Shown here: piece after piece, positions 1 to 55,635 of the stretch
Numbering within the stretch: the stretch's first letter is position 1
How the letters are laid out: each line of letters opens with the position of its first letter
Virus record (IMG/VR): IMGVR_UViG_3300026268_000003
Span: 1-55,635 of that record
DNA from: a virus
Lineage: Duplodnaviria > Caudoviricetes
Direction: 5' to 3' (one strand)
Length of the DNA: 55,635 bases
The notes under the pieces: model-generated
Databases searched by the model: none
What the model was told of the DNA's origin: nothing
Seen by the model: only the letters and a program-made list of their open reading frames with translations
Made by a program: the position numbers and the translations under genes

Positions 1-2949
1 TGTAATTCCTGTAGACGCTATTGTAAACCCAGCAATTTTACCACCACTAAATAATACATCCGAGCCTGTAACTTGTCCATCAGATTTTACATTAAAAACT
101 CCACTACCACTTTCTGCTAATGAATCAGCTCCAGCAAAAAATCTTGTATCACCAGTTGAAGATACTCCTGTATACTTTCCACCAGTTAACTTCCATAATG
201 AATCAGAACCTATATTCCAATTACCTATCAACCCAGTTGACGCAGTCAATTGACCCTCTATTACCGCTCCACTTGCTATCAATACTCCACTTGATGATAC
301 TGCGAAATTTGAACCAAATCTAACATAATAATCACCAGGCGTAAAATCTACATAGTAACCACTCAATGGATTATCATCGGGCCCATCACCTGTTTTAAAT
401 AATGCCGCGCCTGTAGCATCTAATGTAGCATTAGAACCACTTAACTTACCATCTATAATTTGCCAATTACCAATTTGACCAGAATCGGCAGTTACAGTAC
501 CAGTAATCTTAGCCGCGGAAGCTGTTATATCTCCACTAGCCTTAACATTAAAATTAGAAGACGAAATAAAATATTCATTACTTGTTGCTGACCCACTTAA
601 AAGAAAACTATCAGAATAAATTGCATCACTACTAATATTAAATCCACCTATATCACCAGCTGTAGCTGTAATAGTACCACTCATGTTTACATCACCACTC
701 GCAGATAAATGAAAGTTACTTGAACTAATTTCTATATTACCATCTGCACCACTAACAAATTGATTAGTAGACCCTAAAAAGAAAGATGGTGTCTTTACTT
801 CAAAGACTCCCAAGTCGGTTCTGAACCTCATAGAACCACTTACACCATCGTGCAATTCTAAACCGACACCATCATAACTATCGCCACTACCAGGTAAAAC
901 AGAACCACTATAAATTAGAAATCCAGCTTGACCTGTACCATCTTCGGCTTTAGCGAAACCTTCATACCCAATTGACCTTATGAAACCAGAACTAACACCG
1001 GCCATTTCTATACCAGTATTTATTTCACTTCCCATAAACATAGAACCAGATAATAAATTATCAGTACCACTTAAAAATAGATTACCACCTGCAAAAGATA
1101 TACCTTCTTTAATAACAATAGTTTCTGCTATGTTATTATTTATATCATAAAACTCGGCTAAGAAATCAAACTCTTGTGGTCTTTCCGAAAATATACCAGG
1201 CATTGGCAACTTTAATTTCATAAAATCTGGACTAAAACCAGTTTCGGCTGTAGCTGTTATCGAGACATCCGATAAATAAAAAATACCACTTCTAATCAAA
1301 AATATTAACTTACCAGTACTTGTAATATCTGCTACAAATGGATGAACTACTTTACCAAAATTAAAATTATTTTCATCAGTTTTTAGTGTACCAAGTTTAT
1401 GACCAAGTTGTTGAACATTTTTAAAGTTTTTTTGTGTAGTATCACCAAACGCAGAACCAGAAACATATATATCCATTACTGGTGGAAGTCCACTTTGACC
1501 ACTAGCATACGCATCAAAAGTCAAAGTATAATATGTATCTTGTATAAAATCAAATGAACCAGTTGTCTCAAATACTATAGCGTTAGTTTCTGGTGTCATA
1601 GAACCAGAAATTTTTACTGAGTCTATTATTTGGGATGAATCATAATCCAAACTACCTGTTACTGTATGTGCATAATTTGTATGTATTATCCAATTATTAT
1701 CTATCGTATCTTGATTATCAAAATATCCAATTCTATCTTTTGTTGAAATAGAATTTTCATCAACAAGTATTTCTACATTTTCAATAACTTGGTCTGCTAA
1801 AACCTCATAATCGGAAGTAGAACCTTTTGGTCTAACATATGTTTTTACGCGATATATGTCACCAGAAAATGTTCTTAAATTATCTAATGTTAATTCGGCA
1901 TAAGAATTAAAATTAGTAGTACTAATAGATTGAGTTACTGGTGTAGGATAAGATATTTCAAATGTATTATCTTCCGCTAATGGAACTGGTATAAGTTCTT
2001 TTGTCAAAGTATCTAATACCGTAACTAACTCAAGTGGAACAATAGCGTCCTCATTAACAACTTTAATAATGTCTGAAGCGTAGGGTTGAACTTCATGATG
2101 TGGTTTTAATTCAAATTTAGTTTCATCTATTAATGGAGTATCTATTTTTAATTCACCACCAACAAAATCTGATAGTGCTTTTGTATCTGAACCAAACTTT
2201 TGTTTTAACGAAAATATAAATTTATCAATTTCTGGCGAACTTCTTCGTACAGCTCTTCCTCTTCTTTTATAATTACCAACTCCTCTCTTTCTACTCTCCT
2301 TTGAATTAATTTTCATTAATAAAATATCTTTTATTTTATCTCTTATTAATTCTTCTTCTTTAAAAGGCTTACCAAGATACGCATCATGTGGTTTACTTTC
2401 GGAGCTTAAACTACCAGTAAGTACTGTTGAGCCTGTTACAACAGTTTGTACTATATATGGCTTTACTATTTCATTAACACTAAGTGTTGGTTGTTTATAA
2501 AAGAAAATTGGTTCTGAATTTGGTGCTACTGAATCAATAAAAATTGGTCGAGTCCAACGAACATTATATGCATCTTCCCACTCCAATGGAACGTCAACAT
2601 CAGAAGTTAATGGGTCTAACTGACTTAAAATATATAATGTAGCATCACCAGGTGCGGAATCACTATAAACTTCTACAGATACTCTACTAAAAATACCTTC
2701 TGTATAATTTAAAACTGGTTCTGTATATATAGGATTACCTTGAGCATCAAGAATTTCAAGTCTAAGTTCAACATTAGATTTTAAAAATTCAGAACCACCC
2801 ATTAGGAAAGATGATTTACCCTGTGGTATTACTTCTGGGAGCTCAACGACATTAAAATATTTAGATAAAAATGTAGACTCATCTACAAGAACATCAAAAT
2901 CTTTTAGACCTTGATACAAATTTTGGCGTTTTATTATATTGGTTTCCAT
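1..2949 (-). CDS. Large tail/tail-fibre-like virion protein, runs off the left edge (partial, >983 aa)
   Basis: Not in the ORF track. ATG at 2949 gives METNIIKRQNLYQGLKDFDVLVDE...; the same frame reads ...SGGKIAGFTIASTGIT at position 1. The distal part has G-x-I-[AG]-[GN]-[FW]-x-I repeats typical of phage fibre shafts. Frame checked at both ends, not at every codon. Confidence 0.75.
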   Translation of the reverse strand, partial: METNIIKRQNLYQGLKDFDVLVDESTFLSKYFNVVELPEVIPQGKSSFLMGGSEFLKSNVELRLEILDAQGNPIYTEPVLNYTEGIFSRVSVEVYSDSAPGDATLYILSQLDPLTSDVDVPLEWEDAYNVRWTRPIFIDSVAPNSEPIFFYKQPTLSVNEIVKPYIVQTVVTGSTVLTGSLSSESKPHDAYLGKPFKEEELIRDKIKDILLMKINSKESRKRGVGNYKRRGRAVRRSSPEIDKFIFSLKQKFGSDTKALSDFVGGELKIDTPLIDETKFELKPHHEVQPYASDIIKVVNEDAIVPLELVTVLDTLTKELIPVPLAEDNTFEISYPTPVTQSISTTNFNSYAELTLDNLRTFSGDIYRVKTYVRPKGSTSDYEVLADQVIENVEILVDENSISTKDRIGYFDNQDTIDNNWIIHTNYAHTVTGSLDYDSSQIIDSVKISGSMTPETNAIVFETTGSFDFIQDTYYTLTFDAYASGQSGLPPVMDIYVSGSAFGDTTQKNFKNVQQLGHKLGTLKTDENNFNFGKVVHPFVADITSTGKLIFLIRSGIFYLSDVSITATAETGFSPDFMKLKLPMPGIFSERPQEFDFLAEFYDINNNIAETIVIKEGISFAGGNLFLSGTDNLLSGSMFMGSEINTGIEMAGVSSGFIRSIGYEGFAKAEDGTGQAGFLIYSGSVLPGSGDSYDGVGLELHDGVSGSMRFRTDLGVFEVKTPSFFLGSTNQFVSGADGNIEISSSNFHLSASGDVNMSGTITATAGDIGGFNISSDAIYSDSFLLSGSATSNEYFISSSNFNVKASGDITASAAKITGTVTADSGQIGNWQIIDGKLSGSNATLDATGAALFKTGDGPDDNPLSGYYVDFTPGDYYVRFGSNFAVSSSGVLIASGAVIEGQLTASTGLIGNWNIGSDSLWKLTGGKYTGVSSTGDTRFFAGADSLAESGSGVFNVKSDGQVTGSDVLFSGGKIAGFTIASTGIT

Positions 2950-2955
2950 ATAACA

Positions 2956-2963
2956 ATAAATAT
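2956..2963 (-). promoter_or_regulatory. ATATTTAT motif, putative late promoter
   Basis: Just upstream of the ATG at 2949; recurs intergenically on the coding strand at about 12 sites. Confidence 0.55.
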
Positions 2964-2982
2964 CTAATTATAAAAATTTGAT

Positions 2983-2990
2983 ATATTTAT
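2983..2990 (+). promoter_or_regulatory. ATATTTAT motif for the divergent plus-strand gene
   Basis: The motif switches strand in front of plus-strand ORF 3004. Confidence 0.5.
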
Positions 2991-3003
2991 ATATGGATAA
3001 AAG

Positions 3004-3189
3004 ATGGAGATTATCGGTATGAAGTGTAAATACTCATTTACAATAGAAGATAGACTAATGGATTGGTTTAGATTATACGTTAGAGAAGAAAGTACAACTA
3101 TGAGTGCTGTACTTAATCAACATATATTAACTTTGAAAAGAAATAAAGAAGGATATACTAAAACTAATAATAAATTAAAAGTTAGTTAA
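3004..3189 (+). CDS. Small ribbon-helix-helix-like DNA-binding protein
   Basis: KYSFTIEDRLMDWFRLYVREESTTMSAVLNQHI fits the RHH strand-helix-helix pattern; fills the gap between two minus-strand genes. Start may be the ATG at 3019. Confidence 0.5.
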   Translation: MEIIGMKCKYSFTIEDRLMDWFRLYVREESTTMSAVLNQHILTLKRNKEGYTKTNNKLKVS

Positions 3190-6100
3190 AAGTTATCTTA
3201 CTAAAACCTTCTTCTTTTTTAAGTTCTAATAAAGTATCAACGGCATCTCTCATGCCCTCAATGTGTGATACAATCATAGTAAATTGAAATTGTGATTTCA
3301 AATATTGAAATAAATTATAAACAGAATTTAAATTATCGGAATCCATATTACCAAATCCCTCGTCAATAGCAAGAAAATTAGTACTTGGTAAATTACAAAC
3401 ATTAATCAAACCAACACGTATAGCTAAAGAAGAAATGAATTTTTCCATTCCACTTGTCAATTCAAGAGGCCAAATTCTATTATCATCATATACAATATAA
3501 CAATTAATATTCTTACCATCCATTTCCAACATTACAGAAAATTCTACTATTTGAGCTAATATCTCATTTACAGCTCCTTCTACAGTAGGAATAGCTTTTG
3601 ATATTAATTCATATGGAACACCATCACGTTTAACAGCGTTCAAATAAAACTCATAAGCTTTATATTTAATTTCTAACTCTTCTACTTCTTTAATTGTTGA
3701 TAATATATTTTTCTTATTATTTTCAGCTACCTTAACATTACCATGTACAATTTTAATATCATTTTCTATATTATCAATTAGACCAGATAAATTAACCATA
3801 GAATCTTTAAGTTCTACTATATCTTCTTCTAATTCTTTATTAAAAATAACATCTTCTTCTTGTTTATAATAATTTGTAATGTCTTGTTCAACAGAACTTA
3901 TTCTTTCAATAATATTTTCTTTTTTCTCTGTTAATAATATTAATTGACTATCTATTTTATTTTTTAATACCTCAACATCATTTAATTTTTGTCTGATATC
4001 ATCATATTGTATTTTATCATCTTTAACATATACAAGTGATTTTATAATACCAACAATTCTATCATATTCTTTAACATGATTGTTAGCTATTTCTTTATCT
4101 TTTTCTAATAACTCTTTTGTATTTATAGCATCAAGTGTAAATGGATTACTCATACAAAAATCACAATCTTCATCCCATTCCAATCCACCCAATTTTTGTA
4201 TCTTATCAAGTTTATTTTGTACTTGAATTTTTAACTTATCAAGTTCAATTTTCAAGGTATTTTTCTTCTCTTCATATTTCTCTAATTCATCATATTTAGA
4301 ATCAATATCTACATCATTATATTTATTATGTTTTTCTAACAAATTATTCTCTTTTAAAGAAACATCCTTTTCGTGTGATTGACAAAAACCTAATTTTTCA
4401 TCTATATCTGCTAATGTTGAGTTTAAATTATCTTTTTTAGTTTGTATTGAATCTAAATCTGTTATAGATTCGTCAACATTCTTTAATTTCTTTGTAGTTT
4501 CTATAACATCTGTATTTAATTGTTGATATTCATCCAACCATTCTTCTTTTTGTTTTGTTAACTTATCATATTCTATAACATATGAATTTAAATTATTTTG
4601 TGTATCTGTTAATTCAAAATCATAATCTCTTTGTTGAAACCTTCTTAGTATTGCAGAAACATCTGATATCTCTTCATTGGCTTTTTTCCACAATTCATCA
4701 AAAATACCTATACCAATAAACTTAGATAATAAATCCTTTCGTTCTCTTTGAGTCTTGTCTATAAAAACAGTATTATTATTTTGTAAAGATAGTGCTGTTA
4801 AAACAAAATCTTCATAAGAACCTATAACACTTCTAATATTTACATTAGTTGTTCTACGTTGGTCACCATTTAATGAAATTGTTTCACCAGTTTCATCAAT
4901 CATCCAAAAATTAACATCTACTTTAACATGACCATTACTTAACTTCTTAGCTTTTCTTTCTATATAATAATCTATATCACTTATTTCAAAATTAACCTTA
5001 CAATAAAAATTATTTTTCCTATTGTTTAGAATATTTTCAGCTTTAAACGCTCTCGATGATGTATCATATAAACAAAACGATAAAACATCCAATAAAGCTG
5101 ACTTACCACTTGCGTTCGGTGAAAAGAGTCCAACTATTCCATCAAGTTTTGTGAAATCTACCACATTATCTTCACCATAAGAAAACATATTATCAAAAGT
5201 CATTGATTTTAATTTCCATAAAATATTTCTTGGATATTCATTATGAAAAAACGTTGAATTTAATTCTTCATTTATTTTTTTAATTTCAAGTAAAGTATCT
5301 TCATCTATTGCATAGTTTTTTTCAAGATGTTCACTAATCAATTTATATTGATGATTAGAATCAGTAATATCACCTATCTCTATCTTTGAACCATCAATGT
5401 CTTTTCTATCAAAACCATCTGTTTTAGTTACTATTACTTCTTTTATCCCATATTTACTTCGTATTACTGCTAAAACTTTCTTTAACTGTGATGGTTTAGT
5501 GTTTGTTATTCTAACCCTTAATCGAGATTTAGAAGGCATATCACTAACAACTGGTACTACACCATTATTTACATCCAAAGTATAATAACCATAATCATTC
5601 TGAATAGGTACATATGTAGATTTACGACTTGGTACATCCCACCTCAAGTAGCCGTGGTCTAATCCCTCGCCATGATTCTGTTGGACTAATGAACCACAAT
5701 AAGAAATAGTTTCTTCTTCATTAAGATGTTGTCTCTTATGTATATCACCCAATAATCCAAGGTCATATCCATCAAACTTATCTATATGTACATCAGAAGG
5801 TAACTTAAATCCCAAATCTGTTTCTGACTTGTCAACAGTACCATGAAATAGTACTATTTTAGTATCACCATCTACTTGGTCGGATGTTATAAAACTATCC
5901 TCTTTATCCCAAACATCCCATACTACAAACGATACATCAGCAAACTTATAAATCCCACTATCTTTAAAATAAAACAATCGTGGATGATTTAAATTTTCTA
6001 CAATAGGTGTTAAAACATCTAACCTTGAACGATTATTTAAGTTACAATCGTGATTTCCAGCTATTATTATCGTTGGAACTATATCTGCTAAATTTTTAAA

Positions 6101-6328
6101 TAACCTTGATAGTTGGTCAACCAATTCAGGTGACATTTCTGTTTTAGAATGAGCTATATCACCACCAATATATGCTACTGCATTATCTGGGTATTTCCTT
6201 ACTTCTTCATAAGTACGTTCAAATACCTCTTCGTATTCCTTATGTCTCTTCAGATTACGTATTTGTATATCTGAAATGTGGTGTATGTATTTTAACTTGT
6301 CAAATAATTGAATATCTTGTTTTATCAT
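3182..6328 (-). CDS. Mre11/SbcD nuclease fused to Rad50/SbcC ATPase (gp47-gp46-like)
   Basis: N-terminal metallophosphoesterase motifs (HISD, GGD, GNHD, FHG, GDIHKRQ); Walker A SPNASGKS; long coiled coil with CDFC zinc hook; signature LTSGME; Walker B AIDEGFG; H-loop VSH. Confidence 0.92.
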   Translation of the reverse strand: MIKQDIQLFDKLKYIHHISDIQIRNLKRHKEYEEVFERTYEEVRKYPDNAVAYIGGDIAHSKTEMSPELVDQLSRLFKNLADIVPTIIIAGNHDCNLNNRSRLDVLTPIVENLNHPRLFYFKDSGIYKFADVSFVVWDVWDKEDSFITSDQVDGDTKIVLFHGTVDKSETDLGFKLPSDVHIDKFDGYDLGLLGDIHKRQHLNEEETISYCGSLVQQNHGEGLDHGYLRWDVPSRKSTYVPIQNDYGYYTLDVNNGVVPVVSDMPSKSRLRVRITNTKPSQLKKVLAVIRSKYGIKEVIVTKTDGFDRKDIDGSKIEIGDITDSNHQYKLISEHLEKNYAIDEDTLLEIKKINEELNSTFFHNEYPRNILWKLKSMTFDNMFSYGEDNVVDFTKLDGIVGLFSPNASGKSALLDVLSFCLYDTSSRAFKAENILNNRKNNFYCKVNFEISDIDYYIERKAKKLSNGHVKVDVNFWMIDETGETISLNGDQRRTTNVNIRSVIGSYEDFVLTALSLQNNNTVFIDKTQRERKDLLSKFIGIGIFDELWKKANEEISDVSAILRRFQQRDYDFELTDTQNNLNSYVIEYDKLTKQKEEWLDEYQQLNTDVIETTKKLKNVDESITDLDSIQTKKDNLNSTLADIDEKLGFCQSHEKDVSLKENNLLEKHNKYNDVDIDSKYDELEKYEEKKNTLKIELDKLKIQVQNKLDKIQKLGGLEWDEDCDFCMSNPFTLDAINTKELLEKDKEIANNHVKEYDRIVGIIKSLVYVKDDKIQYDDIRQKLNDVEVLKNKIDSQLILLTEKKENIIERISSVEQDITNYYKQEEDVIFNKELEEDIVELKDSMVNLSGLIDNIENDIKIVHGNVKVAENNKKNILSTIKEVEELEIKYKAYEFYLNAVKRDGVPYELISKAIPTVEGAVNEILAQIVEFSVMLEMDGKNINCYIVYDDNRIWPLELTSGMEKFISSLAIRVGLINVCNLPSTNFLAIDEGFGNMDSDNLNSVYNLFQYLKSQFQFTMIVSHIEGMRDAVDTLLELKKEEGFSKITFN

Positions 6329-7272
6329 ATATCTATAAACTTACTTTGTTTTGTGGCTAACTTACTTTGTAAAAAAGTCTTTAAATTCATCCTTTTAGTG
6401 TTTTTAATTTTACCAATCATGTGTGCAAACCCAACATCAGATGGGTCTTTATCGTGCATACCTACATAATAAACTTCAACACCATTCTTCATTAACTTAG
6501 CTGATAGTTTTAACGCGTCAATTTTAGCGTCTTCATCTAACACGATGTAAATTTTCTTAACACTTTGTCTATATAACTCAGTTTTTAACTTATATTGTAT
6601 AGTCTTACCAAATAATGGTATAGCATTACGTTTTATAGCTATGGCATCAAATACACCCTCACATAATACTAATGGTTCATCCCAATTAATGAATAATTCA
6701 AACCCAATTACATCTTTAGATATTGGTGGATTCTTATATTTCAACTTACTATTGTATATGTCTCTACCAACAAAGTAATTTAACGACCCATTTTTATCAT
6801 AAGATGGTATTATAACTCTATTTGTGTATGGGCCACTCTCACAATACCCCATATTATACCTTAATATATCATCTCCAGTAATACCCCTTGATAACAAATA
6901 ACTTGTAGCTTGTTTATATACTGGTGATGGATGTTTTATAGCAAGAGAAAGAAACTCTTTCGGTAAATTAACGACTTGTTTTTTAGTTTCACTATCATCA
7001 TTTTTGTAACTAACCGAATTTGTACCTACAATATCACGTAATTCAGAAAATTGATTATTTGTAGCATTTACTTTCTTAAACAATTGATATAAATTATGAC
7101 CACCCTCATTACTTACCCAACAATGCCATTTACCTGTTTGTACATTTATTTGTAATTTCTGTTTATGGTGTGCTACAAAAGGCGACCAAAACATATACTC
7201 ATTGGCTTTTTTTAATTGTCTACCACTCGTCTTTAAGACTCTATTAAGTAGATTAACTATTTTTTGATTCAC
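6325..7272 (-). CDS. DnaG-type DNA primase
   Basis: NRVIIP, FVGR, KYKNP, Toprim CEGVFDA and LDED, KDPSD; degenerate N-terminal Zn-binding domain (SPF..HH..HCWVS). Confidence 0.9.
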   Translation of the reverse strand: MNQKIVNLLNRVLKTSGRQLKKANEYMFWSPFVAHHKQKLQINVQTGKWHCWVSNEGGHNLYQLFKKVNATNNQFSELRDIVGTNSVSYKNDDSETKKQVVNLPKEFLSLAIKHPSPVYKQATSYLLSRGITGDDILRYNMGYCESGPYTNRVIIPSYDKNGSLNYFVGRDIYNSKLKYKNPPISKDVIGFELFINWDEPLVLCEGVFDAIAIKRNAIPLFGKTIQYKLKTELYRQSVKKIYIVLDEDAKIDALKLSAKLMKNGVEVYYVGMHDKDPSDVGFAHMIGKIKNTKRMNLKTFLQSKLATKQSKFIDI

Positions 7273-7603
7273 ATAATAACCTTAGAAATTCCTTTATGTC
7301 CATAGTGACATAAGTTTTACTTCTGTTTCTTTTAAATATCAATAATGGTTCATAACCATTTGAATTATTTTCAGCTTGTTCTAATGCTTTCCATATAGAC
7401 AAAGCTTCTTGATTTTTACACTCAATAGCGTAAGGAATAAATTTTCTAGCGGCAGGTGATAATTGAATATCTTCTCCAGATTCTCCCATAGTAGTAGATT
7501 TTATGTCATCTGGTTCTAATTCGTTTTGAAACGTTTCGAGTAATAAATCTCGTATTTTGTTTTGTAATCGTTTGCCTTTATTTTTACGGGAACGTGTGTT
7601 CAT
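7253..7603 (-). CDS. PD-(D/E)xK Holliday-junction resolvase-like nuclease
   Basis: SRKNKGKRLQ N-terminus, GEDIQL, IECKNQE and PLLIFKRNRS motifs. Confidence 0.75.
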   Translation of the reverse strand: MNTRSRKNKGKRLQNKIRDLLLETFQNELEPDDIKSTTMGESGEDIQLSPAARKFIPYAIECKNQEALSIWKALEQAENNSNGYEPLLIFKRNRSKTYVTMDIKEFLRLLCESKNS

Positions 7604-7640
7604 AACCTATTAATATATATCTACTTTTAAACCAAAAGAC

Positions 7641-8426
7641 TCATGCTTTTTTAAACTTACTATACCACGTTTTAAAATTTCGTTTAGCAAAATTCTCAGC
7701 CTTCTCTTCCCACTTATTATCATCGTGTGGGTCAAATCCATGATGAGCTGCCATAGTACCAGCTTGGTTATACATCTTCAAAAACTTCTTTTTACCATAT
7801 TTTTTAGCCATTTGAGCATGATGAATTTCATGTAATACAGTCATTATAAAATCTTTTAAATCTGAAGTAGGTTCGAGTGTTATAGTATCAGTTTCAACAA
7901 CATAATCAGCTTTTACTTTACCTTTCTTATTAAGAAATCTAACTTTTGAATTTAATTTATGTAATTTAACTATAGCTTGAGCTATATGTAAAAAATCAAT
8001 TCTTTCTAAAATTAAATTTTCATTAAGTGTTTTTGTTTGTTTTCCATGTAAATCTACAGATTGTTGAACAAAATCTTGTCCTTTTGTACCAACACCAGAT
8101 GTTATAAAATCATCACTTTCAATTGGTTCTTGTGGTAAGTCTGGATTAAAGATAATATCTTGTCTCTCTCTTATTTGTGTATCATCACCAAATGGATTAT
8201 CACCCTTTGGAAATTCTAATTGTGTCCAACCACCTCTTGTAAACCACTCATCACTATTTTGACTACCTCTAATTCTACCAAGTCTACGTGCTACACCAGG
8301 TTTTACATACCCAGATTCTGGTTCACCAGAGTCTACTATTGAACCAGCGTTCGATACTTCTACCAATTGTTTATATAAACTTTTATTTTCCAAAATATTC
8401 TCCACTTTCATCTGATACAGTATCAT
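7641..8426 (-). CDS. Protein with C-terminal zincin-like metallopeptidase domain
   Basis: TVLHEIHHAQ (HExxH) with downstream WEEKAE third-ligand helix. Confidence 0.6.
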   Translation of the reverse strand: MILYQMKVENILENKSLYKQLVEVSNAGSIVDSGEPESGYVKPGVARRLGRIRGSQNSDEWFTRGGWTQLEFPKGDNPFGDDTQIRERQDIIFNPDLPQEPIESDDFITSGVGTKGQDFVQQSVDLHGKQTKTLNENLILERIDFLHIAQAIVKLHKLNSKVRFLNKKGKVKADYVVETDTITLEPTSDLKDFIMTVLHEIHHAQMAKKYGKKKFLKMYNQAGTMAAHHGFDPHDDNKWEEKAENFAKRNFKTWYSKFKKA

Positions 8427-8979
8427 TATGTGGTCTTACAAATTTATCGGAATAAAAACTTTTTAAATGTTTTAAAACTTTAAAATCAAATTTTTCTGGT
8501 AAATCATAAAATTTATAATATTTCCAGTCTTCGTGTTCTTCATCTAATGTTGGAGTTTGTAAATTCGTACTATGTATAACATAAAGATAGAAACTACCAC
8601 CATTTTCTTTTTCAGTAGTTAAAATTAATTTTGGAATTGTATCTAAAACTATTTGTGTTTCTTCGGCTAACTCTCTATTCAATGCTTCAATAGGAGCTTC
8701 ACCAATTTTTATATGACCCTTTGGTATTGACCAATAAGAACCAGTTCTTTTTAAACATAATAATTGTTTATCATGTAATAATAAAAGACCAACTGACGAA
8801 TCAGTATCATCTTGTGATTCTATAAGTAAATTTTTTAATTTAATATTTCCTTCGGTCATTTTTTTACGTTCCTTTAAAACAGATTCTACTTGTTGTTTAA
8901 AAAACATCTTATCATTTCTTGATACTCTTTGTTTTTTCTTACCAATTTCATTCGGTTCATCTATATGAAATATTTTCAT
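8383..8979 (-). CDS. Nudix hydrolase with N-terminal extension
   Basis: Nudix box PKGHIKIGEAPIEALNRELAEETQI; C-terminal EHEDWKY. Confidence 0.85.
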   Translation of the reverse strand: MKIFHIDEPNEIGKKKQRVSRNDKMFFKQQVESVLKERKKMTEGNIKLKNLLIESQDDTDSSVGLLLLHDKQLLCLKRTGSYWSIPKGHIKIGEAPIEALNRELAEETQIVLDTIPKLILTTEKENGGSFYLYVIHSTNLQTPTLDEEHEDWKYYKFYDLPEKFDFKVLKHLKSFYSDKFVRPHNDTVSDESGEYFGK

Positions 8980-9050
8980 ATTCCCAATACCCTTTTTATT
9001 TGAATTACTATCTCTTCCATATCCTTTACAGCTTTCTTTGCTTTACCCAT
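8976..9050 (-). CDS. 24-aa coupled mini-ORF (MGKAKKAVKDMEEIVIQIKRVLGI)
   Basis: Starts 2 nt after the upstream stop and ends in an ATGA overlap with the Nudix start. Confidence 0.45.
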   Translation of the reverse strand: MGKAKKAVKDMEEIVIQIKRVLGI

Positions 9051-9052
9051 TA

Positions 9053-9376
9053 TTATCTTGGTGGATTAGAATCCCACGGCCCCCAATGTTGGTTCTTTAA
9101 CATTTTAATACCAGCTTCTTCTCCAGTATATTTATAAATTTTATGTCCTTTAACAGGAATTCCTCCAACTTTATAGTATAATTTTTTAGACATATGAATT
9201 TCTCTTCCATTACTATAGTCAAATACTACGGAGCCTAATTCAACCCACGCATGACCAAATGGTTTACCATCAGTTTTTAAAATACCTACTCCGTGGCATA
9301 AAGTCCATCTTTCATCGTCCATATGACTAATAGCAAGTCTACCAGCCGCTCTATAACAATCTCCACTGGCCGCCAT
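9053..9376 (-). CDS. Small papain/transglutaminase-like Cys-His-Asp protein
   Basis: GDCY...GHAWVE...VFD triad spacing. Confidence 0.55.
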   Translation of the reverse strand: MAASGDCYRAAGRLAISHMDDERWTLCHGVGILKTDGKPFGHAWVELGSVVFDYSNGREIHMSKKLYYKVGGIPVKGHKIYKYTGEEAGIKMLKNQHWGPWDSNPPR

Positions 9377-9377
9377 T

Positions 9378-9782
9378 TTATTTTGTTACCCTCTTTACCT
9401 TTTCAATTGAACGACCAGCAAAATAAGCCGCATAAACAGTCATCAATAATGTCTGATAAACTGGAACATACGCCGCTCCTATTGTAAAGTCACCCAAATT
9501 TCCATCAAATACACTTAATATAACAAATACGGCTGTAAGAAAAATCAAAGTTAATGGTCTGATATTTTTACTCAACCAACTTCCATGTTTCATATCGGCT
9601 TCCCAACGAGCAGACACTTGAGCTTGTGCCGCTTGTTCAGCTGTTGCTAATATTTGTGTTATCTTTTGTTCTGCTTCGGCTCTTTCTTCACCTGATGTGT
9701 GTAAATTATCTAATACTCCACCAATATCTTTTATTACATCACCACCACTTAAAAACCCTGTAATTGCACTCATAACTCCCAT
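9378..9782 (-). CDS. Holin, 3TM / gene-transfer-agent holin family
   Basis: LDNLHTSGEER, RWEADM..SWLSKNIRP, hydrophobic helices and YFAGRSIEK, the pattern of the GTA_holin_3TM family. Confidence 0.8.
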   Translation of the reverse strand: MGVMSAITGFLSGGDVIKDIGGVLDNLHTSGEERAEAEQKITQILATAEQAAQAQVSARWEADMKHGSWLSKNIRPLTLIFLTAVFVILSVFDGNLGDFTIGAAYVPVYQTLLMTVYAAYFAGRSIEKVKRVTK

Positions 9783-9792
9783 AACTTATCTC

Positions 9793-10233
9793 CTAAAAAA
9801 CATCTTCGGCTAATACACCATCTATAGCAGATTTTATATCGCCATTATCTATATCCAACTCACCATCCATATCGCCTTTCCACACTTCAACCTTCTTACC
9901 ATTGTGGAATAACGCAACAGATGGATAGTTTCGTATTCGAAGTTTCTTGATTGCTTTCTTAACATTTGAATGATTAACTTCATAGATAATACACCCCTCA
10001 AAGCCTTTTATACCATCAAATAATTTAGAGTCAAGATTTTTCTTTTGATACGCCGCTGTAAATTTAATTAATACAAACCCCTTAGCTGTTTTTTTCTTAA
10101 AAGTATCATCTGTGATTTCTGGTTTCGTTGTAGGTGTTCGTTGTGCACTAACAAAATCTGTACATAATACAAACATAAGTCCTATTGCACATAAAACTTT
10201 AAATCCACGCCTAATTAATTGTATTCTATTCAT
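9793..10233 (-). CDS. Exported thioredoxin-fold protein lacking CXXC
   Basis: Signal-peptide-like N-terminus (…VSA|QR); VLIKFTAAYQ in place of VLVDFWAxWCxxC; IRNYPSVALFHNGKKV cis-Pro strand pair. Confidence 0.65.
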   Translation of the reverse strand: MNRIQLIRRGFKVLCAIGLMFVLCTDFVSAQRTPTTKPEITDDTFKKKTAKGFVLIKFTAAYQKKNLDSKLFDGIKGFEGCIIYEVNHSNVKKAIKKLRIRNYPSVALFHNGKKVEVWKGDMDGELDIDNGDIKSAIDGVLAEDVF

Positions 10234-10235
10234 AA

Positions 10236-10886
10236 CTATTTATCCCGTTTTCTCCGTTCAAGTGATTTTATATCATTTTGTAATTCTTTGATAACATCTT
10301 GAAGTTCTTCTATTTTTCCATAAGCCTCGTCCATTTCGTCCTGTAGACCTTCGACATTATCCTTATACTGTTCATAAGAACGAGGCCAGTTATATCCCTC
10401 TGGTCTTGATGGATACTCTCCTTCATATAATGATTTTAATGATGGGAGCTCTTTAGCTTCTTGTATGTCTGCCTGTAACATATACCACATACCAACCAAT
10501 GATGCAATTCCTGTGGCCGCACCAATCATTGTTTGTACTGATAAAGTGAACTTAGTACTTAGTACTGCTTCTTCACTTAATTCTTTTGGTTTGGACACTT
10601 TTTTCTCCTGTATAACTGGTTTCGGTTTACTCTTTGATTTTGAAATTTGTTTTTGTAATATTCTATCTCGTTTACTCTTTTCTACTTCGTCTGAAGCTTT
10701 ATTAGCTTGTTCCATCATAACTTCTGTTAAGTCTTCAACCGTAACATAACCCAATTCAACAAAGATTTCACCTAATTTTCTTTTATCACCTTGTGTTTGT
10801 ATCTGTACAGCTTTTGCAAGTTGTCGTTTTGTTATGATATCGGCGTCCATTAAAAGGTTGCCTAATCTTTCTCCATTCCGTGCCAT
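10236..10886 (-). CDS. MshEN-domain (c-di-GMP-binding type) membrane protein with C-terminal coiled coil
   Basis: Tandem motifs RLGNLLMDADIITKRQLAKAVQIQ and KLGEIFVELGYVTVEDLTEVMMEQ match MshEN RLGxxLxxxGxxxxxxLxxxLxxQ; TM MIGAATGIASLVGMWYML; heptad C-terminus. Confidence 0.75.
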   Translation of the reverse strand: MARNGERLGNLLMDADIITKRQLAKAVQIQTQGDKRKLGEIFVELGYVTVEDLTEVMMEQANKASDEVEKSKRDRILQKQISKSKSKPKPVIQEKKVSKPKELSEEAVLSTKFTLSVQTMIGAATGIASLVGMWYMLQADIQEAKELPSLKSLYEGEYPSRPEGYNWPRSYEQYKDNVEGLQDEMDEAYGKIEELQDVIKELQNDIKSLERRKRDK

Positions 10887-11437
10887 TATTCGCTCTCTTT
10901 AAATCGTACCTCGAACACATCGTGGTCATCAGTACCTTTATATTCTATTTGTGTTATGTCTGCCTCACCACCAAAGTGTTGAGCCACTCCCTTTAACATT
11001 CCAACTGCTAACGGAGCTAATCCATCTCTTTGTGATACATAGTGAACTTTAAAATGATTCTCACCGAGTTCTTCTATTTCAAATGCAGGTGGAACTAAAC
11101 TTGGTAACATTTGAGAAATTCTTACATGCATCTCATCTAATCCTGCCACAAAACTTTGAAAATCATTACCAAACGCTTCAAAGTACTCACCATACCCTTT
11201 TGGTGCAACATCGGTTGCCCAATAAACACCGAACATTTCTAATACATCTCCTGCAGGAATATCTAATGTTTCTGAAACTGCTCCTACTAATGAGAATGTT
11301 ACACTATCATCATAAGATTCTAAATCTCCATAAACATCTTTGTCTATACCAGATGCTACAAGAACTTGTTCCCAAACTTCTTCACCTGCTTCTCGTGTAA
11401 CTAAAGTTCTTATTGCTTTATTTATCATTCCATACAT
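10886..11437 (-). CDS. H-NOX (haem nitric-oxide/oxygen binding, HNOB) protein
   Basis: MYG N-terminus, FGxYW, proximal His104 (LDEMH), PPAF, Y133-x-S135-x-R137 haem-binding motif, GLAP...G, DHDVF; full-length stand-alone domain resembling Nostoc H-NOX and sGC beta1. Confidence 0.95.
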   Translation of the reverse strand: MYGMINKAIRTLVTREAGEEVWEQVLVASGIDKDVYGDLESYDDSVTFSLVGAVSETLDIPAGDVLEMFGVYWATDVAPKGYGEYFEAFGNDFQSFVAGLDEMHVRISQMLPSLVPPAFEIEELGENHFKVHYVSQRDGLAPLAVGMLKGVAQHFGGEADITQIEYKGTDDHDVFEVRFKESE

Positions 11438-11439
11438 TA

Positions 11440-11586
11440 TTATCTACCATATATATTTTTAATTGGATTATTTTTATTTTTCTCTAACCATTTTTTATGT
11501 TGACTAGCGGTTCGACCTTCCGTTGCCCACTTTTTATTTAACATCCGTCTTTTTCGTTTTCTATCTTTAGCTTTACTATTCGGCAT
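11440..11586 (-). CDS. 48-aa basic protein (MPNSKAKDRKRKRRMLNKKWATEGRT...)
   Basis: Below the ORF-track cut-off; overlaps the upstream stop and ends 2 nt before the H-NOX ATG. Confidence 0.6.
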   Translation of the reverse strand: MPNSKAKDRKRKRRMLNKKWATEGRTASQHKKWLEKNKNNPIKNIYGR

Positions 11587-12871
11587 TACTAAATCCTACA
11601 AATTGATAATTCAAACCAACTTTAAAATCATACGCTGGTCGTTCCCAGTAATATAAATAACGGCCTTCCGCAAAAAGTCCTAAATTTTCCTGTACTTTAA
11701 TTCCAAAAATTGCACCAAAATCATAATCATTCCAACTCATCCACATTGACTCCATATACATAAAATCAGAAGGTTCTTTACCTTCATCTACATGGTCTAT
11801 ATAAGAAGAGGCGTTGTGATATGAATATTTATCATGTCCATAATGATAAGGTAACCAATTACCCCACGCATGTATCCACCACCTATCTCCATAATGATAA
11901 TAATCAGTACCTATTACTAAAGATGTTTCTTTTTGATATCCTAAACCCTTTTTTATTCCATTCATGTATGATTCTAACAATCCTGGAAAATGATAAACAA
12001 AAAATTCTCTATCCGTCCATGCAATAATTTCTCCATCGGAAGTTTCCCACATATAATCATACCCAATAAATTCACCATCTCCATTAAAGAATGGGCCATC
12101 ACCAGGTACATCAATCCAAGTATCTGACTCTGCGTCGTAATATACTAAGTGACCTTCATGATATACATTATCTTCATCAACTATATACCATCTTTTATCA
12201 TCCATACCAAAAGCATCTTCGGCAAAATCCCACCAAGAACCTCTATACCAAGTTGTATCTAATATCATAGCATCAAATCCATATACAGGATGTTGTCTAT
12301 GTTTTGCACCAACACTAAATGTTATCTGATTACCTAAAAATTCTGGTGACCACTTTAATCTTAAATCACCTTGACCATAAGTTATTTCTTCTAAACCAAG
12401 TTCCGTCCAACCTAATTTAGCCATGAACCAATTACCAGTATATCTCAACCAATATTCTTGATTAAGATATTCATTTCCCCATTGACGACCTTCAGTCCAT
12501 TTTATTAAATATTCCCAACCTTTAACTGAACCAAATGTTGCATTTTCATTCGCGTTTTTTTCTGAACCATCGTACCAAGTTCCACCATTACCAGCATTCT
12601 TAACACCTCGTTTTGGTTCATAATTGAAACGACCAATTTTTCTCAATCCGAATGATTTTTGAAAATCAGCTTTTAATTCTCTTTCTTCCCTTTCAACTTC
12701 CAAGTCACCAGTATCCAATCCACCAACAATACTAAACCTATCCTCTTGATGTCGTGGTGCATTTAAACTAAAACTTGCATACGCAGTCGAGTACTTAAAA
12801 AAGTTTAGTATAATATCTTGACTAAACAAAGAAGTAGACAATAATAGTCCTATGAAAATGTTTTTTAACAT
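11576..12871 (-). CDS. Exported aromatic-rich protein, probable outer-membrane beta-barrel
   Basis: Signal peptide MLKNIFIGLLLSTSLFS|Q, many amphipathic W/Y/F strands, near-terminal DFKVGLNYQF beta-signal-like strand; GGGAG RBS. Confidence 0.55.
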   Translation of the reverse strand: MLKNIFIGLLLSTSLFSQDIILNFFKYSTAYASFSLNAPRHQEDRFSIVGGLDTGDLEVEREERELKADFQKSFGLRKIGRFNYEPKRGVKNAGNGGTWYDGSEKNANENATFGSVKGWEYLIKWTEGRQWGNEYLNQEYWLRYTGNWFMAKLGWTELGLEEITYGQGDLRLKWSPEFLGNQITFSVGAKHRQHPVYGFDAMILDTTWYRGSWWDFAEDAFGMDDKRWYIVDEDNVYHEGHLVYYDAESDTWIDVPGDGPFFNGDGEFIGYDYMWETSDGEIIAWTDREFFVYHFPGLLESYMNGIKKGLGYQKETSLVIGTDYYHYGDRWWIHAWGNWLPYHYGHDKYSYHNASSYIDHVDEGKEPSDFMYMESMWMSWNDYDFGAIFGIKVQENLGLFAEGRYLYYWERPAYDFKVGLNYQFVGFSNAE

Positions 12872-12909
12872 TTAATTTCTCCCAATATTTTTATTCTATC
12901 TATACAACT

Positions 12910-12917
12910 ATAAATAT
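12910..12917 (-). promoter_or_regulatory. ATATTTAT motif heading the beta-barrel/H-NOX/MshEN/holin operon
   Basis: In the 62-bp gap upstream of 12871, on the coding strand. Confidence 0.55.
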
Positions 12918-12933
12918 CATACTTTAGAATATT

Positions 12934-13968
12934 TTATACATCAAACCTAACGACAATTGAAAATGCTTCATCTTTATCACGTTTAATAGGTCTACCTAAC
13001 TTACCAATTGCTAAAAGGTCGTTGTGGTCATTATATAAACCAACTGTAGTTACATATGGCGAGAAATCTGAATGTGTTGTATGATTAATAGCGAATTCGG
13101 TAGCATTATAACTTGTTTTTACAGAACCACTTCCACCATCTGGATTATCACCAGGTGCAAATACCCTCCACGTGTCTGGTGAATTTGGAGCAACAGTTAT
13201 ACTACCACTTCTACCAGAAGTAGCACTAATATTAGTTGTTGTATTGAATTCTGTTTTACCAATATTACACATATACTCATGTTCATATATGGTATGACTA
13301 GCTTTAAAATCCAATTCCCAACCATCTGTACCATTTCCAAGTCCTACCTGACTATAAGAACCAGTATCTGTAATTGTAATGACCCCATGTTCATAAAAAA
13401 TATTACCTATTGCACTACCACTACCTTCTGCAGTTAAATTTGAACCATCCCAACTACTACTTTTAAATGCCGCGAAACTAGCAGAATAAGTATTGTCATA
13501 TAAATTCCCTTGACCATCATCATATATTGTATAAGTTACATCAGTGCTATCGTCTGTTAACTTAACACTCTTAGGTTTTATACCTTCACTATAAAATTTC
13601 TGGGGTATTGATATAACATTTACTCTATTATGTAAGTCTCTATAACATTTATTGGTATCTGTATTACCAAAACTATGAAATGGTTTATTACCATCTCTAT
13701 AATATAAGTGTCTCATAGACCAATAAGTTGGAATCTTATACCAAGTACCAAGACTCCAAGGGTCTTTACCTAAACTAGCAGAAATAGTGGAATAATCTCC
13801 AAATGAATGTGATTCCGCAGTTGATGTGTTGAAGTTGTGCCAACTTCCAGATAACCCTTCTATCGCGTAAACACCACTACCGCTATCAACATTTGTGAAT
13901 GTGAAATCTTTAAATGTTTTAAAGGGTGATATTAACGCGTCTTGTGGGTCGAGATTTTTAAATATCAT
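12934..13968 (-). CDS. Virion structural protein (tail collar/baseplate-associated)
   Basis: C-terminal YVTTVGLYNDHNDLLAIGKLGRPIK shared with the neighbouring gene; resembles tail-collar fibre domains. Confidence 0.55.
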   Translation of the reverse strand: MIFKNLDPQDALISPFKTFKDFTFTNVDSGSGVYAIEGLSGSWHNFNTSTAESHSFGDYSTISASLGKDPWSLGTWYKIPTYWSMRHLYYRDGNKPFHSFGNTDTNKCYRDLHNRVNVISIPQKFYSEGIKPKSVKLTDDSTDVTYTIYDDGQGNLYDNTYSASFAAFKSSSWDGSNLTAEGSGSAIGNIFYEHGVITITDTGSYSQVGLGNGTDGWELDFKASHTIYEHEYMCNIGKTEFNTTTNISATSGRSGSITVAPNSPDTWRVFAPGDNPDGGSGSVKTSYNATEFAINHTTHSDFSPYVTTVGLYNDHNDLLAIGKLGRPIKRDKDEAFSIVVRFDV

Positions 13969-13988
13969 AGATGACCCTCTCCTTTAGA

Positions 13989-15164
13989 CTAAAAGTCTAA
14001 TTTGACTTTGATAATAGCTTCCCTAGCGTAAGATTTCAATAAAGGTTTACTTAGTTTAGCAACAGCTAATAGTTCATTTTCATCGTTGTACATCCCAACA
14101 GTAGTAATATACGTCTTTGGGTCTTTATGAAACGATGGATTATTAAACGAACCATCAGATTGTGTAAAGAATGTAGGATTATTACTAAAATTATATCTCT
14201 TATTCCTTACTCTACAAAAATAATGTGTGGAAGAAATGTTTTCCTCTCTACGAGCTTGAAATTTACCACCACCAACAAATGCGTTATAGAACTTCTGGAT
14301 GTTTTCTTCAGCACCTGTGATTCCTCTATCAGTACCAAATGAACCAGAACCATCAGCTTGAGCGGCACTTATAATCCAAATACCTAAATCTGGATAAAAC
14401 AACCCAAGTCCACCATTTGGTTGACTTGTTGCCACTATTGATGTTTCCGCTACACCATTAGTTAATGAACCAGAAACAATGTTGAATACTCTTCCACCCT
14501 TATTTACTGATGGGTCAACTGTTGCACCACTATCATCAATTAGTTTCCAATAGGTTTGGCCAGTTGTATCTACACCACTACTACCACTTAACCAAAGTTC
14601 CCAATTACCTGGGTCAACTTTTTCTCTAATTCGTGCTCTATTAGCAGAAATTATATAAACATCATCTGAATCAACACTACCAGCCATTGTAAATTTAGTA
14701 TCATTTGGTGTCAATAAAATATTTCTAAATTGTGAATACATAGCTTTTGAAGCGGCATTATCACCACCGGTAGCCTTTGAACCACTACCAGCATAATGAC
14801 CATACGCAATACCAAATTGAACTTGAGCTGTATCATCACTTGGGTCTACTGCATAAATATCATTATAATACTCACCACTTGACGCACTTTGTGCCGAAGA
14901 AGTGAAATATGTAGCTAAACTACCAGTATTTCCAGACCACAATGGAGACGAAACCACCGCCTTCATATTTTCAAGTATATCATTATCTGGGTCAAAGACC
15001 GTATAGATACTTGGTTTTGTTATTGGGGCGGGTCTACCAATACTCTTACCAAGAAGTTTAGATGCAACTGATAAACCACCAATTCCTTTACCAGACTTTA
15101 CAGCATCTTCTATCTGTATAATTTCTTGTGTGGATAATCCCTTTTTCTTTTTTCCTTTAGCCAT
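13989..15164 (-). CDS. Virion structural protein, paralogue of 12934..13968
   Basis: C-terminal YITTVGMYNDENELLAVAKLSKPL; S/G-rich. Confidence 0.55.
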   Translation of the reverse strand: MAKGKKKKGLSTQEIIQIEDAVKSGKGIGGLSVASKLLGKSIGRPAPITKPSIYTVFDPDNDILENMKAVVSSPLWSGNTGSLATYFTSSAQSASSGEYYNDIYAVDPSDDTAQVQFGIAYGHYAGSGSKATGGDNAASKAMYSQFRNILLTPNDTKFTMAGSVDSDDVYIISANRARIREKVDPGNWELWLSGSSGVDTTGQTYWKLIDDSGATVDPSVNKGGRVFNIVSGSLTNGVAETSIVATSQPNGGLGLFYPDLGIWIISAAQADGSGSFGTDRGITGAEENIQKFYNAFVGGGKFQARREENISSTHYFCRVRNKRYNFSNNPTFFTQSDGSFNNPSFHKDPKTYITTVGMYNDENELLAVAKLSKPLLKSYAREAIIKVKLDF

Positions 15165-15174
15165 GATTTATCTC

Positions 15175-15828
15175 CTACTCAGCAGTTACATTTACTGGAA
15201 CATCAGCACTAATAGTTATTGGAATAGTATATGTCGCACCAGTTTCATTACCAACGATAGTAAGTTGTGTATTAATATCAGACGATAATGTTCTTGCAAT
15301 TAAATCAACTGCTTTAGCTACAACAGTAATTGAATTCTTTCTATCATCATCACCAATAAAAGTTGGTATTGTAGCTCCTTGAGCCGATACTTCACCACCA
15401 GCAGATACCATCATTCTACATGCATCCGAATTATGTAAAACAAATGTATATCCAAGAGTAGCATCTGACGCATTTCTTGTATTTGGTGTAATTGTTTGTT
15501 TAACACCAGCTTTCTTAAATTCAAGAGAAGTTGAAGTAAGTTCAAGAATAGGCATTTTAGCCGTATTCTTAGGTAATGTAGTTAGCTTATATCTCATTAC
15601 TTGATTTTCGTCTGGTACTGCTTCTATCAATGGCATATTTTCAATAACTGCACCATAATAGTTCGAACCAAGTGAATTTGTTACATCCCATAACGTATAA
15701 TCTATCTCATCATCTGCTAATGCAAATTTACTAATTTTGAATTCATTTCTACCGCGAGCTAATAACTCTCGACCTTTCTTAGTTAAGATGGCATCTACGG
15801 TTGTTGAAGAATTATCTAAAAATCCCAT
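15175..15828 (-). CDS. Virion structural protein with tail-collar-like N-terminus
   Basis: AILTKKGRELLA...FKISKFALAD resembles the N-terminus of phage tail-collar fibre proteins; GGAG RBS. Confidence 0.55.
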   Translation of the reverse strand: MGFLDNSSTTVDAILTKKGRELLARGRNEFKISKFALADDEIDYTLWDVTNSLGSNYYGAVIENMPLIEAVPDENQVMRYKLTTLPKNTAKMPILELTSTSLEFKKAGVKQTITPNTRNASDATLGYTFVLHNSDACRMMVSAGGEVSAQGATIPTFIGDDDRKNSITVVAKAVDLIARTLSSDINTQLTIVGNETGATYTIPITISADVPVNVTAE

Positions 15829-15862
15829 GTTTTATCTCCAGTGATTAATTTTGTATTCATAT

Positions 15863-15922
15863 ATAAATATTCGTCACCAAAATTTTTGGTATAAAATAAC
15901 TTTTTCGTTCATATATAAATAT
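15863..15922 (-). promoter_or_regulatory. Two tandem ATATTTAT motifs (15863-15870, 15915-15922)
   Basis: Both intergenic and on the coding strand upstream of 15828. Confidence 0.55.
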
Positions 15923-15945
15923 CATTGTTTTAGTTTTTTGTGTTT

Positions 15946-18900
15946 TTATTCTACACTTAATTTAGAATCGCCTGATTCTTTTGTTGTTAAAATAGTTGGT
16001 GAAGTTATAATTACTTCTACTGATTCTTTACCATCTGGCGTTGTATCATCCGTCTGTTTACAACCATCAAATAATAAATTTCTTAAAGCTGTAGTACTCT
16101 CATAAAGTGGTGTTACTTCGGCAGGACTTAATGAAGAAGAATTTGAATGATATCTTTGATGTTCTTTAATATTCATATTACCTGCTCTATAAAAACTTTC
16201 TTTAGAATTATAAAAATATTCTTCTATTTTATGATATTCTGATAGTCTCGAACTGCTAATCATAGGTATAGTTACTTCTTCAAAAATACCCTTACCATCT
16301 TGTCCACCAGAATATCCACCATTGTGACCTGCTATATAAGAACCACTATATATGTTATCACCTCTTGTATTATTAGTAAAACTATATAATGATGGCATAA
16401 GGAATGTATCATAAGTATCTATTGTAGTAGAAGAATTGGGGCCATATAAAGATAATGTTGAAAAATCTTCATAAGTGCCACTCCACGAGAATATATCTGA
16501 AAAAATATTTATACTACTTGTGTAGTCATTGTGTTCACCAGTAAAACTTGGATACATAGATTCACTAATGAATCCATCGGTATCAAGATATTGACCAAAA
16601 AAAGATGGTATTACAGACTCACTAACAAATGTTTGATAATAATCTTGTGTACCAACAAAACTTGGATACATAGATTCACTAATGAATGTTTGATAGTAAT
16701 CTTGTGTACCAGTAAAACTTGGGTACATGGATTCGCTAATAAATGTTTGATAGTAATCTTCTGTACCAGTAAAACTTGGATACATAGATTCACTAATGAA
16801 TCCATCAGTATCAAGATATTGACCACTAGCAGATTCGGCATAATTTAAATCAATAAAATCTTCATAATATGTATTTTCAATTTCTGGTGGTTGACCAATA
16901 ATAGCTTTAGAACGTTCAAATATATTTGACTCAATTAAAGTACCTAACGCGGCATTAGCTCGAGCTGGAATTAAACTTTTTATTTGGTCAAATATAGCTT
17001 TATCGTAGAATTTTAAAATTCTCATATAATCCCAAAAACTATTAGGTGAAGTATATTTCTGCCAATATAAATCTTTTATTTTTCTTAATCCACGATAATA
17101 AGTTTTAAATTGGTCTCTTGGGTCACCAATATAATCTGAAAAATCCAAGTTACCCATCGAAAACATAATATCTTCATTTATAACATCAGTTGGTGCAAAG
17201 AAAACACCAAGTTTATTTGAATCTGTACTTGTCAAATCATATGCACTAACTTCATTTCTACTATCTATTGATAATTTACTTCCATATATCAATCTATTTT
17301 CTTCAATTCTTATTTTCGTAGCTCGCCTCATTTGTGGGCCAAAATTTGGAAGTACAAATTGTTCTACGTCTTCAGTATAACCGTAACTATCCCTATCTGG
17401 ATAATTTCTAGCACTACCACTTTGTATATAACTTTGGTCTGCACTTGTATCAAGTATATCAATAGAACCAGTTCCATGATTAGCTTCTTTATTAAACGAA
17501 TATCTTAAAACTAAATCAGTATAAGACGCTGACGGATGATTACCATTATAAGTTTTTGGAGCTCTAACATGATTATCAAAATGAGATTGTGATAAAGGTG
17601 AATTCCAATAACGAAATTCCATCATTGAACCAGTAAATTGATTACCAAATGTTCTTGTAGTATCACCACCAATGTATGCATCGGCATCTTGTTGGAATCT
17701 ATTATTCATTCCTTGTGGAGCACCACCACCACGACCATCTACATTCAAACTTGCAGAAGATTGATAGTAAATTCTATTTCTTGTAGCGTCATATTTTTTA
17801 AGAAATAACTCATAGTCAATATTACGACTATTACCATCGTCTACCATTGGTGCCTGACTTGCACTTTTCCTCGTTAACATTACAGACCAGAACTCGTTGT
17901 CGAAAACTGGTAACAATGAAGATGATATTTCTGCGTTAGAAGAACTACCAGTTATAGCAAATGTTAAGTAACCATTGTTGTCTTCTGAACCATCGTCCTT
18001 TAATGTAATTGCCCAATCAGTACCCTTCTGATAAAGTACTTGTTTAAATTCTCCACTACCAGATTGTACTGCTCTAAATCTAAACTCTACCGTATCAGGT
18101 ACTCTACCAGTATTTGTATCATCAGTCCAAGTTGTTTCTACGTGTTGACTACCATAGAAATTTAAAGACCTTCTATATTTACGAGTTACTTCATATGCAG
18201 TATTTTGTTCTGGTAAAACAGGTCCACCATATTCTCTTACACGTAATATTGTTGTTGGTAAACCATAACAACTAATCAATCCTTTTAATGCTCGAGAAGT
18301 ACCCTTTGTTTTTAAGAAATATGGCATATTAACTAATATTCTATTCCAAACTTCTCGTGTAATATCTCTTTCAGACTCGGCTGATGTTTGTACTGCTACA
18401 TTATCAGAACCAGATACTTCTATACCAAGTTGATGTTTTGGTAAACTAATTAAATTTTTACCATCGTAAACTTTCCAACCAAATCCTTTAGCTACTTCAT
18501 GTACTAAATCTCTTGATAATCCTTCATCAACTTTATTAGTACGATGATTTATATCAGTTAAAGCTTTTGTATATAACCATATATCATCAAAATGATGTCC
18601 AATCATATCTACAAATCTAAAAAATTGTTCATTTCTATCATCATCTCTAACATGCAATGGTAAATTGTTTACCAACCTATCTAAATTTTGTCTATCATGT
18701 AAAGATGCACTATCATCGTTTCCAGCTTTCCAACTTAAATATTGACTTGATGTAGTTGGAGCTAAAACATATGGATTAAGTAAAGTTCCTGTACCACTTA
18801 CTTTTGGCCAAGAAGTATCATGTAATTCTCCAAGTGAACTTGTTGTATAAGATGAAGATTGAAAATACATATACTTTTCAAATCCATCAAAACTATTTTT

Positions 18901-21900
18901 AACTTCACGTACACTTCTTTCTGCACTTCTTATATCAGATGTTGAACCACTTATAGGTATAAGTGAAGAACTTAAATTATTATAATGTTCTATACGTTTA
19001 ATTTTATATTCAAAATTATCATATCTTTTTTGTATAGAACTAAATTTTACAAAGTTTTCGTAATTAGTATAATCGTGATTCAATTCTACACTCAAATCAC
19101 TTTGACTAATAAATTTATCTTCTAACTCGCTAGCAACATCAGAATTACTTGATACAATATTTTGTCTATTTTTCCAATCAGTTCTTGTACTTTCAAATGG
19201 AAGTTCTGTAGACCAATAATCTGGTTGTCTCAATACTATACCATCTATTTTTTCATCAACAAAATCTATTAAATTAATAACTTTGGCAAGTGGTGGTAAC
19301 ATTTCTCTTGAAACCCACACAAAATCCTTTTCATTAACACTTTTGGGTAATGGTCTATATAATTTAAAAACTACAGAATTTGGCCAATTTTTAAAACTTA
19401 AATTATCACTTCTAAAATTTGTTACTAATGAAACTCTATCACTACCTAAATTTATAAGTGTTCTCAAATCTCTTTTTTCTTTTAATCTCCAATTAGATTG
19501 TGCTCTTTTAAATGGATATTCCCATTCTTTTCCATGGGCCCACTCACCATCTTCGGCTTCATTTGGAGCTGGTGTACCAGGATTACCCCACACGTGTTTA
19601 ACAAATTGAGCTTCTTCTGCCCAACTCCTATCAACTTCTATAATTGTTGGTGATATAACATCAGTAATTTGTGCAACATATGGTTCATATGTTGGAATAT
19701 ATTTTACATCATCAACATAAATAATTTTATGTGTAGTACTAATATTCCCACTATTATCTCTTACACTAGCTTTAGCTACATAAGCACCTGGTCGTCTATA
19801 TCGTTTACGTTCAGTAAAAGTTTCTGTATCATGATATATTTTATCTTCTAACTCAACATCCTTTTCTATAACATCAGAACCATCTCCAAAATCAAATTCA
19901 TACTTTACAATTTGACCATCCACATCTTTAGCACTGATAATAAATGTCATTTCATTTTCTATATCAGAACTATTTTCTTCTTTACCATACGCGAACATAG
20001 TAATAGTAGCCGCTTCATTTGGAAATATTGTTACTTCACGTGAAGTTGTTTTAGTGTATGTATCTATACCATCACTATATAAAGTAGTTAATGTGACTTG
20101 ATATGACCCAGGCGATTTATATATATGACTTGGTGGTATATCTTCACCTTCCGTTTCATCAAACTCACCATCACCCCATTCCCATAAATTCTTAACTGGA
20201 GTTGGTTCAGTTTTTACAGCAATTTTTGTTTGAAATGCGTCAACATCACCATCAATATATCGTAAAAACATATTTACTGTATAAATACCTGGCTGACTAT
20301 AAATATGATTATATGGTTCTATATTACCTGGTTCACATAATTGTTCATCGTATGTACCATCACCCCATTGCCATAATACACTATCAGCTATATGTGGAAT
20401 ATACATACAAGACCCATCATCAACGGCCGCCCATGGAATCCAATTCATAGCTCTATCATCAACACACCCATTTAAATTTAATTCTGGTAATTCACTAACA
20501 AATGGTGGTGGTGGATATTGTGCAATAGAAAATGGTGAAATTGTTCTACTACTTGTTAACCAAGCTTGATAATCATTTAATTGGTCTTGTGAAATTTGTC
20601 CTAATGAAATAGCGGTAGTAAACCAATCATATAAAGGATGAGCTGGCTGAAATTCATTAGGTAACATTTGACCATAAGTACCACTATCTGGGTCACTATC
20701 GTATAATGGAATTAAATCTGGCCCATAAATTTCTGTCCACGTAATTATTTCTTCTTCAAATTGAGTTACTGTTGCATTAAATTCATTTATTTGTGCTAAT
20801 AAATTTTGGTGTATCTCTATAACTGCTTGTACACCAATCCCATTTTCAGTAGCTATATCACCATAATTTATACCACCGGCTCCAGCGTAACCAGAGTCTT
20901 GTTGTTCCATTAATGTAAATAACCCTATACCACTACCATTTTGACCATATAAAAGACCATCAGATATACCTTGTATATCAAGGTCTTCTGGGTCAGGTGG
21001 CCCATAAGAACCAACTTGAAATACAAATGGTTTTATTGCAACTTGTGGTATTGGAGCAATTTTAAAATCACTAGCTACCCATTCATTATACGCATCTATG
21101 TCGGCCGGTGTTAATGAACCAAGATTTAATTCAGTTTGTATCCACCAATTTTCTAATGGAGTTTGAGCGGGCGAAATAGTTTGTCCATTACTAAATGTAA
21201 ATTGAGTTAAACCTAATGCCGCAAAATAATCATCACCTATTGCTACTTCTCTAATATCATGAATGGGAACAAAAAATGCACCCAACCAATTAGGAGTCAT
21301 AGTTGAGGCTGGTGGACTAAATTTTACATCAACCCTATCACCAGGTACTATATCATAAAAAGTTCCATCTTGACCTTGTAATGTATTTTCTTGTAAATTT
21401 ATTGGTGATTCACCAGTACTTGTTATTTCATAAAAATCAACTTGATTATCAGTATATGTTTCTACAACTGGGTCTAATACAACTTCTTCTGTAGTTATAT
21501 CTATTTCAAAATTTGTCGCTTGAATTCCATTAATCTCGTCTTGTACATTAGCCGAAAATCCCATATTATCAATAGTATCTACAAAATATTCTTCACCATT
21601 GTCAAGTCTAAACGTATCACCTATTTGAATATTATATGTTGCAGGCAAAGGTACATATGGTTCTGGTACACCAGCATTAAGTGCCGCTGTATTTGCAATT
21701 TGAAAAGAATTACCAACACCAACTAATGTAAATTCACCATCACTAAAACTAAGTGTTGATGGAACTTCTACTGTAGACGTACCATCATCACCAAAAAAAT
21801 CTGACGCGGCTGATGTATAAGAAGTATCAAGTCTAATTAACCTTGTTTGATTCCTTTCAATAATAGTACCTCTGACCCACGTATCAGAGTCACCAGGAAA

Positions 21901-22182
21901 TACACCTGCAGGTAAAGGTGGTGGGTCAATTGGTTCTGGTTCATATTCTACAACTTCTGGTAAATCTGCGGATACTGGTGGTTCTTCTGAATCTGGAACT
22001 GGATTACTTTCTACTGGAACATCATCGAATGTATCGTCTTGTGTTGGTGGTGGATTTGTATTTGTAAAGTCAAATGGGTCTTTTTGTATATTATAAGGCC
22101 AGTTTGGCCCAAAGTCTCCCTCGTCTTGTGGCTCAAGCATCCGTAATATTAATGTATCTTTTTTTCCACCCCATCTAATCAT
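15946..22182 (-). CDS. 2078-aa baseplate wedge-like protein with PKD-like and LamG-like domains
   Basis: Three PKD-like units (WQWGDG..HIYSQPGIYTV; WEWGDG..HIYKSPGSYQV; FDFGDG..YRRPGAY); YFLKTKGTSRAL..LISCYG (gp7/P2-I-like); TVEFRF..FTGSMMEFRYW (LamG-like). Confidence 0.7.
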   Translation of the reverse strand: MIRWGGKKDTLILRMLEPQDEGDFGPNWPYNIQKDPFDFTNTNPPPTQDDTFDDVPVESNPVPDSEEPPVSADLPEVVEYEPEPIDPPPLPAGVFPGDSDTWVRGTIIERNQTRLIRLDTSYTSAASDFFGDDGTSTVEVPSTLSFSDGEFTLVGVGNSFQIANTAALNAGVPEPYVPLPATYNIQIGDTFRLDNGEEYFVDTIDNMGFSANVQDEINGIQATNFEIDITTEEVVLDPVVETYTDNQVDFYEITSTGESPINLQENTLQGQDGTFYDIVPGDRVDVKFSPPASTMTPNWLGAFFVPIHDIREVAIGDDYFAALGLTQFTFSNGQTISPAQTPLENWWIQTELNLGSLTPADIDAYNEWVASDFKIAPIPQVAIKPFVFQVGSYGPPDPEDLDIQGISDGLLYGQNGSGIGLFTLMEQQDSGYAGAGGINYGDIATENGIGVQAVIEIHQNLLAQINEFNATVTQFEEEIITWTEIYGPDLIPLYDSDPDSGTYGQMLPNEFQPAHPLYDWFTTAISLGQISQDQLNDYQAWLTSSRTISPFSIAQYPPPPFVSELPELNLNGCVDDRAMNWIPWAAVDDGSCMYIPHIADSVLWQWGDGTYDEQLCEPGNIEPYNHIYSQPGIYTVNMFLRYIDGDVDAFQTKIAVKTEPTPVKNLWEWGDGEFDETEGEDIPPSHIYKSPGSYQVTLTTLYSDGIDTYTKTTSREVTIFPNEAATITMFAYGKEENSSDIENEMTFIISAKDVDGQIVKYEFDFGDGSDVIEKDVELEDKIYHDTETFTERKRYRRPGAYVAKASVRDNSGNISTTHKIIYVDDVKYIPTYEPYVAQITDVISPTIIEVDRSWAEEAQFVKHVWGNPGTPAPNEAEDGEWAHGKEWEYPFKRAQSNWRLKEKRDLRTLINLGSDRVSLVTNFRSDNLSFKNWPNSVVFKLYRPLPKSVNEKDFVWVSREMLPPLAKVINLIDFVDEKIDGIVLRQPDYWSTELPFESTRTDWKNRQNIVSSNSDVASELEDKFISQSDLSVELNHDYTNYENFVKFSSIQKRYDNFEYKIKRIEHYNNLSSSLIPISGSTSDIRSAERSVREVKNSFDGFEKYMYFQSSSYTTSSLGELHDTSWPKVSGTGTLLNPYVLAPTTSSQYLSWKAGNDDSASLHDRQNLDRLVNNLPLHVRDDDRNEQFFRFVDMIGHHFDDIWLYTKALTDINHRTNKVDEGLSRDLVHEVAKGFGWKVYDGKNLISLPKHQLGIEVSGSDNVAVQTSAESERDITREVWNRILVNMPYFLKTKGTSRALKGLISCYGLPTTILRVREYGGPVLPEQNTAYEVTRKYRRSLNFYGSQHVETTWTDDTNTGRVPDTVEFRFRAVQSGSGEFKQVLYQKGTDWAITLKDDGSEDNNGYLTFAITGSSSNAEISSSLLPVFDNEFWSVMLTRKSASQAPMVDDGNSRNIDYELFLKKYDATRNRIYYQSSASLNVDGRGGGAPQGMNNRFQQDADAYIGGDTTRTFGNQFTGSMMEFRYWNSPLSQSHFDNHVRAPKTYNGNHPSASYTDLVLRYSFNKEANHGTGSIDILDTSADQSYIQSGSARNYPDRDSYGYTEDVEQFVLPNFGPQMRRATKIRIEENRLIYGSKLSIDSRNEVSAYDLTSTDSNKLGVFFAPTDVINEDIMFSMGNLDFSDYIGDPRDQFKTYYRGLRKIKDLYWQKYTSPNSFWDYMRILKFYDKAIFDQIKSLIPARANAALGTLIESNIFERSKAIIGQPPEIENTYYEDFIDLNYAESASGQYLDTDGFISESMYPSFTGTEDYYQTFISESMYPSFTGTQDYYQTFISESMYPSFVGTQDYYQTFVSESVIPSFFGQYLDTDGFISESMYPSFTGEHNDYTSSINIFSDIFSWSGTYEDFSTLSLYGPNSSTTIDTYDTFLMPSLYSFTNNTRGDNIYSGSYIAGHNGGYSGGQDGKGIFEEVTIPMISSSRLSEYHKIEEYFYNSKESFYRAGNMNIKEHQRYHSNSSSLSPAEVTPLYESTTALRNLLFDGCKQTDDTTPDGKESVEVIITSPTILTTKESGDSKLSVE
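16536..16825 (-). repeat. Five 57-bp (19-aa) tandem repeats, FISESMYPSFTGTQDYYQT-like
   Basis: Visible in both DNA (aaaacttggatacatagattcactaatgaa) and protein. Confidence 0.9.
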
Positions 22183-22184
22183 AA

Positions 22185-23144
22185 TTAGTCTCCACTACCA
22201 ATCATAGAAGTAACAAAATCATATTCATCTGGACCTGTACTTGATGGTTGATATTTGGGTACTGCTTTATTAATTGTGGGAATAACTTGTCTTTCATATG
22301 GAATTAAAGGCTCAGTAGGTTGTGGAATCTCATCTGAAATAGCCGAAGGTATATCTTTTGTAAGAATTAATCTTGGTTCTTCATAAACTCTTCGTTCAAT
22401 ATGTGTTATATAACCTCTATCGAAAATAAATTCACCACCAACAGATTTTTTTGTAAATTGTTTACTTCGTGGTAATCCTTGTAATCTAATTGTTTTACCA
22501 CCAGGGCCATCTGGAAAAGTCATATCTACATTTAAATTTTTAGTACCCCAATGTTTTATTGTATGTCTTAAATTATTAAAAGATTCTTTAAATCTATCAC
22601 TATCAATATTATTTGGTACTAACCTAATTTCTTTTCTATCTTCTGAAATTTTATGTATCCAAGCAGAATTATTTTTTATTAACAATTCTTTTCTACGTTC
22701 AACTTCTTCGCCCTTAACTCCACTATAAATTAAATTATCATCATCAATATACCAAGGTAAGTCGGCGTTGTCTGGATATAATCTTTTTGGACCAGTATAA
22801 ACTTCGTTGTTGTGTGCATAAACTAATATAGTTTCATCAGTACCAAACTCTTCTCTTAAAAAATTATAACTAACTTGATATTTACCTCTCACATAACCTT
22901 TACTTCGTAAATCATTGCCTGGTTTTACTATTACATTATTACTTTCTATTGTATAATCTTTTGTAATAAAACTTTCAATTAAATTTTTTCCAGTAGCGTC
23001 ATAAATGTGACATTCAATATAATCATGAACTCCACCTTGACCAGATAAAAATGGAGGCCAATCATAACCAGGCATACCTACTTGTCTATTGCCACCAACT
23101 TCTAAAAGTTGTTTATCTTTTGGTTTTAATCTATGAACTGCCAT
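22185..23144 (-). CDS. Putative virion structural protein
   Basis: 319-aa ORF coupled to the 2078-aa gene within the baseplate block. Confidence 0.5.
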   Translation of the reverse strand: MAVHRLKPKDKQLLEVGGNRQVGMPGYDWPPFLSGQGGVHDYIECHIYDATGKNLIESFITKDYTIESNNVIVKPGNDLRSKGYVRGKYQVSYNFLREEFGTDETILVYAHNNEVYTGPKRLYPDNADLPWYIDDDNLIYSGVKGEEVERRKELLIKNNSAWIHKISEDRKEIRLVPNNIDSDRFKESFNNLRHTIKHWGTKNLNVDMTFPDGPGGKTIRLQGLPRSKQFTKKSVGGEFIFDRGYITHIERRVYEEPRLILTKDIPSAISDEIPQPTEPLIPYERQVIPTINKAVPKYQPSSTGPDEYDFVTSMIGSGD

Positions 23145-23185
23145 TTTAAGCTTCCAATAATATTATTTCCATACTGCCAAATCAT

Positions 23186-24208
23186 TCAAAAATCGAAGGG
23201 GTCAGATGTTTGGCTGTATGTAGTACCAACATCTTCTGCAAAATCAAAGGGGTCGGCATGTCGTGTACTTACATTATATGTAAATGTTCCATTTCCAACA
23301 TCTAATGTTACAGTTATACCTGCGTTACTCTGTAACTTAGTATTGAATTGTCCCATACCTTGATGAATATTATTCGTTTGAAGTCTAACTTGTACAACAT
23401 CACCATCATTAACAGATAAAGATTGTGCTCCCCATTCACCATCATTTACTTTAAATTGTGTATTAACACCTGTTGAACCTTGTCTAACATTAGCTTGTAC
23501 TTCTTGATTAATACCAGATATAGTTCGTGGTGCACTTTCAGCCCAATTTGGACGAGACCATACATCAAGTTCTTCTGACGGGAATGTAAATGGGTCTGGT
23601 GTTAAAATTGGATTTTCTGTAGCAACTGGTGTTGGTGTTGGAGCTGGTATTGTATATCCTCCAGTAATTGTTTGTTGTCCACCTATAGGATTACCAGGTG
23701 GAGCAATATTAAATACTGAATAATCTACACCAAACATAACAGGAACATCAACTTTACCATTATCATTAGCAACAATTTGTGTAACAAGTGTTTCTACAAT
23801 TTCTCTTGTAGGTTCAAGTTTATAATGAGCTGCATTTACAGTTCCTTCTGGTAATGGTTGTGGTTGTATTTGAATATTAATTGAAAAATCATTACTCATT
23901 ACACCATCAACTGACGCTCTAAAATTACCATTACCAAGTTCCACAACTTCTGCCGCGGATACTATATATAATCCAGTACTCGAATCTACTACATCTGAAA
24001 ATACTAATTCAAGATTGGCATCTGTTCCACCAGTTATTTTAAAAATCTTTAAATCTACAGCTGTAGCTGGTACAGTAACTTCTGTTGTCCCAGTAGGAAT
24101 TACAGTACTTTGTGTTTGTTGTTGAATATTATCATTTAAAGTATCTTGTTCCGAAATCATTCTTAATACTTTTGTATTATTTTTTCCACCCCATAATAAC
24201 TTTGACAT
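23186..24208 (-). CDS. Putative virion protein, 340 aa, N-terminal WGGK motif
   Basis: Start revised from 24292 to the ATG at 24208 (AAGGAG RBS; removes overlap with the upstream gene). T/V/P-rich beta protein with DPFxF motifs. Confidence 0.6.
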   Translation of the reverse strand: MSKLLWGGKNNTKVLRMISEQDTLNDNIQQQTQSTVIPTGTTEVTVPATAVDLKIFKITGGTDANLELVFSDVVDSSTGLYIVSAAEVVELGNGNFRASVDGVMSNDFSINIQIQPQPLPEGTVNAAHYKLEPTREIVETLVTQIVANDNGKVDVPVMFGVDYSVFNIAPPGNPIGGQQTITGGYTIPAPTPTPVATENPILTPDPFTFPSEELDVWSRPNWAESAPRTISGINQEVQANVRQGSTGVNTQFKVNDGEWGAQSLSVNDGDVVQVRLQTNNIHQGMGQFNTKLQSNAGITVTLDVGNGTFTYNVSTRHADPFDFAEDVGTTYSQTSDPFDF

Positions 24209-24221
24209 TTTCAATTTCTCC

Positions 24222-24521
24222 TTAGATATAATCCGCATCTGATTGTTCATTATATTTTTGGTCTTGTTCTTCAGCCCAATTTTGAGTAGCATCTACTTCA
24301 TGAGTTTGTTCTTGAATTGGATTATTAAGCCAATTTATAGTTAAACTACCCCACGCGGTTAAATTACCAGGCGTAACTAACACTTGATTAATTGGATAAC
24401 TTTGTGTTTCTCCCGTAGGTTCAATATATGTTGTAGTTGTTGTTCCACCAGTATCGGCTTGTAACATCCTTAATACTTTTGTATTCTTTTTTCCACCCCA
24501 TATTAATTTATAATTTTTCAT
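24222..24521 (-). CDS. 99-aa protein with N-terminal WGGK motif
   Basis: AAGGAG RBS; LIWGGKKNTKVLRML shared with two downstream genes. Confidence 0.65.
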   Translation of the reverse strand: MKNYKLIWGGKKNTKVLRMLQADTGGTTTTTYIEPTGETQSYPINQVLVTPGNLTAWGSLTINWLNNPIQEQTHEVDATQNWAEEQDQKYNEQSDADYI

Positions 24522-24530
24522 ATTAACTCC

Positions 24531-25478
24531 TTAATATCCTATTTTATTTTGTGAGTTAAAAGACTTACCACCAGATTTTCGTACTGGAGCTGGTCTTGAA
24601 CTATTACCCGTTACTCCTCTAACATCATCTACTCCAACCGCGTTTCTTCGGTTTTGAACCGCGGTATCTCTAGCTAAAGCACCTTCACTTTTTATTTCTT
24701 TATTAACTTCTTTTTCATATTCAACTCTTTGTTCTTCATTCTTAATATCACCAGGTCTTGCTAACATTGGTTCACCAACTAATTGATTAGCTAATAATCT
24801 AACTTGATGAACTGATTTAGCTACTTGGCCAGTAATTTGATATAAAGTTTCCATAACTGGTTTACCATCTTCTAATCTTTCTCTAATTTGTTGTAATTTA
24901 TCTTCATCTAATCTATCCATCGTTGGAACAAAAAAATCATTATCCCTATGAGTACCAAGTAATGCTTCGGCGTTACGCATTCTTGTATTAGTAATTGCTG
25001 GCCCTTGTTTTATACTATCATATAATGCTGGGTTCAACGTTACAACATCTTTACTTTTAAACCCCATCATATAAACTAAATCCATATTTTGGATTGGATA
25101 TTTTACATCATCTTGAAATAAACATAATGTTTTACTACCAGGTTTAGTTATTAATCTTCCATCCTTTATAGTTATAAATGGTTTATCATCTAACGTAAAA
25201 TCTCTATCAATAACTTCTTCAAGAATTTCATTTTTCATTTCATGATTTCTATAAACCATGTTATTATAAACATATTGATGTGGTGCTTCTAATCCCATTC
25301 CAGTTCTAACATCTTCATATGATTGTAATTCACCATCAATTTCATATGGTTGTGCTGAACCTGTAATTTTAGCTTTTGTCAACGCCGAATCAAGTTTTAA
25401 TTCATACTCTTTCTCATCTGCGTTAGCAAGTGATTTAAAATATTCATTATTATATAATTCTTTTGCTGTATATGGCAC
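24531..25478 (-). CDS. Hypothetical protein of the structural module
   Basis: 315-aa ORF with GTG start overlapping the upstream stop. Confidence 0.5.
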   Translation of the reverse strand: MPYTAKELYNNEYFKSLANADEKEYELKLDSALTKAKITGSAQPYEIDGELQSYEDVRTGMGLEAPHQYVYNNMVYRNHEMKNEILEEVIDRDFTLDDKPFITIKDGRLITKPGSKTLCLFQDDVKYPIQNMDLVYMMGFKSKDVVTLNPALYDSIKQGPAITNTRMRNAEALLGTHRDNDFFVPTMDRLDEDKLQQIRERLEDGKPVMETLYQITGQVAKSVHQVRLLANQLVGEPMLARPGDIKNEEQRVEYEKEVNKEIKSEGALARDTAVQNRRNAVGVDDVRGVTGNSSRPAPVRKSGGKSFNSQNKIGY

Positions 25479-26608
25479 TATCTTATCACCCTAAATTCAA
25501 AATCATTATCTACAATTTGCACTACTTCACCAATTCCACTACCACTTACTATTTTATAATTAATCCTATAATTTCTTTCTGGTTGAAACCCTTGTAACCA
25601 AACATCAAAGAAATTTCCAGTTGAATCACAACCAATAATTGAACCACTACCAAAAGGAATAATCACATCTTCTGTATACGCATCTTTTATTTCAAAATAC
25701 GAACTACCACTTGGTAAATATTTTGGTGTTACTTGATTTGTAGTGGTTGACGACCAAGTTTTTGCAGGAAATCTTTCTCTACCAACAACTCTAAATCTAA
25801 CTTTAGAATCCTCTTGATACTCTGGTCTAAGTTCTTTCATATACACTTCTAAACTATGTAAGTCACTACCAGTTAATGGACTCAACGAACCAGTATTCCA
25901 CGCAGTATCATTCCAAACTACCTCAAGTTTTGGTGGATATATAGTATGAGTTTCACGTGAAAAAAATCTAAAATGACCTAACTTAGTAGTACTACCTTCT
26001 GCTAAAGTAGAATCTGAATTACCAACGCTACCACTTCTTTTCAATATAAATCCGTCATTCGGATAAGAAGACCCACTACTAATCCAGTTGTTTACAATAC
26101 CAGTTACATCCATTCTAACATCACTAGCTTCATTAGTAAATGATTGAGAAGCTTCTAAGGTATATGCACCAGAAGTTCCATTAAACCATGTTCCACCAGT
26201 ATCATTAGTACCATCAACCCATTGGTCATTCGCTGTCGGGCCCGTTCTAAACCTCCAAGACGCACCATCGGTAATTGGTGGCCAATCAAGGTATCTTCCC
26301 TCTCCATTTTCCCAAGATTGACTAACGGGATATGCATATAACACATCACTTGAACCCAATTCTTGTGAATTAGCATCATACAAATTCAAATAGTATTCAG
26401 CATCAGATGGTATCAATCCACTATTAATTGACTCTGATATGTACGTTAAATCAAACTGAATTAAAGCTCTGGAAACATTTATTTGTGTACCAGAATCATT
26501 CATATCTTTACGTACTTCTAATATTTCATCAAGACCAGTATTCTGACTTGATGTTGCATTTCCTTCATATAAAGTTGTATCTTTTGTAGCAAATTCAAAA
26601 TAATGCAT
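25478..26608 (-). CDS. Virion protein with DNRLRE-like beta-sandwich
   Basis: ATKDTTLYE, SRALIQFDL, MDVTGIVNNW, FFSRE..PKLEVVW pattern. Confidence 0.55.
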   Translation of the reverse strand: MHYFEFATKDTTLYEGNATSSQNTGLDEILEVRKDMNDSGTQINVSRALIQFDLTYISESINSGLIPSDAEYYLNLYDANSQELGSSDVLYAYPVSQSWENGEGRYLDWPPITDGASWRFRTGPTANDQWVDGTNDTGGTWFNGTSGAYTLEASQSFTNEASDVRMDVTGIVNNWISSGSSYPNDGFILKRSGSVGNSDSTLAEGSTTKLGHFRFFSRETHTIYPPKLEVVWNDTAWNTGSLSPLTGSDLHSLEVYMKELRPEYQEDSKVRFRVVGRERFPAKTWSSTTTNQVTPKYLPSGSSYFEIKDAYTEDVIIPFGSGSIIGCDSTGNFFDVWLQGFQPERNYRINYKIVSGSGIGEVVQIVDNDFEFRVIR

Positions 26609-28644
26609 TATATTACACTCCCTACTACTTGACCTTTTATATCACTATCTGGGTATTTTAATTCAAAAATACAAGGGTCTAATGATGGATATATTACACC
26701 ATTTTTATAAGCCGCTCCCATATCATATATGTGACCAGAGTAACCATTTGAAGTTCTCCACTTGTTTATTATACGAACTGGTAATTGTACTGGGTCACCA
26801 GGGCCATCACCATCTAAATCAATTGAGAATGGTATTAATTGAGCTACTCCATCAACCAATGATATCTGATATGATATGTCTGCTACCATTATTGGTTGGT
26901 TAATTTCCCATCTATCAACATCAAAAAAGTCTTTAATCTTCTGAATACACTTTAACAATACTTCTTCTTTATTGTATCCAGATTTAGTCATAATTTTAAA
27001 ATCAACACCTATATTAACAATCCACGCATCTTTTAAATTTATAGCATCAGTTACCATTCTATACTGACCAAGGTAATTTTTTAAGTTTTCCTTTACGGCT
27101 ACATTAGTAGTAGCTAAATTTTTATTATTATCATAACCAAGTAAATACATATTTAATGCTAATGGATTGGGTATTCTTGTAGGAACTTTTGGAGCTCCAG
27201 TTTCTGGTGAGTCATCTTGTCCATATAGACTTTTATCAATACTCCAAATACCAGTACCATCATTTGCTTCCTTTTGGAATTGGAATTGAGCTCCTTCTAA
27301 TTGTTCGTCAGGAACTATGTACGCTTTAGCTATAGCACCATATTTAGCAGGCATAGAATACGCTCTAATTATATAATCATATTTAGTAACAGTCCTTCCT
27401 TGAGCTTGAAAATGAGCTAATGCGTTTTGTTTTATCTCTACAACACTTTCTTTACCTTTACCACCACGTGCTGGATTTGGATTGATAACTCCAAGTGAAT
27501 TTCTTGTTTGGGTTACAGTAGCACTATTAAGACCAGTAGAAGTTAAACTAATATTCTTTTCTTTTATTTCAAGAATAGAACCCTCGGCTACATTATGACC
27601 CACGCCGCCTCCATGAGCATATTTTATAGTTAATATTGTATTACTTGGAGCTAATCCATACGCTTTTGTTTTTAAAAAGTTAGCCGGGTCAAATGTTCTA
27701 TCTAACATAGAAACACCTTCTGGTAAAGAAGAACCTACATTATCTGGATTTGGTATGATTTCCTCGTCGGCTCCCGATGAAATACCAGCTCCAAATCGTA
27801 ATTCCATTCTACCATCGGTTCTTACATACTTTGTAAATCTCCTTGGTGTTTTAATTAATTTAATTAAATAAGGAACATCATCTGAATATTGTGATAACTC
27901 TGGGTCTGCACTATCTGCATTAGATACATCATCAAATACAATATCTTTTGCTAAAAAATCTACTTCATACCAATTATTACCATCATTATCGGTAACAGAC
28001 ATAATATCAGTAACATTGGGTTTAGCTAACGCAATTCTATCATATTTTTTAGCTGTACCAAAGGTAAATGTTTCAGTTGTTATATCACCACTATATACAG
28101 ATGCAGTCTTTTTTAAAAGATATTTACTTGGGTCTGTACCAGAAGTTTCATATATAGTAGTTGAACGTGGTGCTACAGAACTTGAATTTGCAAAATCAAT
28201 ATCTTCTTGCATTCTAAATATAATACCACTTGTTGATTTCATTTGAGTACCATTTAATACTTTCATAGCGTATCTATAATCTGGTCTAATAGTATCACCA
28301 CTACCTATAGCTGGAACAGTTTGAAATAAATCTACTTTTGTTGAAGATGGTGTAGCTAACTTTGGTTTATACCCCAATGATTGAGCTATTTCAAAAACAT
28401 TTTCTATTTCTTCTGCATAAGATAACAAAGATTCTTTGAATCTATCATCAATATAATAAGACAATACATCCCCAACATAGGCTGCCATTTCAATAAACAT
28501 CATACCTGGGTCTGACTCATTAAAATCATTAAATGTGTTAGGAAAGTATGTTTTAGAAAAATCTATTAAACTATCTTTAAAGTTTGAAAAATCTTTACTA
28601 AGATATTTTACTTCTTTTTTTTCTGATTTTGCCGGTGTAGCCAT
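26608..28644 (-). CDS. Baseplate wedge subunit (T4 gp6 / baseplate J-like)
   Basis: KDF..FKDSL..F, GMMFIEMAAYVGDVLSYY, AQSLGYKP, LRFGAG, GG..ES..EIK, RTVTKYDY motifs. Confidence 0.88.
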   Translation of the reverse strand: MATPAKSEKKEVKYLSKDFSNFKDSLIDFSKTYFPNTFNDFNESDPGMMFIEMAAYVGDVLSYYIDDRFKESLLSYAEEIENVFEIAQSLGYKPKLATPSSTKVDLFQTVPAIGSGDTIRPDYRYAMKVLNGTQMKSTSGIIFRMQEDIDFANSSSVAPRSTTIYETSGTDPSKYLLKKTASVYSGDITTETFTFGTAKKYDRIALAKPNVTDIMSVTDNDGNNWYEVDFLAKDIVFDDVSNADSADPELSQYSDDVPYLIKLIKTPRRFTKYVRTDGRMELRFGAGISSGADEEIIPNPDNVGSSLPEGVSMLDRTFDPANFLKTKAYGLAPSNTILTIKYAHGGGVGHNVAEGSILEIKEKNISLTSTGLNSATVTQTRNSLGVINPNPARGGKGKESVVEIKQNALAHFQAQGRTVTKYDYIIRAYSMPAKYGAIAKAYIVPDEQLEGAQFQFQKEANDGTGIWSIDKSLYGQDDSPETGAPKVPTRIPNPLALNMYLLGYDNNKNLATTNVAVKENLKNYLGQYRMVTDAINLKDAWIVNIGVDFKIMTKSGYNKEEVLLKCIQKIKDFFDVDRWEINQPIMVADISYQISLVDGVAQLIPFSIDLDGDGPGDPVQLPVRIINKWRTSNGYSGHIYDMGAAYKNGVIYPSLDPCIFELKYPDSDIKGQVVGSVI

Positions 28645-28653
28645 TTAAATCTC

Positions 28654-29067
28654 CTAAAAATTGGAAAAGAAAGTTAATTGTAAAGAATCAAATACGCCTG
28701 GTTCTATAGTAACACCAAACTCTAATGAAACATCAATTTGATTTGGATTCTGTTCATCTACGATAACATCAATTCTATTAACAACTACGTGTGGTAACCA
28801 CATTTTTATAGCATCTTTAATAGCTTCTTCCACTTTCATTGTTGTATCACTTTGAATTGGGTCAAACAAAATAGAATATAAATCAGAACCAAACTCTGGC
28901 AAAAATGGTCGTTCACCTTTCATTGTCAATAATAAATTTTTTATATTATGTGACGTTTGTTCTAACGTTGTTTGTGTTTGTTGAAAAAATCCAGACGTAG
29001 ACCTACCAAGTGGAAATGATAATCCAATCCAAGTATCTGGGTTTAAATCATTTTCTAATGCACCCAT
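28654..29067 (-). CDS. Baseplate gp25-like sheath-initiator protein
   Basis: NIKNLLLTMKGERPFLPEFGSDL..LFDP, AIKMWLPHV. Confidence 0.9.
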   Translation of the reverse strand: MGALENDLNPDTWIGLSFPLGRSTSGFFQQTQTTLEQTSHNIKNLLLTMKGERPFLPEFGSDLYSILFDPIQSDTTMKVEEAIKDAIKMWLPHVVVNRIDVIVDEQNPNQIDVSLEFGVTIEPGVFDSLQLTFFSNF

Positions 29068-29070
29068 TTA

Positions 29071-29553
29071 CTATTTTCCTTTTTTATTATCTATAGCTTT
29101 CATTACTTCACTATAATCTCTTGTTAAAGCATTTTGAACATGGTCAGGAACATCTTCAACATTAACACCCGCTTTTCTTATAGTATCAACTGCTCCCATT
29201 TCTCTTTTACCTTCGTCTGATTTACCATATCCCATTAATTCACCAACGCGATTACTATCAAATGTATCACCAGTCATAGTTGGATATTCTTCATAACCAG
29301 ATTTATTTGATACAATTCCGCCTTTAGTTTCATTAAGAATTTTATTTATAGTCTCATTGTTTGAATAAGTGACTTCTTCTTTAATTTCACTATCATCTGG
29401 TGGAATAAATTCTTTTGATAAAGATTTTAAATCTACCGTTTCATCTTTAAAGTCCTCTTTAATAAATATCTCTTTTAATTGTTTTGGTAGTTCTTCTTTA
29501 ACTTTCTTTTCTACTATTTTTTCAATAATGTTTATAAATCGTTTTTTATTCAT
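29071..29553 (-). CDS. Hypothetical phage protein
   Basis: 160 aa, AGGAG RBS; ALTRDYSEVMKAID C-terminus. Confidence 0.6.
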   Translation of the reverse strand: MNKKRFINIIEKIVEKKVKEELPKQLKEIFIKEDFKDETVDLKSLSKEFIPPDDSEIKEEVTYSNNETINKILNETKGGIVSNKSGYEEYPTMTGDTFDSNRVGELMGYGKSDEGKREMGAVDTIRKAGVNVEDVPDHVQNALTRDYSEVMKAIDNKKGK

Positions 29554-29565
29554 AACAATCTCCTA

Positions 29566-29913
29566 TTAACCTTTAACTCCAGCTACACCCGTTGGAACTT
29601 GTAATACAAATCCACGAGCTTCAGCTTCTTTATTACTTCTTTTAGCGGTGGCTATTAATTGACTGCCTGGAGCCCTTCCACCATATTTCTCATCAGCCTC
29701 TGCTCTCATTTCTTCATTAGTCATATCTGTAAATGTCCATGTTTGATTTTCTCTCATTTTTCGTTGAGTTTTATCATCAGTATAAATCCAAGCGGTAAAA
29801 CTTTCAGGGCCAGTTTTAACAACATCACCATCATTTAAAAATTTTCCAGCTTTTACATTCTTTCCATTTACAGTTACAATACCTGATGTTTTCATTATAA
29901 TAGCTTTGGCCAT
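29566..29913 (-). CDS. FecR-like beta-domain protein ending at GVKG (115 aa)
   Basis: Start revised to ATG 29913 (MAKAIIMKTSG). SGIVTVNG..LNDGDVVKTGPES..F.LQVPTGVAGVKG follows the FecR pattern L..GD.I.TG..S...F.V.TP.A.AGVRGT. Confidence 0.6.
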   Translation of the reverse strand: MAKAIIMKTSGIVTVNGKNVKAGKFLNDGDVVKTGPESFTAWIYTDDKTQRKMRENQTWTFTDMTNEEMRAEADEKYGGRAPGSQLIATAKRSNKEAEARGFVLQVPTGVAGVKG

Positions 29914-29915
29914 AA

Positions 29916-30269
29916 CTATCCTCTTACTCCTGCTGTTGCTGTTAAATTTTCTACTTCTTGTGTATCCAAATCTGCTATATCTGTAATTTCTTCCCACACA
30001 ACATTATCCCACATCGCCTCTAAATCCAAATCTTGTTCTATTACACATTCAAAATCATTATTACCTGTAAGTTTAGTTGGTGTACATGATACATCACCAT
30101 CTTCTTCTATAATAGATAAACTCTTTCCACTAATAATTATCATGTCACCTTGAATTCCAATAATATCTTCACCTTCATATACTTCTTGACCCATTTTAGC
30201 TACCTCGCCCATTATAAGTGGATTTCCTTTAATATCAATAACACTTCCTAATTTTAATTTTTCGCCCAT
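29916..30269 (-). CDS. Acidic protein ending ENLTATAGVRG; paralogue of 30378..30932
   Basis: Shared DVxCTPTK..F.C....D..AM.DN.VW.EI.DI.D block. Confidence 0.7.
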   Translation of the reverse strand: MGEKLKLGSVIDIKGNPLIMGEVAKMGQEVYEGEDIIGIQGDMIIISGKSLSIIEEDGDVSCTPTKLTGNNDFECVIEQDLDLEAMWDNVVWEEITDIADLDTQEVENLTATAGVRG

Positions 30270-30271
30270 AA

Positions 30272-30349
30272 TTATCCTCTAACTCCAGACGCGGCTGTTA
30301 TATTTTCTACTATTCTTTCAATAATATTAATAAATTGTTTCTTCTTCAT
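30272..30349 (-). CDS. 25-aa chimeric mini-ORF MKKKQFINIIERIVENITAASGVRG
   Basis: Strong AGGAG RBS; N-half resembles MNKKRFINIIEKIVE of 29071..29553, C-half is identical to the end of 30935..32692. Confidence 0.6.
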   Translation of the reverse strand: MKKKQFINIIERIVENITAASGVRG

Positions 30350-30377
30350 TATTAACTCCTTTTTTTAATCTAAAACC

Positions 30378-30932
30378 TTAACCCAATTCATAATTAATAC
30401 CCATATTAAATGCATTTTTTAGCTCTGAATTATATTCATCATAATCGGTATGTGCCGATACATCATATCCCCCATCATACATACCACTTTGTACCCATTC
30501 CCGACCCGCAAATGCAGCTGCTCTTTCTTCTTCTGTCATAGATTGAATTATTGTATACCAATCATCTTCAACAGCTTGTTGTAATGCCAACTCTGCCATT
30601 TCTTCTTCATACCCTTCGGCATCAACAATATCTGGTATCTCATTCCAGACCATATTATCAAACATAGCATCTATATCTTCATCCACCACTATATCACAAG
30701 TAAAATTACCTTTACATACTATTTTTGTTGGTGTACATAATACATCACCTGTTACATCTAAAGTCCACATCTTTTTACCAGCTATAATTAACTCGTCATT
30801 ATCAGTTCCACTTAATAAATCCAACTCATAAATATATTGACCCAGTTTGATTAATTCATCATTAACACGTGGATATCCTTTCATATCAGTAACCTTCCCC
30901 GTTGGAATTCTTGTATCTATTTCTACTGCCAT
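30378..30932 (-). CDS. Acidic protein, paralogue of 29916..30269
   Basis: DVLCTPTKIVCKGNFTCDIVVDEDIDAMFDNMVWNEIPDIVD block. Confidence 0.7.
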   Translation of the reverse strand: MAVEIDTRIPTGKVTDMKGYPRVNDELIKLGQYIYELDLLSGTDNDELIIAGKKMWTLDVTGDVLCTPTKIVCKGNFTCDIVVDEDIDAMFDNMVWNEIPDIVDAEGYEEEMAELALQQAVEDDWYTIIQSMTEEERAAAFAGREWVQSGMYDGGYDVSAHTDYDEYNSELKNAFNMGINYELG

Positions 30933-30934
30933 AA

Positions 30935-32692
30935 TTATCCTCTAACTCCAGACGCGGCTGTTATATTTTCTACTTCATATTGTAAAGTAGTTACATTTCC
31001 AATCTCTTTGAAAACAGTTTCTTTCCACATTTCATCTAACTCTGGTAGTTGAATTGTCCAATCTTCATCTACAGAATATCCACCATCTGCTCCATCAAAT
31101 ACCCCATGACCAACATCCCCAATTGATGATAGTGGAACAATTGGCCAAGGAATTAATGTAGCTCCAACATATCCAGGAACTGGAGTAACACCTGTAGCCG
31201 ATGGTGTCAATACGGTATCACTTGTTGTAGTACCAGGCATAAATACTAATAGTGGTATTATATGTTCACCTTGTACCAAACAAGTTACTATATAACTATG
31301 AATAGAATCTACAAATCCATATGATTCGTAAGAACAAATTTGGTCTATAGTTCCAGTTACCCCAACTTCAGGCCCGAAATGTCTACCATATAATGTTAAA
31401 TTATTAATTAAAGTTTCTTTTGGTGTTTCTCGTTCAACTACTTTACCCTTACCAATACCCATTGTAGTCATAGACATTGGAATACCTTCGCTCGTTGTTT
31501 TACCAGTTGTTACAATAGGGCCAACACTTGGTATATTTTTATCAATTCTTATATCTGGTGTATCTGTAAGCATAATTACATCACCACTTTCTACAAAATT
31601 ATCTATTGCAGTCGCCGTCAATTCGGCTACTTTTCTAATATTTTCTTCATGTGAAAGAGAATCATCTGGTTTCAACTTATAAACCTCAAATAATTCTTCT
31701 TTTAACTGAATTCGAGCTAAACTACCAGCATCTGCTTCCCAATTTAACTCAATAGCCCCTGCTTCAATCAAAGAACCTTCAACAACTCCTGGTATTAACT
31801 TAAAATAAATATAATCACCCATTGGAATCTTTTCTTCTATTATATACATCCCAGTAGAACTATCTTTTTTTATTTCAACTTTAGTAGCAAGTGGAATTCT
31901 TTCAAGTTCTAATTCTGTTCCACTATTATCATTAACTTGTAAATAAATACCAGTTATATTTCCCATTGTTCGGTCAGGTTCTGACGGAGCATCTACTTCA
32001 ATATTCAAAATTTCGGGATTCTCAGCATCATAGTCATTAAACTTTTTTATAGCAGAGTTCCACTCCACCAGACTAGCATCCATTGCCGCTTCCAGTTTAG
32101 CTTGATTATCTACTATATCAGTTTTACCATTCTCCCATTTCTTTACTGCAGAGTCATATTCTTTTTCCTTAGTGTTCATATCATCATAATATCCATCCCA
32201 CGTTGGTTTATCAAACTCTGGATTATCAAGAGTTATTGGTTCTGGTTGTTCAACTGGAGGCGGTAAATTTGTTTCTATAAAGTATTCTCCTTGATTTTTT
32301 ATCTCTCCAAAATTTTGTTTTATTATTCCATACTTAGAAGTAATACCAGGTAAAAATACTAAATGTAATAAAGTTCCTTCAAACTTACCTCTATCAGAAT
32401 CGGTTACCACAGGACCTGGTGCCATTGTAAATGCTCCATAAGTGTCTGGAACACCAGGATTTAATTGAGTATCTGGTGCAGTAGTATCACCAACTATCTC
32501 TACTTTTTCAATATAATCTTGTATATATCTTGACATAGCATCGGCAAGTTTCATTAACCACTCATCCATACTTTCTGTTTCAACTTGTTTTAAAGGCCCG
32601 TCTATTTGTCCAGATATTTGTAAATGAAAATCTTTTACTTTATTGTAAAACTCTTCTGTATTTAATTTTGGTATTTTTTCTGTTAAAGGCAT
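30935..32692 (-). CDS. 585-aa acidic protein following the spike gene, ends ENITAASGVRG
   Basis: Coupled to the gp5-like gene; repeated LA.AI..Y[IV]-type helices. Confidence 0.6.
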   Translation of the reverse strand: MPLTEKIPKLNTEEFYNKVKDFHLQISGQIDGPLKQVETESMDEWLMKLADAMSRYIQDYIEKVEIVGDTTAPDTQLNPGVPDTYGAFTMAPGPVVTDSDRGKFEGTLLHLVFLPGITSKYGIIKQNFGEIKNQGEYFIETNLPPPVEQPEPITLDNPEFDKPTWDGYYDDMNTKEKEYDSAVKKWENGKTDIVDNQAKLEAAMDASLVEWNSAIKKFNDYDAENPEILNIEVDAPSEPDRTMGNITGIYLQVNDNSGTELELERIPLATKVEIKKDSSTGMYIIEEKIPMGDYIYFKLIPGVVEGSLIEAGAIELNWEADAGSLARIQLKEELFEVYKLKPDDSLSHEENIRKVAELTATAIDNFVESGDVIMLTDTPDIRIDKNIPSVGPIVTTGKTTSEGIPMSMTTMGIGKGKVVERETPKETLINNLTLYGRHFGPEVGVTGTIDQICSYESYGFVDSIHSYIVTCLVQGEHIIPLLVFMPGTTTSDTVLTPSATGVTPVPGYVGATLIPWPIVPLSSIGDVGHGVFDGADGGYSVDEDWTIQLPELDEMWKETVFKEIGNVTTLQYEVENITAASGVRG

Positions 32693-32694
32693 TA

Positions 32695-34149
32695 TTATTG
32701 TGTCTTATTTCTTACACTTAAAAACCCAAATGTATTTGTTTCAAGGTCTTGTTTAAATTTTTTTAGTATTTCTTGGTTAGGTTTTGCTATAATACCAGGT
32801 GTACCAGGATATTTTAATGCCATAATAATATCAGTTAATTCTTTTAAAGCATCTACAAGAGCATCACCCTTAACAACTGGTTCCAATTCACCTTTTTGGT
32901 CATCTTTAGGAGAAGTTCCAAGATAAAGTTTAGAATCTCCAGTATCTATTACAACATCCTTTTCACCTCTAATATGAACTTGTCCTTCTGTGTGCATACC
33001 AATAAGACCTGGAGAATTTAAACTAATAGCACGTTCCGCGTCAACAACAAACGCCGTATTGGTAGCAAAATAAGTACTCAAGTTAGTATAACTATATAAT
33101 CCACCTTGTTTAGTATTAAAAACAATCTTATCTGAATTTAATATTATTTGTTTACCATCAAACGTTGGTGGATATTCTAAATGAGCATGATGTACACGTG
33201 CACCCATAGTGTTAGTAACAGGATTTAGTGGTACAGTTTCATTAGTAGTTAAGTATATTGATGATGCATCAGCATTTATATCTTCTACTACATACGCATC
33301 CAATCCATGTCCTAATTCAAAAAACTTTTCTTCAAACGTTTCTATATTAGGACTATCTTCTTCATCAAATTGTCCATCCATTCCAGCTTCTGAACTATAA
33401 TAATCTGTTAATTGACCAGCTCTAATTTTAATACTTGGAGATGGCCCATATTCATTTTCTGGTAAACCAGTTGTACCTAAATCATCATCATCTGATATAT
33501 TACTACCAAGTCTTATAGTATTACCAAACCTACCTTGTATAGTAATATCACCTTCATATGGTTTTAATTGTCTAATTAACCTATTTCTTGTAAAGAACTC
33601 TCCAATAGTAAATGTATCTTCTTTTTCTTCTCTTGGTGGTTCTTCTCCCGCGTCCATCAACGCATACATTTTAGAAAAAATTCCTGGGTCTGGTTTATCA
33701 ATCACATCACTCAATCCAGGCACAGAATTTGTATTGATATGTGAAATAAAATTTAAAGTTTGTGTATAAAATTTCATACCAATATAATTTACGCAAACAA
33801 CATATTCACCTTTTAACGGATATTGTCTTATATTTGATTCTAATGGATAATACCAACTACACGAACTCTCTTCAAGACCATTTTGACTTTTTATCAATCT
33901 AATCTTGGCCATTCCTATATCTTTAAATTCAGTTTCTTGTCCACTTATTGATGCCGAAGATAGAACTGGTTTTTTTTCTTTTAAATCGTTGTAAGTTAAA
34001 AGAGTATCTAATACTTCTCCAACTTCTAATTCATAAAATTCATCCTCAGATTTTAAATTTTTTATTAAATTAGAAACAGAACCAAAACTTGTTAATCCGC
34101 CAAGTAATGTTGGTAAACTTTTTTTCTTTTCTCGGTTGTGATATGCCAT
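32695..34149 (-). CDS. Baseplate hub/central spike protein (gp5/gpV-like)
   Basis: OB-fold-like YPLKGEYV, EGDITIQGRFGNTIRLG, beta-helix-like repeats, EPVVKGDALVDAL; lies upstream of the gp25 and gp6 homologues. Confidence 0.7.
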   Translation of the reverse strand: MAYHNREKKKSLPTLLGGLTSFGSVSNLIKNLKSEDEFYELEVGEVLDTLLTYNDLKEKKPVLSSASISGQETEFKDIGMAKIRLIKSQNGLEESSCSWYYPLESNIRQYPLKGEYVVCVNYIGMKFYTQTLNFISHINTNSVPGLSDVIDKPDPGIFSKMYALMDAGEEPPREEKEDTFTIGEFFTRNRLIRQLKPYEGDITIQGRFGNTIRLGSNISDDDDLGTTGLPENEYGPSPSIKIRAGQLTDYYSSEAGMDGQFDEEDSPNIETFEEKFFELGHGLDAYVVEDINADASSIYLTTNETVPLNPVTNTMGARVHHAHLEYPPTFDGKQIILNSDKIVFNTKQGGLYSYTNLSTYFATNTAFVVDAERAISLNSPGLIGMHTEGQVHIRGEKDVVIDTGDSKLYLGTSPKDDQKGELEPVVKGDALVDALKELTDIIMALKYPGTPGIIAKPNQEILKKFKQDLETNTFGFLSVRNKTQ

Positions 34150-34150
34150 A

Positions 34151-34537
34151 TTAATCTAAAATTCCTATTTGTTTTTGTATTTCATCTGATTCTTTTTGTA
34201 TTTCATCAACAGTATCATGCAAACCACTCATAAGTTGTTCTTTTTCTTTTTCAGATAAACCAAATTCATTTTCACTACCAGCTTTAGTCTCTGCCGCTAT
34301 TAATCTTTGAATAACTGCCGCTAATTTTACAAGCTGGTCATCATTTTTAACATTTATTTCCAAATATTCTTTAATCATTGGAACTATTTGTAGTGCAGTA
34401 TCACCATCTTTGATAAATTGTACTATTTCTCGTGTTAATACATCAAGCTGCTTACGATTTGTCTCTGTATTCTTGTAAATATCTTCAAATAAATCTGAAA
34501 GAGTTTTTCCCTCAAATATTTCATAATCTTTGGACAT
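34151..34537 (-). CDS. Hypothetical helical phage protein
   Basis: 128-aa ORF heading the baseplate operon; AGGA RBS. Confidence 0.6.
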   Translation of the reverse strand: MSKDYEIFEGKTLSDLFEDIYKNTETNRKQLDVLTREIVQFIKDGDTALQIVPMIKEYLEINVKNDDQLVKLAAVIQRLIAAETKAGSENEFGLSEKEKEQLMSGLHDTVDEIQKESDEIQKQIGILD

Positions 34538-34586
34538 GATTTTTTCCTATTTTATTTTTAATGATTTATAGTGTTATAACCCAATA

Positions 34587-34632
34587 ATAAATATCTTTTT
34601 CTTGAAAATTGATTAATATATATGATATTTAT
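34587..34632. promoter_or_regulatory. Divergent pair of ATATTTAT motifs (minus 34587-34594, plus 34625-34632)
   Basis: Each faces its own downstream gene. Confidence 0.55.
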
Positions 34633-34665
34633 TAATAACAAAACTAACCAACAAAGGATGAACTC

Positions 34666-35010
34666 GTGGATAACACATTAATAGAGAACCTTATCGGTGA
34701 GTATGGTTGGTTATTTCTTACGGGTATTATAGCCCTTCTATTTCAAAGTACTATACAAGAAGCCGTTGATGGTTTAATGATATTTTTAGGAAACGACTAC
34801 AACGAAGATGATGTCGTTGAAGTTGATGGCTCACCAGGCCGTATAGTAAGAGTCAGTATGTGGAAAACTGTATTTTTTATCTATCATATTGTAGATGGTA
34901 AAATAGTCGGTGGTTCTAAATTAGTAGTAGCTAATTCTAAATTAAAAGATTTGAAAATAGAAAAACCACTACCTAACTTAGATTTATCAAAATACAGCAA
35001 CCATGATTAA
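34666..35010 (+). CDS. Minimal MscS-like membrane protein
   Basis: TM helix then FQSTIQEAVDGLMIFLGNDYNEDDVVEVDGSPGRIVRVSMWKT and VVANSKL, matching the MscS TM3/beta-domain; AAGGA RBS, GTG start. Confidence 0.65.
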   Translation: MDNTLIENLIGEYGWLFLTGIIALLFQSTIQEAVDGLMIFLGNDYNEDDVVEVDGSPGRIVRVSMWKTVFFIYHIVDGKIVGGSKLVVANSKLKDLKIEKPLPNLDLSKYSNHD

Positions 35011-35096
35011 TACATATATATAGCATGATTAAATCCAATATATATAATAGTTATTTATAAGGTATTCTATAACAACTTGTCGAAAGGAGAGACATT

Positions 35097-35318
35097 ATGA
35101 AAGAGATTATGGCAACCGTAAACGAATGGATAACAGGTCTAACTACAACTTTACTAAACTTTATTGCTGTTGGAGCAATTGTTGAAGTACTGTTTGGGTC
35201 TGGAGTGTTCGGTGTTAGTGTGATAGGAAACTTGACCGCTATCATTAATGGTTTTGGTAACAGCGGATTCGCTGGATTACTAGCCTTACTATTTTTAGTA
35301 GGACTATATAAGAAGTAG
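35097..35318 (+). CDS. Small hydrophobic membrane protein
   Basis: AAGGAG RBS, Gly-rich hydrophobic helices, followed by a terminator. Confidence 0.7.
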   Translation: MKEIMATVNEWITGLTTTLLNFIAVGAIVEVLFGSGVFGVSVIGNLTAIINGFGNSGFAGLLALLFLVGLYKK

Positions 35319-35324
35319 TCACAC

Positions 35325-35353
35325 AAAAAAAGGGGAACTATGTTCCCCTTTTT
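35325..35353. terminator. Bidirectional intrinsic terminator
   Basis: A7-GGGGAAC-tat-GTTCCCC-T5 between convergent genes. Confidence 0.85.
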
Positions 35354-35377
35354 ACTTTGTGGCGTGTTATATTATAA

Positions 35378-36151
35378 TTAAAAACTAAAGTTATATGGTT
35401 CACCACTATTAAAATGCATATCTGAATTTATCATTGACCCAGTATAATCAACATTTATTTGACCAAAATTATTATATTCATATGCAAGTCGTTTATGATA
35501 CTTTTTTAAAGTATTAACAACTCGTGTAATATGTTGTGTATTAGAACCAGTCATTTCTCTAATTAAAATATAAAGAGCTTTCTTATTAAAGTTTTCAATA
35601 AACATTCTCCTTCTAAATAATTCTAAAATAGCATCAACAATCATTATATCGCGATGTCGTTTAAAAACTTTATTTAAATTTATATCCCAGAATCTTAAAG
35701 TTTCCTCTAAAAATAGTGAAGTTTCATCTACGAAATCATCCATTTGTACTTTTTTATCAGCTCCAGTTTTACCACCATAATCTAATACAGACATATCTGA
35801 TTTTTGTTTATATGATTTATAATTTTTATTGTTGTGTAAAATTAAATAATTTTTAGCTACAATACTAAAGTAAGAAAAAGCTTTTCCCTTACCTTCTTTA
35901 AACTTATGCATATTCATAACTAAAAAAGATACTACTTCATGTTTTACATCTTCACTTGATACATCAAAATAATAAAATTTAAATGTATGAATTATATTTT
36001 CACATAATTTATCAAATGCTTTAGCAATATGTTCATTATAAATTTTATTTCTTAACCGCGGGTCTTCCGATTTATTATATCTAATTATAGCATTTTCTGT
36101 TATTTGTGTAAAGTAATAACGACTACTTCCTTTTTTTAATTTTCTACCCAT
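35378..36151 (-). CDS. Phage sigma factor (T4 gp55-like late sigma)
   Basis: Start revised to ATG 36151 (GGAG RBS). EDVKHEVVSFLVMNMHKFKEGKGKAFSYFSIVAKNYLI resembles sigma region 2 (gp55 F...AFAYFT.I). Confidence 0.65.
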   Translation of the reverse strand: MGRKLKKGSSRYYFTQITENAIIRYNKSEDPRLRNKIYNEHIAKAFDKLCENIIHTFKFYYFDVSSEDVKHEVVSFLVMNMHKFKEGKGKAFSYFSIVAKNYLILHNNKNYKSYKQKSDMSVLDYGGKTGADKKVQMDDFVDETSLFLEETLRFWDINLNKVFKRHRDIMIVDAILELFRRRMFIENFNKKALYILIREMTGSNTQHITRVVNTLKKYHKRLAYEYNNFGQINVDYTGSMINSDMHFNSGEPYNFSF

Positions 36152-36413
36152 TAATGTTTTCTCCATTTACATAATCATTTAAATTTTCAATTGTTAATTT
36201 TATTCCTTCAAAAACTGAACCAATTTCATCATCAGATTCAAAATGTCCAGTAGAATCTATCTTTTGTAATTCAATATATGTATTCTGAACCATATCTGAT
36301 GTTTCTTCCATCCAAGTTTCAAGTAATTCTGTCTTCTTTAGTAAATTCCAATTTATGTACAAAGAAGATAACAATAAAATACTACATGCTCCAAGAGCTA
36401 TTTCAAAAACCAT
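36144..36413 (-). CDS. Membrane-anchored small protein
   Basis: N-terminal TM helix then acidic helical region. Confidence 0.55.
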   Translation of the reverse strand: MVFEIALGACSILLLSSLYINWNLLKKTELLETWMEETSDMVQNTYIELQKIDSTGHFESDDEIGSVFEGIKLTIENLNDYVNGENING

Positions 36414-37198
36414 TATTTTTCTCCAAATAATTCATTAAACAAATCTTCGTGTTTTTTAGAAAGACCATTTTCTTTTACTGATTCTTCCATTTTACCATTT
36501 ACGGCTTGTTTAATATTGTTAACAGATTTATTTACAACCTTTTCTTGTTCTTGTTCAGTTCTTTTCCATTGGTCACCTTCAATGAATGTAGCCATAGTAT
36601 CGGCTGCATGACAAATACGAGAAATATTAGAACGTAACGAGAATTCTGGTTGATATGTAACCAAATAACCCTTATTTGCTTCTTCATACATACCATCAGT
36701 TAATCTTAAACCAAGATATTCTGTTTGATTCATTGGTATATTAAAGTGCTGTAATAACCAAATAGCTCTATCAGTAACAGTCATGTATTGTAACTTGGGA
36801 TTATGAACAAAAATCTTACCTTGATTCTTACGATGCCACTCAGACTCATTTAGAATATAATAATCGTGGTCTAAATCACCAACTTTACCTAAATCATGGT
36901 GTAGAGTTGCAAAGATTAATTCTTCATCGGTAAAATCTATGGTAGCACCATTCTTCTCCCATAATTCTTTTAACTCTAATGCAAATTTAGTTACGTGTAA
37001 TACGTGTTCTACATAACCACCTACCATAGCGTTGTGATAGTGTTCTTTACCACTAGCTGGTGCCATACACATTCTATCTTCAAAGTAATCATACATCTTG
37101 TTTAGATTTACAAGACGTTCGCCGTCAAATGTATCACTAATTATTTGACGTAAATTATTCCAATTAGATTGGATTTGTTCTGGATTTAGTTGTTTCAT
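36413..37198 (-). CDS. HD-domain phosphohydrolase (YhaM-like)
   Basis: APAS..HYHNA..GG.VEH, LHHDLGKVG, HAAD. Confidence 0.8.
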   Translation of the reverse strand: MKQLNPEQIQSNWNNLRQIISDTFDGERLVNLNKMYDYFEDRMCMAPASGKEHYHNAMVGGYVEHVLHVTKFALELKELWEKNGATIDFTDEELIFATLHHDLGKVGDLDHDYYILNESEWHRKNQGKIFVHNPKLQYMTVTDRAIWLLQHFNIPMNQTEYLGLRLTDGMYEEANKGYLVTYQPEFSLRSNISRICHAADTMATFIEGDQWKRTEQEQEKVVNKSVNNIKQAVNGKMEESVKENGLSKKHEDLFNELFGEK

Positions 37199-37389
37199 AT
37201 TTCTAATCCTGGTTTATGTTTTACGACATAAAAGTTTCCACCATCACAATGTGGTACTCTTCCACCTTCTGAAACCCCATGTAAATGTTCATGGTTTCCA
37301 AACGGACACTCCACTACTAATTGTCTACCTTCGATTCTTGTTCCCCAAGCTATTGGGTCGTTGTTTTGATTTTTGTTTTGATTTTTCAT
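37195..37389 (-). CDS. Small putative Zn-binding protein
   Basis: CPFG..HLHG..PHC; GAGG RBS and ATATTTAT motif (37405-37412) upstream. Confidence 0.5.
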   Translation of the reverse strand: MKNQNKNQNNDPIAWGTRIEGRQLVVECPFGNHEHLHGVSEGGRVPHCDGGNFYVVKHKPGLEI

Positions 37390-37441
37390 TATAACCTCTT
37401 ATTAATAAATATCTTTTAATATTCCTAAATTCCAATTTATT

Positions 37442-37975
37442 TTAACTATTCGATACTAATTTTATCCTATCTGTATCTGGCCAATTCATTGGATAAATTT
37501 GTACATTTTCATACTTGTATGGTTGTACGTGTTTAGATTCTAATATATCTACTACATTTACCCATTTTGAATTCATAGTATCTCTAACATTATACACACC
37601 ATCTTTATCCTTTGTTCCTTTAATTAAAATAAAATCTCCATAGTCAAATGGGCCACCCCATCGTTTCAATAAATTCCTCGAAAGAGCTACAAACTTGTAT
37701 TCTGACGCTTTACTAATACGTATCCTTGTTCCATCTGCCGTTATATCTGGTGATTTATCTGTTTGTGGATAAACTGGTTGATACATAGTGACAACAACTT
37801 CTACACCATGTTCATAGAAATATTTTAACTCGTCATGTAAGTATTCATTTTCATCCTTTAAGATATCAATATAACCTTTATATGTTTCTCTATTCTTCTT
37901 CATTATGTTAACAGAGAAAAATCCTTGTATTAGAGTCACTACTATTAGTGACGCTATCCACTTATGTGTATTCAC
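37442..37975 (-). CDS. 3D-domain lytic transglycosylase-like protein with N-terminal anchor
   Basis: VTMY, QTD.SP.ITADG, VALSRNLL, VRDTM, VDIL; N-terminal hydrophobic helix. Confidence 0.75.
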   Translation of the reverse strand: MNTHKWIASLIVVTLIQGFFSVNIMKKNRETYKGYIDILKDENEYLHDELKYFYEHGVEVVVTMYQPVYPQTDKSPDITADGTRIRISKASEYKFVALSRNLLKRWGGPFDYGDFILIKGTKDKDGVYNVRDTMNSKWVNVVDILESKHVQPYKYENVQIYPMNWPDTDRIKLVSNS

Positions 37976-37996
37976 AATATACTCCTTTCATATTTG

Positions 37997-38405
37997 TGGA
38001 GCCGGGGAGATTCGAACTCCCGTCCAGTCTGTTTTTTTCAATGAGTCATTCACAACTTAGTTAGGTTACTACCCTCCGAGAAGTTACCTACAAACCACCG
38101 ACTATTTTATTGGATAGTTCCGTACATCTTTATACTCATATGTAAGAGTTGGTGTTCAACTTATTTTATGCTCGGGTGTTAAACAACCCAAGGACTTACG
38201 CGTAAGCGTATGTCGGTTGATAATCCGAAACAGGTTCGTCAACATAGTTGTCAAACATCCGTTCAGAATTGGCGAATTGCCAATCAATTACCAACCCGTC
38301 TAGCGATTTATCGCCAATTAGGTTTGTGAGTCTTTTTTAGCGAGTCTTACTCAAACTCCGTTGCACTCAATTGTCAAATAACACCTGTCGAAACCTTTCG
38401 GCCCC
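37997..38405 (-). ncRNA. ssrA: tmRNA
   Basis: 5' GGGGCCGAAAGGTTTCGAC; 3' GACGGGAGTTCGAATCTCCCCGGCTCCA; acceptor GGGGCCG/CGGCTCC with G3:U wobble; pk1-like element followed by a tag frame ending YAYA-stop. Confidence 0.93.
38196..38315 (-). other. tmRNA tag reading frame (A)GDKSLDGLVIDWQFANSERMFDNYVDEPVSDYQPTYAYA*
   Basis: Resume codon GGC placed after pk1 and CCTAATT; open for 39 codons to a TAA inside the palindrome CTTACGCGTAAG. Confidence 0.7.
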
Positions 38406-38408
38406 ATA

Positions 38409-38762
38409 TTATCTTCCACGACTAGCAAGAAGTGCACCAACATTAACACGAGCACCTTTTTTCCGTTTTATTCTCTTTGTTGGTTTTGGTAAAGAAACTC
38501 CACCAGCACTCAAATCAGAAGTTTTGGAAGTTTTTGTTTTTTTAATAATTTTTTGTAATTCTTTTTCTTCTTGTCTTTTGGCAAATTCAATATCTTGTTC
38601 AAAATCATCTATTTCTGATGGGCGTTCAGTAAGTTGTTGAATATCTTCGGCGTCTCTTCTTTCATTTTCTGTAATAATCTCATATGCTACTTGTAAGTCT
38701 GATATATCACTATTTTCTAACGCACGATGAACGTATTTCATTATCGCTTCTACATTTTTCAT
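38409..38762 (-). CDS. Hypothetical protein with basic C-terminus
   Basis: Coupled (TAATG) to the upstream gene; N-terminal helix resembles that of 38762..39244. Confidence 0.6.
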   Translation of the reverse strand: MKNVEAIMKYVHRALENSDISDLQVAYEIITENERRDAEDIQQLTERPSEIDDFEQDIEFAKRQEEKELQKIIKKTKTSKTSDLSAGGVSLPKPTKRIKRKKGARVNVGALLASRGR

Positions 38763-39244
38763 TAACGTCTTCTCCTACGTTTTTTCGTTGTCTTAGGTTT
38801 ACCAACTTCTTTTTCTAATCTCTCTACTTCAACAGCAATTTCTTTAACTACTTCCATACCCTTATCTGTAGTCAATAATTTAGCAGAAACTTCTTTTAAA
38901 TCCTTCAATTTTTCTTCCTTGTCAACCAATTCATTTTCTGGTGTTTCTATAATAGTATCTAAATCAACAAGTCCTTTTTCTACTGTATAATTAATTGTAT
39001 TTTTATTATAATCACTTACCATTTCAACTACTTCTGGGTCTTTAACTATATTTTCGACTACAGGTGGAAGTGGTTTTCTTGGAGTTTCTATTACTTCTTC
39101 TGCAGTTTGAATTAATTCTTCAGCTTCTTCCATTTGTTCTTCATGTACCTGTTTTAAAAGATGTAACGCTACCCTAGCATCATCTACCGAAGCTTCAAAT
39201 ATAGCAGTATGTATTTTTTCCAATATTAATTGATTTACTTCCAT
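38762..39244 (-). CDS. Hypothetical acidic protein with KKRRRRR tail
   Basis: GGGAG RBS; ATATTTAT at 39261-39268. Confidence 0.6.
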   Translation of the reverse strand: MEVNQLILEKIHTAIFEASVDDARVALHLLKQVHEEQMEEAEELIQTAEEVIETPRKPLPPVVENIVKDPEVVEMVSDYNKNTINYTVEKGLVDLDTIIETPENELVDKEEKLKDLKEVSAKLLTTDKGMEVVKEIAVEVERLEKEVGKPKTTKKRRRRR

Positions 39245-39267
39245 ATAAATTCTCCCAACTATAAATA

Positions 39268-40467
39268 TCAGTTCTTTAATAAATGTGGACTAGCTTCTAT
39301 TTGTCCAGCTCTTGACACTTCCACAAATTCTACTTTAGAATGATACTCACTAATATTGCTAGCACCGACATAGCTACATGAACTATTGATGCCATCTCGA
39401 ATATCATGTAAGATTCTTTTGACTTTCCCTTTGTATGGAATAATTTTGTGATTTCCTTCGACATTTTTATCGTTTCCTTTGAAATCCCTTGACGCGGAAC
39501 CCCTATACTTTTTAAATAATTGTTCGTTTGGCCATTCACCTACTTTTTCAATTTCGCCTGGACTTTCTTTCGTACCAGATAAAAGGGAGCCCAACATAAT
39601 CGTATCAGCCCCGCAACCAAGTCCTTTACAGACATCACCAATAGTACGAACACCACCATCAGCAATAACGGGAGTATTATAATTATCAGCAACGGCGACA
39701 GCATCAAGGAGAGCACTAACTTGAGGCACACCCACGCCTGTTCTAATTCTTGTTTCACATAATGAACCATTTCCCACTCCAATTCTAACCGAGTCCGCTC
39801 CTTGTTCACATAAAAATCGTACTCCTTCTGCCGTGGCCACTGACCCCGCGACGACTTCAACATTATTTTCTCCTTTAAGTTTACTTATAGCGTTACTCAT
39901 TAATTTATGATGACCATGTGCTATATCAATAAATAGTACATTACATCCATTATTTACTAATTCTTTTGCGCGTTCTAAATAATCACCTTTAACTCCAACA
40001 GCCGCACACAATGGTCGTTTAGACCAAATTTTTTCATCATGAATCATAGAATCTGCGAAATAAAATCTTTCTTTTAAATCTTTCCAATCTGATTTAGTAG
40101 GTGGACTATTCCAATGTCTTATACTACTATCCCATTCTTTCCATTCCTTTTCAATAGTTCTTTCTTCACCATCTGTAATGCCTGGTACTCCATCAAAATA
40201 TCTATCCCATTCATAATGTAATGATTTCATCATACGAGCGTGTTTCTCAATACTCTGAAATCTATGTATAACACCAACTCCACCCCAATCCATCATTTCT
40301 TTTGCCATATCTAATTCAGTTACGGTATCCATTGGTGAAGCAACTATTGGAATGGTTAATATAGTATTCTTGGTAAACCTTGTAGTCAAATCTACATCAT
40401 CACGAGATTCTAATTCAGAATACTTAGGAACTATATTTACATCATCATATGTTAATGTTTTTCTCAT
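39268..40467 (-). CDS. IMP dehydrogenase / GMP reductase family enzyme without CBS domains
   Basis: [42 protein letters not shown] (catalytic Cys), [19 protein letters not shown]. Confidence 0.9.
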
Positions 40468-40475
40468 ATATCTTT

Positions 40476-40757
40476 TTACGCTTCTCCTTGTGTAGTGTCA
40501 TACATTATTGTTTCATAATATTTTTTTTCTGCTACTTCTACTATTTCGTCAAAATCTTTACCCGTTAAAATCAATTTCAGACCTTCTAATGATTGTATAT
40601 TGTAATGTGTTAAAATCATATCTATTATAACTGAATCTATTGGTGAACTAATTTTCTTATTCCACGGGCCTGGCCTTTTTTTACTTAAATCAAGTGGTTC
40701 ATCCATTATATTTTTTATCCATTTTGTTTTTATACCATTCTTTATTAGGTTTATCAT
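40476..40757 (-). CDS. Hypothetical protein
   Basis: Fits gene packing; true start probably ATG 40706. Confidence 0.5.
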   Translation of the reverse strand: MINLIKNGIKTKWIKNIMDEPLDLSKKRPGPWNKKISSPIDSVIIDMILTHYNIQSLEGLKLILTGKDFDEIVEVAEKKYYETIMYDTTQGEA

Positions 40758-41160
40758 CAGTAGTATTCCACATTGACTTTTTAATTAACTCATCAATTGG
40801 TTTATTCTCTTCACCAAATCTTCCATCACTTTCCCATAATACATATAATGTAGTATCGAGAGCATCTGCAATACTTTTTAATAACATATAATCTTGTGTA
40901 AGATTTAAATCACCATACCACACTTTACCATAATCAAGTATCATTACATTTGCATTCCATACAATCAAATCCTCAGGATGTTCTTCTTGATATCCCCATT
41001 TAGTACCAGATAACATTCTGGCCATATAAAGACCATGAGACTCAAAATATTGCTGTATTCCTTCTACAATCATATCTGGTTTAAAGTCACTCGGATATTC
41101 ACCAGTTAATTTTATTGTTTTATCAATCATGTTATCGGGCCTCCTATATAAATTTCCCAA
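40699..41160 (-). CDS. Hypothetical protein
   Basis: Fits gene packing; true start probably ATG 41130 (ATGA overlap with def). Confidence 0.55.
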   Translation of the reverse strand: MGNLYRRPDNMIDKTIKLTGEYPSDFKPDMIVEGIQQYFESHGLYMARMLSGTKWGYQEEHPEDLIVWNANVMILDYGKVWYGDLNLTQDYMLLKSIADALDTTLYVLWESDGRFGEENKPIDELIKKSMWNTTDDKPNKEWYKNKMDKKYNG

Positions 41161-41777
41161 TCACCACTATCTATAAGTGGTTTAGCTTTTTTGTATTTAA
41201 TTTCTTTATAATCCTTACCATCTGTAATACCAACGATTTCGTTTCTTCCCCACTTCTTTGATACTCTACGTGGTTTTCGTTTTTGTTCTCTATCCATAAT
41301 GGTTAGTCCATTCAAATGGTCTATCTCGTGTTGGACACATACAGCCTCTAACAATCTTAGTTCTTGGTCTTCGTCTTTTCCTTTTTGTTCCCAACTACCT
41401 TTTACATCTTGAATAGTTTCTACTCCACTAAAATACCAACCAGCTTCTTCTTGTTCGCTTTGTATTATTACATTTCTGTATCGTTTTGTGTGAACGCCTT
41501 TCTTTGGAAATGATAAACAACCTTCATAATAACCTATTTCATCCCATTGTTTTGTAATAACGGGATTGATTAAGATAAGGGGCTCCCTAACATTAACCAC
41601 AGCAACAGCGGCGTCAATACCCACTTGGTTAGCCGCAAGACCAATACCATCCTTCCGTTCTGCGAGAATGTTGAGTAAATCTTTTGCAATAGATAATCCT
41701 TCATCTACTGATACCTTTCTTAGTTTTTTATTTATAACTGGATTATTTTCTTTAAAACAATCTATTACTTTATGCAT
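41127..41777 (-). CDS. def: Peptide deformylase
   Basis: GIGLAANQVG, EGCLS and QHEIDHLNG motifs. Confidence 0.95.
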   Translation of the reverse strand: MHKVIDCFKENNPVINKKLRKVSVDEGLSIAKDLLNILAERKDGIGLAANQVGIDAAVAVVNVREPLILINPVITKQWDEIGYYEGCLSFPKKGVHTKRYRNVIIQSEQEEAGWYFSGVETIQDVKGSWEQKGKDEDQELRLLEAVCVQHEIDHLNGLTIMDREQKRKPRRVSKKWGRNEIVGITDGKDYKEIKYKKAKPLIDSGDWEIYIGGPIT

Positions 41778-41934
41778 AAGTTTCCATTTTTACTTCATCA
41801 ATGTATTCTAATTCAATTGGTGGTGGTGGTACATCATAACAAACACATCCATTTAACTGTAATACCAACACACAAATTATTAAAAATAATATAACACCTA
41901 AAACCTTACAGCTTGTTTCTTCAAACGTTGTCAT
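41770..41934 (-). CDS. 54-aa membrane/lipoprotein-like mini-ORF
   Basis: MTTFEETSCKVLGVILFLIICVLVLQLNGCVCYDVPPPP...; coupled at both ends. Confidence 0.45.
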   Translation of the reverse strand: MTTFEETSCKVLGVILFLIICVLVLQLNGCVCYDVPPPPIELEYIDEVKMETYA

Positions 41935-42014
41935 TAAGGAAACCTAAACCAATCACCATCAGCTACATGATACGCTATATATAGTAATATAACTATAACC
42001 ATAAATTCAAACAT
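41934..42014 (-). CDS. 26-aa hydrophobic mini-ORF
   Basis: MFEFMVIVILLYIAYHVADGDWFRFP; AAGGAG RBS; TAATG overlaps at both ends. Confidence 0.45.
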   Translation of the reverse strand: MFEFMVIVILLYIAYHVADGDWFRFP

Positions 42015-42184
42015 TACTTCTCCTTTTGTTCTTTGAGAGAGCCAACTGCCCAACTCATATGTTCACAATACAACTTAGCATCTTCCTCATCTCTTGCCCA
42101 AAACTTATATCCTTCAGTAGAATCCCATTGTTTATAGTTATGAGCTATATGAAGAGGAATATCTTTTCTTTTTTTCTTAGCCAT
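42014..42184 (-). CDS. 56-aa hypothetical protein
   Basis: MAKKKRKDIPLHIAHNYKQW...; AAGGAG RBS. Confidence 0.55.
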   Translation of the reverse strand: MAKKKRKDIPLHIAHNYKQWDSTEGYKFWARDEEDAKLYCEHMSWAVGSLKEQKEK

Positions 42185-42185
42185 T

Positions 42186-42368
42186 TTAATCGGCTCCTTT
42201 TACAAATTTACAATCACATTCATCTACCCAACATGGTGAATCATCTTCCCAACGTCTTTGATGAGTTGCTTGCCAATCAAGACCAAACACCCTTAAATGA
42301 TACATCCGCTTTTTATGCGTTTCAATCATTTCTTTTTGTCTTTTAGTTAATTTATCAACACCCATCAA
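42186..42368 (-). CDS. Hypothetical protein
   Basis: 60 aa; fits packing. Confidence 0.5.
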   Translation of the reverse strand: MMGVDKLTKRQKEMIETHKKRMYHLRVFGLDWQATHQRRWEDDSPCWVDECDCKFVKGAD

Positions 42369-42543
42369 TTATTATTGTGTTCTGGTCTTTATGATAAAGT
42401 CTATCTATTTCTGTTTTACCATAACCACGTTTTTTCAAAACTGTAGCTCTTGTCATATATGTCATTGGAACGTCTGATAAGTTAGGTGGTCTACCAAACT
42501 CATCTACAAATAACATTTCCGATAACCATTTCTTTTTAGACAT
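42355..42543 (-). CDS. Hypothetical protein
   Basis: 62 aa; AAGGA RBS. Confidence 0.55.
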   Translation of the reverse strand: MSKKKWLSEMLFVDEFGRPPNLSDVPMTYMTRATVLKKRGYGKTEIDRLYHKDQNTIIIDGC

Positions 42544-42577
42544 AACTATCCTTTATTTATTGTTAAAATTTTATTTA

Positions 42578-42784
42578 CTAATCAAGTGTTTTAACATTCT
42601 TAGCAACAGCACCTTTTGTACTTTCTCCAATTTCAAATGTAATTTTTTGACCTTCTTCTAAAGTCTTAAAACTATCACTTTGAATTTCGGAAAAATGTAC
42701 AAAATAATCTTTATCGTCTGATATATTAGATATGAAACCATATCCTTTTTTACTATCAAACCATTTTACTTTACCTTCGTTCAT
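42578..42784 (-). CDS. Cold-shock domain protein (CspA family)
   Basis: GKVKWF, KGYGFI (RNP1), YFVHFS (RNP2), FKTLEEGQ. Confidence 0.95.
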
Positions 42785-42788
42785 TATA

Positions 42789-43217
42789 TTATCCTTTATC
42801 TATTTTATGATTTAAAAAATCTTTTTGTTTCTTTACAGCCTTTTTCAAAGCCGCTTTCTTTTCTTTGTTTCGGGCTAAAAGAATTTGTTCTCTTGTCCGA
42901 CGCTTAGTTTTCTTTGGTGGTCTAACCTTTGTAGGTTTTAACTTGCCCTTCAGTTTAGGTTGTTCTTTACCCTTGTGAAATACATTACCATCTTTATCAA
43001 CAAACTCGTTCATCCAATGCCATCCCGCGGGACGACCAGTTGGTTTATATGATTTAGGTTCTTCTGGGAAATCACAAGTAGCTAAAACACATATAGAACA
43101 AGTTACTGATACGGCTTCATCACCGACACCTCTAACTTCTCTACCACATTTATGACAACACATATAAAGTATACCATCTACTCTATAAGAATTTGATTTA
43201 TTTATTGCAGATTTCAT
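42789..43217 (-). CDS. Zn-finger protein with basic C-terminus
   Basis: CHKC...CSIC; GRPAGWHWM; Lys-rich tail. Confidence 0.6.
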
Positions 43218-43234
43218 AACCTTCCTTTTTTTAT

Positions 43235-43471
43235 TTAAGCTTCTCCAACAATATCTCCACTAGCTCTTTGGGCTCTATATAACTCATGGTCATTTTTATG
43301 TACCTTTTTTAGCATCTCGTGGATTTGTCTGAAGTCATCTTCATGAGCCATTTCAAATTCAATAATATCATCTATTAAATAGCCAATTATATCTGTAGCC
43401 TTTTCCAAGTCTTCCTTATTAATAGAATCTTCAACTTGTTCTAATAGATTTACTAACTTTGTTATGTTCAT
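43235..43471 (-). CDS. Hypothetical helical protein
   Basis: AAGGAG RBS right after tRNA-Cys. Confidence 0.6.
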   Translation of the reverse strand: MNITKLVNLLEQVEDSINKEDLEKATDIIGYLIDDIIEFEMAHEDDFRQIHEMLKKVHKNDHELYRAQRASGDIVGEA

Positions 43472-43484
43472 TTATTACTCCTTG

Positions 43485-43558
43485 AGTGCCGGGTGAGATT
43501 CGAACTCACGTACAATGGATTTGCAATCCACCCCATTAGACCACTCTGGCACCGACAC
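43485..43558 (-). tRNA. tRNA-Cys (GCA)
   Basis: Acceptor GTGTCGG/CCGGCAC, anticodon arm GTGGA-TTGCAAA-TCCAT, T arm GTGAG-TTCGAAT-CTCAC, U discriminator; CCA not encoded. Confidence 0.9.
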
Positions 43559-43799
43559 GGCCCCTCTGTCGATGCGAAAACTTTTTATTTTGTATTTCAT
43601 TGATGTGTTTACAAAACTTTCTACCCCAACGATGTCTGAATGTAAAAGCTTTACATTCACAAGACCATTCAACTCGATTCGAGTCAAACCTAATATCATA
43701 TGGTTTACCATCTATCGTGTAATGATAAATATCATAGTCATCTACTAAAACACCATCAAATTTTTCGATTAAATAGTTAATCAATTCTTTATTTTTCAT
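43536..43799 (-). CDS. SWIM zinc-finger protein
   Basis: WSCECKAFTFR....FCKH. Confidence 0.75.
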   Translation of the reverse strand: MKNKELINYLIEKFDGVLVDDYDIYHYTIDGKPYDIRFDSNRVEWSCECKAFTFRHRWGRKFCKHINEIQNKKFSHRQRGRVGARVV

Positions 43800-44279
43800 T
43801 TAAAAATCCCCGTCAGCTACTTGAAACACATTAAGTCCAAGAGACCGCCACATTTTAACAACCTTATCCCTGTCATCAACAACAAGAAATACATCATTGA
43901 TATCAACGTGTTTATCTAACATATCTTTTTTAAGAATATCATCTGGTGTAAAATGATTGGTTTTAGAATCTCTCATAACTAATTTTTTAAATGGAATTCT
44001 ATTGTGAGTCAACCAAGACAACGTTGCTGTTGCTGTTTTATCTGACCTACCAGAAAAAATGATGATAGTGAAACCATCATCGGCTAACAATTGAGCCAAC
44101 TTAACAACGGATGGATTAGGTACATCCAACCTAATATTAGACGGGTCAAAAAACTTATCCCAATCCAACTTACCATTTGATTTAGTAGAAACATCCCGTC
44201 TCTTATCAATAAGAGCGAGTGTACCATCAAGGTCAAAAATGACCTTATTCTTTTTAAAATTGTGACCTGATTTAATCAT
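43800..44279 (-). CDS. HAD phosphatase (PseT/PNKP 3'-phosphatase-like)
   Basis: FDLDGT, FSGR, MR....PD...K, VDDR..VV.MWR. Confidence 0.85.
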   Translation of the reverse strand: MIKSGHNFKKNKVIFDLDGTLALIDKRRDVSTKSNGKLDWDKFFDPSNIRLDVPNPSVVKLAQLLADDGFTIIIFSGRSDKTATATLSWLTHNRIPFKKLVMRDSKTNHFTPDDILKKDMLDKHVDINDVFLVVDDRDKVVKMWRSLGLNVFQVADGDF

Positions 44280-44284
44280 AACCT

Positions 44285-44313
44285 AATATACAAATAATGC
44301 AAACAAAAGTCAA
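44285..44313 (-). promoter_or_regulatory. Sigma70-like early promoter TTGACT-N17-TATATT
   Basis: Preceded by A-tract and GCTC; near-identical copies at about 50.5 kb and 53.3 kb. Confidence 0.8.
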
Positions 44314-44392
44314 GAGCTTTTTTTAATTATTTTTAGTGGGCGGGTAAGTTTTGACACTCACGACCTATAGCCTCCCGCCCCATTATCCTTAC

Positions 44393-45187
44393 TTAAAAGG
44401 TATAACTTACTCGTACTGAAACGTCTCCATCTGCGGATAACTCTGAACGAATGTTAGAATTACCGTAGTGATAACCAACACCATACATGGTTTTGGTGTC
44501 ATCACCCATAGATGAATATCCTACAAGAGCAGTGATACCTTTAGTAAAAGACGGCGAGATTACAGCTCTATACCATAAATCCCCACTCGTTTCTTCACTA
44601 AGGTCATACTCAAAATAAGATGCGATTGAACCAAGTGATTCATATGAAAATGTTCCACTTGCATCCAATAGACGTGCTTCATCACTATTGATAGAAACCC
44701 CAGCAGTGTGACCAAGTAATTCGTAAGATGTTCTTACAGAATATGACTGGTCATTGCCGTAAAATCCAGCAATACCTACACCCGCGTATTCGGTAGATGC
44801 TCCAAGTCCAACGGCATAAGCCTGAGAACTTGGTTCACTAACGAATGGATTTCCTGAAGGTCTATGCCAATGATTGGAAAGACCAAAAGGAACTCTTTGT
44901 TGTCCAAGTGTAACGGAAGTAACTTTAGCATCTACATTGTAATATGCTTCTTCTACGTTCACGCCACCCTCTGACAATTGCGATGTAAGTTTCCATCCTT
45001 CTCCACTATAAGAAATTCCTGTATATGGTGTGGTAAAAGATACTGTATCACCTATAGTAATATCAGTACTAAACTCACCACTCCAAGAATTTACCGATTC
45101 AACGGCTTCTTCTTGTACTTCTTCTTGTGCGAAAATAATTCCGCCGAAAAAGACAATAGTAGATAGGATTGTTTTTAGTGTATTCAT
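44393..45187 (-). CDS. Outer-membrane porin-like protein (264 aa)
   Basis: Start revised to ATG 45187 (AGGAG RBS; the longer ORF overlaps tRNA-Ala). Signal peptide ...GIIFA|QEE, EEAY, TLGQQRVPFG, C-terminal VRVSYTF beta-signal. Confidence 0.75.
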   Translation of the reverse strand: MNTLKTILSTIVFFGGIIFAQEEVQEEAVESVNSWSGEFSTDITIGDTVSFTTPYTGISYSGEGWKLTSQLSEGGVNVEEAYYNVDAKVTSVTLGQQRVPFGLSNHWHRPSGNPFVSEPSSQAYAVGLGASTEYAGVGIAGFYGNDQSYSVRTSYELLGHTAGVSINSDEARLLDASGTFSYESLGSIASYFEYDLSEETSGDLWYRAVISPSFTKGITALVGYSSMGDDTKTMYGVGYHYGNSNIRSELSADGDVSVRVSYTF

Positions 45188-45296
45188 CGCGTCACTCCTA
45201 TTTGTTATGTTGGATTCATTTATAATAGGTTGAACCCTTTGACCTATTGTGAGATATATTACAGAATATGTAATGGTCTGATATCTCCTTTCATTG

Positions 45297-45369
45297 TGGA
45301 GCTGACAGGACTCGAACCTGCGACTTCCTCCGTGCAAGGGAGGCACTCTCCCAACTGAGTTACAGCCCC
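45297..45369 (-). tRNA. tRNA-Ala (TGC)
   Basis: GGGGCTG/CAGCTCC acceptor with G3:U70, CCTCC-CTTGCAC-GGAGG anticodon arm, GCAGG-TTCGAGT-CCTGT T arm; CCA not encoded. Confidence 0.95.
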
Positions 45370-45385
45370 AGCTCTCGAACTGTAA

Positions 45386-45673
45386 CTACGTTTTTTCCAA
45401 TTCTTTTAAATCTTCCAATGTTGGTTGTACATATAAATAATACGCTTCTTCCTTTTGAGAATTATCATATATCTCTTCTTGGTCAACCAACTTATTTAAT
45501 TCTCCTACATCTTGGTCATACATATGATTGTTAAACCATTCTTCTAAATCTTCTTTTGTAAAATTTTCACCAAGTTCTTCTACTATCATAGGATACTCAT
45601 CAGTATCAAATTCTATTTGGTCTCTAAATATATATTGTGTAATTGTTTTTAATCTACCTATCCGATATTTCAT
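45386..45673 (-). CDS. Hypothetical acidic protein
   Basis: 95-aa ORF in packing order. Confidence 0.55.
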   Translation of the reverse strand: MKYRIGRLKTITQYIFRDQIEFDTDEYPMIVEELGENFTKEDLEEWFNNHMYDQDVGELNKLVDQEEIYDNSQKEEAYYLYVQPTLEDLKELEKT

Positions 45674-45691
45674 GTTAACCTTTATTTTAAA

Positions 45692-45753
45692 AGTACGGCC
45701 ACCAATTATAAAGAAGGTTCAAGTTATAAGATAACAAACTTGATGACCGTACT
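45692..45753 (-). terminator. Long hairpin, possible terminator or processing site
   Basis: AGTACGGTCATCAA / TTGGTGGCCGTACT 14-bp stem, complete only on the minus strand (G:U pairs), followed by a short T run. Confidence 0.5.
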
Positions 45754-46682
45754 CATTTCTTTTGTGGTGAAATTCTTGCTTGTTTACTTTCCATATTAAT
45801 ATCTGTATTATCATCTATTGGTATACTCATATTATGTAACGCTTCCATTGATGGATTTTCTTCCTCAATATTAAATATCTCCTTAGCTTTGGAAACCAAT
45901 GGTTTTTTTTCACCATATATTTTCCACCATTTTCGCTTATTTTTATTTTTTATCGCAGCGGGTTGGTTACCATTTTTTTCTTTAGCTTCTAACGCTACAT
46001 TATATCCTATAACTAACACAACAGCTAATGGGTCAAACACAAAGATAAGAATAAAGATAAAGAACTTAACTACTGTATCTACATCAGTTCCAAATGTTCT
46101 GGCTAAATAAATGGCTGGCCCCACATCAACTCCAGTTTCTATCAACGCTGTTTTTAAATCACCAATCTCTGCCTTAACTTCTAATATTTCATCATTTACT
46201 TTTAATACCTTTGGATTATAATCTGAACGAAGTTGCCTTTTCGCAGTAATATAATTGTCAGGCAATTCTTCAATAGCAAATTCTAATTCATCTTTAAGAT
46301 ATTGTTTATCTTCTTGTAACTGACTTAATCTATCTTCTTTATATAATAAAACCGTAGATTCTTTTTCAAATTCAATTGTTGCACCTTGATAGGCATTAGA
46401 TAGGAATCCAAATATACCAGCCGATGTTATACCAACTAATGTAATCACACCAACTAACATATAAGTTTTCATCCAAAGATTTATCTTTGTCCAATACCGA
46501 TATAAAAATGTTGCTGTTACTAATTTAGCAAATTCTAAACTACCTGCCATAATAATTACAGCTAAAGTAGCACCAGAAAATAATTTAGATAATCCAAATA
46601 CAGAATAAAATGCGGCACTACCAGCAACAGCTAAGGCCGAAATACCTACAAGGTATGGGAATATTTTACTTCGTTCAAACAT
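45753..46682 (-). CDS. Multi-pass membrane protein with coiled coil
   Basis: Three N-terminal TMs, coiled coil, VGPAIYLA, TM ending FVFDPLAV; ATATTTAT at 46701-46708. Confidence 0.65.
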   Translation of the reverse strand: MFERSKIFPYLVGISALAVAGSAAFYSVFGLSKLFSGATLAVIIMAGSLEFAKLVTATFLYRYWTKINLWMKTYMLVGVITLVGITSAGIFGFLSNAYQGATIEFEKESTVLLYKEDRLSQLQEDKQYLKDELEFAIEELPDNYITAKRQLRSDYNPKVLKVNDEILEVKAEIGDLKTALIETGVDVGPAIYLARTFGTDVDTVVKFFIFILIFVFDPLAVVLVIGYNVALEAKEKNGNQPAAIKNKNKRKWWKIYGEKKPLVSKAKEIFNIEEENPSMEALHNMSIPIDDNTDINMESKQARISPQKK

Positions 46683-46716
46683 ATAAGGTTCTCCTTTTAT
46701 ATAAATATATAAAACC

Positions 46717-46905
46717 TTACTTTATATCTTCAAATTCTGCTTCTATTATGTCCATGCAAAAATAAAAATCTTTACCACTTCTAAGAACTGTATCGGCTCC
46801 CCAACATTTTTTCCAGTACTCTGTACCTTTTTTGTTGGTTACCTCTACACCCATTCTACCCAATATCCAATATAAGGTATCATTAACATTTATATATTTA
46901 CGCAT
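46717..46905 (-). CDS. Hypothetical protein
   Basis: 62 aa; fits packing. Confidence 0.5.
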   Translation of the reverse strand: MRKYINVNDTLYWILGRMGVEVTNKKGTEYWKKCWGADTVLRSGKDFYFCMDIIEAEFEDIK

Positions 46906-46965
46906 TATAAAAACAAAGCCACCCTAAACGCTACACAACACCTCTTTGTTCATGCGTAACCTTTA

Positions 46966-47445
46966 TTAAGATATCTTTACAAATGTCTTTTTAGGTTGTT
47001 CTGGCTCTATTTTTGGAACGTCAATCATTAGTATCCCGTTTTCAAATTTAGCGTTGATGTTATCACCATCAAGACTATCACCTAAAGTGAAACTACGTTT
47101 GAAAGATGAACCTTTAAGTTCTCTACGAAGAACTTTTGCTTTATCATCTGCAGAACCTATTGAATGTTTCTTGCCTGAAATAGTCAAGACACCTTCTTCA
47201 ACTTCAACTTCAAGGTCTTTCTTGTCTAAACCTGGAATTTCAGCAACGATACCAACTTTGTCATCGTATTCATAGACATTTACCTTTGGATAAGCTGAAC
47301 CTTGAAAAGGCGTAACTCCAACAGTATTTACAAACTCTGGAAAGTTTGTTTCAAACATACTATCAAATAGTTTATCAAACGGGGTTAAAAAAGAATCCCT
47401 ATCAAAGAATGTAGGGAGATTGCGGATTGTTGTGACTTTAGTCAT
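46966..47445 (-). CDS. Small heat-shock protein (Hsp20)
   Basis: YPKVNVYE, AEIPGL.K.D, LTISG, FKRSFTL, AKFENGIL.I.VPK. Confidence 0.95.
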   Translation of the reverse strand: MTKVTTIRNLPTFFDRDSFLTPFDKLFDSMFETNFPEFVNTVGVTPFQGSAYPKVNVYEYDDKVGIVAEIPGLDKKDLEVEVEEGVLTISGKKHSIGSADDKAKVLRRELKGSSFKRSFTLGDSLDGDNINAKFENGILMIDVPKIEPEQPKKTFVKIS

Positions 47446-47550
47446 GGTTTTTCTCCTGTTTTGTTTACTTTTTAGTCAAACATTAACGTCCTCAATTGAG
47501 CGACATTAATTCTTATTCATTAATAAATATGTAGAGATTTATTAAAACGT

Positions 47551-47718
47551 TCAAGCTTTTTTCAAATAATCTTCTGGTATAAACCATATCCTGCCCATAG
47601 TATCTCGCACTCTGACATGATTTTGTAAAGTTTGATTACCATCTCGTTTTACTATCTCATTTATATAAAGTGTACCATCTGTTGATGTGTACGTTTTTAT
47701 AACCTTATACTTTTGCAT
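47551..47718 (-). CDS. 55-aa SH3-like protein
   Basis: MQKYKVIKTY...VRVRDTMGRIWFIPEDYLKKA; GGAG RBS. Confidence 0.5.
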   Translation of the reverse strand: MQKYKVIKTYTSTDGTLYINEIVKRDGNQTLQNHVRVRDTMGRIWFIPEDYLKKA

Positions 47719-47898
47719 TTTAGTTACTCCATTTCATGCTTGTATAACTTTGTGTTGTTGTTTCTGTAGCGTAAGAAACTATAATTACATATGTCATAAT
47801 CTCTTAGCTATTTTTTCGGCTAACCAATCCATTATTTCTATTGAGTGTGTACAATACAAACAAATAAATATTAACCAATAATCTTCTAAAAATTGCAT

Positions 47899-48285
47899 TT
47901 AAGCTCCAAATACTTTTTTCTTTTCACCATGATACTCATACGCGTGTCCTTCATCTTTCAGTAATTCATTTACGGACTTCTCGTGTCCTTTAACAAATAA
48001 CTCTCCAAGAACTCTACCATACTTTCCTCTACCATGTGATATGATTGAAAACTTACCTTCATCAGAATTTTCTAAAAGGTCTTTTACATAAGCTTTTGCT
48101 TCTAAACCTTTTTTCTTTTCTTCTAAATCCCGTGTTCTACTTTCCCAAGTATCAACACCATAAAATCTTATTCTACTCTTCACCCACACGTTAAACCCCA
48201 AATCAATCATTGCGTCAGCGGTATCCCCATCAACAACTCTAACCAATTTACAACTATATCCATGCTTCTTAACTTGTGCTCCCAT
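47899..48285 (-). CDS. Thermonuclease (SNase-like)
   Basis: RVVDGDT, RIRFYGVDTWE, GKYGRVLG, VNELL..GHA; ATATTTAT at 48318-48325. Confidence 0.88.
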   Translation of the reverse strand: MGAQVKKHGYSCKLVRVVDGDTADAMIDLGFNVWVKSRIRFYGVDTWESRTRDLEEKKKGLEAKAYVKDLLENSDEGKFSIISHGRGKYGRVLGELFVKGHEKSVNELLKDEGHAYEYHGEKKKVFGA

Positions 48286-48337
48286 AATATTTATCTCCGT
48301 ATTTTTATGTTACGTATATAAATATATATGAAAAAAA

Positions 48338-48601
48338 TTAATATCTACTTATAGATAATACCTTACTAAAATTTTTATCGTATTTTCCTTTTTCTAGCCT
48401 CTCTAATACTTTTTGTGCTTCTTGCTGTTTCAAGGGTTTCAATATTGTTTCTCCCTTATGCTTAAACGTAGAATTAGAAGTAGAAGCTAATTGCTGAATA
48501 ACACTCAAACCACTTTTGTATTGAAGATATGCTTCATAAGTACATCTCAAATTATTATTACTCGCTAAAATAATATATTTATCATAGTTCAGTTCCATCA
48601 A
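48338..48601 (-). CDS. Hypothetical protein
   Basis: 87 aa; fits packing. Confidence 0.5.
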   Translation of the reverse strand: MMELNYDKYIILASNNNLRCTYEAYLQYKSGLSVIQQLASTSNSTFKHKGETILKPLKQQEAQKVLERLEKGKYDKNFSKVLSISRY

Positions 48602-48788
48602 TCATAGTTCCTTTCAAATATTCTTTAACTAAAATGTTCTCTACCCGTTGTCGTTCTTTATAATCTACATAAGATTCTTTTTCCAAACGTTTAGGGCCAT
48701 GTAACATACTGCTTATCTTAAACCGTTCCTTTTTTTCTTTATTGGGTTTCGGCATCTTTTGTCCTTTTTCTTTTTGGTGAATTTTCAT
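48582..48788 (-). CDS. Hypothetical basic protein
   Basis: GPKRLEKESYVDYKER; start may be the internal MPKP. Confidence 0.5.
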   Translation of the reverse strand: MKIHQKEKGQKMPKPNKEKKERFKISSMLHGPKRLEKESYVDYKERQRVENILVKEYLKGTMIDGTEL

Positions 48789-48902
48789 ATCTACGTTGAG
48801 CTCGCAAAATATTTATACTTCTCCGAGTAGCTTTCAATCTACGCAATTTTTTTAATCGCTTTCTTTTGGTAATCTGATTAGTATTATTTCGTTTTCTCAT
48901 GC

Positions 48903-49187
48903 TTATTTATTTCCCATTTCAATTTTTAACTCACAGCCTAAATGATTAGTGCCTGAACCTATATAATCCCAATCCACATCATAAGTATTTTTACCACATA
49001 TATCACATACCCATGATTCTTTTGCTCGTTGACCATTAAGAGTTTGTTCATCAAACTCAATCCACCTACCTCTATCATTAAGTGTAGCAGATATAAGTCC
49101 GGCAATGGTTTTCCTTGCCGCTTCAGACGATAAATTTATCTGACTCTCGGACATATCATCTAATACATCCATTATTATTTGTTTCAT
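48903..49187 (-). CDS. Hypothetical protein with CxxC...HxxC Zn motif
   Basis: CDICG...NHLGC; AAGGAG RBS. Confidence 0.55.
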   Translation of the reverse strand: MKQIIMDVLDDMSESQINLSSEAARKTIAGLISATLNDRGRWIEFDEQTLNGQRAKESWVCDICGKNTYDVDWDYIGSGTNHLGCELKIEMGNK

Positions 49188-49211
49188 ATTTTTTCTCCTT
49201 ATAGTTAAATA

Positions 49212-49250
49212 ACGGGGTCAGGAAAAAAATGAGTGAAAACCTAACCCCGT
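49212..49250 (-). terminator. Hairpin downstream of the AAA+ gene
   Basis: ACGGGGTTAGG / CCTGACCCCGT 11-bp stem followed by TATTT. Confidence 0.55.
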
Positions 49251-49266
49251 CTTTTGTGAGAAAAAC

Positions 49267-50448
49267 TTAACTCATAGAGTTAGCGTTTTCAATTTCATCT
49301 TCATTAAACAAATCATCAGAAGAACCATCAGTAATATATTTCTGAACTAATTGTTTAACATAAGTTCTTTCAGACTCAAGTCCACCATCATCCGAAAACT
49401 GAGGATAGATACTAACTTCAGCCGCCTCATCAAGTCCAAAACCATCATAAAGTAAACCGGCTACTTCAACCGATGTACGAGTAGAAACTCCATTAGTAAT
49501 TCTACCTGTTTCAGATTTAGACTCTGAACGAGTAGTGGTAGTAATAGAAGCAACAGACTCAAGTAATGATTCATCAACGTGAGGAAACATATACTTTAAA
49601 AGACCATACTCTTCATCAGAAGTTAAGACATCCATCTCAACAACAATGAATCTATCCATAAGGGCTTTATCCATAACCCTTGTAGAAGTATACTCATTAC
49701 CAACGTTAGCAGTAGCAACGAAAGTTACACCTTCTGCAACACTAACAGTTTCAGCACCATCAGCCTCATCCAACCGAAGATATCTTTGACCTGTATCTAA
49801 TACAGTCATCAAGATATTCCACGCATCAGGATGAGCTCTTGATAATTCATCAAGAAGAATCACAGCGTTAGGTGTACGAATAGCTTTAACAAAAAGAGAT
49901 TCAGAAAAATAAGTTCCATCCTTTTTATCAAAGTGAGTATTACCAATTAAGGTAGACCGAGGGTCTTGAGTAGCACCCAAGTTAAAGTAGAAATCAGGTC
50001 TATCCATCGCATTAACAAGTGACTTAGCAGCCATTGTCTTACCACAACCAGCAGGACCAGTCATCAACATATTCTTACCACGAACAGCTGACCTAACTAA
50101 GAACTTCCATTTAAGTTCTGACATAACCAAACCTTTAGGTTTAAGTTTATAAGAACTATGTATAAAGTTAAGTACTTCAGCGTGGTCACTTGGTACATCA
50201 ACACTTGACGTATCAATTACTGGGGCTGAAGTTGATTCAAAAACAGACATAGGAACTGACCACCAGTAAGGTTTACCAGATTTGTTAATCCTACGTTCAA
50301 GGGCCATACCCTTAGCATAAGCTTTCTTTCGAGTACCAGTTCCAATCTCAGATGTTAATTTGTTACCATCAACATCCCAAGCATTGAATCGGTTACCCGA
50401 CTTTTCGATTTTTACAACAACAGAATTGTTATTGTCAATATTAGTCAT
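49267..50448 (-). CDS. MoxR/CbbQ/CobS-like AAA+ ATPase
   Basis: GPAGCGKT, LLDELSR, ATAN, DKALMDRF, STR sensor II. Confidence 0.88.
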   Translation of the reverse strand: MTNIDNNNSVVVKIEKSGNRFNAWDVDGNKLTSEIGTGTRKKAYAKGMALERRINKSGKPYWWSVPMSVFESTSAPVIDTSSVDVPSDHAEVLNFIHSSYKLKPKGLVMSELKWKFLVRSAVRGKNMLMTGPAGCGKTMAAKSLVNAMDRPDFYFNLGATQDPRSTLIGNTHFDKKDGTYFSESLFVKAIRTPNAVILLDELSRAHPDAWNILMTVLDTGQRYLRLDEADGAETVSVAEGVTFVATANVGNEYTSTRVMDKALMDRFIVVEMDVLTSDEEYGLLKYMFPHVDESLLESVASITTTTRSESKSETGRITNGVSTRTSVEVAGLLYDGFGLDEAAEVSIYPQFSDDGGLESERTYVKQLVQKYITDGSSDDLFNEDEIENANSMS

Positions 50449-50478
50449 TAAATTTGACTCCTTTTTTTTTGTGTTTCA

Positions 50479-50536
50479 TTTCTCATTTCGTTATTAATAT
50501 ACGTATAATGCAAACAAAAGTCAAGAGCTTTTTTCA
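50479..50536 (-). repeat. 58-bp promoter repeat, copy 1 (TTGACT-N17-TATATT)
   Basis: 57/58 identical to 53286-53343. Confidence 0.9.
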
Positions 50537-50682
50537 CTTTTCTCAAGCTTTTTTTTGTCTTTTTTTAAATTAGTATAAATCATATCATCCATCTTGTCTT
50601 CATTGAGCCAATCAAGAGTTGAAAAACCACCTTGTGTAAACTCATCTAATTCAATCTTTAATTTTTTATTACGATATTTCAT

Positions 50683-50865
50683 TTATTTTTTCCTTTTGAA
50701 CCAATGTAATTTACCATTTCCATTATCAAATGTTTCCAAACCACATTTTTTCCATATACATTTCCATTGGTATCTATCAGTATATTTTTCAAATGGTTTC
50801 ATAACCCAACCACAATTACAAGTTGGACTATGTTTATAATATTTTTTTAATAACCACTTAAACAT
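50683..50865 (-). CDS. Small Zn-ribbon-like protein
   Basis: CNCG...CIWKKCG. Confidence 0.5.
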   Translation of the reverse strand: MFKWLLKKYYKHSPTCNCGWVMKPFEKYTDRYQWKCIWKKCGLETFDNGNGKLHWFKRKK

Positions 50866-51124
50866 ATTGACTTACCCACTCTGCGTTTTCTCTCATGTAT
50901 GTATCAATACAACTATCTAAATACTTATCACTTGTGGATTCTACCCAACTAAAATTCCCATCTTCATCTTCATATCCAATACACATAACTTCACATTCAG
51001 CTTCATTAGGAAAATACAACCACTTATATTCTATGAGATAAGGTTTATCATAATACTCATCAAACTCCTCTGAATAAGTGTGGTGGTAATATGTTAGTTC
51101 TAAAGGTTTACTTACTGGTATCAT
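50858..51124 (-). CDS. Hypothetical acidic protein
   Basis: Starts immediately after the VWA stop. Confidence 0.55.
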   Translation of the reverse strand: MIPVSKPLELTYYHHTYSEEFDEYYDKPYLIEYKWLYFPNEAECEVMCIGYEDEDGNFSWVESTSDKYLDSCIDTYMRENAEWVSQYV

Positions 51125-53275
51125 TTACTTCTCCAAGAATTTTTTATTCATTGTTTTAGCAACAGAAAGAACAGAAGTTACATCAATAAATTCAGCATCA
51201 GCACCATACATTCTTTTAAAAGTACCAGTGGCGTGACTTCTATCATATGAATCTCCAATGAAATAACTCATAACATGAACACCCATATAACGAATTTCAT
51301 CAACCATTTTTCTGGTGTGATTGATTGCAGTATCATGATGATAATCAATATCATTATTACCAAACATTGGCATCCCATCAGAAAAGTTTAAGAAGTAAGA
51401 ATCTTTATCTTTAGAAGTAGGAACAATATCACTAAGAATAGCTTCGAAACATAATCCTTCAGGAGTAGTTCCACTAGCTCTAAGATAAGGAAAAAGACTT
51501 CTAACTTTACGAAAGTTATCAATACGAGAATCATAAGCAATCAAAACAATAGGATATTCTGTAATAGAACCGCGTCTAGCATACCGACTACCACTTGTTT
51601 GTGTACTTCTGAAACTTACAACAACATCAACGTTAGAAATCATATCAACAGCTTTACAAAGAGCTACAACAGAAGTCATAGTGTTAGTCCACTTTGAACC
51701 ACCCATCGAACCACTAGCGTCAACTGAAATGTGAAGAAACGCATCAGAGTAAGATTCTACAAATGTATTTTGAAAAACTCTTTCATTACCAAAACCAAGT
51801 TCAGCAACTAATCTTTTATCAATACGACCAGAATCTAATCTCGTCCACTTAGTTTCACGACTCTCACCACGAACTTGAAGTTTTCTTCCAAGTATAGTTC
51901 CAAGTCTAATACCATCTTCAACATAACCTTCTTCATTTTCTTCATCACGATTATAGTAGTAACGAGAATACTTTGAAGTGGACAACATATTAATAGTATC
52001 ACTATCAATTAATTCTTTAGTTAATTTCTTAACCATAACAACTTTAGTAGGAGTTTTCTTTCCATAGTATCTATCTTCAATACCTTTAGCAACTTCAACA
52101 TAACTCATACCAGAAGATTCAACTGTATCTAAATCTCTTTTTTCTTTTTTGGTAACTTTCTTCTTAGAAATTTCACCATCCATAAATTTATTTTGTTTCT
52201 TGATAGCATTCTCAAGTTGTTTTTTCTGATTATCAGTAAGAGTAACTTCTTCACTTTTATCTGAAGAAGAAGAAGAACCACTATCCATTTCAGAGTTATC
52301 CAACATCTCTTTAAACTCTTCATCAGTAAGTTCTTTAGGTGATTTTTTATCTCCATCAGAACCTTCACCATTACCACTAGCAGATTGAGAATCAGAATCA
52401 TCACCTTCATCAGCTGGGGAATAAGAAACTTCACCAGTATCTGGGTCAACATTTTCAATACCATCTTTAAGATTATTCATTATAATTGAATAAACTTCAA
52501 GTGATACAATAAAAGCATCTTCAGTAGAATTTAACCTACTAATATTTTTTAAACCAATTTCATTCCAAATGTCACGAAGACCATTCAAAGAATTTAAATT
52601 AGTATTTTTATTAGCAAGATTAATAAGTCTAAACATATAAGAATCTAAATTCTCATTAGTATATTCATTTGAAATAAGAGCTTTATCAAGAATCTTTGAG
52701 TAAAAATACTTGTCATACATTGAATGGTAATAACCTTTATAACCAGGTGATGTAGTAAAAATATAATTATCAATTCGTCTATCTTCTACATAATTAAGGA
52801 TATTTTTTACAATCTCCATACCCTTATTTTTAGAATAACCTTTTTTCTCACCAAGAAGAAAATACTCTTCTGGAATACTATTTTCAAGATTCTTTAAAAA
52901 ATCAAAATCAGAAAGTTTAATATGTGAACCTTCATGAAGGGCGAGACCAACAGTAGAATCAAAAAGTTTATCATCTAACTTAGCAGAAATAGTAACGTTT
53001 TTACCATCAGTAAAACTATCACCATGTGAATTAAAAGTAACTTTAATATCTGGGTCACCAGTAACGATACCAACAAAGTTACCAACAGCTCTCCTATATG
53101 AAGAGAGGGCGATTAAATCAGTTTTTGGTTTTACATCTTCGTCATCAAATACCGAACCAGTATTATCCCAACCTTCATCTAACCAGAATGAACTGAAATT
53201 ATTAGTTTTATTAAGACTCCCAACAGAATACTTCTCACGAAGAGCCATGGGATTGAATTTTTTTGTTTCTGACAT
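51125..53275 (-). CDS. VWA-domain protein with N-terminal HExxH (CobT/CbbO-like partner of the AAA+)
   Basis: Start revised to ATG 53275 (AAGGA RBS, downstream of the promoter). LHEGSH, N.VED.RI, acidic linker, MIDAS DASGS, GTTPEG, FSDG. Confidence 0.85.
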   Translation of the reverse strand: MSETKKFNPMALREKYSVGSLNKTNNFSSFWLDEGWDNTGSVFDDEDVKPKTDLIALSSYRRAVGNFVGIVTGDPDIKVTFNSHGDSFTDGKNVTISAKLDDKLFDSTVGLALHEGSHIKLSDFDFLKNLENSIPEEYFLLGEKKGYSKNKGMEIVKNILNYVEDRRIDNYIFTTSPGYKGYYHSMYDKYFYSKILDKALISNEYTNENLDSYMFRLINLANKNTNLNSLNGLRDIWNEIGLKNISRLNSTEDAFIVSLEVYSIIMNNLKDGIENVDPDTGEVSYSPADEGDDSDSQSASGNGEGSDGDKKSPKELTDEEFKEMLDNSEMDSGSSSSSDKSEEVTLTDNQKKQLENAIKKQNKFMDGEISKKKVTKKEKRDLDTVESSGMSYVEVAKGIEDRYYGKKTPTKVVMVKKLTKELIDSDTINMLSTSKYSRYYYNRDEENEEGYVEDGIRLGTILGRKLQVRGESRETKWTRLDSGRIDKRLVAELGFGNERVFQNTFVESYSDAFLHISVDASGSMGGSKWTNTMTSVVALCKAVDMISNVDVVVSFRSTQTSGSRYARRGSITEYPIVLIAYDSRIDNFRKVRSLFPYLRASGTTPEGLCFEAILSDIVPTSKDKDSYFLNFSDGMPMFGNNDIDYHHDTAINHTRKMVDEIRYMGVHVMSYFIGDSYDRSHATGTFKRMYGADAEFIDVTSVLSVAKTMNKKFLEK

Positions 53276-53285
53276 TTTTTCCTTG

Positions 53286-53343
53286 TTTCTCATTTCGTTA
53301 TTAATATACGTATAATGCAAACAACAGTCAAGAGCTTTTTTCA
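53286..53343 (-). repeat. 58-bp promoter repeat, copy 2
   Basis: See 50479-50536. Confidence 0.9.
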
Positions 53344-53780
53344 ATATTTTTAATTATTTTTTTATAAACTTTATTCACTGCATCCATTTGTTTTGTGGAA
53401 AGTGACATTCTACCTTTAGCTTGTTTTGAAATATCTTTTAGAAAATTTGTCGTATTACGTTTGTAACCACTTGTCCAACTGGTTTTTTCAACGGAATCTA
53501 TTACCAAATTAATTTTTGGTACAACAGATTCTAACCATTTATACCTTTCGGCTTTATATTTTGGATTATCTCGTTCTATTATACCATCTATACAAGCTAC
53601 CATCTTATCAGTAATCCTACGACCACTAATTAAAGCAAGTAACATATCTGAAGTAAATTGGTCTGAAGACCCAGACTTCTCAATCTGTCTATTTGCGATT
53701 TCTTTTAGAGATTTTATTTTATCTCCATATAACTTTGAATTGTGTTCAATCCATTTTTGACGATTAGTCATTCGTTTCAT
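53328..53780 (-). CDS. Hypothetical early protein
   Basis: Two similar units (F..D.......GR.[IL][ST].K[MQ]); directly behind a sigma70-like promoter. Confidence 0.6.
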   Translation of the reverse strand: MKRMTNRQKWIEHNSKLYGDKIKSLKEIANRQIEKSGSSDQFTSDMLLALISGRRITDKMVACIDGIIERDNPKYKAERYKWLESVVPKINLVIDSVEKTSWTSGYKRNTTNFLKDISKQAKGRMSLSTKQMDAVNKVYKKIIKNIEKSS

Positions 53781-53785
53781 AGTTT

Positions 53786-53815
53786 AGTATACGAAAAAAG
53801 CAGTATACGAGTCAA
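53786..53815 (-). promoter_or_regulatory. Sigma70-like promoter TTGACT-N18-TATACT
   Basis: Same AGCTCTTGACT -35 context as the other three copies. Confidence 0.7.
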
Positions 53816-53832
53816 GAGCTATTTTAGCTTTT

Positions 53833-54015
53833 TTATGATTTGCTTTCCTCAACTGAAACTTTCCTATATTCGGTAACTAACTTCTTAACTTCACCAATAG
53901 CTTTCCGAGCTCTTGTTCCAGCAGATTTGTTTCCCTTATCCGCAAACTTTCTATGATTTTCTTGAAACTCTTCCCATAGGTCGTTAAGGGATTCGTATAA
54001 TTCTGCACTTGTCAT
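53833..54015 (-). CDS. Histone H1-like Hc1-family protein
   Basis: KGNKSAGTRARKA..E.KKL..EYRK.S motif. Confidence 0.75.
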   Translation of the reverse strand: MTSAELYESLNDLWEEFQENHRKFADKGNKSAGTRARKAIGEVKKLVTEYRKVSVEESKS

Positions 54016-54024
54016 TTTATTCTC

Positions 54025-54252
54025 CTAATTTAAATCAGTAACTTCTGAATTTTGAAACGTGACAATGAATTTTTTATCTCTACCTTCATCCCACTCTTCA
54101 TATTCAATAAATATATGATTGTTACACATTCTGTCAATAACATCGTCCAGTTGTTTTTCTGAATTACATATTATTACAGTTTTATCTCCATTTGTTTTTA
54201 TATACACTTCATTATCAGCTTGATTGTAAATTACATTATCTTTCATCATCAT
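54025..54252 (-). CDS. Hypothetical protein
   Basis: 75 aa; coupled to the upstream gene. Confidence 0.5.
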   Translation of the reverse strand: MMMKDNVIYNQADNEVYIKTNGDKTVIICNSEKQLDDVIDRMCNNHIFIEYEEWDEGRDKKFIVTFQNSEVTDLN

Positions 54253-55352
54253 ACTGCAGCTAATGACGCTGGCTCATCATGAGACCACCAAGGTAATTGA
54301 TTATTATTATCAAGTGTAACAATATCTTCTTTAGTATAATTCTTTTCTAAAAAAATATGTCCTTTATTTTTAAATTTAACTTCATATGAACCATTACCTA
54401 TTGGTAGTTCTTTAAAAAATACTTGATTGGGTAATAAACTATATGTTTCGTATAAAATTTCTTTACCACTACTCTCTACTAATACTTCGTATTCTTGTCC
54501 TTCTTTAGTTTTATTTGCAGATATAATAGCTGGTTTGTAATTTTCTTTCTTAAAAAATATATTATTACCAAGTTCAACATCATCATTCCATTGATTATTT
54601 AAATTCATTTTTAAATTTGGAAATAAATTTGATTCATAATTAAATGAAGTACTATGTTCTAAAAGAGAAAATTCTACTGGTGGTTTTCTTGCAACAGAAT
54701 TTTTTTCTGATAAATAATCATAATAATAACATTCCATTGCAGTACTTAACGTTTCACCATCCGAATCTGATATATTTCTTTCTCTTATATTTTTAAAATA
54801 ATCTTTTGAATTATCAACCCAACCTAATGTTCTCAATAAAAAATCTGGGTTTCCAACAAATATTTCTAATTTACAATTGAATGTATTTGGCCATCTATAA
54901 TTTCTCTCAACTTCAAAATATGCTTTTTTATTATGTTGTTCTAAAAAATCTTTTATATAGTCGAATTTATGTAGGTCACTATCATCAAAAAGGGAATCCC
55001 CTTCAATGTAATAAACTAAATCTTTACCAAGAGATTTAGCTAAACTTAAACCATTTCTATGATTAGTTATATTTGCTATCTGGTGGTCACCTACATTTAT
55101 TATATAAGCAAAATATAAACCAGTTTGTTTGTACCAATACCAAGTACTAAACTCTTCCCAATCAGTTATCAGATAATTATCAGAATCATAAACAAAATAA
55201 TCTACCATCTTCTGCAATTCTAAAGATATAGGACAATGTGTAGCTAATATTATTTCTTTATCTGCACATTTCAAAGATTCAACACACTCCATAACTTGTT
55301 GTTCTTTTTCTGGTGTGTTGGGATACGCACCTATTAATATTATATCACTCAT
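54249..55352 (-). CDS. Putative glycosyltransferase-like (GT-A) protein
   Basis: IILIGAY..ECVESLK..IILATH..VDYFVYD, NGLSLAKSLG..YYIEGD (DxD-like); weak pattern. Confidence 0.4.
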   Translation of the reverse strand: MSDIILIGAYPNTPEKEQQVMECVESLKCADKEIILATHCPISLELQKMVDYFVYDSDNYLITDWEEFSTWYWYKQTGLYFAYIINVGDHQIANITNHRNGLSLAKSLGKDLVYYIEGDSLFDDSDLHKFDYIKDFLEQHNKKAYFEVERNYRWPNTFNCKLEIFVGNPDFLLRTLGWVDNSKDYFKNIRERNISDSDGETLSTAMECYYYDYLSEKNSVARKPPVEFSLLEHSTSFNYESNLFPNLKMNLNNQWNDDVELGNNIFFKKENYKPAIISANKTKEGQEYEVLVESSGKEILYETYSLLPNQVFFKELPIGNGSYEVKFKNKGHIFLEKNYTKEDIVTLDNNNQLPWWSHDEPASLAAV

Positions 55353-55635
55353 TGTTTTTGTATCACAATCATACTACGACTGCCGTCTATTGGATTTGTA
55401 CTAATAAATTTCCAAGGACAATCTATAGCAGTGTCTACCCACGCATAAATATTACTTCCCTTACCTATAACAGGGTATGGTAAAGTTATTCTTTCTATAG
55501 ACCCATCTACGTTCTTACAATCCACCCAAGTTGGATTATGGAAATCGGAAAAGTAATTATCATCTATAATAATAATAGAACCTACTGGCATTTTATCTTC
55601 CATGGCTAAAAATTCTCTTAACGTATGTACGGCAC
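55349..55635 (-). CDS. C-terminal part of a class I SAM-methyltransferase-like protein (partial)
   Basis: Frame is open to the window edge: AVHTLREFLAMEDKMPVGSIIIIDDN...GKG. Confidence 0.45.
   Translation of the reverse strand, partial: AVHTLREFLAMEDKMPVGSIIIIDDNYFSDFHNPTWVDCKNVDGSIERITLPYPVIGKGSNIYAWVDTAIDCPWKFISTNPIDGSRSMIVIQKQ

Follow-up and report, generated by a model that had tools for sequence, protein, structure and literature searches.

An H-NOX gene adjoining an MshEN membrane protein gene in uncultured marine phages: a putative sensor cassette joined to an older gene module

Among the nearest described counterparts of the locus presented here are the cellular pairs H-NOX/HnoK and H-NOX/HaCE, in which the gene for a single-domain haem sensor of ~180 aa adjoins that of its partner, and the partner (the histidine kinase HnoK or the diguanylate cyclase-phosphodiesterase HaCE) is regulated by direct contact. 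In sGC, the H-NOX contacts a coiled coil. MshEN receptors, namely V. cholerae MshE, the GSPII domains of Thermus PilF and E. coli NfrB, carry a tandem 24-residue motif. T4 lysis inhibition involves the holin T together with cytoplasmic RIII and periplasmic RI. With regard to the way in which cellular H-NOX proteins meet their partners, the part of the review PMC8738867 drawn on here reports contacts through both subdomains, based on HDX-MS and NMR, and no solved H-NOX-partner complex.

The phage pair, an H-NOX and a membrane protein with an MshEN motif, resembles the cellular pairs in its gene arrangement, in the haem-binding His and the Y-x-S-x-R motif and, as predicted below, in a contact through both subdomains. 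Unlike HnoK and HaCE, the phage partner is a 216-aa bitopic membrane protein without a kinase, cyclase, phosphodiesterase or chemoreceptor domain; the pair is phage-borne, an MshEN-type membrane neighbour being found within 4 kb in 0 of 79 cellular H-NOX loci, and its output would be conformational instead of enzymatic. The likeness to sGC lies in a match to the beta1 H-NOX (9e-28, PDB search) and in the predicted position of the phage H-NOX on a long helix leading into the rest of its partner, but the phage proteins are separate polypeptides, there is no PAS or cyclase domain, and the helix runs into a membrane span. The membrane protein shares the tandem motif with the MshEN receptors and matches MshE, PilF, PilB and NfrB in sequence, whereas it has the helical half of the domain only, fused to a transmembrane (TM) helix and a periplasmic coiled coil and not to an ATPase or glycosyltransferase. 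The comparison with T4 lysis inhibition is a works-like analogy only: in the phages studied here, a bitopic protein of ~216 aa (N-in/C-out) is encoded past the tail-fibre genes, its cytoplasmic part is the predicted binding site of a soluble cytoplasmic protein, and a neighbouring gene is for an exported protein. However, no match to the T, RI or RIII families was obtained in Pfam or PHROG, hole formation by the phage membrane protein is without support, and the holin of the window is a separate protein of another family. Neither a phage H-NOX nor a phage system of this kind was found described in the literature searched, and among 50,697 GenBank phages there was no H-NOX and no relative of the membrane protein, in line with the initial annotation, which knew of no such phage system.

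Gene block and conserved unit

The genes lie on one strand of a 55,635-nt window, by which we mean the whole stretch of DNA analysed and which represents only ~29% of the genome (CheckV):

11576..12871, minus strand: barrel gene, 431 aa, exported, probable outer-membrane beta-barrel
11440..11586, minus strand: basic peptide gene, 48 aa, pI 11.5, 17 K+R
10886..11437, minus strand: H-NOX gene, 183 aa, stand-alone haem NO/oxygen-binding protein
10236..10886, minus strand: MshEN membrane protein gene, 216 aa, bitopic inner-membrane protein
9793..10233, minus strand: Trx gene, 146 aa, exported thioredoxin fold without redox site
9378..9782, minus strand: holin gene, 134 aa
9053..9376, minus strand: seventh gene, 107 aa, Transglut_core3 / McjB-like lead only

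The first six genes had been described as separated by overlaps or gaps of 10 nt or less. All six are present on the minus strand, but the largest overlap, between barrel and basic peptide, is 11 nt (read from the ORFs of the window). The junctions that follow are a 2-nt gap, the 1-nt overlap TAATG of H-NOX stop and MshEN start, which was annotated correctly, a 2-nt gap before the Trx gene and a 10-nt gap before the holin gene. Since the seventh gene starts 1 nt past the holin stop, the block extends outside positions 9378-12917. The 107-aa product gave a sub-threshold match to Pfam Transglut_core3 (0.022), one Atlas neighbour cluster named McjB C-terminal domain (score 0.97) and no match in a PDB sequence search; a homologue directly follows the Trx gene in contig L019, and 7 of the 31 metagenome loci extending 2000 nt or more downstream carry the gene. 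A putative late promoter proposed for the block was not confirmed: promoter-like matches do occur in the 62-nt gap before the barrel gene, yet the region as a whole has 20 such sites, as many as expected from shuffles (19.7). The domain assignments, in turn, were all supported by family and fold searches.

A search for HNOB on viral contigs combined with a test of synteny, as had been recommended, established the link between H-NOX and the MshEN protein, while the holin family was near in few loci. Where the sequence extends far enough past H-NOX, the MshEN gene comes directly next: this applies to 11 of 11 IMG/VR loci and to all 76 metagenome contigs that continue for 250 nt or more, the gap in the latter being -1 to 22 nt (the metagenome set comprises 80 contigs and 64 distinct H-NOX proteins). 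This pairing is kept in three backgrounds: long-form loci that have both barrel and Trx, L004 as a divergent locus, and a 'clade 2' that lacks both. H-NOX is missing from 12 of the 22 IMG/VR contigs that have the MshEN protein and upstream DNA. Since the barrel/membrane protein/Trx module and the MshEN motif occur without H-NOX, the latter is an add-on and not a core part. Homologues of the basic peptide (65-81% identical) vary in place, after Trx in L016, L017 and L022 and before the MshEN gene in L026, and the peptide gene immediately precedes H-NOX in 3 of 65 metagenome loci; it is a real gene, but no fixed member of the module. With H-NOX often absent, the peptide mobile and the holin rarely near, the initial view of six genes as one conserved unit wired to the holin found no support in this form. 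The conserved unit is narrower and consists of H-NOX and the MshEN membrane protein.

In marine metagenomes, where 183 contigs were confirmed, the H-NOX gene is widespread. No cellular H-NOX among those found exceeds 46% identity to the phage clade, the range between 72% and 46% being empty. Relatives were also present in contigs of all four RNA-library runs (four studies), with a single 636-nt contig spanning the H-NOX/MshEN junction; as DNA may have been carried over, this gives no more than a weak hint.

Haem sensor, MshEN motif and docking helix

Judged by its sequence, the 183-aa protein is a genuine H-NOX with the haem residues kept. It matched Pfam HNOB with 5.3e-44 over profile positions 1-162 of 163, and its top PDB match was the Nostoc Alr2278 H-NOX (2.6e-44). 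The proximal His104 was kept in all 28 aligned sequences; H104, Y133, R137, P116, P117 and W73 were invariant and S135 was at least 90% conserved, giving the motif Y133-x-S135-x-R137. Leu143 is aligned to Nostoc Met144, which we take to be the position of the O2-binding distal Tyr, and we infer an O2-excluding, NO/CO-sensing ligand type. The protein is acidic (pI 4.3) and has no cysteines. It is under strong purifying selection, with dN/dS values of 0.04-0.16 versus 0.16-0.45 for neighbouring genes. An H-NOX fusion protein was looked for and none was found, which is weak evidence. The usual H-NOX output enzymes are missing, as had been noted: profile searches revealed no GGDEF, EAL or HATPase_c in the window.

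The membrane protein, which is matched by 4334 protein clusters at E <= 1e-3, has the following features:

10707..10868, minus strand: tandem 24-residue MshEN motif, residues 7-60, four-helix subdomain only
10632..10694, minus strand: basic juxtamembrane helix, residues 65-85, predicted H-NOX docking site
10476..10550, minus strand: single TM segment, residues 113-137, most conserved part of the protein

Its predicted layout is thus an MshE-type c-di-GMP motif, a basic linker helix, a disordered spacer, one TM helix and a periplasmic helix. The topology annotated before (cytoplasmic motif, single TM, periplasmic helix) agrees with the model and the sequence features. The TM segment is rich in Gly/Ala/Ser/Thr and weakly hydrophobic (Kyte-Doolittle peak 1.43). 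K112, F113, T119, G126, G132, Y135, I141 and Q142 were invariant in 21 sequences, including short forms without the MshEN motif. The model shows a helix at 105-145, the models of this protein and of the barrel being of low confidence overall (pLDDT 56-57).

All 12 H-NOX-linked IMG/VR contigs, the window among them, encode the helix of residues 65-85, and each of 12 MshEN proteins without H-NOX lacks it; all 76 metagenome loci have it, as K[SGA]KRD in 73 and RSKRD in three. The multimer check proposed for gene pairs was carried out on H-NOX and the MshEN protein and yielded ipSAE scores, which are a model's confidence, of 0.50, 0.66 and 0.70 (median 0.66), while the best of three controls scored 0.00. 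In the calibration of the tool, 58 of 80 solved complexes and 2 of 110 mismatched pairs attained its mark, counts that are only roughly valid here because own alignments were used and haem was included. The runs share at least 66% of the contacts, with a partner pLDDT of at least 71, and the predicted interface comprises residues 44-66, 137-145 and 162-168 of H-NOX and 65, 69-70, 72-74, 76-81 and 83-85 of the MshEN protein. Docking of H-NOX is therefore predicted on the very helix already singled out by the alignment, and the Lys/Arg-rich helix is complementary in charge to the acidic H-NOX. Resemblance to sGC structures with H-NOX on signalling helices, which are in the PDB (6jt0 and others), may account for some of this result. 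The earlier proposal that both proteins cooperate is supported by strict synteny, the co-varying helix and the passed prediction.

We also infer that the MshEN motif binds c-di-GMP. The NCBIfam model NF053729 ('c-di-GMP_motif, MshE-related') was covered in full (1-53) by residues 7-60, with 4.4e-14 and 52 bits against a cut-off of 38; the motif aligned to MshE residues 8-61, and PDB sequence matches were PilF (7e-9), PilB (1e-7) and MshE (8e-4). The motif model superposed on c-di-GMP-bound MshE (5htl) with an rmsd of 1.4 Å over 55 columns and a second fold search gave Z 7.7; over both searches, which put c-di-GMP-bound MshE and PilF on top, the rmsd was 1.4-1.8 Å over 55-56 residues. Leu and Gly of both R/K-L-G motif starts are kept (G9 and G39 invariant, L8 and L38 nearly so), and mutating these residues reduced NfrB function according to the part of PMC8669469 considered here.

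It is nevertheless quite possible, if short of an even chance, that H-NOX docks as described and gas is the only signal, the MshEN-like helices serving dimerisation or protein contact without binding c-di-GMP, for example to a host pilus or secretion platform protein, like the N1 domains of GspE/PilB ATPases. The unit is just the helical half of a ~140-aa domain and did not match Pfam T2SSE_N; motif position 10 is Asp16, in place of Gly in MshE; Q60, with which the second motif closes, is not retained where H-NOX is absent; and four pseudopilin-like genes lie just downstream in the related contig L026. Besides the lack of EAL in the window, there was no GGDEF in five phage contigs. The signal peptides suggest a Bacteroidota host, based on the part of PMC5837995 considered, and in that case c-di-GMP may be scarce, since the Bacteroides thetaiotaomicron control genome gave no match in the GGDEF or EAL search. 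On the other side stand the curated model, passed over its full length and well above cut-off, the retention of the Leu/Gly residues needed for full NfrB function, and the c-di-GMP-bound MshE and PilF as the closest structures.

The older module and the lysis genes

An older module, also found without H-NOX, consists of the barrel, whose gene comes first, the membrane coiled-coil protein and Trx. Of 37 metagenome loci that reach 1500 nt or more upstream of H-NOX, 23 have the barrel there, and in all 42 long-form metagenome loci that reach 1300 nt or more downstream, the membrane protein gene is followed by Trx. The 431-aa protein is probably an outer-membrane beta-barrel: its N-terminus is signal-peptide-like, Gln18 past the predicted cleavage site was invariant in 13 homologues, and the AF2 model (mean pLDDT 57) has ~12 long strands. 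The best 34 Foldseek PDB entries listed were all outer-membrane barrels (E ~1e-6, TMq 0.2-0.35), the matches including NanC, OprB, PorB, BcsC, FapF, OmpG and autotransporters; no Pfam, PHROG or NCBIfam match was obtained. The Trx protein matched Pfam Thioredoxin with 26.7 bits (cut-off 23.5) and the TXNDC5 domains with 1.2e-8 and 2e-4, the CxxC position being deleted in the alignment. Over 19 sequences, the cis-Pro loop K-L-R-x-R-N-x-P-S was invariant and no Cys was conserved. Read from these residues, the fold is redox-dead and without CxxC.

The holin of the window matched phrog_3427 'holin' (1.2e-26) and, below cut-off, Pfam GTA_holin_3TM (2.8e-4, 21.8 versus 24.8), and a 64-nt DNA match of its gene lies under the annotated holin of Vibrio phage helene 12B3. 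A holin adjoins the module in the window, L015 and L023. Four related contigs, 31-70% complete, lack the phrog_3427-type family. In clade 2, a GH108 endolysin gene (phrog_315, 6e-45) lies ~0.9 kb downstream, preceded by a 96-aa TM/coiled-coil gene. The module is placed after baseplate, tail and tail-fibre genes. Since a holin or GH108 endolysin is encoded within 3 kb downstream in just 5 of 24 loci, lysis control is plausible as a hypothesis, and as the output of the module we regard it as tentative, at rather less than even chances.

In its short forms of 112-122 aa, made up of TM and periplasmic coiled coil, the membrane protein has the i-spanin topology known from Rz/Rz1, the gene that follows overlaps by 4 nt and encodes an exported product, and the neighbouring 96-aa protein has a weak Rz-like PHROG match (0.0034). 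However, the exported partner is a 123-146-aa Trx fold without conserved Cys or lipobox and thus not an o-spanin, and a PHROG search with the membrane protein gave no holin, antiholin or spanin match. A classical spanin pair was therefore ruled out.

The module might also serve superinfection exclusion, receptor masking or envelope remodelling, tuned by H-NOX to host physiology, with the barrel in the host envelope, a periplasmic Trx-fold adaptor and an inner-membrane anchor. The scarcity of lysis genes nearby, the gene order kept with or without them, the position after tail and tail-fibre genes and the lack of PHROG lysis matches for membrane protein, Trx and barrel are consistent with such a role. 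We consider it unlikely, as PADLOC defence/exclusion models gave a chance-level match only, lysis genes are the next recognisable genes in three backgrounds, and clade 2 keeps H-NOX and the membrane protein while dropping barrel and Trx, which agrees better with a device of the inner than of the outer membrane.

Proposed working of the cassette

Taken as a whole, we consider it fairly probable that H-NOX and the MshEN protein constitute a two-gene sensor cassette on top of an older phage envelope module. H-NOX would bind haem and sense NO/CO while excluding O2, and its acidic surface, with both subdomains, would dock on the basic helix placed between the c-di-GMP motif and the single TM helix. 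Gas on the haem would re-orient the two subdomains, as in cellular H-NOX, and the changed grip on the helix would alter the state of the membrane protein (oligomerisation or TM packing) without any enzymatic output. This protein would act as part of an ancestral late-gene module, with the outer-membrane barrel, the periplasmic coiled coil and the exported redox-dead Trx fold. The module is flanked by tail-fibre genes and, in some phages, by lysis genes on its other side, and would most probably serve a late envelope step, such as lysis timing or outer-membrane disruption.

A host-directed H-NOX, acting as a mimic or decoy for a host histidine kinase or diguanylate cyclase/phosphodiesterase and resetting biofilm or motility, would make the MshEN adjacency a matter of co-transfer. 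The targets of stand-alone H-NOX proteins in cells are separate polypeptides, as stated in the part of PMC8738867 used, and the window encodes no such enzyme. This explanation seems improbable to us: the low identity to cellular H-NOX, together with none of the best 79 cellular loci being titled Bacteroidota, is a poor basis for mimicry, the adjacency is invariant over the 64 H-NOX proteins and three backgrounds, the partner helix exists only alongside H-NOX, and the complex prediction beats its controls. H-NOX proteins bind NO tightly and the gene is widespread, but a haem or NO buffer against nitrosative stress without a signalling role is highly improbable, since a stoichiometric binder is a poor detoxifier and the strict coupling to one membrane protein with a dedicated docking helix would be left without reason. 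Under the sensor-cassette reading, with an H-NOX docked to an envelope membrane protein, these uncultured marine phages may sense chemical cues of their hosts at a late stage of infection.

The gene block and its phage

The initial annotation had described six close-packed genes, and these were confirmed as minus-strand ORFs. They are given here together with a seventh gene, which begins 1 nt beyond the holin stop, and with the baseplate genes of the window:

11576-12871, minus strand: probable outer-membrane barrel protein, 431 aa
11440-11586, minus strand: basic peptide, 48 aa
10886-11437, minus strand: H-NOX protein, 183 aa
10236-10886, minus strand: MshEN membrane protein, 216 aa
9793-10233, minus strand: thioredoxin-fold (Trx) protein, 146 aa
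9378-9782, minus strand: holin, 134 aa
9053-9376, minus strand: 107-aa protein (p107)
26608-29067: baseplate wedge proteins

The described overlap of the H-NOX stop with the MshEN start (TAATG) was also found when the sequence was read directly, and amounts to 1 nt. The remaining junctions are an 11-nt overlap between barrel and basic peptide genes, 2-nt gaps between basic peptide and H-NOX and between MshEN protein and Trx, and a 10-nt gap between Trx and holin. The single late promoter that had been proposed for the block was not upheld, since scanning the region for promoters and terminators gave sites no commoner than in shuffled sequences (20 promoter-like sites versus 19.7 in the shuffles).

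The window is a 55.6-kb fragment of its IMG/VR record, about 29% complete according to CheckV, with a GC content of 27-36% and nearly all long ORFs on the minus strand. Since it encodes a RusA-like resolvase, a primase and an SbcC-like nuclease in addition to the baseplate wedge proteins, its source is a large myovirus. When 50,697 GenBank phage records were searched by tblastn, nothing matched the H-NOX, the MshEN protein or the barrel. Only for the tail protein p391 (13989-15164) were relatives found among GenBank phages, in Flavobacterium phage immuto, Microcystis phage Mel-JY01 and Rhodothermus phage RM378. Cross-hits revealed that 12934-13968 and 13989-15164 are adjacent tail-region paralogues with a common conserved C-terminal stretch of about 50 aa. 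Elsewhere in the window, an AAA ATPase (49267-50448) matches a PHROG labelled 'porphyrin biosynthesis' (4.7e-25), a dehydrogenase (39268-40467) matches phrog_9582 (4.6e-94), and tRNA-Cys and tRNA-Ala genes lie at 43484-43558 and 45296-45369.

The residue after the predicted cleavage site of the signal peptide is Gln in 13/13 barrel sequences and, in an alignment read by eye, in 18 of the 19 Trx homologues. Because this Q-rule is specific to Bacteroidetes according to the cited part of PMC5837995, we infer that the host probably belongs to the Bacteroidota. Relatives of the H-NOX gene were recovered in RNA-library contigs of four studies, and one 636-nt contig bridges the H-NOX/MshEN junction with 85 differing letters. 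These contigs document the presence of relatives and give only a hint at expression, as DNA carry-over is possible; parts without RNA-library cover are uninformative. In one such contig (run X7), window position 12867, just upstream of the barrel start, is joined to 10776 inside the MshEN gene with 35 other letters between them, and a relative with a different gene order may be its source.

The H-NOX protein and its membrane-protein neighbour

Judged by its sequence, the identity of the 183-aa protein as an H-NOX is unambiguous. It matches Pfam HNOB (PF07700) with 150.5 bits against a cut-off of 25.5 (5.3e-44, profile positions 1-162 of 163), a six-frame search of the window gave the same HNOB result, and the best PDB match is the Nostoc Alr2278 H-NOX (2.6e-44). 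Phage H104 aligns with Nostoc H105, the proximal haem-ligating His, and phage Y133-V-S135-Q-R137 with Nostoc Y134-Q-S-T-R138, the propionate-binding Y-x-S-x-R motif; among 28 H-NOX sequences, H104, Y133 and R137 never vary and S135 is kept in at least 90%. A distal-pocket Tyr marks the O2-binding members of the family and its absence the NO-selective ones. Phage Leu143 aligns with Nostoc Met144, in the column that we take to be the position of this Tyr.

None of the usual output domains (GGDEF, EAL or HATPase_c) was found in the window, and no GGDEF in the five phage contigs searched; a Bacteroides control genome gave no match to the GGDEF or EAL search either. Fused forms of the H-NOX ('Rosetta stone' proteins) were likewise missing at E <= 0.001 among 1314 candidates of 322-2000 aa, which is weak evidence.

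The N-terminus of the membrane protein passed the NCBIfam model NF053729 ('c-di-GMP_motif, MshE-related') with 52 bits against a cut-off of 38 (residues 7-60, profile positions 1-53 of 53). It aligns with MshE residues 8-61, and its PDB matches include the N-termini of PilF, PilB and MshE. Among 30 sequences, G9 and G39 are invariant and L8 and L38 at least 90% conserved, so that Leu-Gly stands at both motif starts; residues mutated at the motif starts of NfrB are, in the cited part of PMC8669469, L490, G491 and L537. With Foldseek, the nine top-ranked chains, from five entries, were all MshE or PilF GSPII domains, headed by c-di-GMP-bound MshE 5htl (rmsd 1.4 A over 55 columns, E 0.028). An independent search with VIA-align again placed 5htl first (Z 7.7), followed by PilF (7.4 and 7.1), values below 8 being modest for a helical unit. 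The full T2SSE_N domain (about 110-145 aa) had no Pfam match at E <= 1, even with residues 1-70, for which Pfam returned only a sub-threshold DUF4388 match. Full T2SSE_N domains include a C-terminal alpha/beta subdomain, and this half is missing from the AF2 model, which goes from helix 4 directly to the linker helix and a disordered spacer. The model (mean pLDDT 56, and 71-81 over residues 10-60) consists of four short helices, a long helix reaching residue 84, the disordered spacer, a TM helix and a periplasmic helix. Conservation within the family peaks in the TM segment, whose Gly/Ala-rich, weakly hydrophobic character suits a protein acting through TM packing.

An IMG/VR scan with this protein gave a set of 43 loci, from which L050 and L054 were dropped as no ORF was called. 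Three forms occur, 'clade 2' designating phages with H-NOX and membrane protein and without barrel or Trx:

Forms of the membrane protein in IMG/VR
Long form, 181-222 aa: carries the MshEN motif
Clade 2 form, 164-173 aa: periplasmic part shortened
Short form, 112-122 aa: without any MshEN motif

In most long-form loci, an HExxH metallopeptidase-like domain of about 130 aa with only sub-threshold zincin-like Pfam matches comes after the Trx or the basic peptide (window 7641-8426, in the C-terminal half; L017:6180-6572). The topology of the membrane protein, an N-in TM segment plus a periplasmic coiled coil, fits the i-spanin of a two-component spanin. However, the second partner in such systems is an outer-membrane lipoprotein with a lipobox, whereas the phage Trx has a signal peptide without conserved Cys or lipobox, and neither the membrane protein nor the Trx matched a spanin PHROG.

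Linkage and predicted docking of the pair

The H-NOX detected 13 loci in IMG/VR with 77-93% identity, and in 11/11 of those having downstream DNA the MshEN gene lies directly 3' of it. A metagenome scan yielded 80 contigs with 64 distinct H-NOX proteins, and here all 76 contigs that reach 250 nt or further downstream have the MshEN gene next, separated by -1 to 22 nt; both sets probably share source assemblies and are thus not independent. In cellular H-NOX signalling operons the adjacent gene codes for a histidine kinase, a GGDEF/EAL enzyme or a chemoreceptor, while the neighbour in these 76 phage loci is the MshEN membrane protein. Among the phage loci with downstream DNA, no H-NOX was found apart from it. 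The MshEN motif itself is present in 23 of the 43 loci (L008 and L015-L036), 22 of which are usable as L031 has no upstream DNA, and the H-NOX is upstream in 10 of these and absent in 12. The order barrel, membrane protein, Trx is kept whether or not an H-NOX is present, and the membrane-protein family, at 4334 clusters, greatly exceeds the H-NOX clade with its 89. Therefore, the H-NOX is an add-on to an older module of barrel, membrane protein and Trx.

One alignment segment (about residues 62-90), containing E-K-S-K-R-D-R-x-L-Q-K-Q-I, is confined to H-NOX-linked membrane proteins. The helix motif is present in 12/12 H-NOX-linked contigs, the window and L004 included, and in 0/12 H-NOX-less ones; L031, whose upstream DNA is cut, carries it as well. 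In the metagenome set it was found in 76/76, of which 73 have the motif in its strict form and 3 an Arg variant.

The initial annotation had suggested multimer prediction of gene pairs, and for the H-NOX/membrane-protein pair this prediction passed its controls. With the H-NOX (28-row alignment) plus haem and membrane-protein residues 1-108 as input, ipSAE values of 0.50, 0.66 and 0.70 were obtained, and the three controls reached 0.00 at best. Between runs, 66% or more of the contacts agreed, and the pLDDT of the partner was 71 or higher. In the calibration of the tool, which holds only roughly here, the mark was reached by 58/80 solved complexes and 2/110 mismatched pairs. The PDB includes sGC structures in which an H-NOX lies next to signalling helices, so likeness to these may add to the score. 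The confident contacts on the partner side are residues 65-85, the same helix already singled out by the comparative data, and this predicted docking helix is Lys/Arg-rich versus an acidic H-NOX (pI 4.3). On the H-NOX side, contacts fall at 44-66, 137-145 and 162-168, so that both subdomains take part in the predicted complex. According to the cited part of a review, cellular H-NOX proteins contact their partners via both subdomains, NO turns these subdomains about a Gly hinge, and there is no solved H-NOX-partner complex (PMC8738867).

Remaining genes, possible output and origin

The Trx protein matches PF00085 with 26.7 bits (cut-off 23.5), and its cis-Pro loop R-N-x-P-S, invariant in 19 sequences, aligns with R-G-Y-P-T of TXNDC5. 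It has no CxxC: the position of W-C-G-H-C in TXNDC5 is a gap in the phage protein, and there is no conserved Cys in the 19 sequences. A PADLOC search gave nothing beyond a chance-level Cas6a match on the Trx. The barrel protein starts with a hydrophobic segment, and its model has about 12 strands of 9-17 residues; all 34 top-listed Foldseek entries were outer-membrane barrels at a TMq of only 0.2-0.35, and Atlas leads pointed to barrel families at 0.92-0.93. As the model is of low confidence (mean pLDDT 57), the assignment to outer-membrane barrels is no more than probable. The holin matches phrog_3427 (1.2e-26, profile positions 10-139 of 141) and stays under the cut-off for Pfam GTA_holin_3TM (21.8 versus 24.8 bits); of the three TM segments expected for such a holin, a simple hydropathy scan (threshold 1.4) gave one clearly, at residues 74-92. 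Considered as a candidate endolysin, p107 had only a sub-threshold transglutaminase-core match and an Atlas lead, and no PDB match.

Other proteins occupy neighbouring slots in related phages. In phages lacking the H-NOX, the MshEN gene is preceded by one for a 107-109-aa protein (L017:4671-4997, L018:4668-4997, L021:4674-4997) without PHROG or Pfam match, which has one TM segment and an extremely basic C-tail resembling the window's free-floating 48-aa basic protein. In clade 2, a 157-aa protein with a lipoprotein-type signal (L-L-G-C) stands before the H-NOX in the barrel's place (L007:5528-6001); it has no family match and is conserved 83-100% within the clade. On a related 131-kb phage contig (L026:6110-8065), four consecutive genes whose products have type IV pilin/pseudopilin-like N-termini (G-F-T-L-I-E class, by eye) lie just 3' of the Trx gene, notable because the N-domain of the membrane protein derives from pilus/T2SS ATPases.

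The synteny proposed with both MshEN and holin held for the MshEN gene, while the window's holin family is near the module in few loci: the window, L015, L023 and 2 of the 31 metagenome loci that extend 2 kb or more downstream. Four related contigs (31-70% complete) lack this family. In clade 2, small TM/coiled-coil genes, of which one has a weak Rz-like match, come after the H-NOX/MshEN pair, and a GH108 endolysin stands about 0.9 kb downstream (phrog_315 6e-45; Pfam 5e-25). In total, a holin or GH108 endolysin lies within 3 kb in 5/24 loci. We tentatively regard lysis control as the likeliest output, while giving it somewhat less than an even chance. The holin T of T4 has cytoplasmic and periplasmic regulators, an analogy to the phage module without homology support. 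A more detailed scheme, which we consider rather improbable, is an enzyme-free checkpoint with two inputs on an envelope-spanning late device. An NO haem sensor and a c-di-GMP receptor motif would both act on a single juxtamembrane helix in a bitopic protein resembling a holin or antiholin, whose periplasmic coiled coil would engage the redox-dead Trx and the phage outer-membrane barrel, and lysis would be delayed or triggered by the nitrosative/anoxic and biofilm state of the host. If true, the device would be a chemical-sensing counterpart to T4 lysis inhibition and the first viral gas-sensing decision circuit.

Pairwise dN/dS was 0.04-0.16 for the H-NOX and 0.16-0.45 for membrane protein, Trx and barrel at comparable dS. 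Recent transfer was rejected as the sole cause of the high H-NOX identity, because the dS versus L016 and L019 (0.43-0.65) is of the same order as that of the neighbours (0.81-1.22); in these comparisons the H-NOX dN is three to six times below that of the neighbours. The phage H-NOX clade comprises 77 clusters at >=72% identity, followed by a gap down to 46%. Among 185,579 species genomes, the sole close match (77%) was a 49-kb contig (L057) with a clade-2 H-NOX and its MshEN neighbour, in a MAG titled uncultured Methanosarcinales archaeon; misbinning of a phage contig is the most likely explanation. The other best 79 cellular H-NOX loci come from many phyla, do not exceed 44% identity, lack any MshEN-like neighbour within 4 kb and allow no donor to be named.

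Neither a phage-encoded H-NOX nor a phage-encoded MshEN protein was found in full-text searches of the open-access literature; thus, no earlier description of a virus-encoded haem gas sensor came to light there or among the GenBank phages. Phages are known to sense peptides and quorum signals. An H-NOX with a dedicated neighbour partner is a known arrangement, and what is new is the type of partner, the proposed non-enzymatic output and the viral setting. In the sea, NO marks denitrifying, low-oxygen and algal-stress conditions. Marine metagenomes frequently contain the cassette (183 confirmed contigs), and as it is also under strong constraint, it likely matters for infection in the sea. To H-NOX research it contributes a minimal partner, in which a helix of about 20 residues is predicted to be the whole docking site, and the phage pair could give the first tractable H-NOX-partner complex, with a conformational rather than enzymatic output. 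Beyond this pair, the 4334 membrane-protein clusters point to a large family of membrane protein/Trx/barrel modules located by tail and lysis genes.

Follow-up and report, generated by a model that had tools for sequence, protein, structure and literature searches.

H-NOX proteins are the nitric oxide (NO) receptors of animals and many bacteria, and NO is a signal with links to the nitrogen cycle, to stress in algae and to the dispersal of biofilms. In bacterial H-NOX operons (HnoX-HnoK type, GGDEF/EAL) a stand-alone H-NOX lies upstream of, and is coupled to, a presumed effector, and the c-di-GMP elements of such operons are enzymes that make or break c-di-GMP. The O2-binding H-NOX of Caldanaerobacter has a distal hydrogen-bond triad, Trp9/Asn74/Tyr140 (described in part of PMC7356049), the NO kinetics of H-NOX proteins are not set by Tyr140 alone (as stated in a portion of PMC10411614), and the H-NOX of Vibrio cholerae has a haem-free thiol/zinc redox switch (PMC7108781). 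The MshEN domain has been conceived as a paired 24-residue motif, and in E. coli NfrB it is joined to a membrane protein, as in the phage protein described below (both from part of PMC8669469). In the literature searched, no description was found of a virus-encoded H-NOX or of its pairing with a protein of this type.

The locus compared here with these systems lies in the window, that is, the whole stretch of DNA analysed (55,635 nucleotides; positions 1 to 55,635 of IMG/VR virus record IMGVR_UViG_3300026268_000003). Its H-NOX resembles Nostoc Alr2278 and the H-NOX domain of sGC beta1 in fold, length, proximal His, YxSxR motif, conserved Pro and Trp74-type distal residue, and it stands alone like bacterial H-NOX proteins. 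It differs from the Nostoc and sGC proteins in being virus-encoded and cysteine-free, and in having as its proposed partner a small membrane protein, designated g216, instead of an HNOBA kinase or cyclase. The gene order is that of the bacterial operons, with the H-NOX upstream of and coupled to a presumed effector, but g216 is without a kinase, phosphatase, cyclase or HNOBA domain, and the c-di-GMP element of the phage module appears to be of the receptor type. Like the ATPases MshE, PilB and PilF and like NfrB, g216 has two tandem 24-residue motifs with a conserved Leu-Gly; unlike them, it carries the ~55-aa motif pair alone, is bitopic and phage-encoded, has no ATPase or glycosyltransferase, and has a degenerate second motif. 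The parts of the module are as follows.

10886..11437, minus strand: H-NOX, stand-alone, 183 aa (ORF reading, Pfam, structural alignment, AlphaFold2 model)
10236..10886, minus strand: g216, bitopic membrane protein of 216 aa, proposed H-NOX partner (ORF reading, synteny, models)
10707..10868, minus strand: g216 residues 7-60, tandem pair of MshEN-type motifs, 24 residues per motif, both beginning [RK]-L-G (profile matches)
10632..10694, minus strand: g216 residues 65-85, basic helix, predicted H-NOX dock (co-occurrence, complex model)
10476..10550, minus strand: g216 putative transmembrane helix, about residues 113-137, N-in/C-out (charge distribution, direct reading)
10239..10475, minus strand: g216 periplasmic part and C-terminal coiled coil, the "core" (homologues, model)

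A full-length H-NOX gene in a myovirus fragment

The window contains baseplate genes of the gp25 and gp6 type, a holin, a primase and a fused SbcD-SbcC, and almost every gene is on one strand. The record was ~29% complete according to CheckV, and the window is estimated to be a fragment of a myovirus with a genome of about 175-190 kb. The preliminary description of this DNA had assigned the H-NOX to a phage, in agreement with the phage genes of the window and with the classification of the record as a virus in IMG/VR. Chimeric assembly, which the same description had raised as a concern, is excluded because 13 further contigs have H-NOX in the same place. The phage has two tRNAs (Cys, Ala) and an IMPDH-like gene; neither the tRNAs nor a search for homologues of that gene led to a named organism as host. 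The cultured phages nearest by the gp6-like baseplate protein were Microcystis phage Mel-JY01 (46%) and Flavobacterium phage vB_FspM_immuto (39%), relatives too distant for a host to be named from them.

The H-NOX ORF begins with ATG, is open throughout, and encodes 183 aa with no cysteine and, as read from the sequence, no signal peptide. Pfam HNOB (PF07700) matched residues 2-162, corresponding to profile positions 1-162 of 163 (E=5.3e-44; 150.5 bits, cut-off 25.5). The closest solved structure was the Nostoc Alr2278 H-NOX (2o09/4iae; E ~3e-44), which aligned end to end, with an identity of ~45% in the HMMER alignment (judged by eye) and 38% over the Foldseek structural alignment. The AlphaFold2 model (pLDDT 88.2, pTM 0.85) superimposed on the Nostoc structures (2o09/4iae) with a TM score of 0.93 and an rmsd of 1.5 A; for human sGC beta1 the TM score was ~0.90. 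These results confirm that the ORF at 10886-11437 is a full-length stand-alone H-NOX, and the earlier claim that it is intact holds.

Beyond residue 31, phage residue numbers are those of Nostoc minus 1. H104 aligned with Nostoc H105, the proximal haem-ligating His of helix F; P117, which adjoins P116, with P118, the conserved haem-distorting Pro; and Y133/S135/R137 with Y134/S136/R138 of the Y-x-S-x-R propionate-binding motif. H104 was kept in 18 of 18 aligned H-NOX sequences, Y133, R137, P116 and P117 were invariant in the alignment, and S135 was nearly so. All of the residues named in the preliminary description (His104, Pro117, Y133-S135-R137, Trp73 and Leu143) were found in the ORF. The phage protein is probably a working haem protein.

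The distal pocket is of the Nostoc and sGC type

The positions of the Caldanaerobacter triad are occupied by I9, W73 and L143 in the phage H-NOX, and thus the Trp9/Asn74/Tyr140 triad is missing. In the alignment W73 corresponds to Nostoc W74 and L143 to Nostoc M144; by way of Nostoc M144, L143 would correspond to Caldanaerobacter Tyr140. L143 is hydrophobic, as are Nostoc Met144 and sGC Ile145 at this position. The three residues bear out the Nostoc-type or sGC-type pocket that had been proposed, and the phage H-NOX is likely to be of the NO/CO-binding, O2-excluding type. Because the protein is without any cysteine, a haem-free thiol/zinc redox switch in the style of V. cholerae is impossible.

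H-NOX is coupled to g216, a small membrane protein

The H-NOX stop codon TAA and the g216 start codon ATG have one base in common (TAATG), an arrangement by which the two genes are, on the sequence, translationally coupled. g216 directly followed H-NOX in all 11 loci with downstream DNA and was found in all 13 H-NOX contigs that extend downstream. The H-NOX had been called an "orphan"; this label is wrong because the start of g216 overlaps the H-NOX stop and the partner, which carries an H-NOX-specific insert, is conserved and coupled in 13 of 13 contigs. No adjacent HNOBA, HisKA/HATPase_c, SpoIIE or GGDEF/EAL gene was present among the 70 ORFs of the window.

g216 had no match above threshold in Pfam or PHROGs, and its AlphaFold2 model was poor (pLDDT 60.5), which is too low for a fold search. 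A modeled helix at residues 105-145 covers the transmembrane stretch and is the best-conserved part of the family. The g216-type partner exists in core, +MshEN and +helix forms, and the core occurs alone in other phages, as proteins of 113-122 aa. Homologues of g216 were far more numerous than those of H-NOX (4334 versus 88 matches), one g216 relative lying on a 237-kb contig, and g216 was present without H-NOX in 12 contigs. Since g216 functions without H-NOX in these contigs, H-NOX is an add-on and not a core part.

A profile of the g216 head, built from 14 homologues, matched the PilB N-terminus (5zfr, 5.7e-13; 5tsg, 1.7e-11), 6f8l (2.1e-10), PilF and the MshE N-domain (5htl, 1.2e-6). The motifs run from R7 to Q30 and from K37 to Q60. 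G9 and G39 are invariant, with L8 and L38 almost as constant. The second motif is degenerate, with a variable position 37 and a non-conserved Q60. The viral clusters are labeled "GspE N-terminal domain-containing" in the ESM Atlas. T2SSE_N did not match the whole of g216 at E up to 10 or the head alone at E up to 1, and DUF4388 gave a Pfam match, below the cut-off, in 14 of 14 family members. Judged by its profile matches, the head is an MshEN-type motif pair resembling c-di-GMP receptors, and it probably binds c-di-GMP. A link of the phage module to c-di-GMP through this head is plausible.

H-NOX is predicted to dock on a basic helix of g216

Between the MshEN-type head and the membrane helix, g216 has an insert of roughly 25 aa that contains the basic helix. 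All 13 distinct contigs that have H-NOX also have the motif of this helix, against 0 of 12 contigs that lack H-NOX. In the g216 tree, which retained some columns of the insert, the H-NOX-positive rows formed two separate clades, and thus the co-occurrence represents only about two independent events.

A model of the H-NOX/g216 complex had an ipSAE of 0.68 (runs 0.68, 0.74 and 0.60), versus 0.00 for the best of three controls, a score that is the model's own confidence and that could be inflated if the pair resembles the way H-NOX meets the coiled coil in solved sGC structures. Of 157 solved complexes 116 reached the mark used for this score, as did 2 of 215 mismatched pairs, in a calibration that excludes custom alignments and riding haem. 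The partner had a pLDDT of 71-72, and at least 70% of contacts were common to the runs. The predicted interface joins g216 residues 65-85 with H-NOX residues 44-66, 137-145 and 162-168, a patch that takes in residues right behind the YxSxR propionate-binding motif. The co-occurrence and the complex model suggest that H-NOX docks physically on the basic helix of g216. A kinase-type docking helix was considered and rejected, as no similar motif was seen by eye in the N-termini of 21 cellular H-NOX partners.

The module sits among envelope and lysis genes

The genes on either side of the module are as follows.

9378..9782, minus strand: holin (phrog_3427, 1.2e-26; Pfam GTA_holin_3TM, under the cut-off)
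9793..10233, minus strand: thioredoxin-fold protein, secreted, without CxxC (Pfam Thioredoxin, 5.8e-6; sequence reading)
11440..11586, minus strand: very basic 48-aa peptide directly upstream of H-NOX, in a variable slot (ORF reading, synteny)
11576..12871, minus strand: g431, secreted, 431 aa, carrying a signal peptide, C-terminus aromatic (ORF reading, synteny)

The upstream border of the variable slot is g431, which had no family match in Pfam or PHROGs and which, by eye, looks like an outer-membrane protein. In 12 related contigs the slot holds other small genes or none. The thioredoxin-fold gene comes after g216-type genes in nearly all loci. Here the holin lies two genes downstream of the module, in the ~45-kb phages described below an endolysin (phrog_315, 6e-45) lies four small genes downstream, and in several relatives the holin and the g216-type gene are not neighbours. 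The module thus belongs to a cluster of genes for envelope and lysis functions. The single N-in/C-out membrane helix and periplasmic coiled coil of the g216 core fit the topology of a spanin or holin type; g216 did not match the lysis PHROGs, and an outer-membrane lipoprotein partner was also not found. Scans around the module gave no promoter signal (20 promoter-like sites versus 18.5 expected) and no terminator signal (1 terminator-like site versus 1.4 expected).

Distribution, phylogeny and selection

Thirteen further IMG/VR loci have H-NOX at 77-93% identity. The best 77 of 88 H-NOX protein clusters were 72-92% identical to the phage protein, and the next full-length matches were 40-46% identical. 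There was no match to H-NOX among 50,697 GenBank phage records, and no H-NOX fold among the BFVD viral models at E <= 0.001. According to completeness estimates the carriers are of two phage types, one of ~175-190 kb and one of ~45 kb. Among the ~68 window proteins, only H-NOX and g216 and, in one contig (L057), a nuclease had matches in the second lineage. The H-NOX/g216 module is therefore common to two unlike phage lineages. L057 is a 49-kb contig that has the module at 77% identity and was binned in an archaeal metagenome-assembled genome; the contig is read as misbinned phage DNA and not as a sign of an archaeal host.

The H-NOX frame was intact in L057 as well as in all 13 related loci from viruses. 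H-NOX is under purifying selection, with a dN/dS of 0.08-0.16 in five of six comparisons (those five having unsaturated dS), and in L002 and L003 H-NOX was 88-89% identical, versus 42-70% for flanking genes.

A phylogeny against cellular H-NOX proteins, one of the checks proposed in the preliminary description, placed all the viral sequences (15 of 94 rows) in a single clade (SH-aLRT 99) on a long stem of 1.52 changes per site. All of the cellular relatives found were at most 44% identical to the viral copies, within a sampling biased by a genome scan that relied on one peptide pattern and retained 80 of its 134 matches. The weak sister of the viral clade was a clade of 19 rows, chiefly Halieaceae and Cellvibrionaceae (SH-aLRT 82), a grouping too weak to name a recent cellular donor.

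H-NOX DNA was found in 14 sequencing runs from 11 studies, and its holders were labeled "marine metagenome". The run labels overall were "marine", "seawater" or "hydrothermal vent" metagenome, with vent and seawater rows making up small shares. Nothing in these labels suggests the low-oxygen, nitrogen-cycling habitat that had been proposed. Contigs from RNA libraries (X15, X17 and X18; three studies) matched parts of H-NOX at ~87-100% identity; these are not counted as transcription because the libraries may contain DNA and the contigs cannot show it.

A proposed gas-sensing module and its alternatives

On balance, we lean towards the reading that H-NOX and g216 form a phage module of two genes, in which H-NOX is the NO/CO-type sensor subunit and docks on g216. 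H-NOX made by the phage would be loaded with haem in the host cytoplasm and would sit on the basic helix at residues 65-85 of g216, between the MshEN-type head and the membrane helix. Gas on the haem would alter the seat of H-NOX on the helix and, with it, the action of g216 in the envelope. The output would most likely be an envelope event, for example the timing of lysis, because g216 is part of a cluster of envelope and lysis genes. Lysis timing as such is a guess from the gene neighbourhood, and a separate holin is already present.

T4 lysis inhibition, which involves holin T and two antiholins, RI in the periplasm and RIII in the cytoplasm, offers a possible analogy. g216 is similar to holin T in size and in having one membrane helix, N-in/C-out, a likeness of topology only; a small cytoplasmic H-NOX predicted on the cytoplasmic part of g216 would recall the T4 arrangement, as would the gene for a secreted protein that comes after g216. 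The T4 system differs in that there is no sequence or profile similarity and that the phage here has a separate holin gene, and the analogy is a hypothesis. A bolder version of the module, which we consider rather unlikely, is a gas checkpoint in which two inputs, NO by way of H-NOX and c-di-GMP by way of the MshEN head, would be joined at g216 in the inner membrane to gate the breach of the host envelope, resembling T4 lysis inhibition but driven by gas; the sensor and docking helix would form a cassette that passes from one phage to another, unrelated one and is able to attach to a pre-existing membrane protein.

It seems unlikely that H-NOX is instead, along the lines of the preliminary description, a free-standing NO sensor that rewires signalling in the host during infection by plugging into one of the host's own H-NOX-associated enzymes (a kinase, a phosphatase or a c-di-GMP enzyme). 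In this H-NOX subfamily, the cellular members do lie directly upstream of such enzymes: among the downstream ORFs of 25 of 53 candidates scanned, 18 were of the histidine-kinase type, three SpoIIE, one GGDEF-EAL, one STAS, one GAF/PAS (ending at the locus edge) and one DUF2961, and HNOBA was present in 16 of the 25. A phage-borne c-di-GMP enzyme or HNOBA partner was rejected, a GGDEF or HNOBA gene being present in 0 of 5 phage records, all fragments, which would leave room for a host partner. However, with at most 44% identity to cellular H-NOX and a long stem, the viral clade does not evidently mimic any particular host protein, and the conserved coupling to g216 with its H-NOX-specific helix points to a phage-encoded partner. 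Roles with a host enzyme and with g216 could coexist. Less probable still is a buffer without a signalling role, which would protect phage replication by soaking up NO or CO or by storing haem. H-NOX proteins of the NO type have a very high affinity for NO, and a stand-alone domain in a window without an enzymatic partner would suit such a role, but one molecule bound per protein makes a poor detoxifier, and buffering leaves unexplained the fixed place before g216, the one-base overlap, the co-occurring helix and the predicted interface.

A sensor of O2 or redox state, and not of NO, is very improbable given the lack of a distal Tyr/Asn/Trp triad and of any cysteine, even though the sequence gives no certain ligand selectivity and NO kinetics are not set by Tyr140 alone (PMC10411614). 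The proposal that H-NOX is a passenger, is decaying or is an artefact of assembly could draw on the variable slot that it occupies, but it is effectively refuted by the intact frames in all loci, the low dN/dS, the better conservation of H-NOX than of its flanks, and the recovery from marine DNA runs across studies.

Implications

Abundance in marine metagenomes, strong conservation and presence in two very different phage types indicate that the phage H-NOX is used and is not accidental cargo. Its constant pairing with a membrane protein that has gained a docking helix suggests that the virus reads a gas signal. In the preferred two-gene module, g216 would be a non-enzyme that gained a docking helix along with the sensor, and the pair may provide a compact, testable example of a new sensory input grafted onto an existing protein. 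The small size of the pair (183 aa and a cytoplasmic fragment of ~110 aa) should make expression and structural study easy, and would provide a direct route to the question of whether phages sense NO to time steps of infection.

Identity and distal pocket of the phage H-NOX

The preliminary description had reported an intact H-NOX, a haem gas-sensor domain, and this observation is confirmed. The gene and its neighborhood in the window are as follows.

Genes in and around the H-NOX region (coordinates, strand, product)
11576-12871, minus, g431, 431-aa protein with a signal peptide, no family match
10886-11437, minus, H-NOX, open frame with ATG start, 183 aa
10236-10886, minus, g216, adjoining H-NOX downstream
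9793-10233, minus, secreted thioredoxin-fold protein without CxxC, active site replaced (sequence read)
9053-9376, minus, 107-aa protein just after the holin, Cys...His pattern, weak Transglut_core3 match (E=0.022)

A scripted check found H104, P116, P117, Y133, S135, R137, L143, and W73 in the product, which has no cysteine. Nearly the entire Pfam HNOB model was covered (E=5.3e-44; 150.5 bits, cut-off 25.5 bits), and the nearest solved protein was Nostoc Alr2278 H-NOX (E ~3e-44; alignment of residues 1 to 182). After residue 31 the phage numbering is the Nostoc numbering minus 1: H104 aligns with H105, P117 with P118, Y133/S135/R137 with Y134/S136/R138, W73 with W74, and L143 with M144. An AlphaFold2 model from an alignment of 18 sequences (pLDDT 88.2) superimposed on Nostoc H-NOX with a TM of 0.93 (rmsd 1.5 Å) and on human sGC beta1 with a TM of ~0.90.

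One article (PMC7356049) describes a hydrogen-bond triad, Trp9/Asn74/Tyr140, in the O2-binding H-NOX of Caldanaerobacter and places Trp74 of Nostoc H-NOX at the pocket edge. Because the phage residues are I9, W73, and L143, the phage protein does not have this triad. From the Nostoc alignment and literature known to us, we take L143 to be the equivalent of Tyr140, as the preliminary description did.

Coupling of H-NOX to a membrane protein, g216

The description of the gene as an orphan did not hold. The last base of the H-NOX TAA is the first base of the g216 ATG (TAATG), and a g216 homologue lies directly downstream of H-NOX in all 11 related loci with downstream DNA, a count that leaves aside two contigs (L011 and L012) that stop within the H-NOX gene. 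Direct inspection of the sequence, together with a low-confidence model, divides g216 into a head of four cytoplasmic helices, a long helix extending as far as residue 85, a basic linker, a single transmembrane helix, and a periplasmic tail with a C-terminal coiled coil. No Pfam model matched g216 at threshold. A profile of the head (residues 1-62; 14 homologues) matched the N-termini of PilB (5zfr, 5.7e-13; 5tsg, 1.7e-11) and PilF and the MshE N-domain (5htl, 1.2e-6), all of which are MshEN-type domains; the ESM Atlas name for viral g216 clusters is 'GspE N-terminal domain-containing'. A further article (PMC8669469) states that MshEN-type domains bind c-di-GMP via two tandem 24-residue motifs. 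In g216 these are R7-Q30 and K37-Q60; their Leu-Gly pairs are conserved, and the second motif is partly degenerate.

Relatives of g216 (4334 matches at E ≤ 1e-3; 43 IMG/VR loci) far outnumber those of H-NOX and occur in three forms: a core of 113-122 aa (short tail, membrane helix, and periplasmic coiled coil), always followed by the thioredoxin-fold gene; a form of 189-197 aa, which is the core plus the MshEN-type head; and a form of 163-222 aa, with the head plus a basic helix of ~25 aa. The thioredoxin-fold gene follows g216-type genes in nearly all loci checked, including phages that have the core form only. In the window the basic helix includes EKSKRDRILQKQISKSK (residues 68-84). Every one of the 13 distinct contigs in which H-NOX lies upstream of g216 (the window, L001-L010, L013, and L057) has this helix motif, and none of the 12 contigs that have upstream DNA without H-NOX (L017, L018, and L020-L029) does; one contig without upstream DNA, L031, also has the helix. 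In the g216 tree the H-NOX-positive rows form two separate clades, and therefore the association of helix and H-NOX represents about two events rather than 13.

Where relatives lack H-NOX, the slot that separates g431 from g216 either is empty or encodes small membrane or secreted proteins. This slot is a hot spot (L016:2308-3446, L017:2548-3997, L018:3058-3997, and L021:3224-3997); depending on the relative, its products include small proteins that are secreted or resemble lipoproteins, a protein that spans the membrane several times, and one of 107-109 aa in which a single membrane helix is combined with a strongly basic tail. Across the related loci examined, g431, at the upstream edge of the slot, is 47-94% conserved, and the C-terminus of its relatives is aromatic (...NYQFVGF). 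The protein has the appearance of an outer-membrane protein, and its signal peptide gives a Bacteroidota-like impression.

Predicted H-NOX/g216 complex

H-NOX (18-row alignment) was folded with residues 1-110 of g216 (15-row alignment) and haem. The ipSAE, which is the model's own confidence, was 0.68 (0.68, 0.74, and 0.60 in three runs), compared to 0.00 for the best of three control pairs. The partner had a pLDDT of 71-72, and the three runs agreed on at least 70% of the contacts. In calibration the mark was reached by 116 of 157 solved complexes and 2 of 215 mismatched pairs, a calibration that custom alignments and haem fall outside. In the model, g216 makes its confident contacts through residues 65-85 rather than the MshEN head. 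The H-NOX side of the interface comprises residues 44-66, 137-145, and 162-168; in the AlphaFold2 model of H-NOX these correspond, in turn, to helix 44-58 with the first part of helix 62-89, to the loop that follows the YxSxR strand with the beginning of helix 141-154, and to a strand edge.

We know of no solved H-NOX complex of this kind, and the prediction might be biased by solved sGC structures, where a coiled coil is in contact with H-NOX. The strongest argument that H-NOX and g216 are a real pair is that the model docks H-NOX on the very segment of g216 whose presence goes with that of the H-NOX gene.

Phage setting and two phage types

The window spans an entire IMG/VR record with a GC content of 32% and a CheckV completeness of 29%, which corresponds to a genome of ~190 kb. 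Almost all of the 70 ORFs scanned are on the minus strand. The family scan identified gp25- and gp6-type baseplate proteins, a primase, a RusA/PDDEXK-type nuclease, a peptide deformylase, an Hsp20, and a CobS-like ATPase. Further features are given below.

Other features of the window (coordinates, strand, product)
3182-6328, minus, fused SbcD-SbcC, a single 1048-aa ORF (family scan)
39268-40467, minus, IMPDH/GMP-reductase-like gene (Pfam IMPDH, 1.7e-100)
43484-43558, minus, tRNA-Cys(GCA)
45296-45369, minus, tRNA-Ala(TGC)
53833-54015, minus, Hc1-type histone H1-like protein, 60 aa (Pfam Hc1, 1.7e-20)

In the fused ORF, an SbcD/Mre11-type phosphoesterase (residues 15-191) is linked to an SbcC/Rad50-type ATPase. 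Close relatives of the IMPDH/GMP-reductase-like gene number in the thousands on marine contigs; the enzyme works on guanine nucleotides, and the same phage has a c-di-GMP-receptor-like domain. Two adjacent structural-looking proteins (12934-13968 and 13989-15164, minus strand) have in common only a C-terminal module of ~49 aa (43% identity; E=9e-11).

An IMG/VR scan found the H-NOX at 13 loci (77-93% identity), which, together with the surrounding phage genes, indicates that the gene is truly phage-borne and not an accident of assembly. Of the ~68 window proteins compared, the second of the two H-NOX-positive g216 clades (L005-L010, L013, and L057; GC, 0.37-0.43) shares no more than H-NOX and g216, the latter over its N-terminal two-thirds, apart from one nuclease in L057. 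Its representative (31.8 kb; estimated completeness, 71%) suggests a genome of ~45 kb, compared to ~175-190 kb for the window lineage. From these gene comparisons, the H-NOX-g216 module crosses phage types. In the second lineage a tail-fibre gene and a lipoprotein lie upstream of the module. Downstream come four small proteins, most of them of membrane or coiled-coil type, followed by an endolysin (phrog_315, 6e-45). In the window the module is followed by the thioredoxin-fold protein and a holin (phrog_3427, 1.2e-26); the 107-aa protein after it is possibly a peptidase-type endolysin.

Relatives, selection, and origin

A protein search yielded 88 H-NOX clusters (E ≤ 1e-10), the best 77 of which, chiefly from short marine contigs, were 72-92% identical; the full-length matches after these were 40-46% identical. 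At least half of the region's sampled words were found in 14 marine DNA runs from 11 studies. When H-NOX was compared with six relatives, dN/dS was 0.08-0.16 in the comparisons whose dS was unsaturated. The dS of H-NOX against two related loci, L002 and L003, was 0.43-0.65, below the 0.86-1.22 of the flanking genes, a hint that phages have exchanged the gene.

Cellular relatives were sought with a single peptide pattern in one genome per prokaryotic species, and the best 80 of 134 were kept. One, on the 49-kb contig L057, was 77% identical to phage H-NOX; all others among these 80 were at most 44% identical. L057, which has both the H-NOX-g216 module and a nuclease of phage type, is binned in an archaeal MAG labelled Methanosarcinales; misbinning of a phage contig is the probable explanation. 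The phylogeny with cellular H-NOX that had been proposed (94 rows) placed the 15 viral-type rows, L057 included, in one clade (SH-aLRT 99) on a long stem (1.52 changes per site), weakly sister (SH-aLRT 82) to 19 rows, chiefly Halieaceae and Cellvibrionaceae. No recent cellular donor could be named from this tree and the best 80 of 134 relatives.

Cellular H-NOX partners and a possible mechanism

Every cellular relative recovered was a stand-alone protein of ~180-198 aa. Of 53 ORFs directly downstream of these genes, 25 were scanned.

Products directly downstream of cellular H-NOX (of 25)
Histidine-kinase type, 18
SpoIIE phosphatase, 3
GGDEF-EAL, 1
STAS, 1
GAF/PAS (cut at locus end), 1
DUF2961, 1

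HNOBA was present in 16 of the 25. No GGDEF or HNOBA gene was detected in five phage records (the window and four related ones, all fragments), and no g216-like helix was seen by eye in the N-termini of 21 cellular partners.

The H-NOX made by the phage would be a cytoplasmic haem protein with NO (or CO), and not O2, as its ligand, and it would sit on the g216 helix beside the membrane. Ligand binding would move the haem-propionate region and the distal subdomain, part of the predicted interface, and this shift would alter g216, to which the MshEN-type head may supply c-di-GMP input. Because the core form of g216 matches an inner-membrane spanin or a one-helix holin in topology, and because its neighbors in two phage types are envelope and lysis genes, our best guess for its output, a rather doubtful one, is control of lysis or another envelope step.

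No H-NOX or g216 match was found in 50,697 GenBank phage records, nor an H-NOX-fold match among BFVD viral models at E ≤ 0.001, and the parts of the literature available to us gave no published account of a virus-encoded H-NOX or a phage MshEN. Here a known sensor domain occurs in a virus, coupled to a partner of a new kind.
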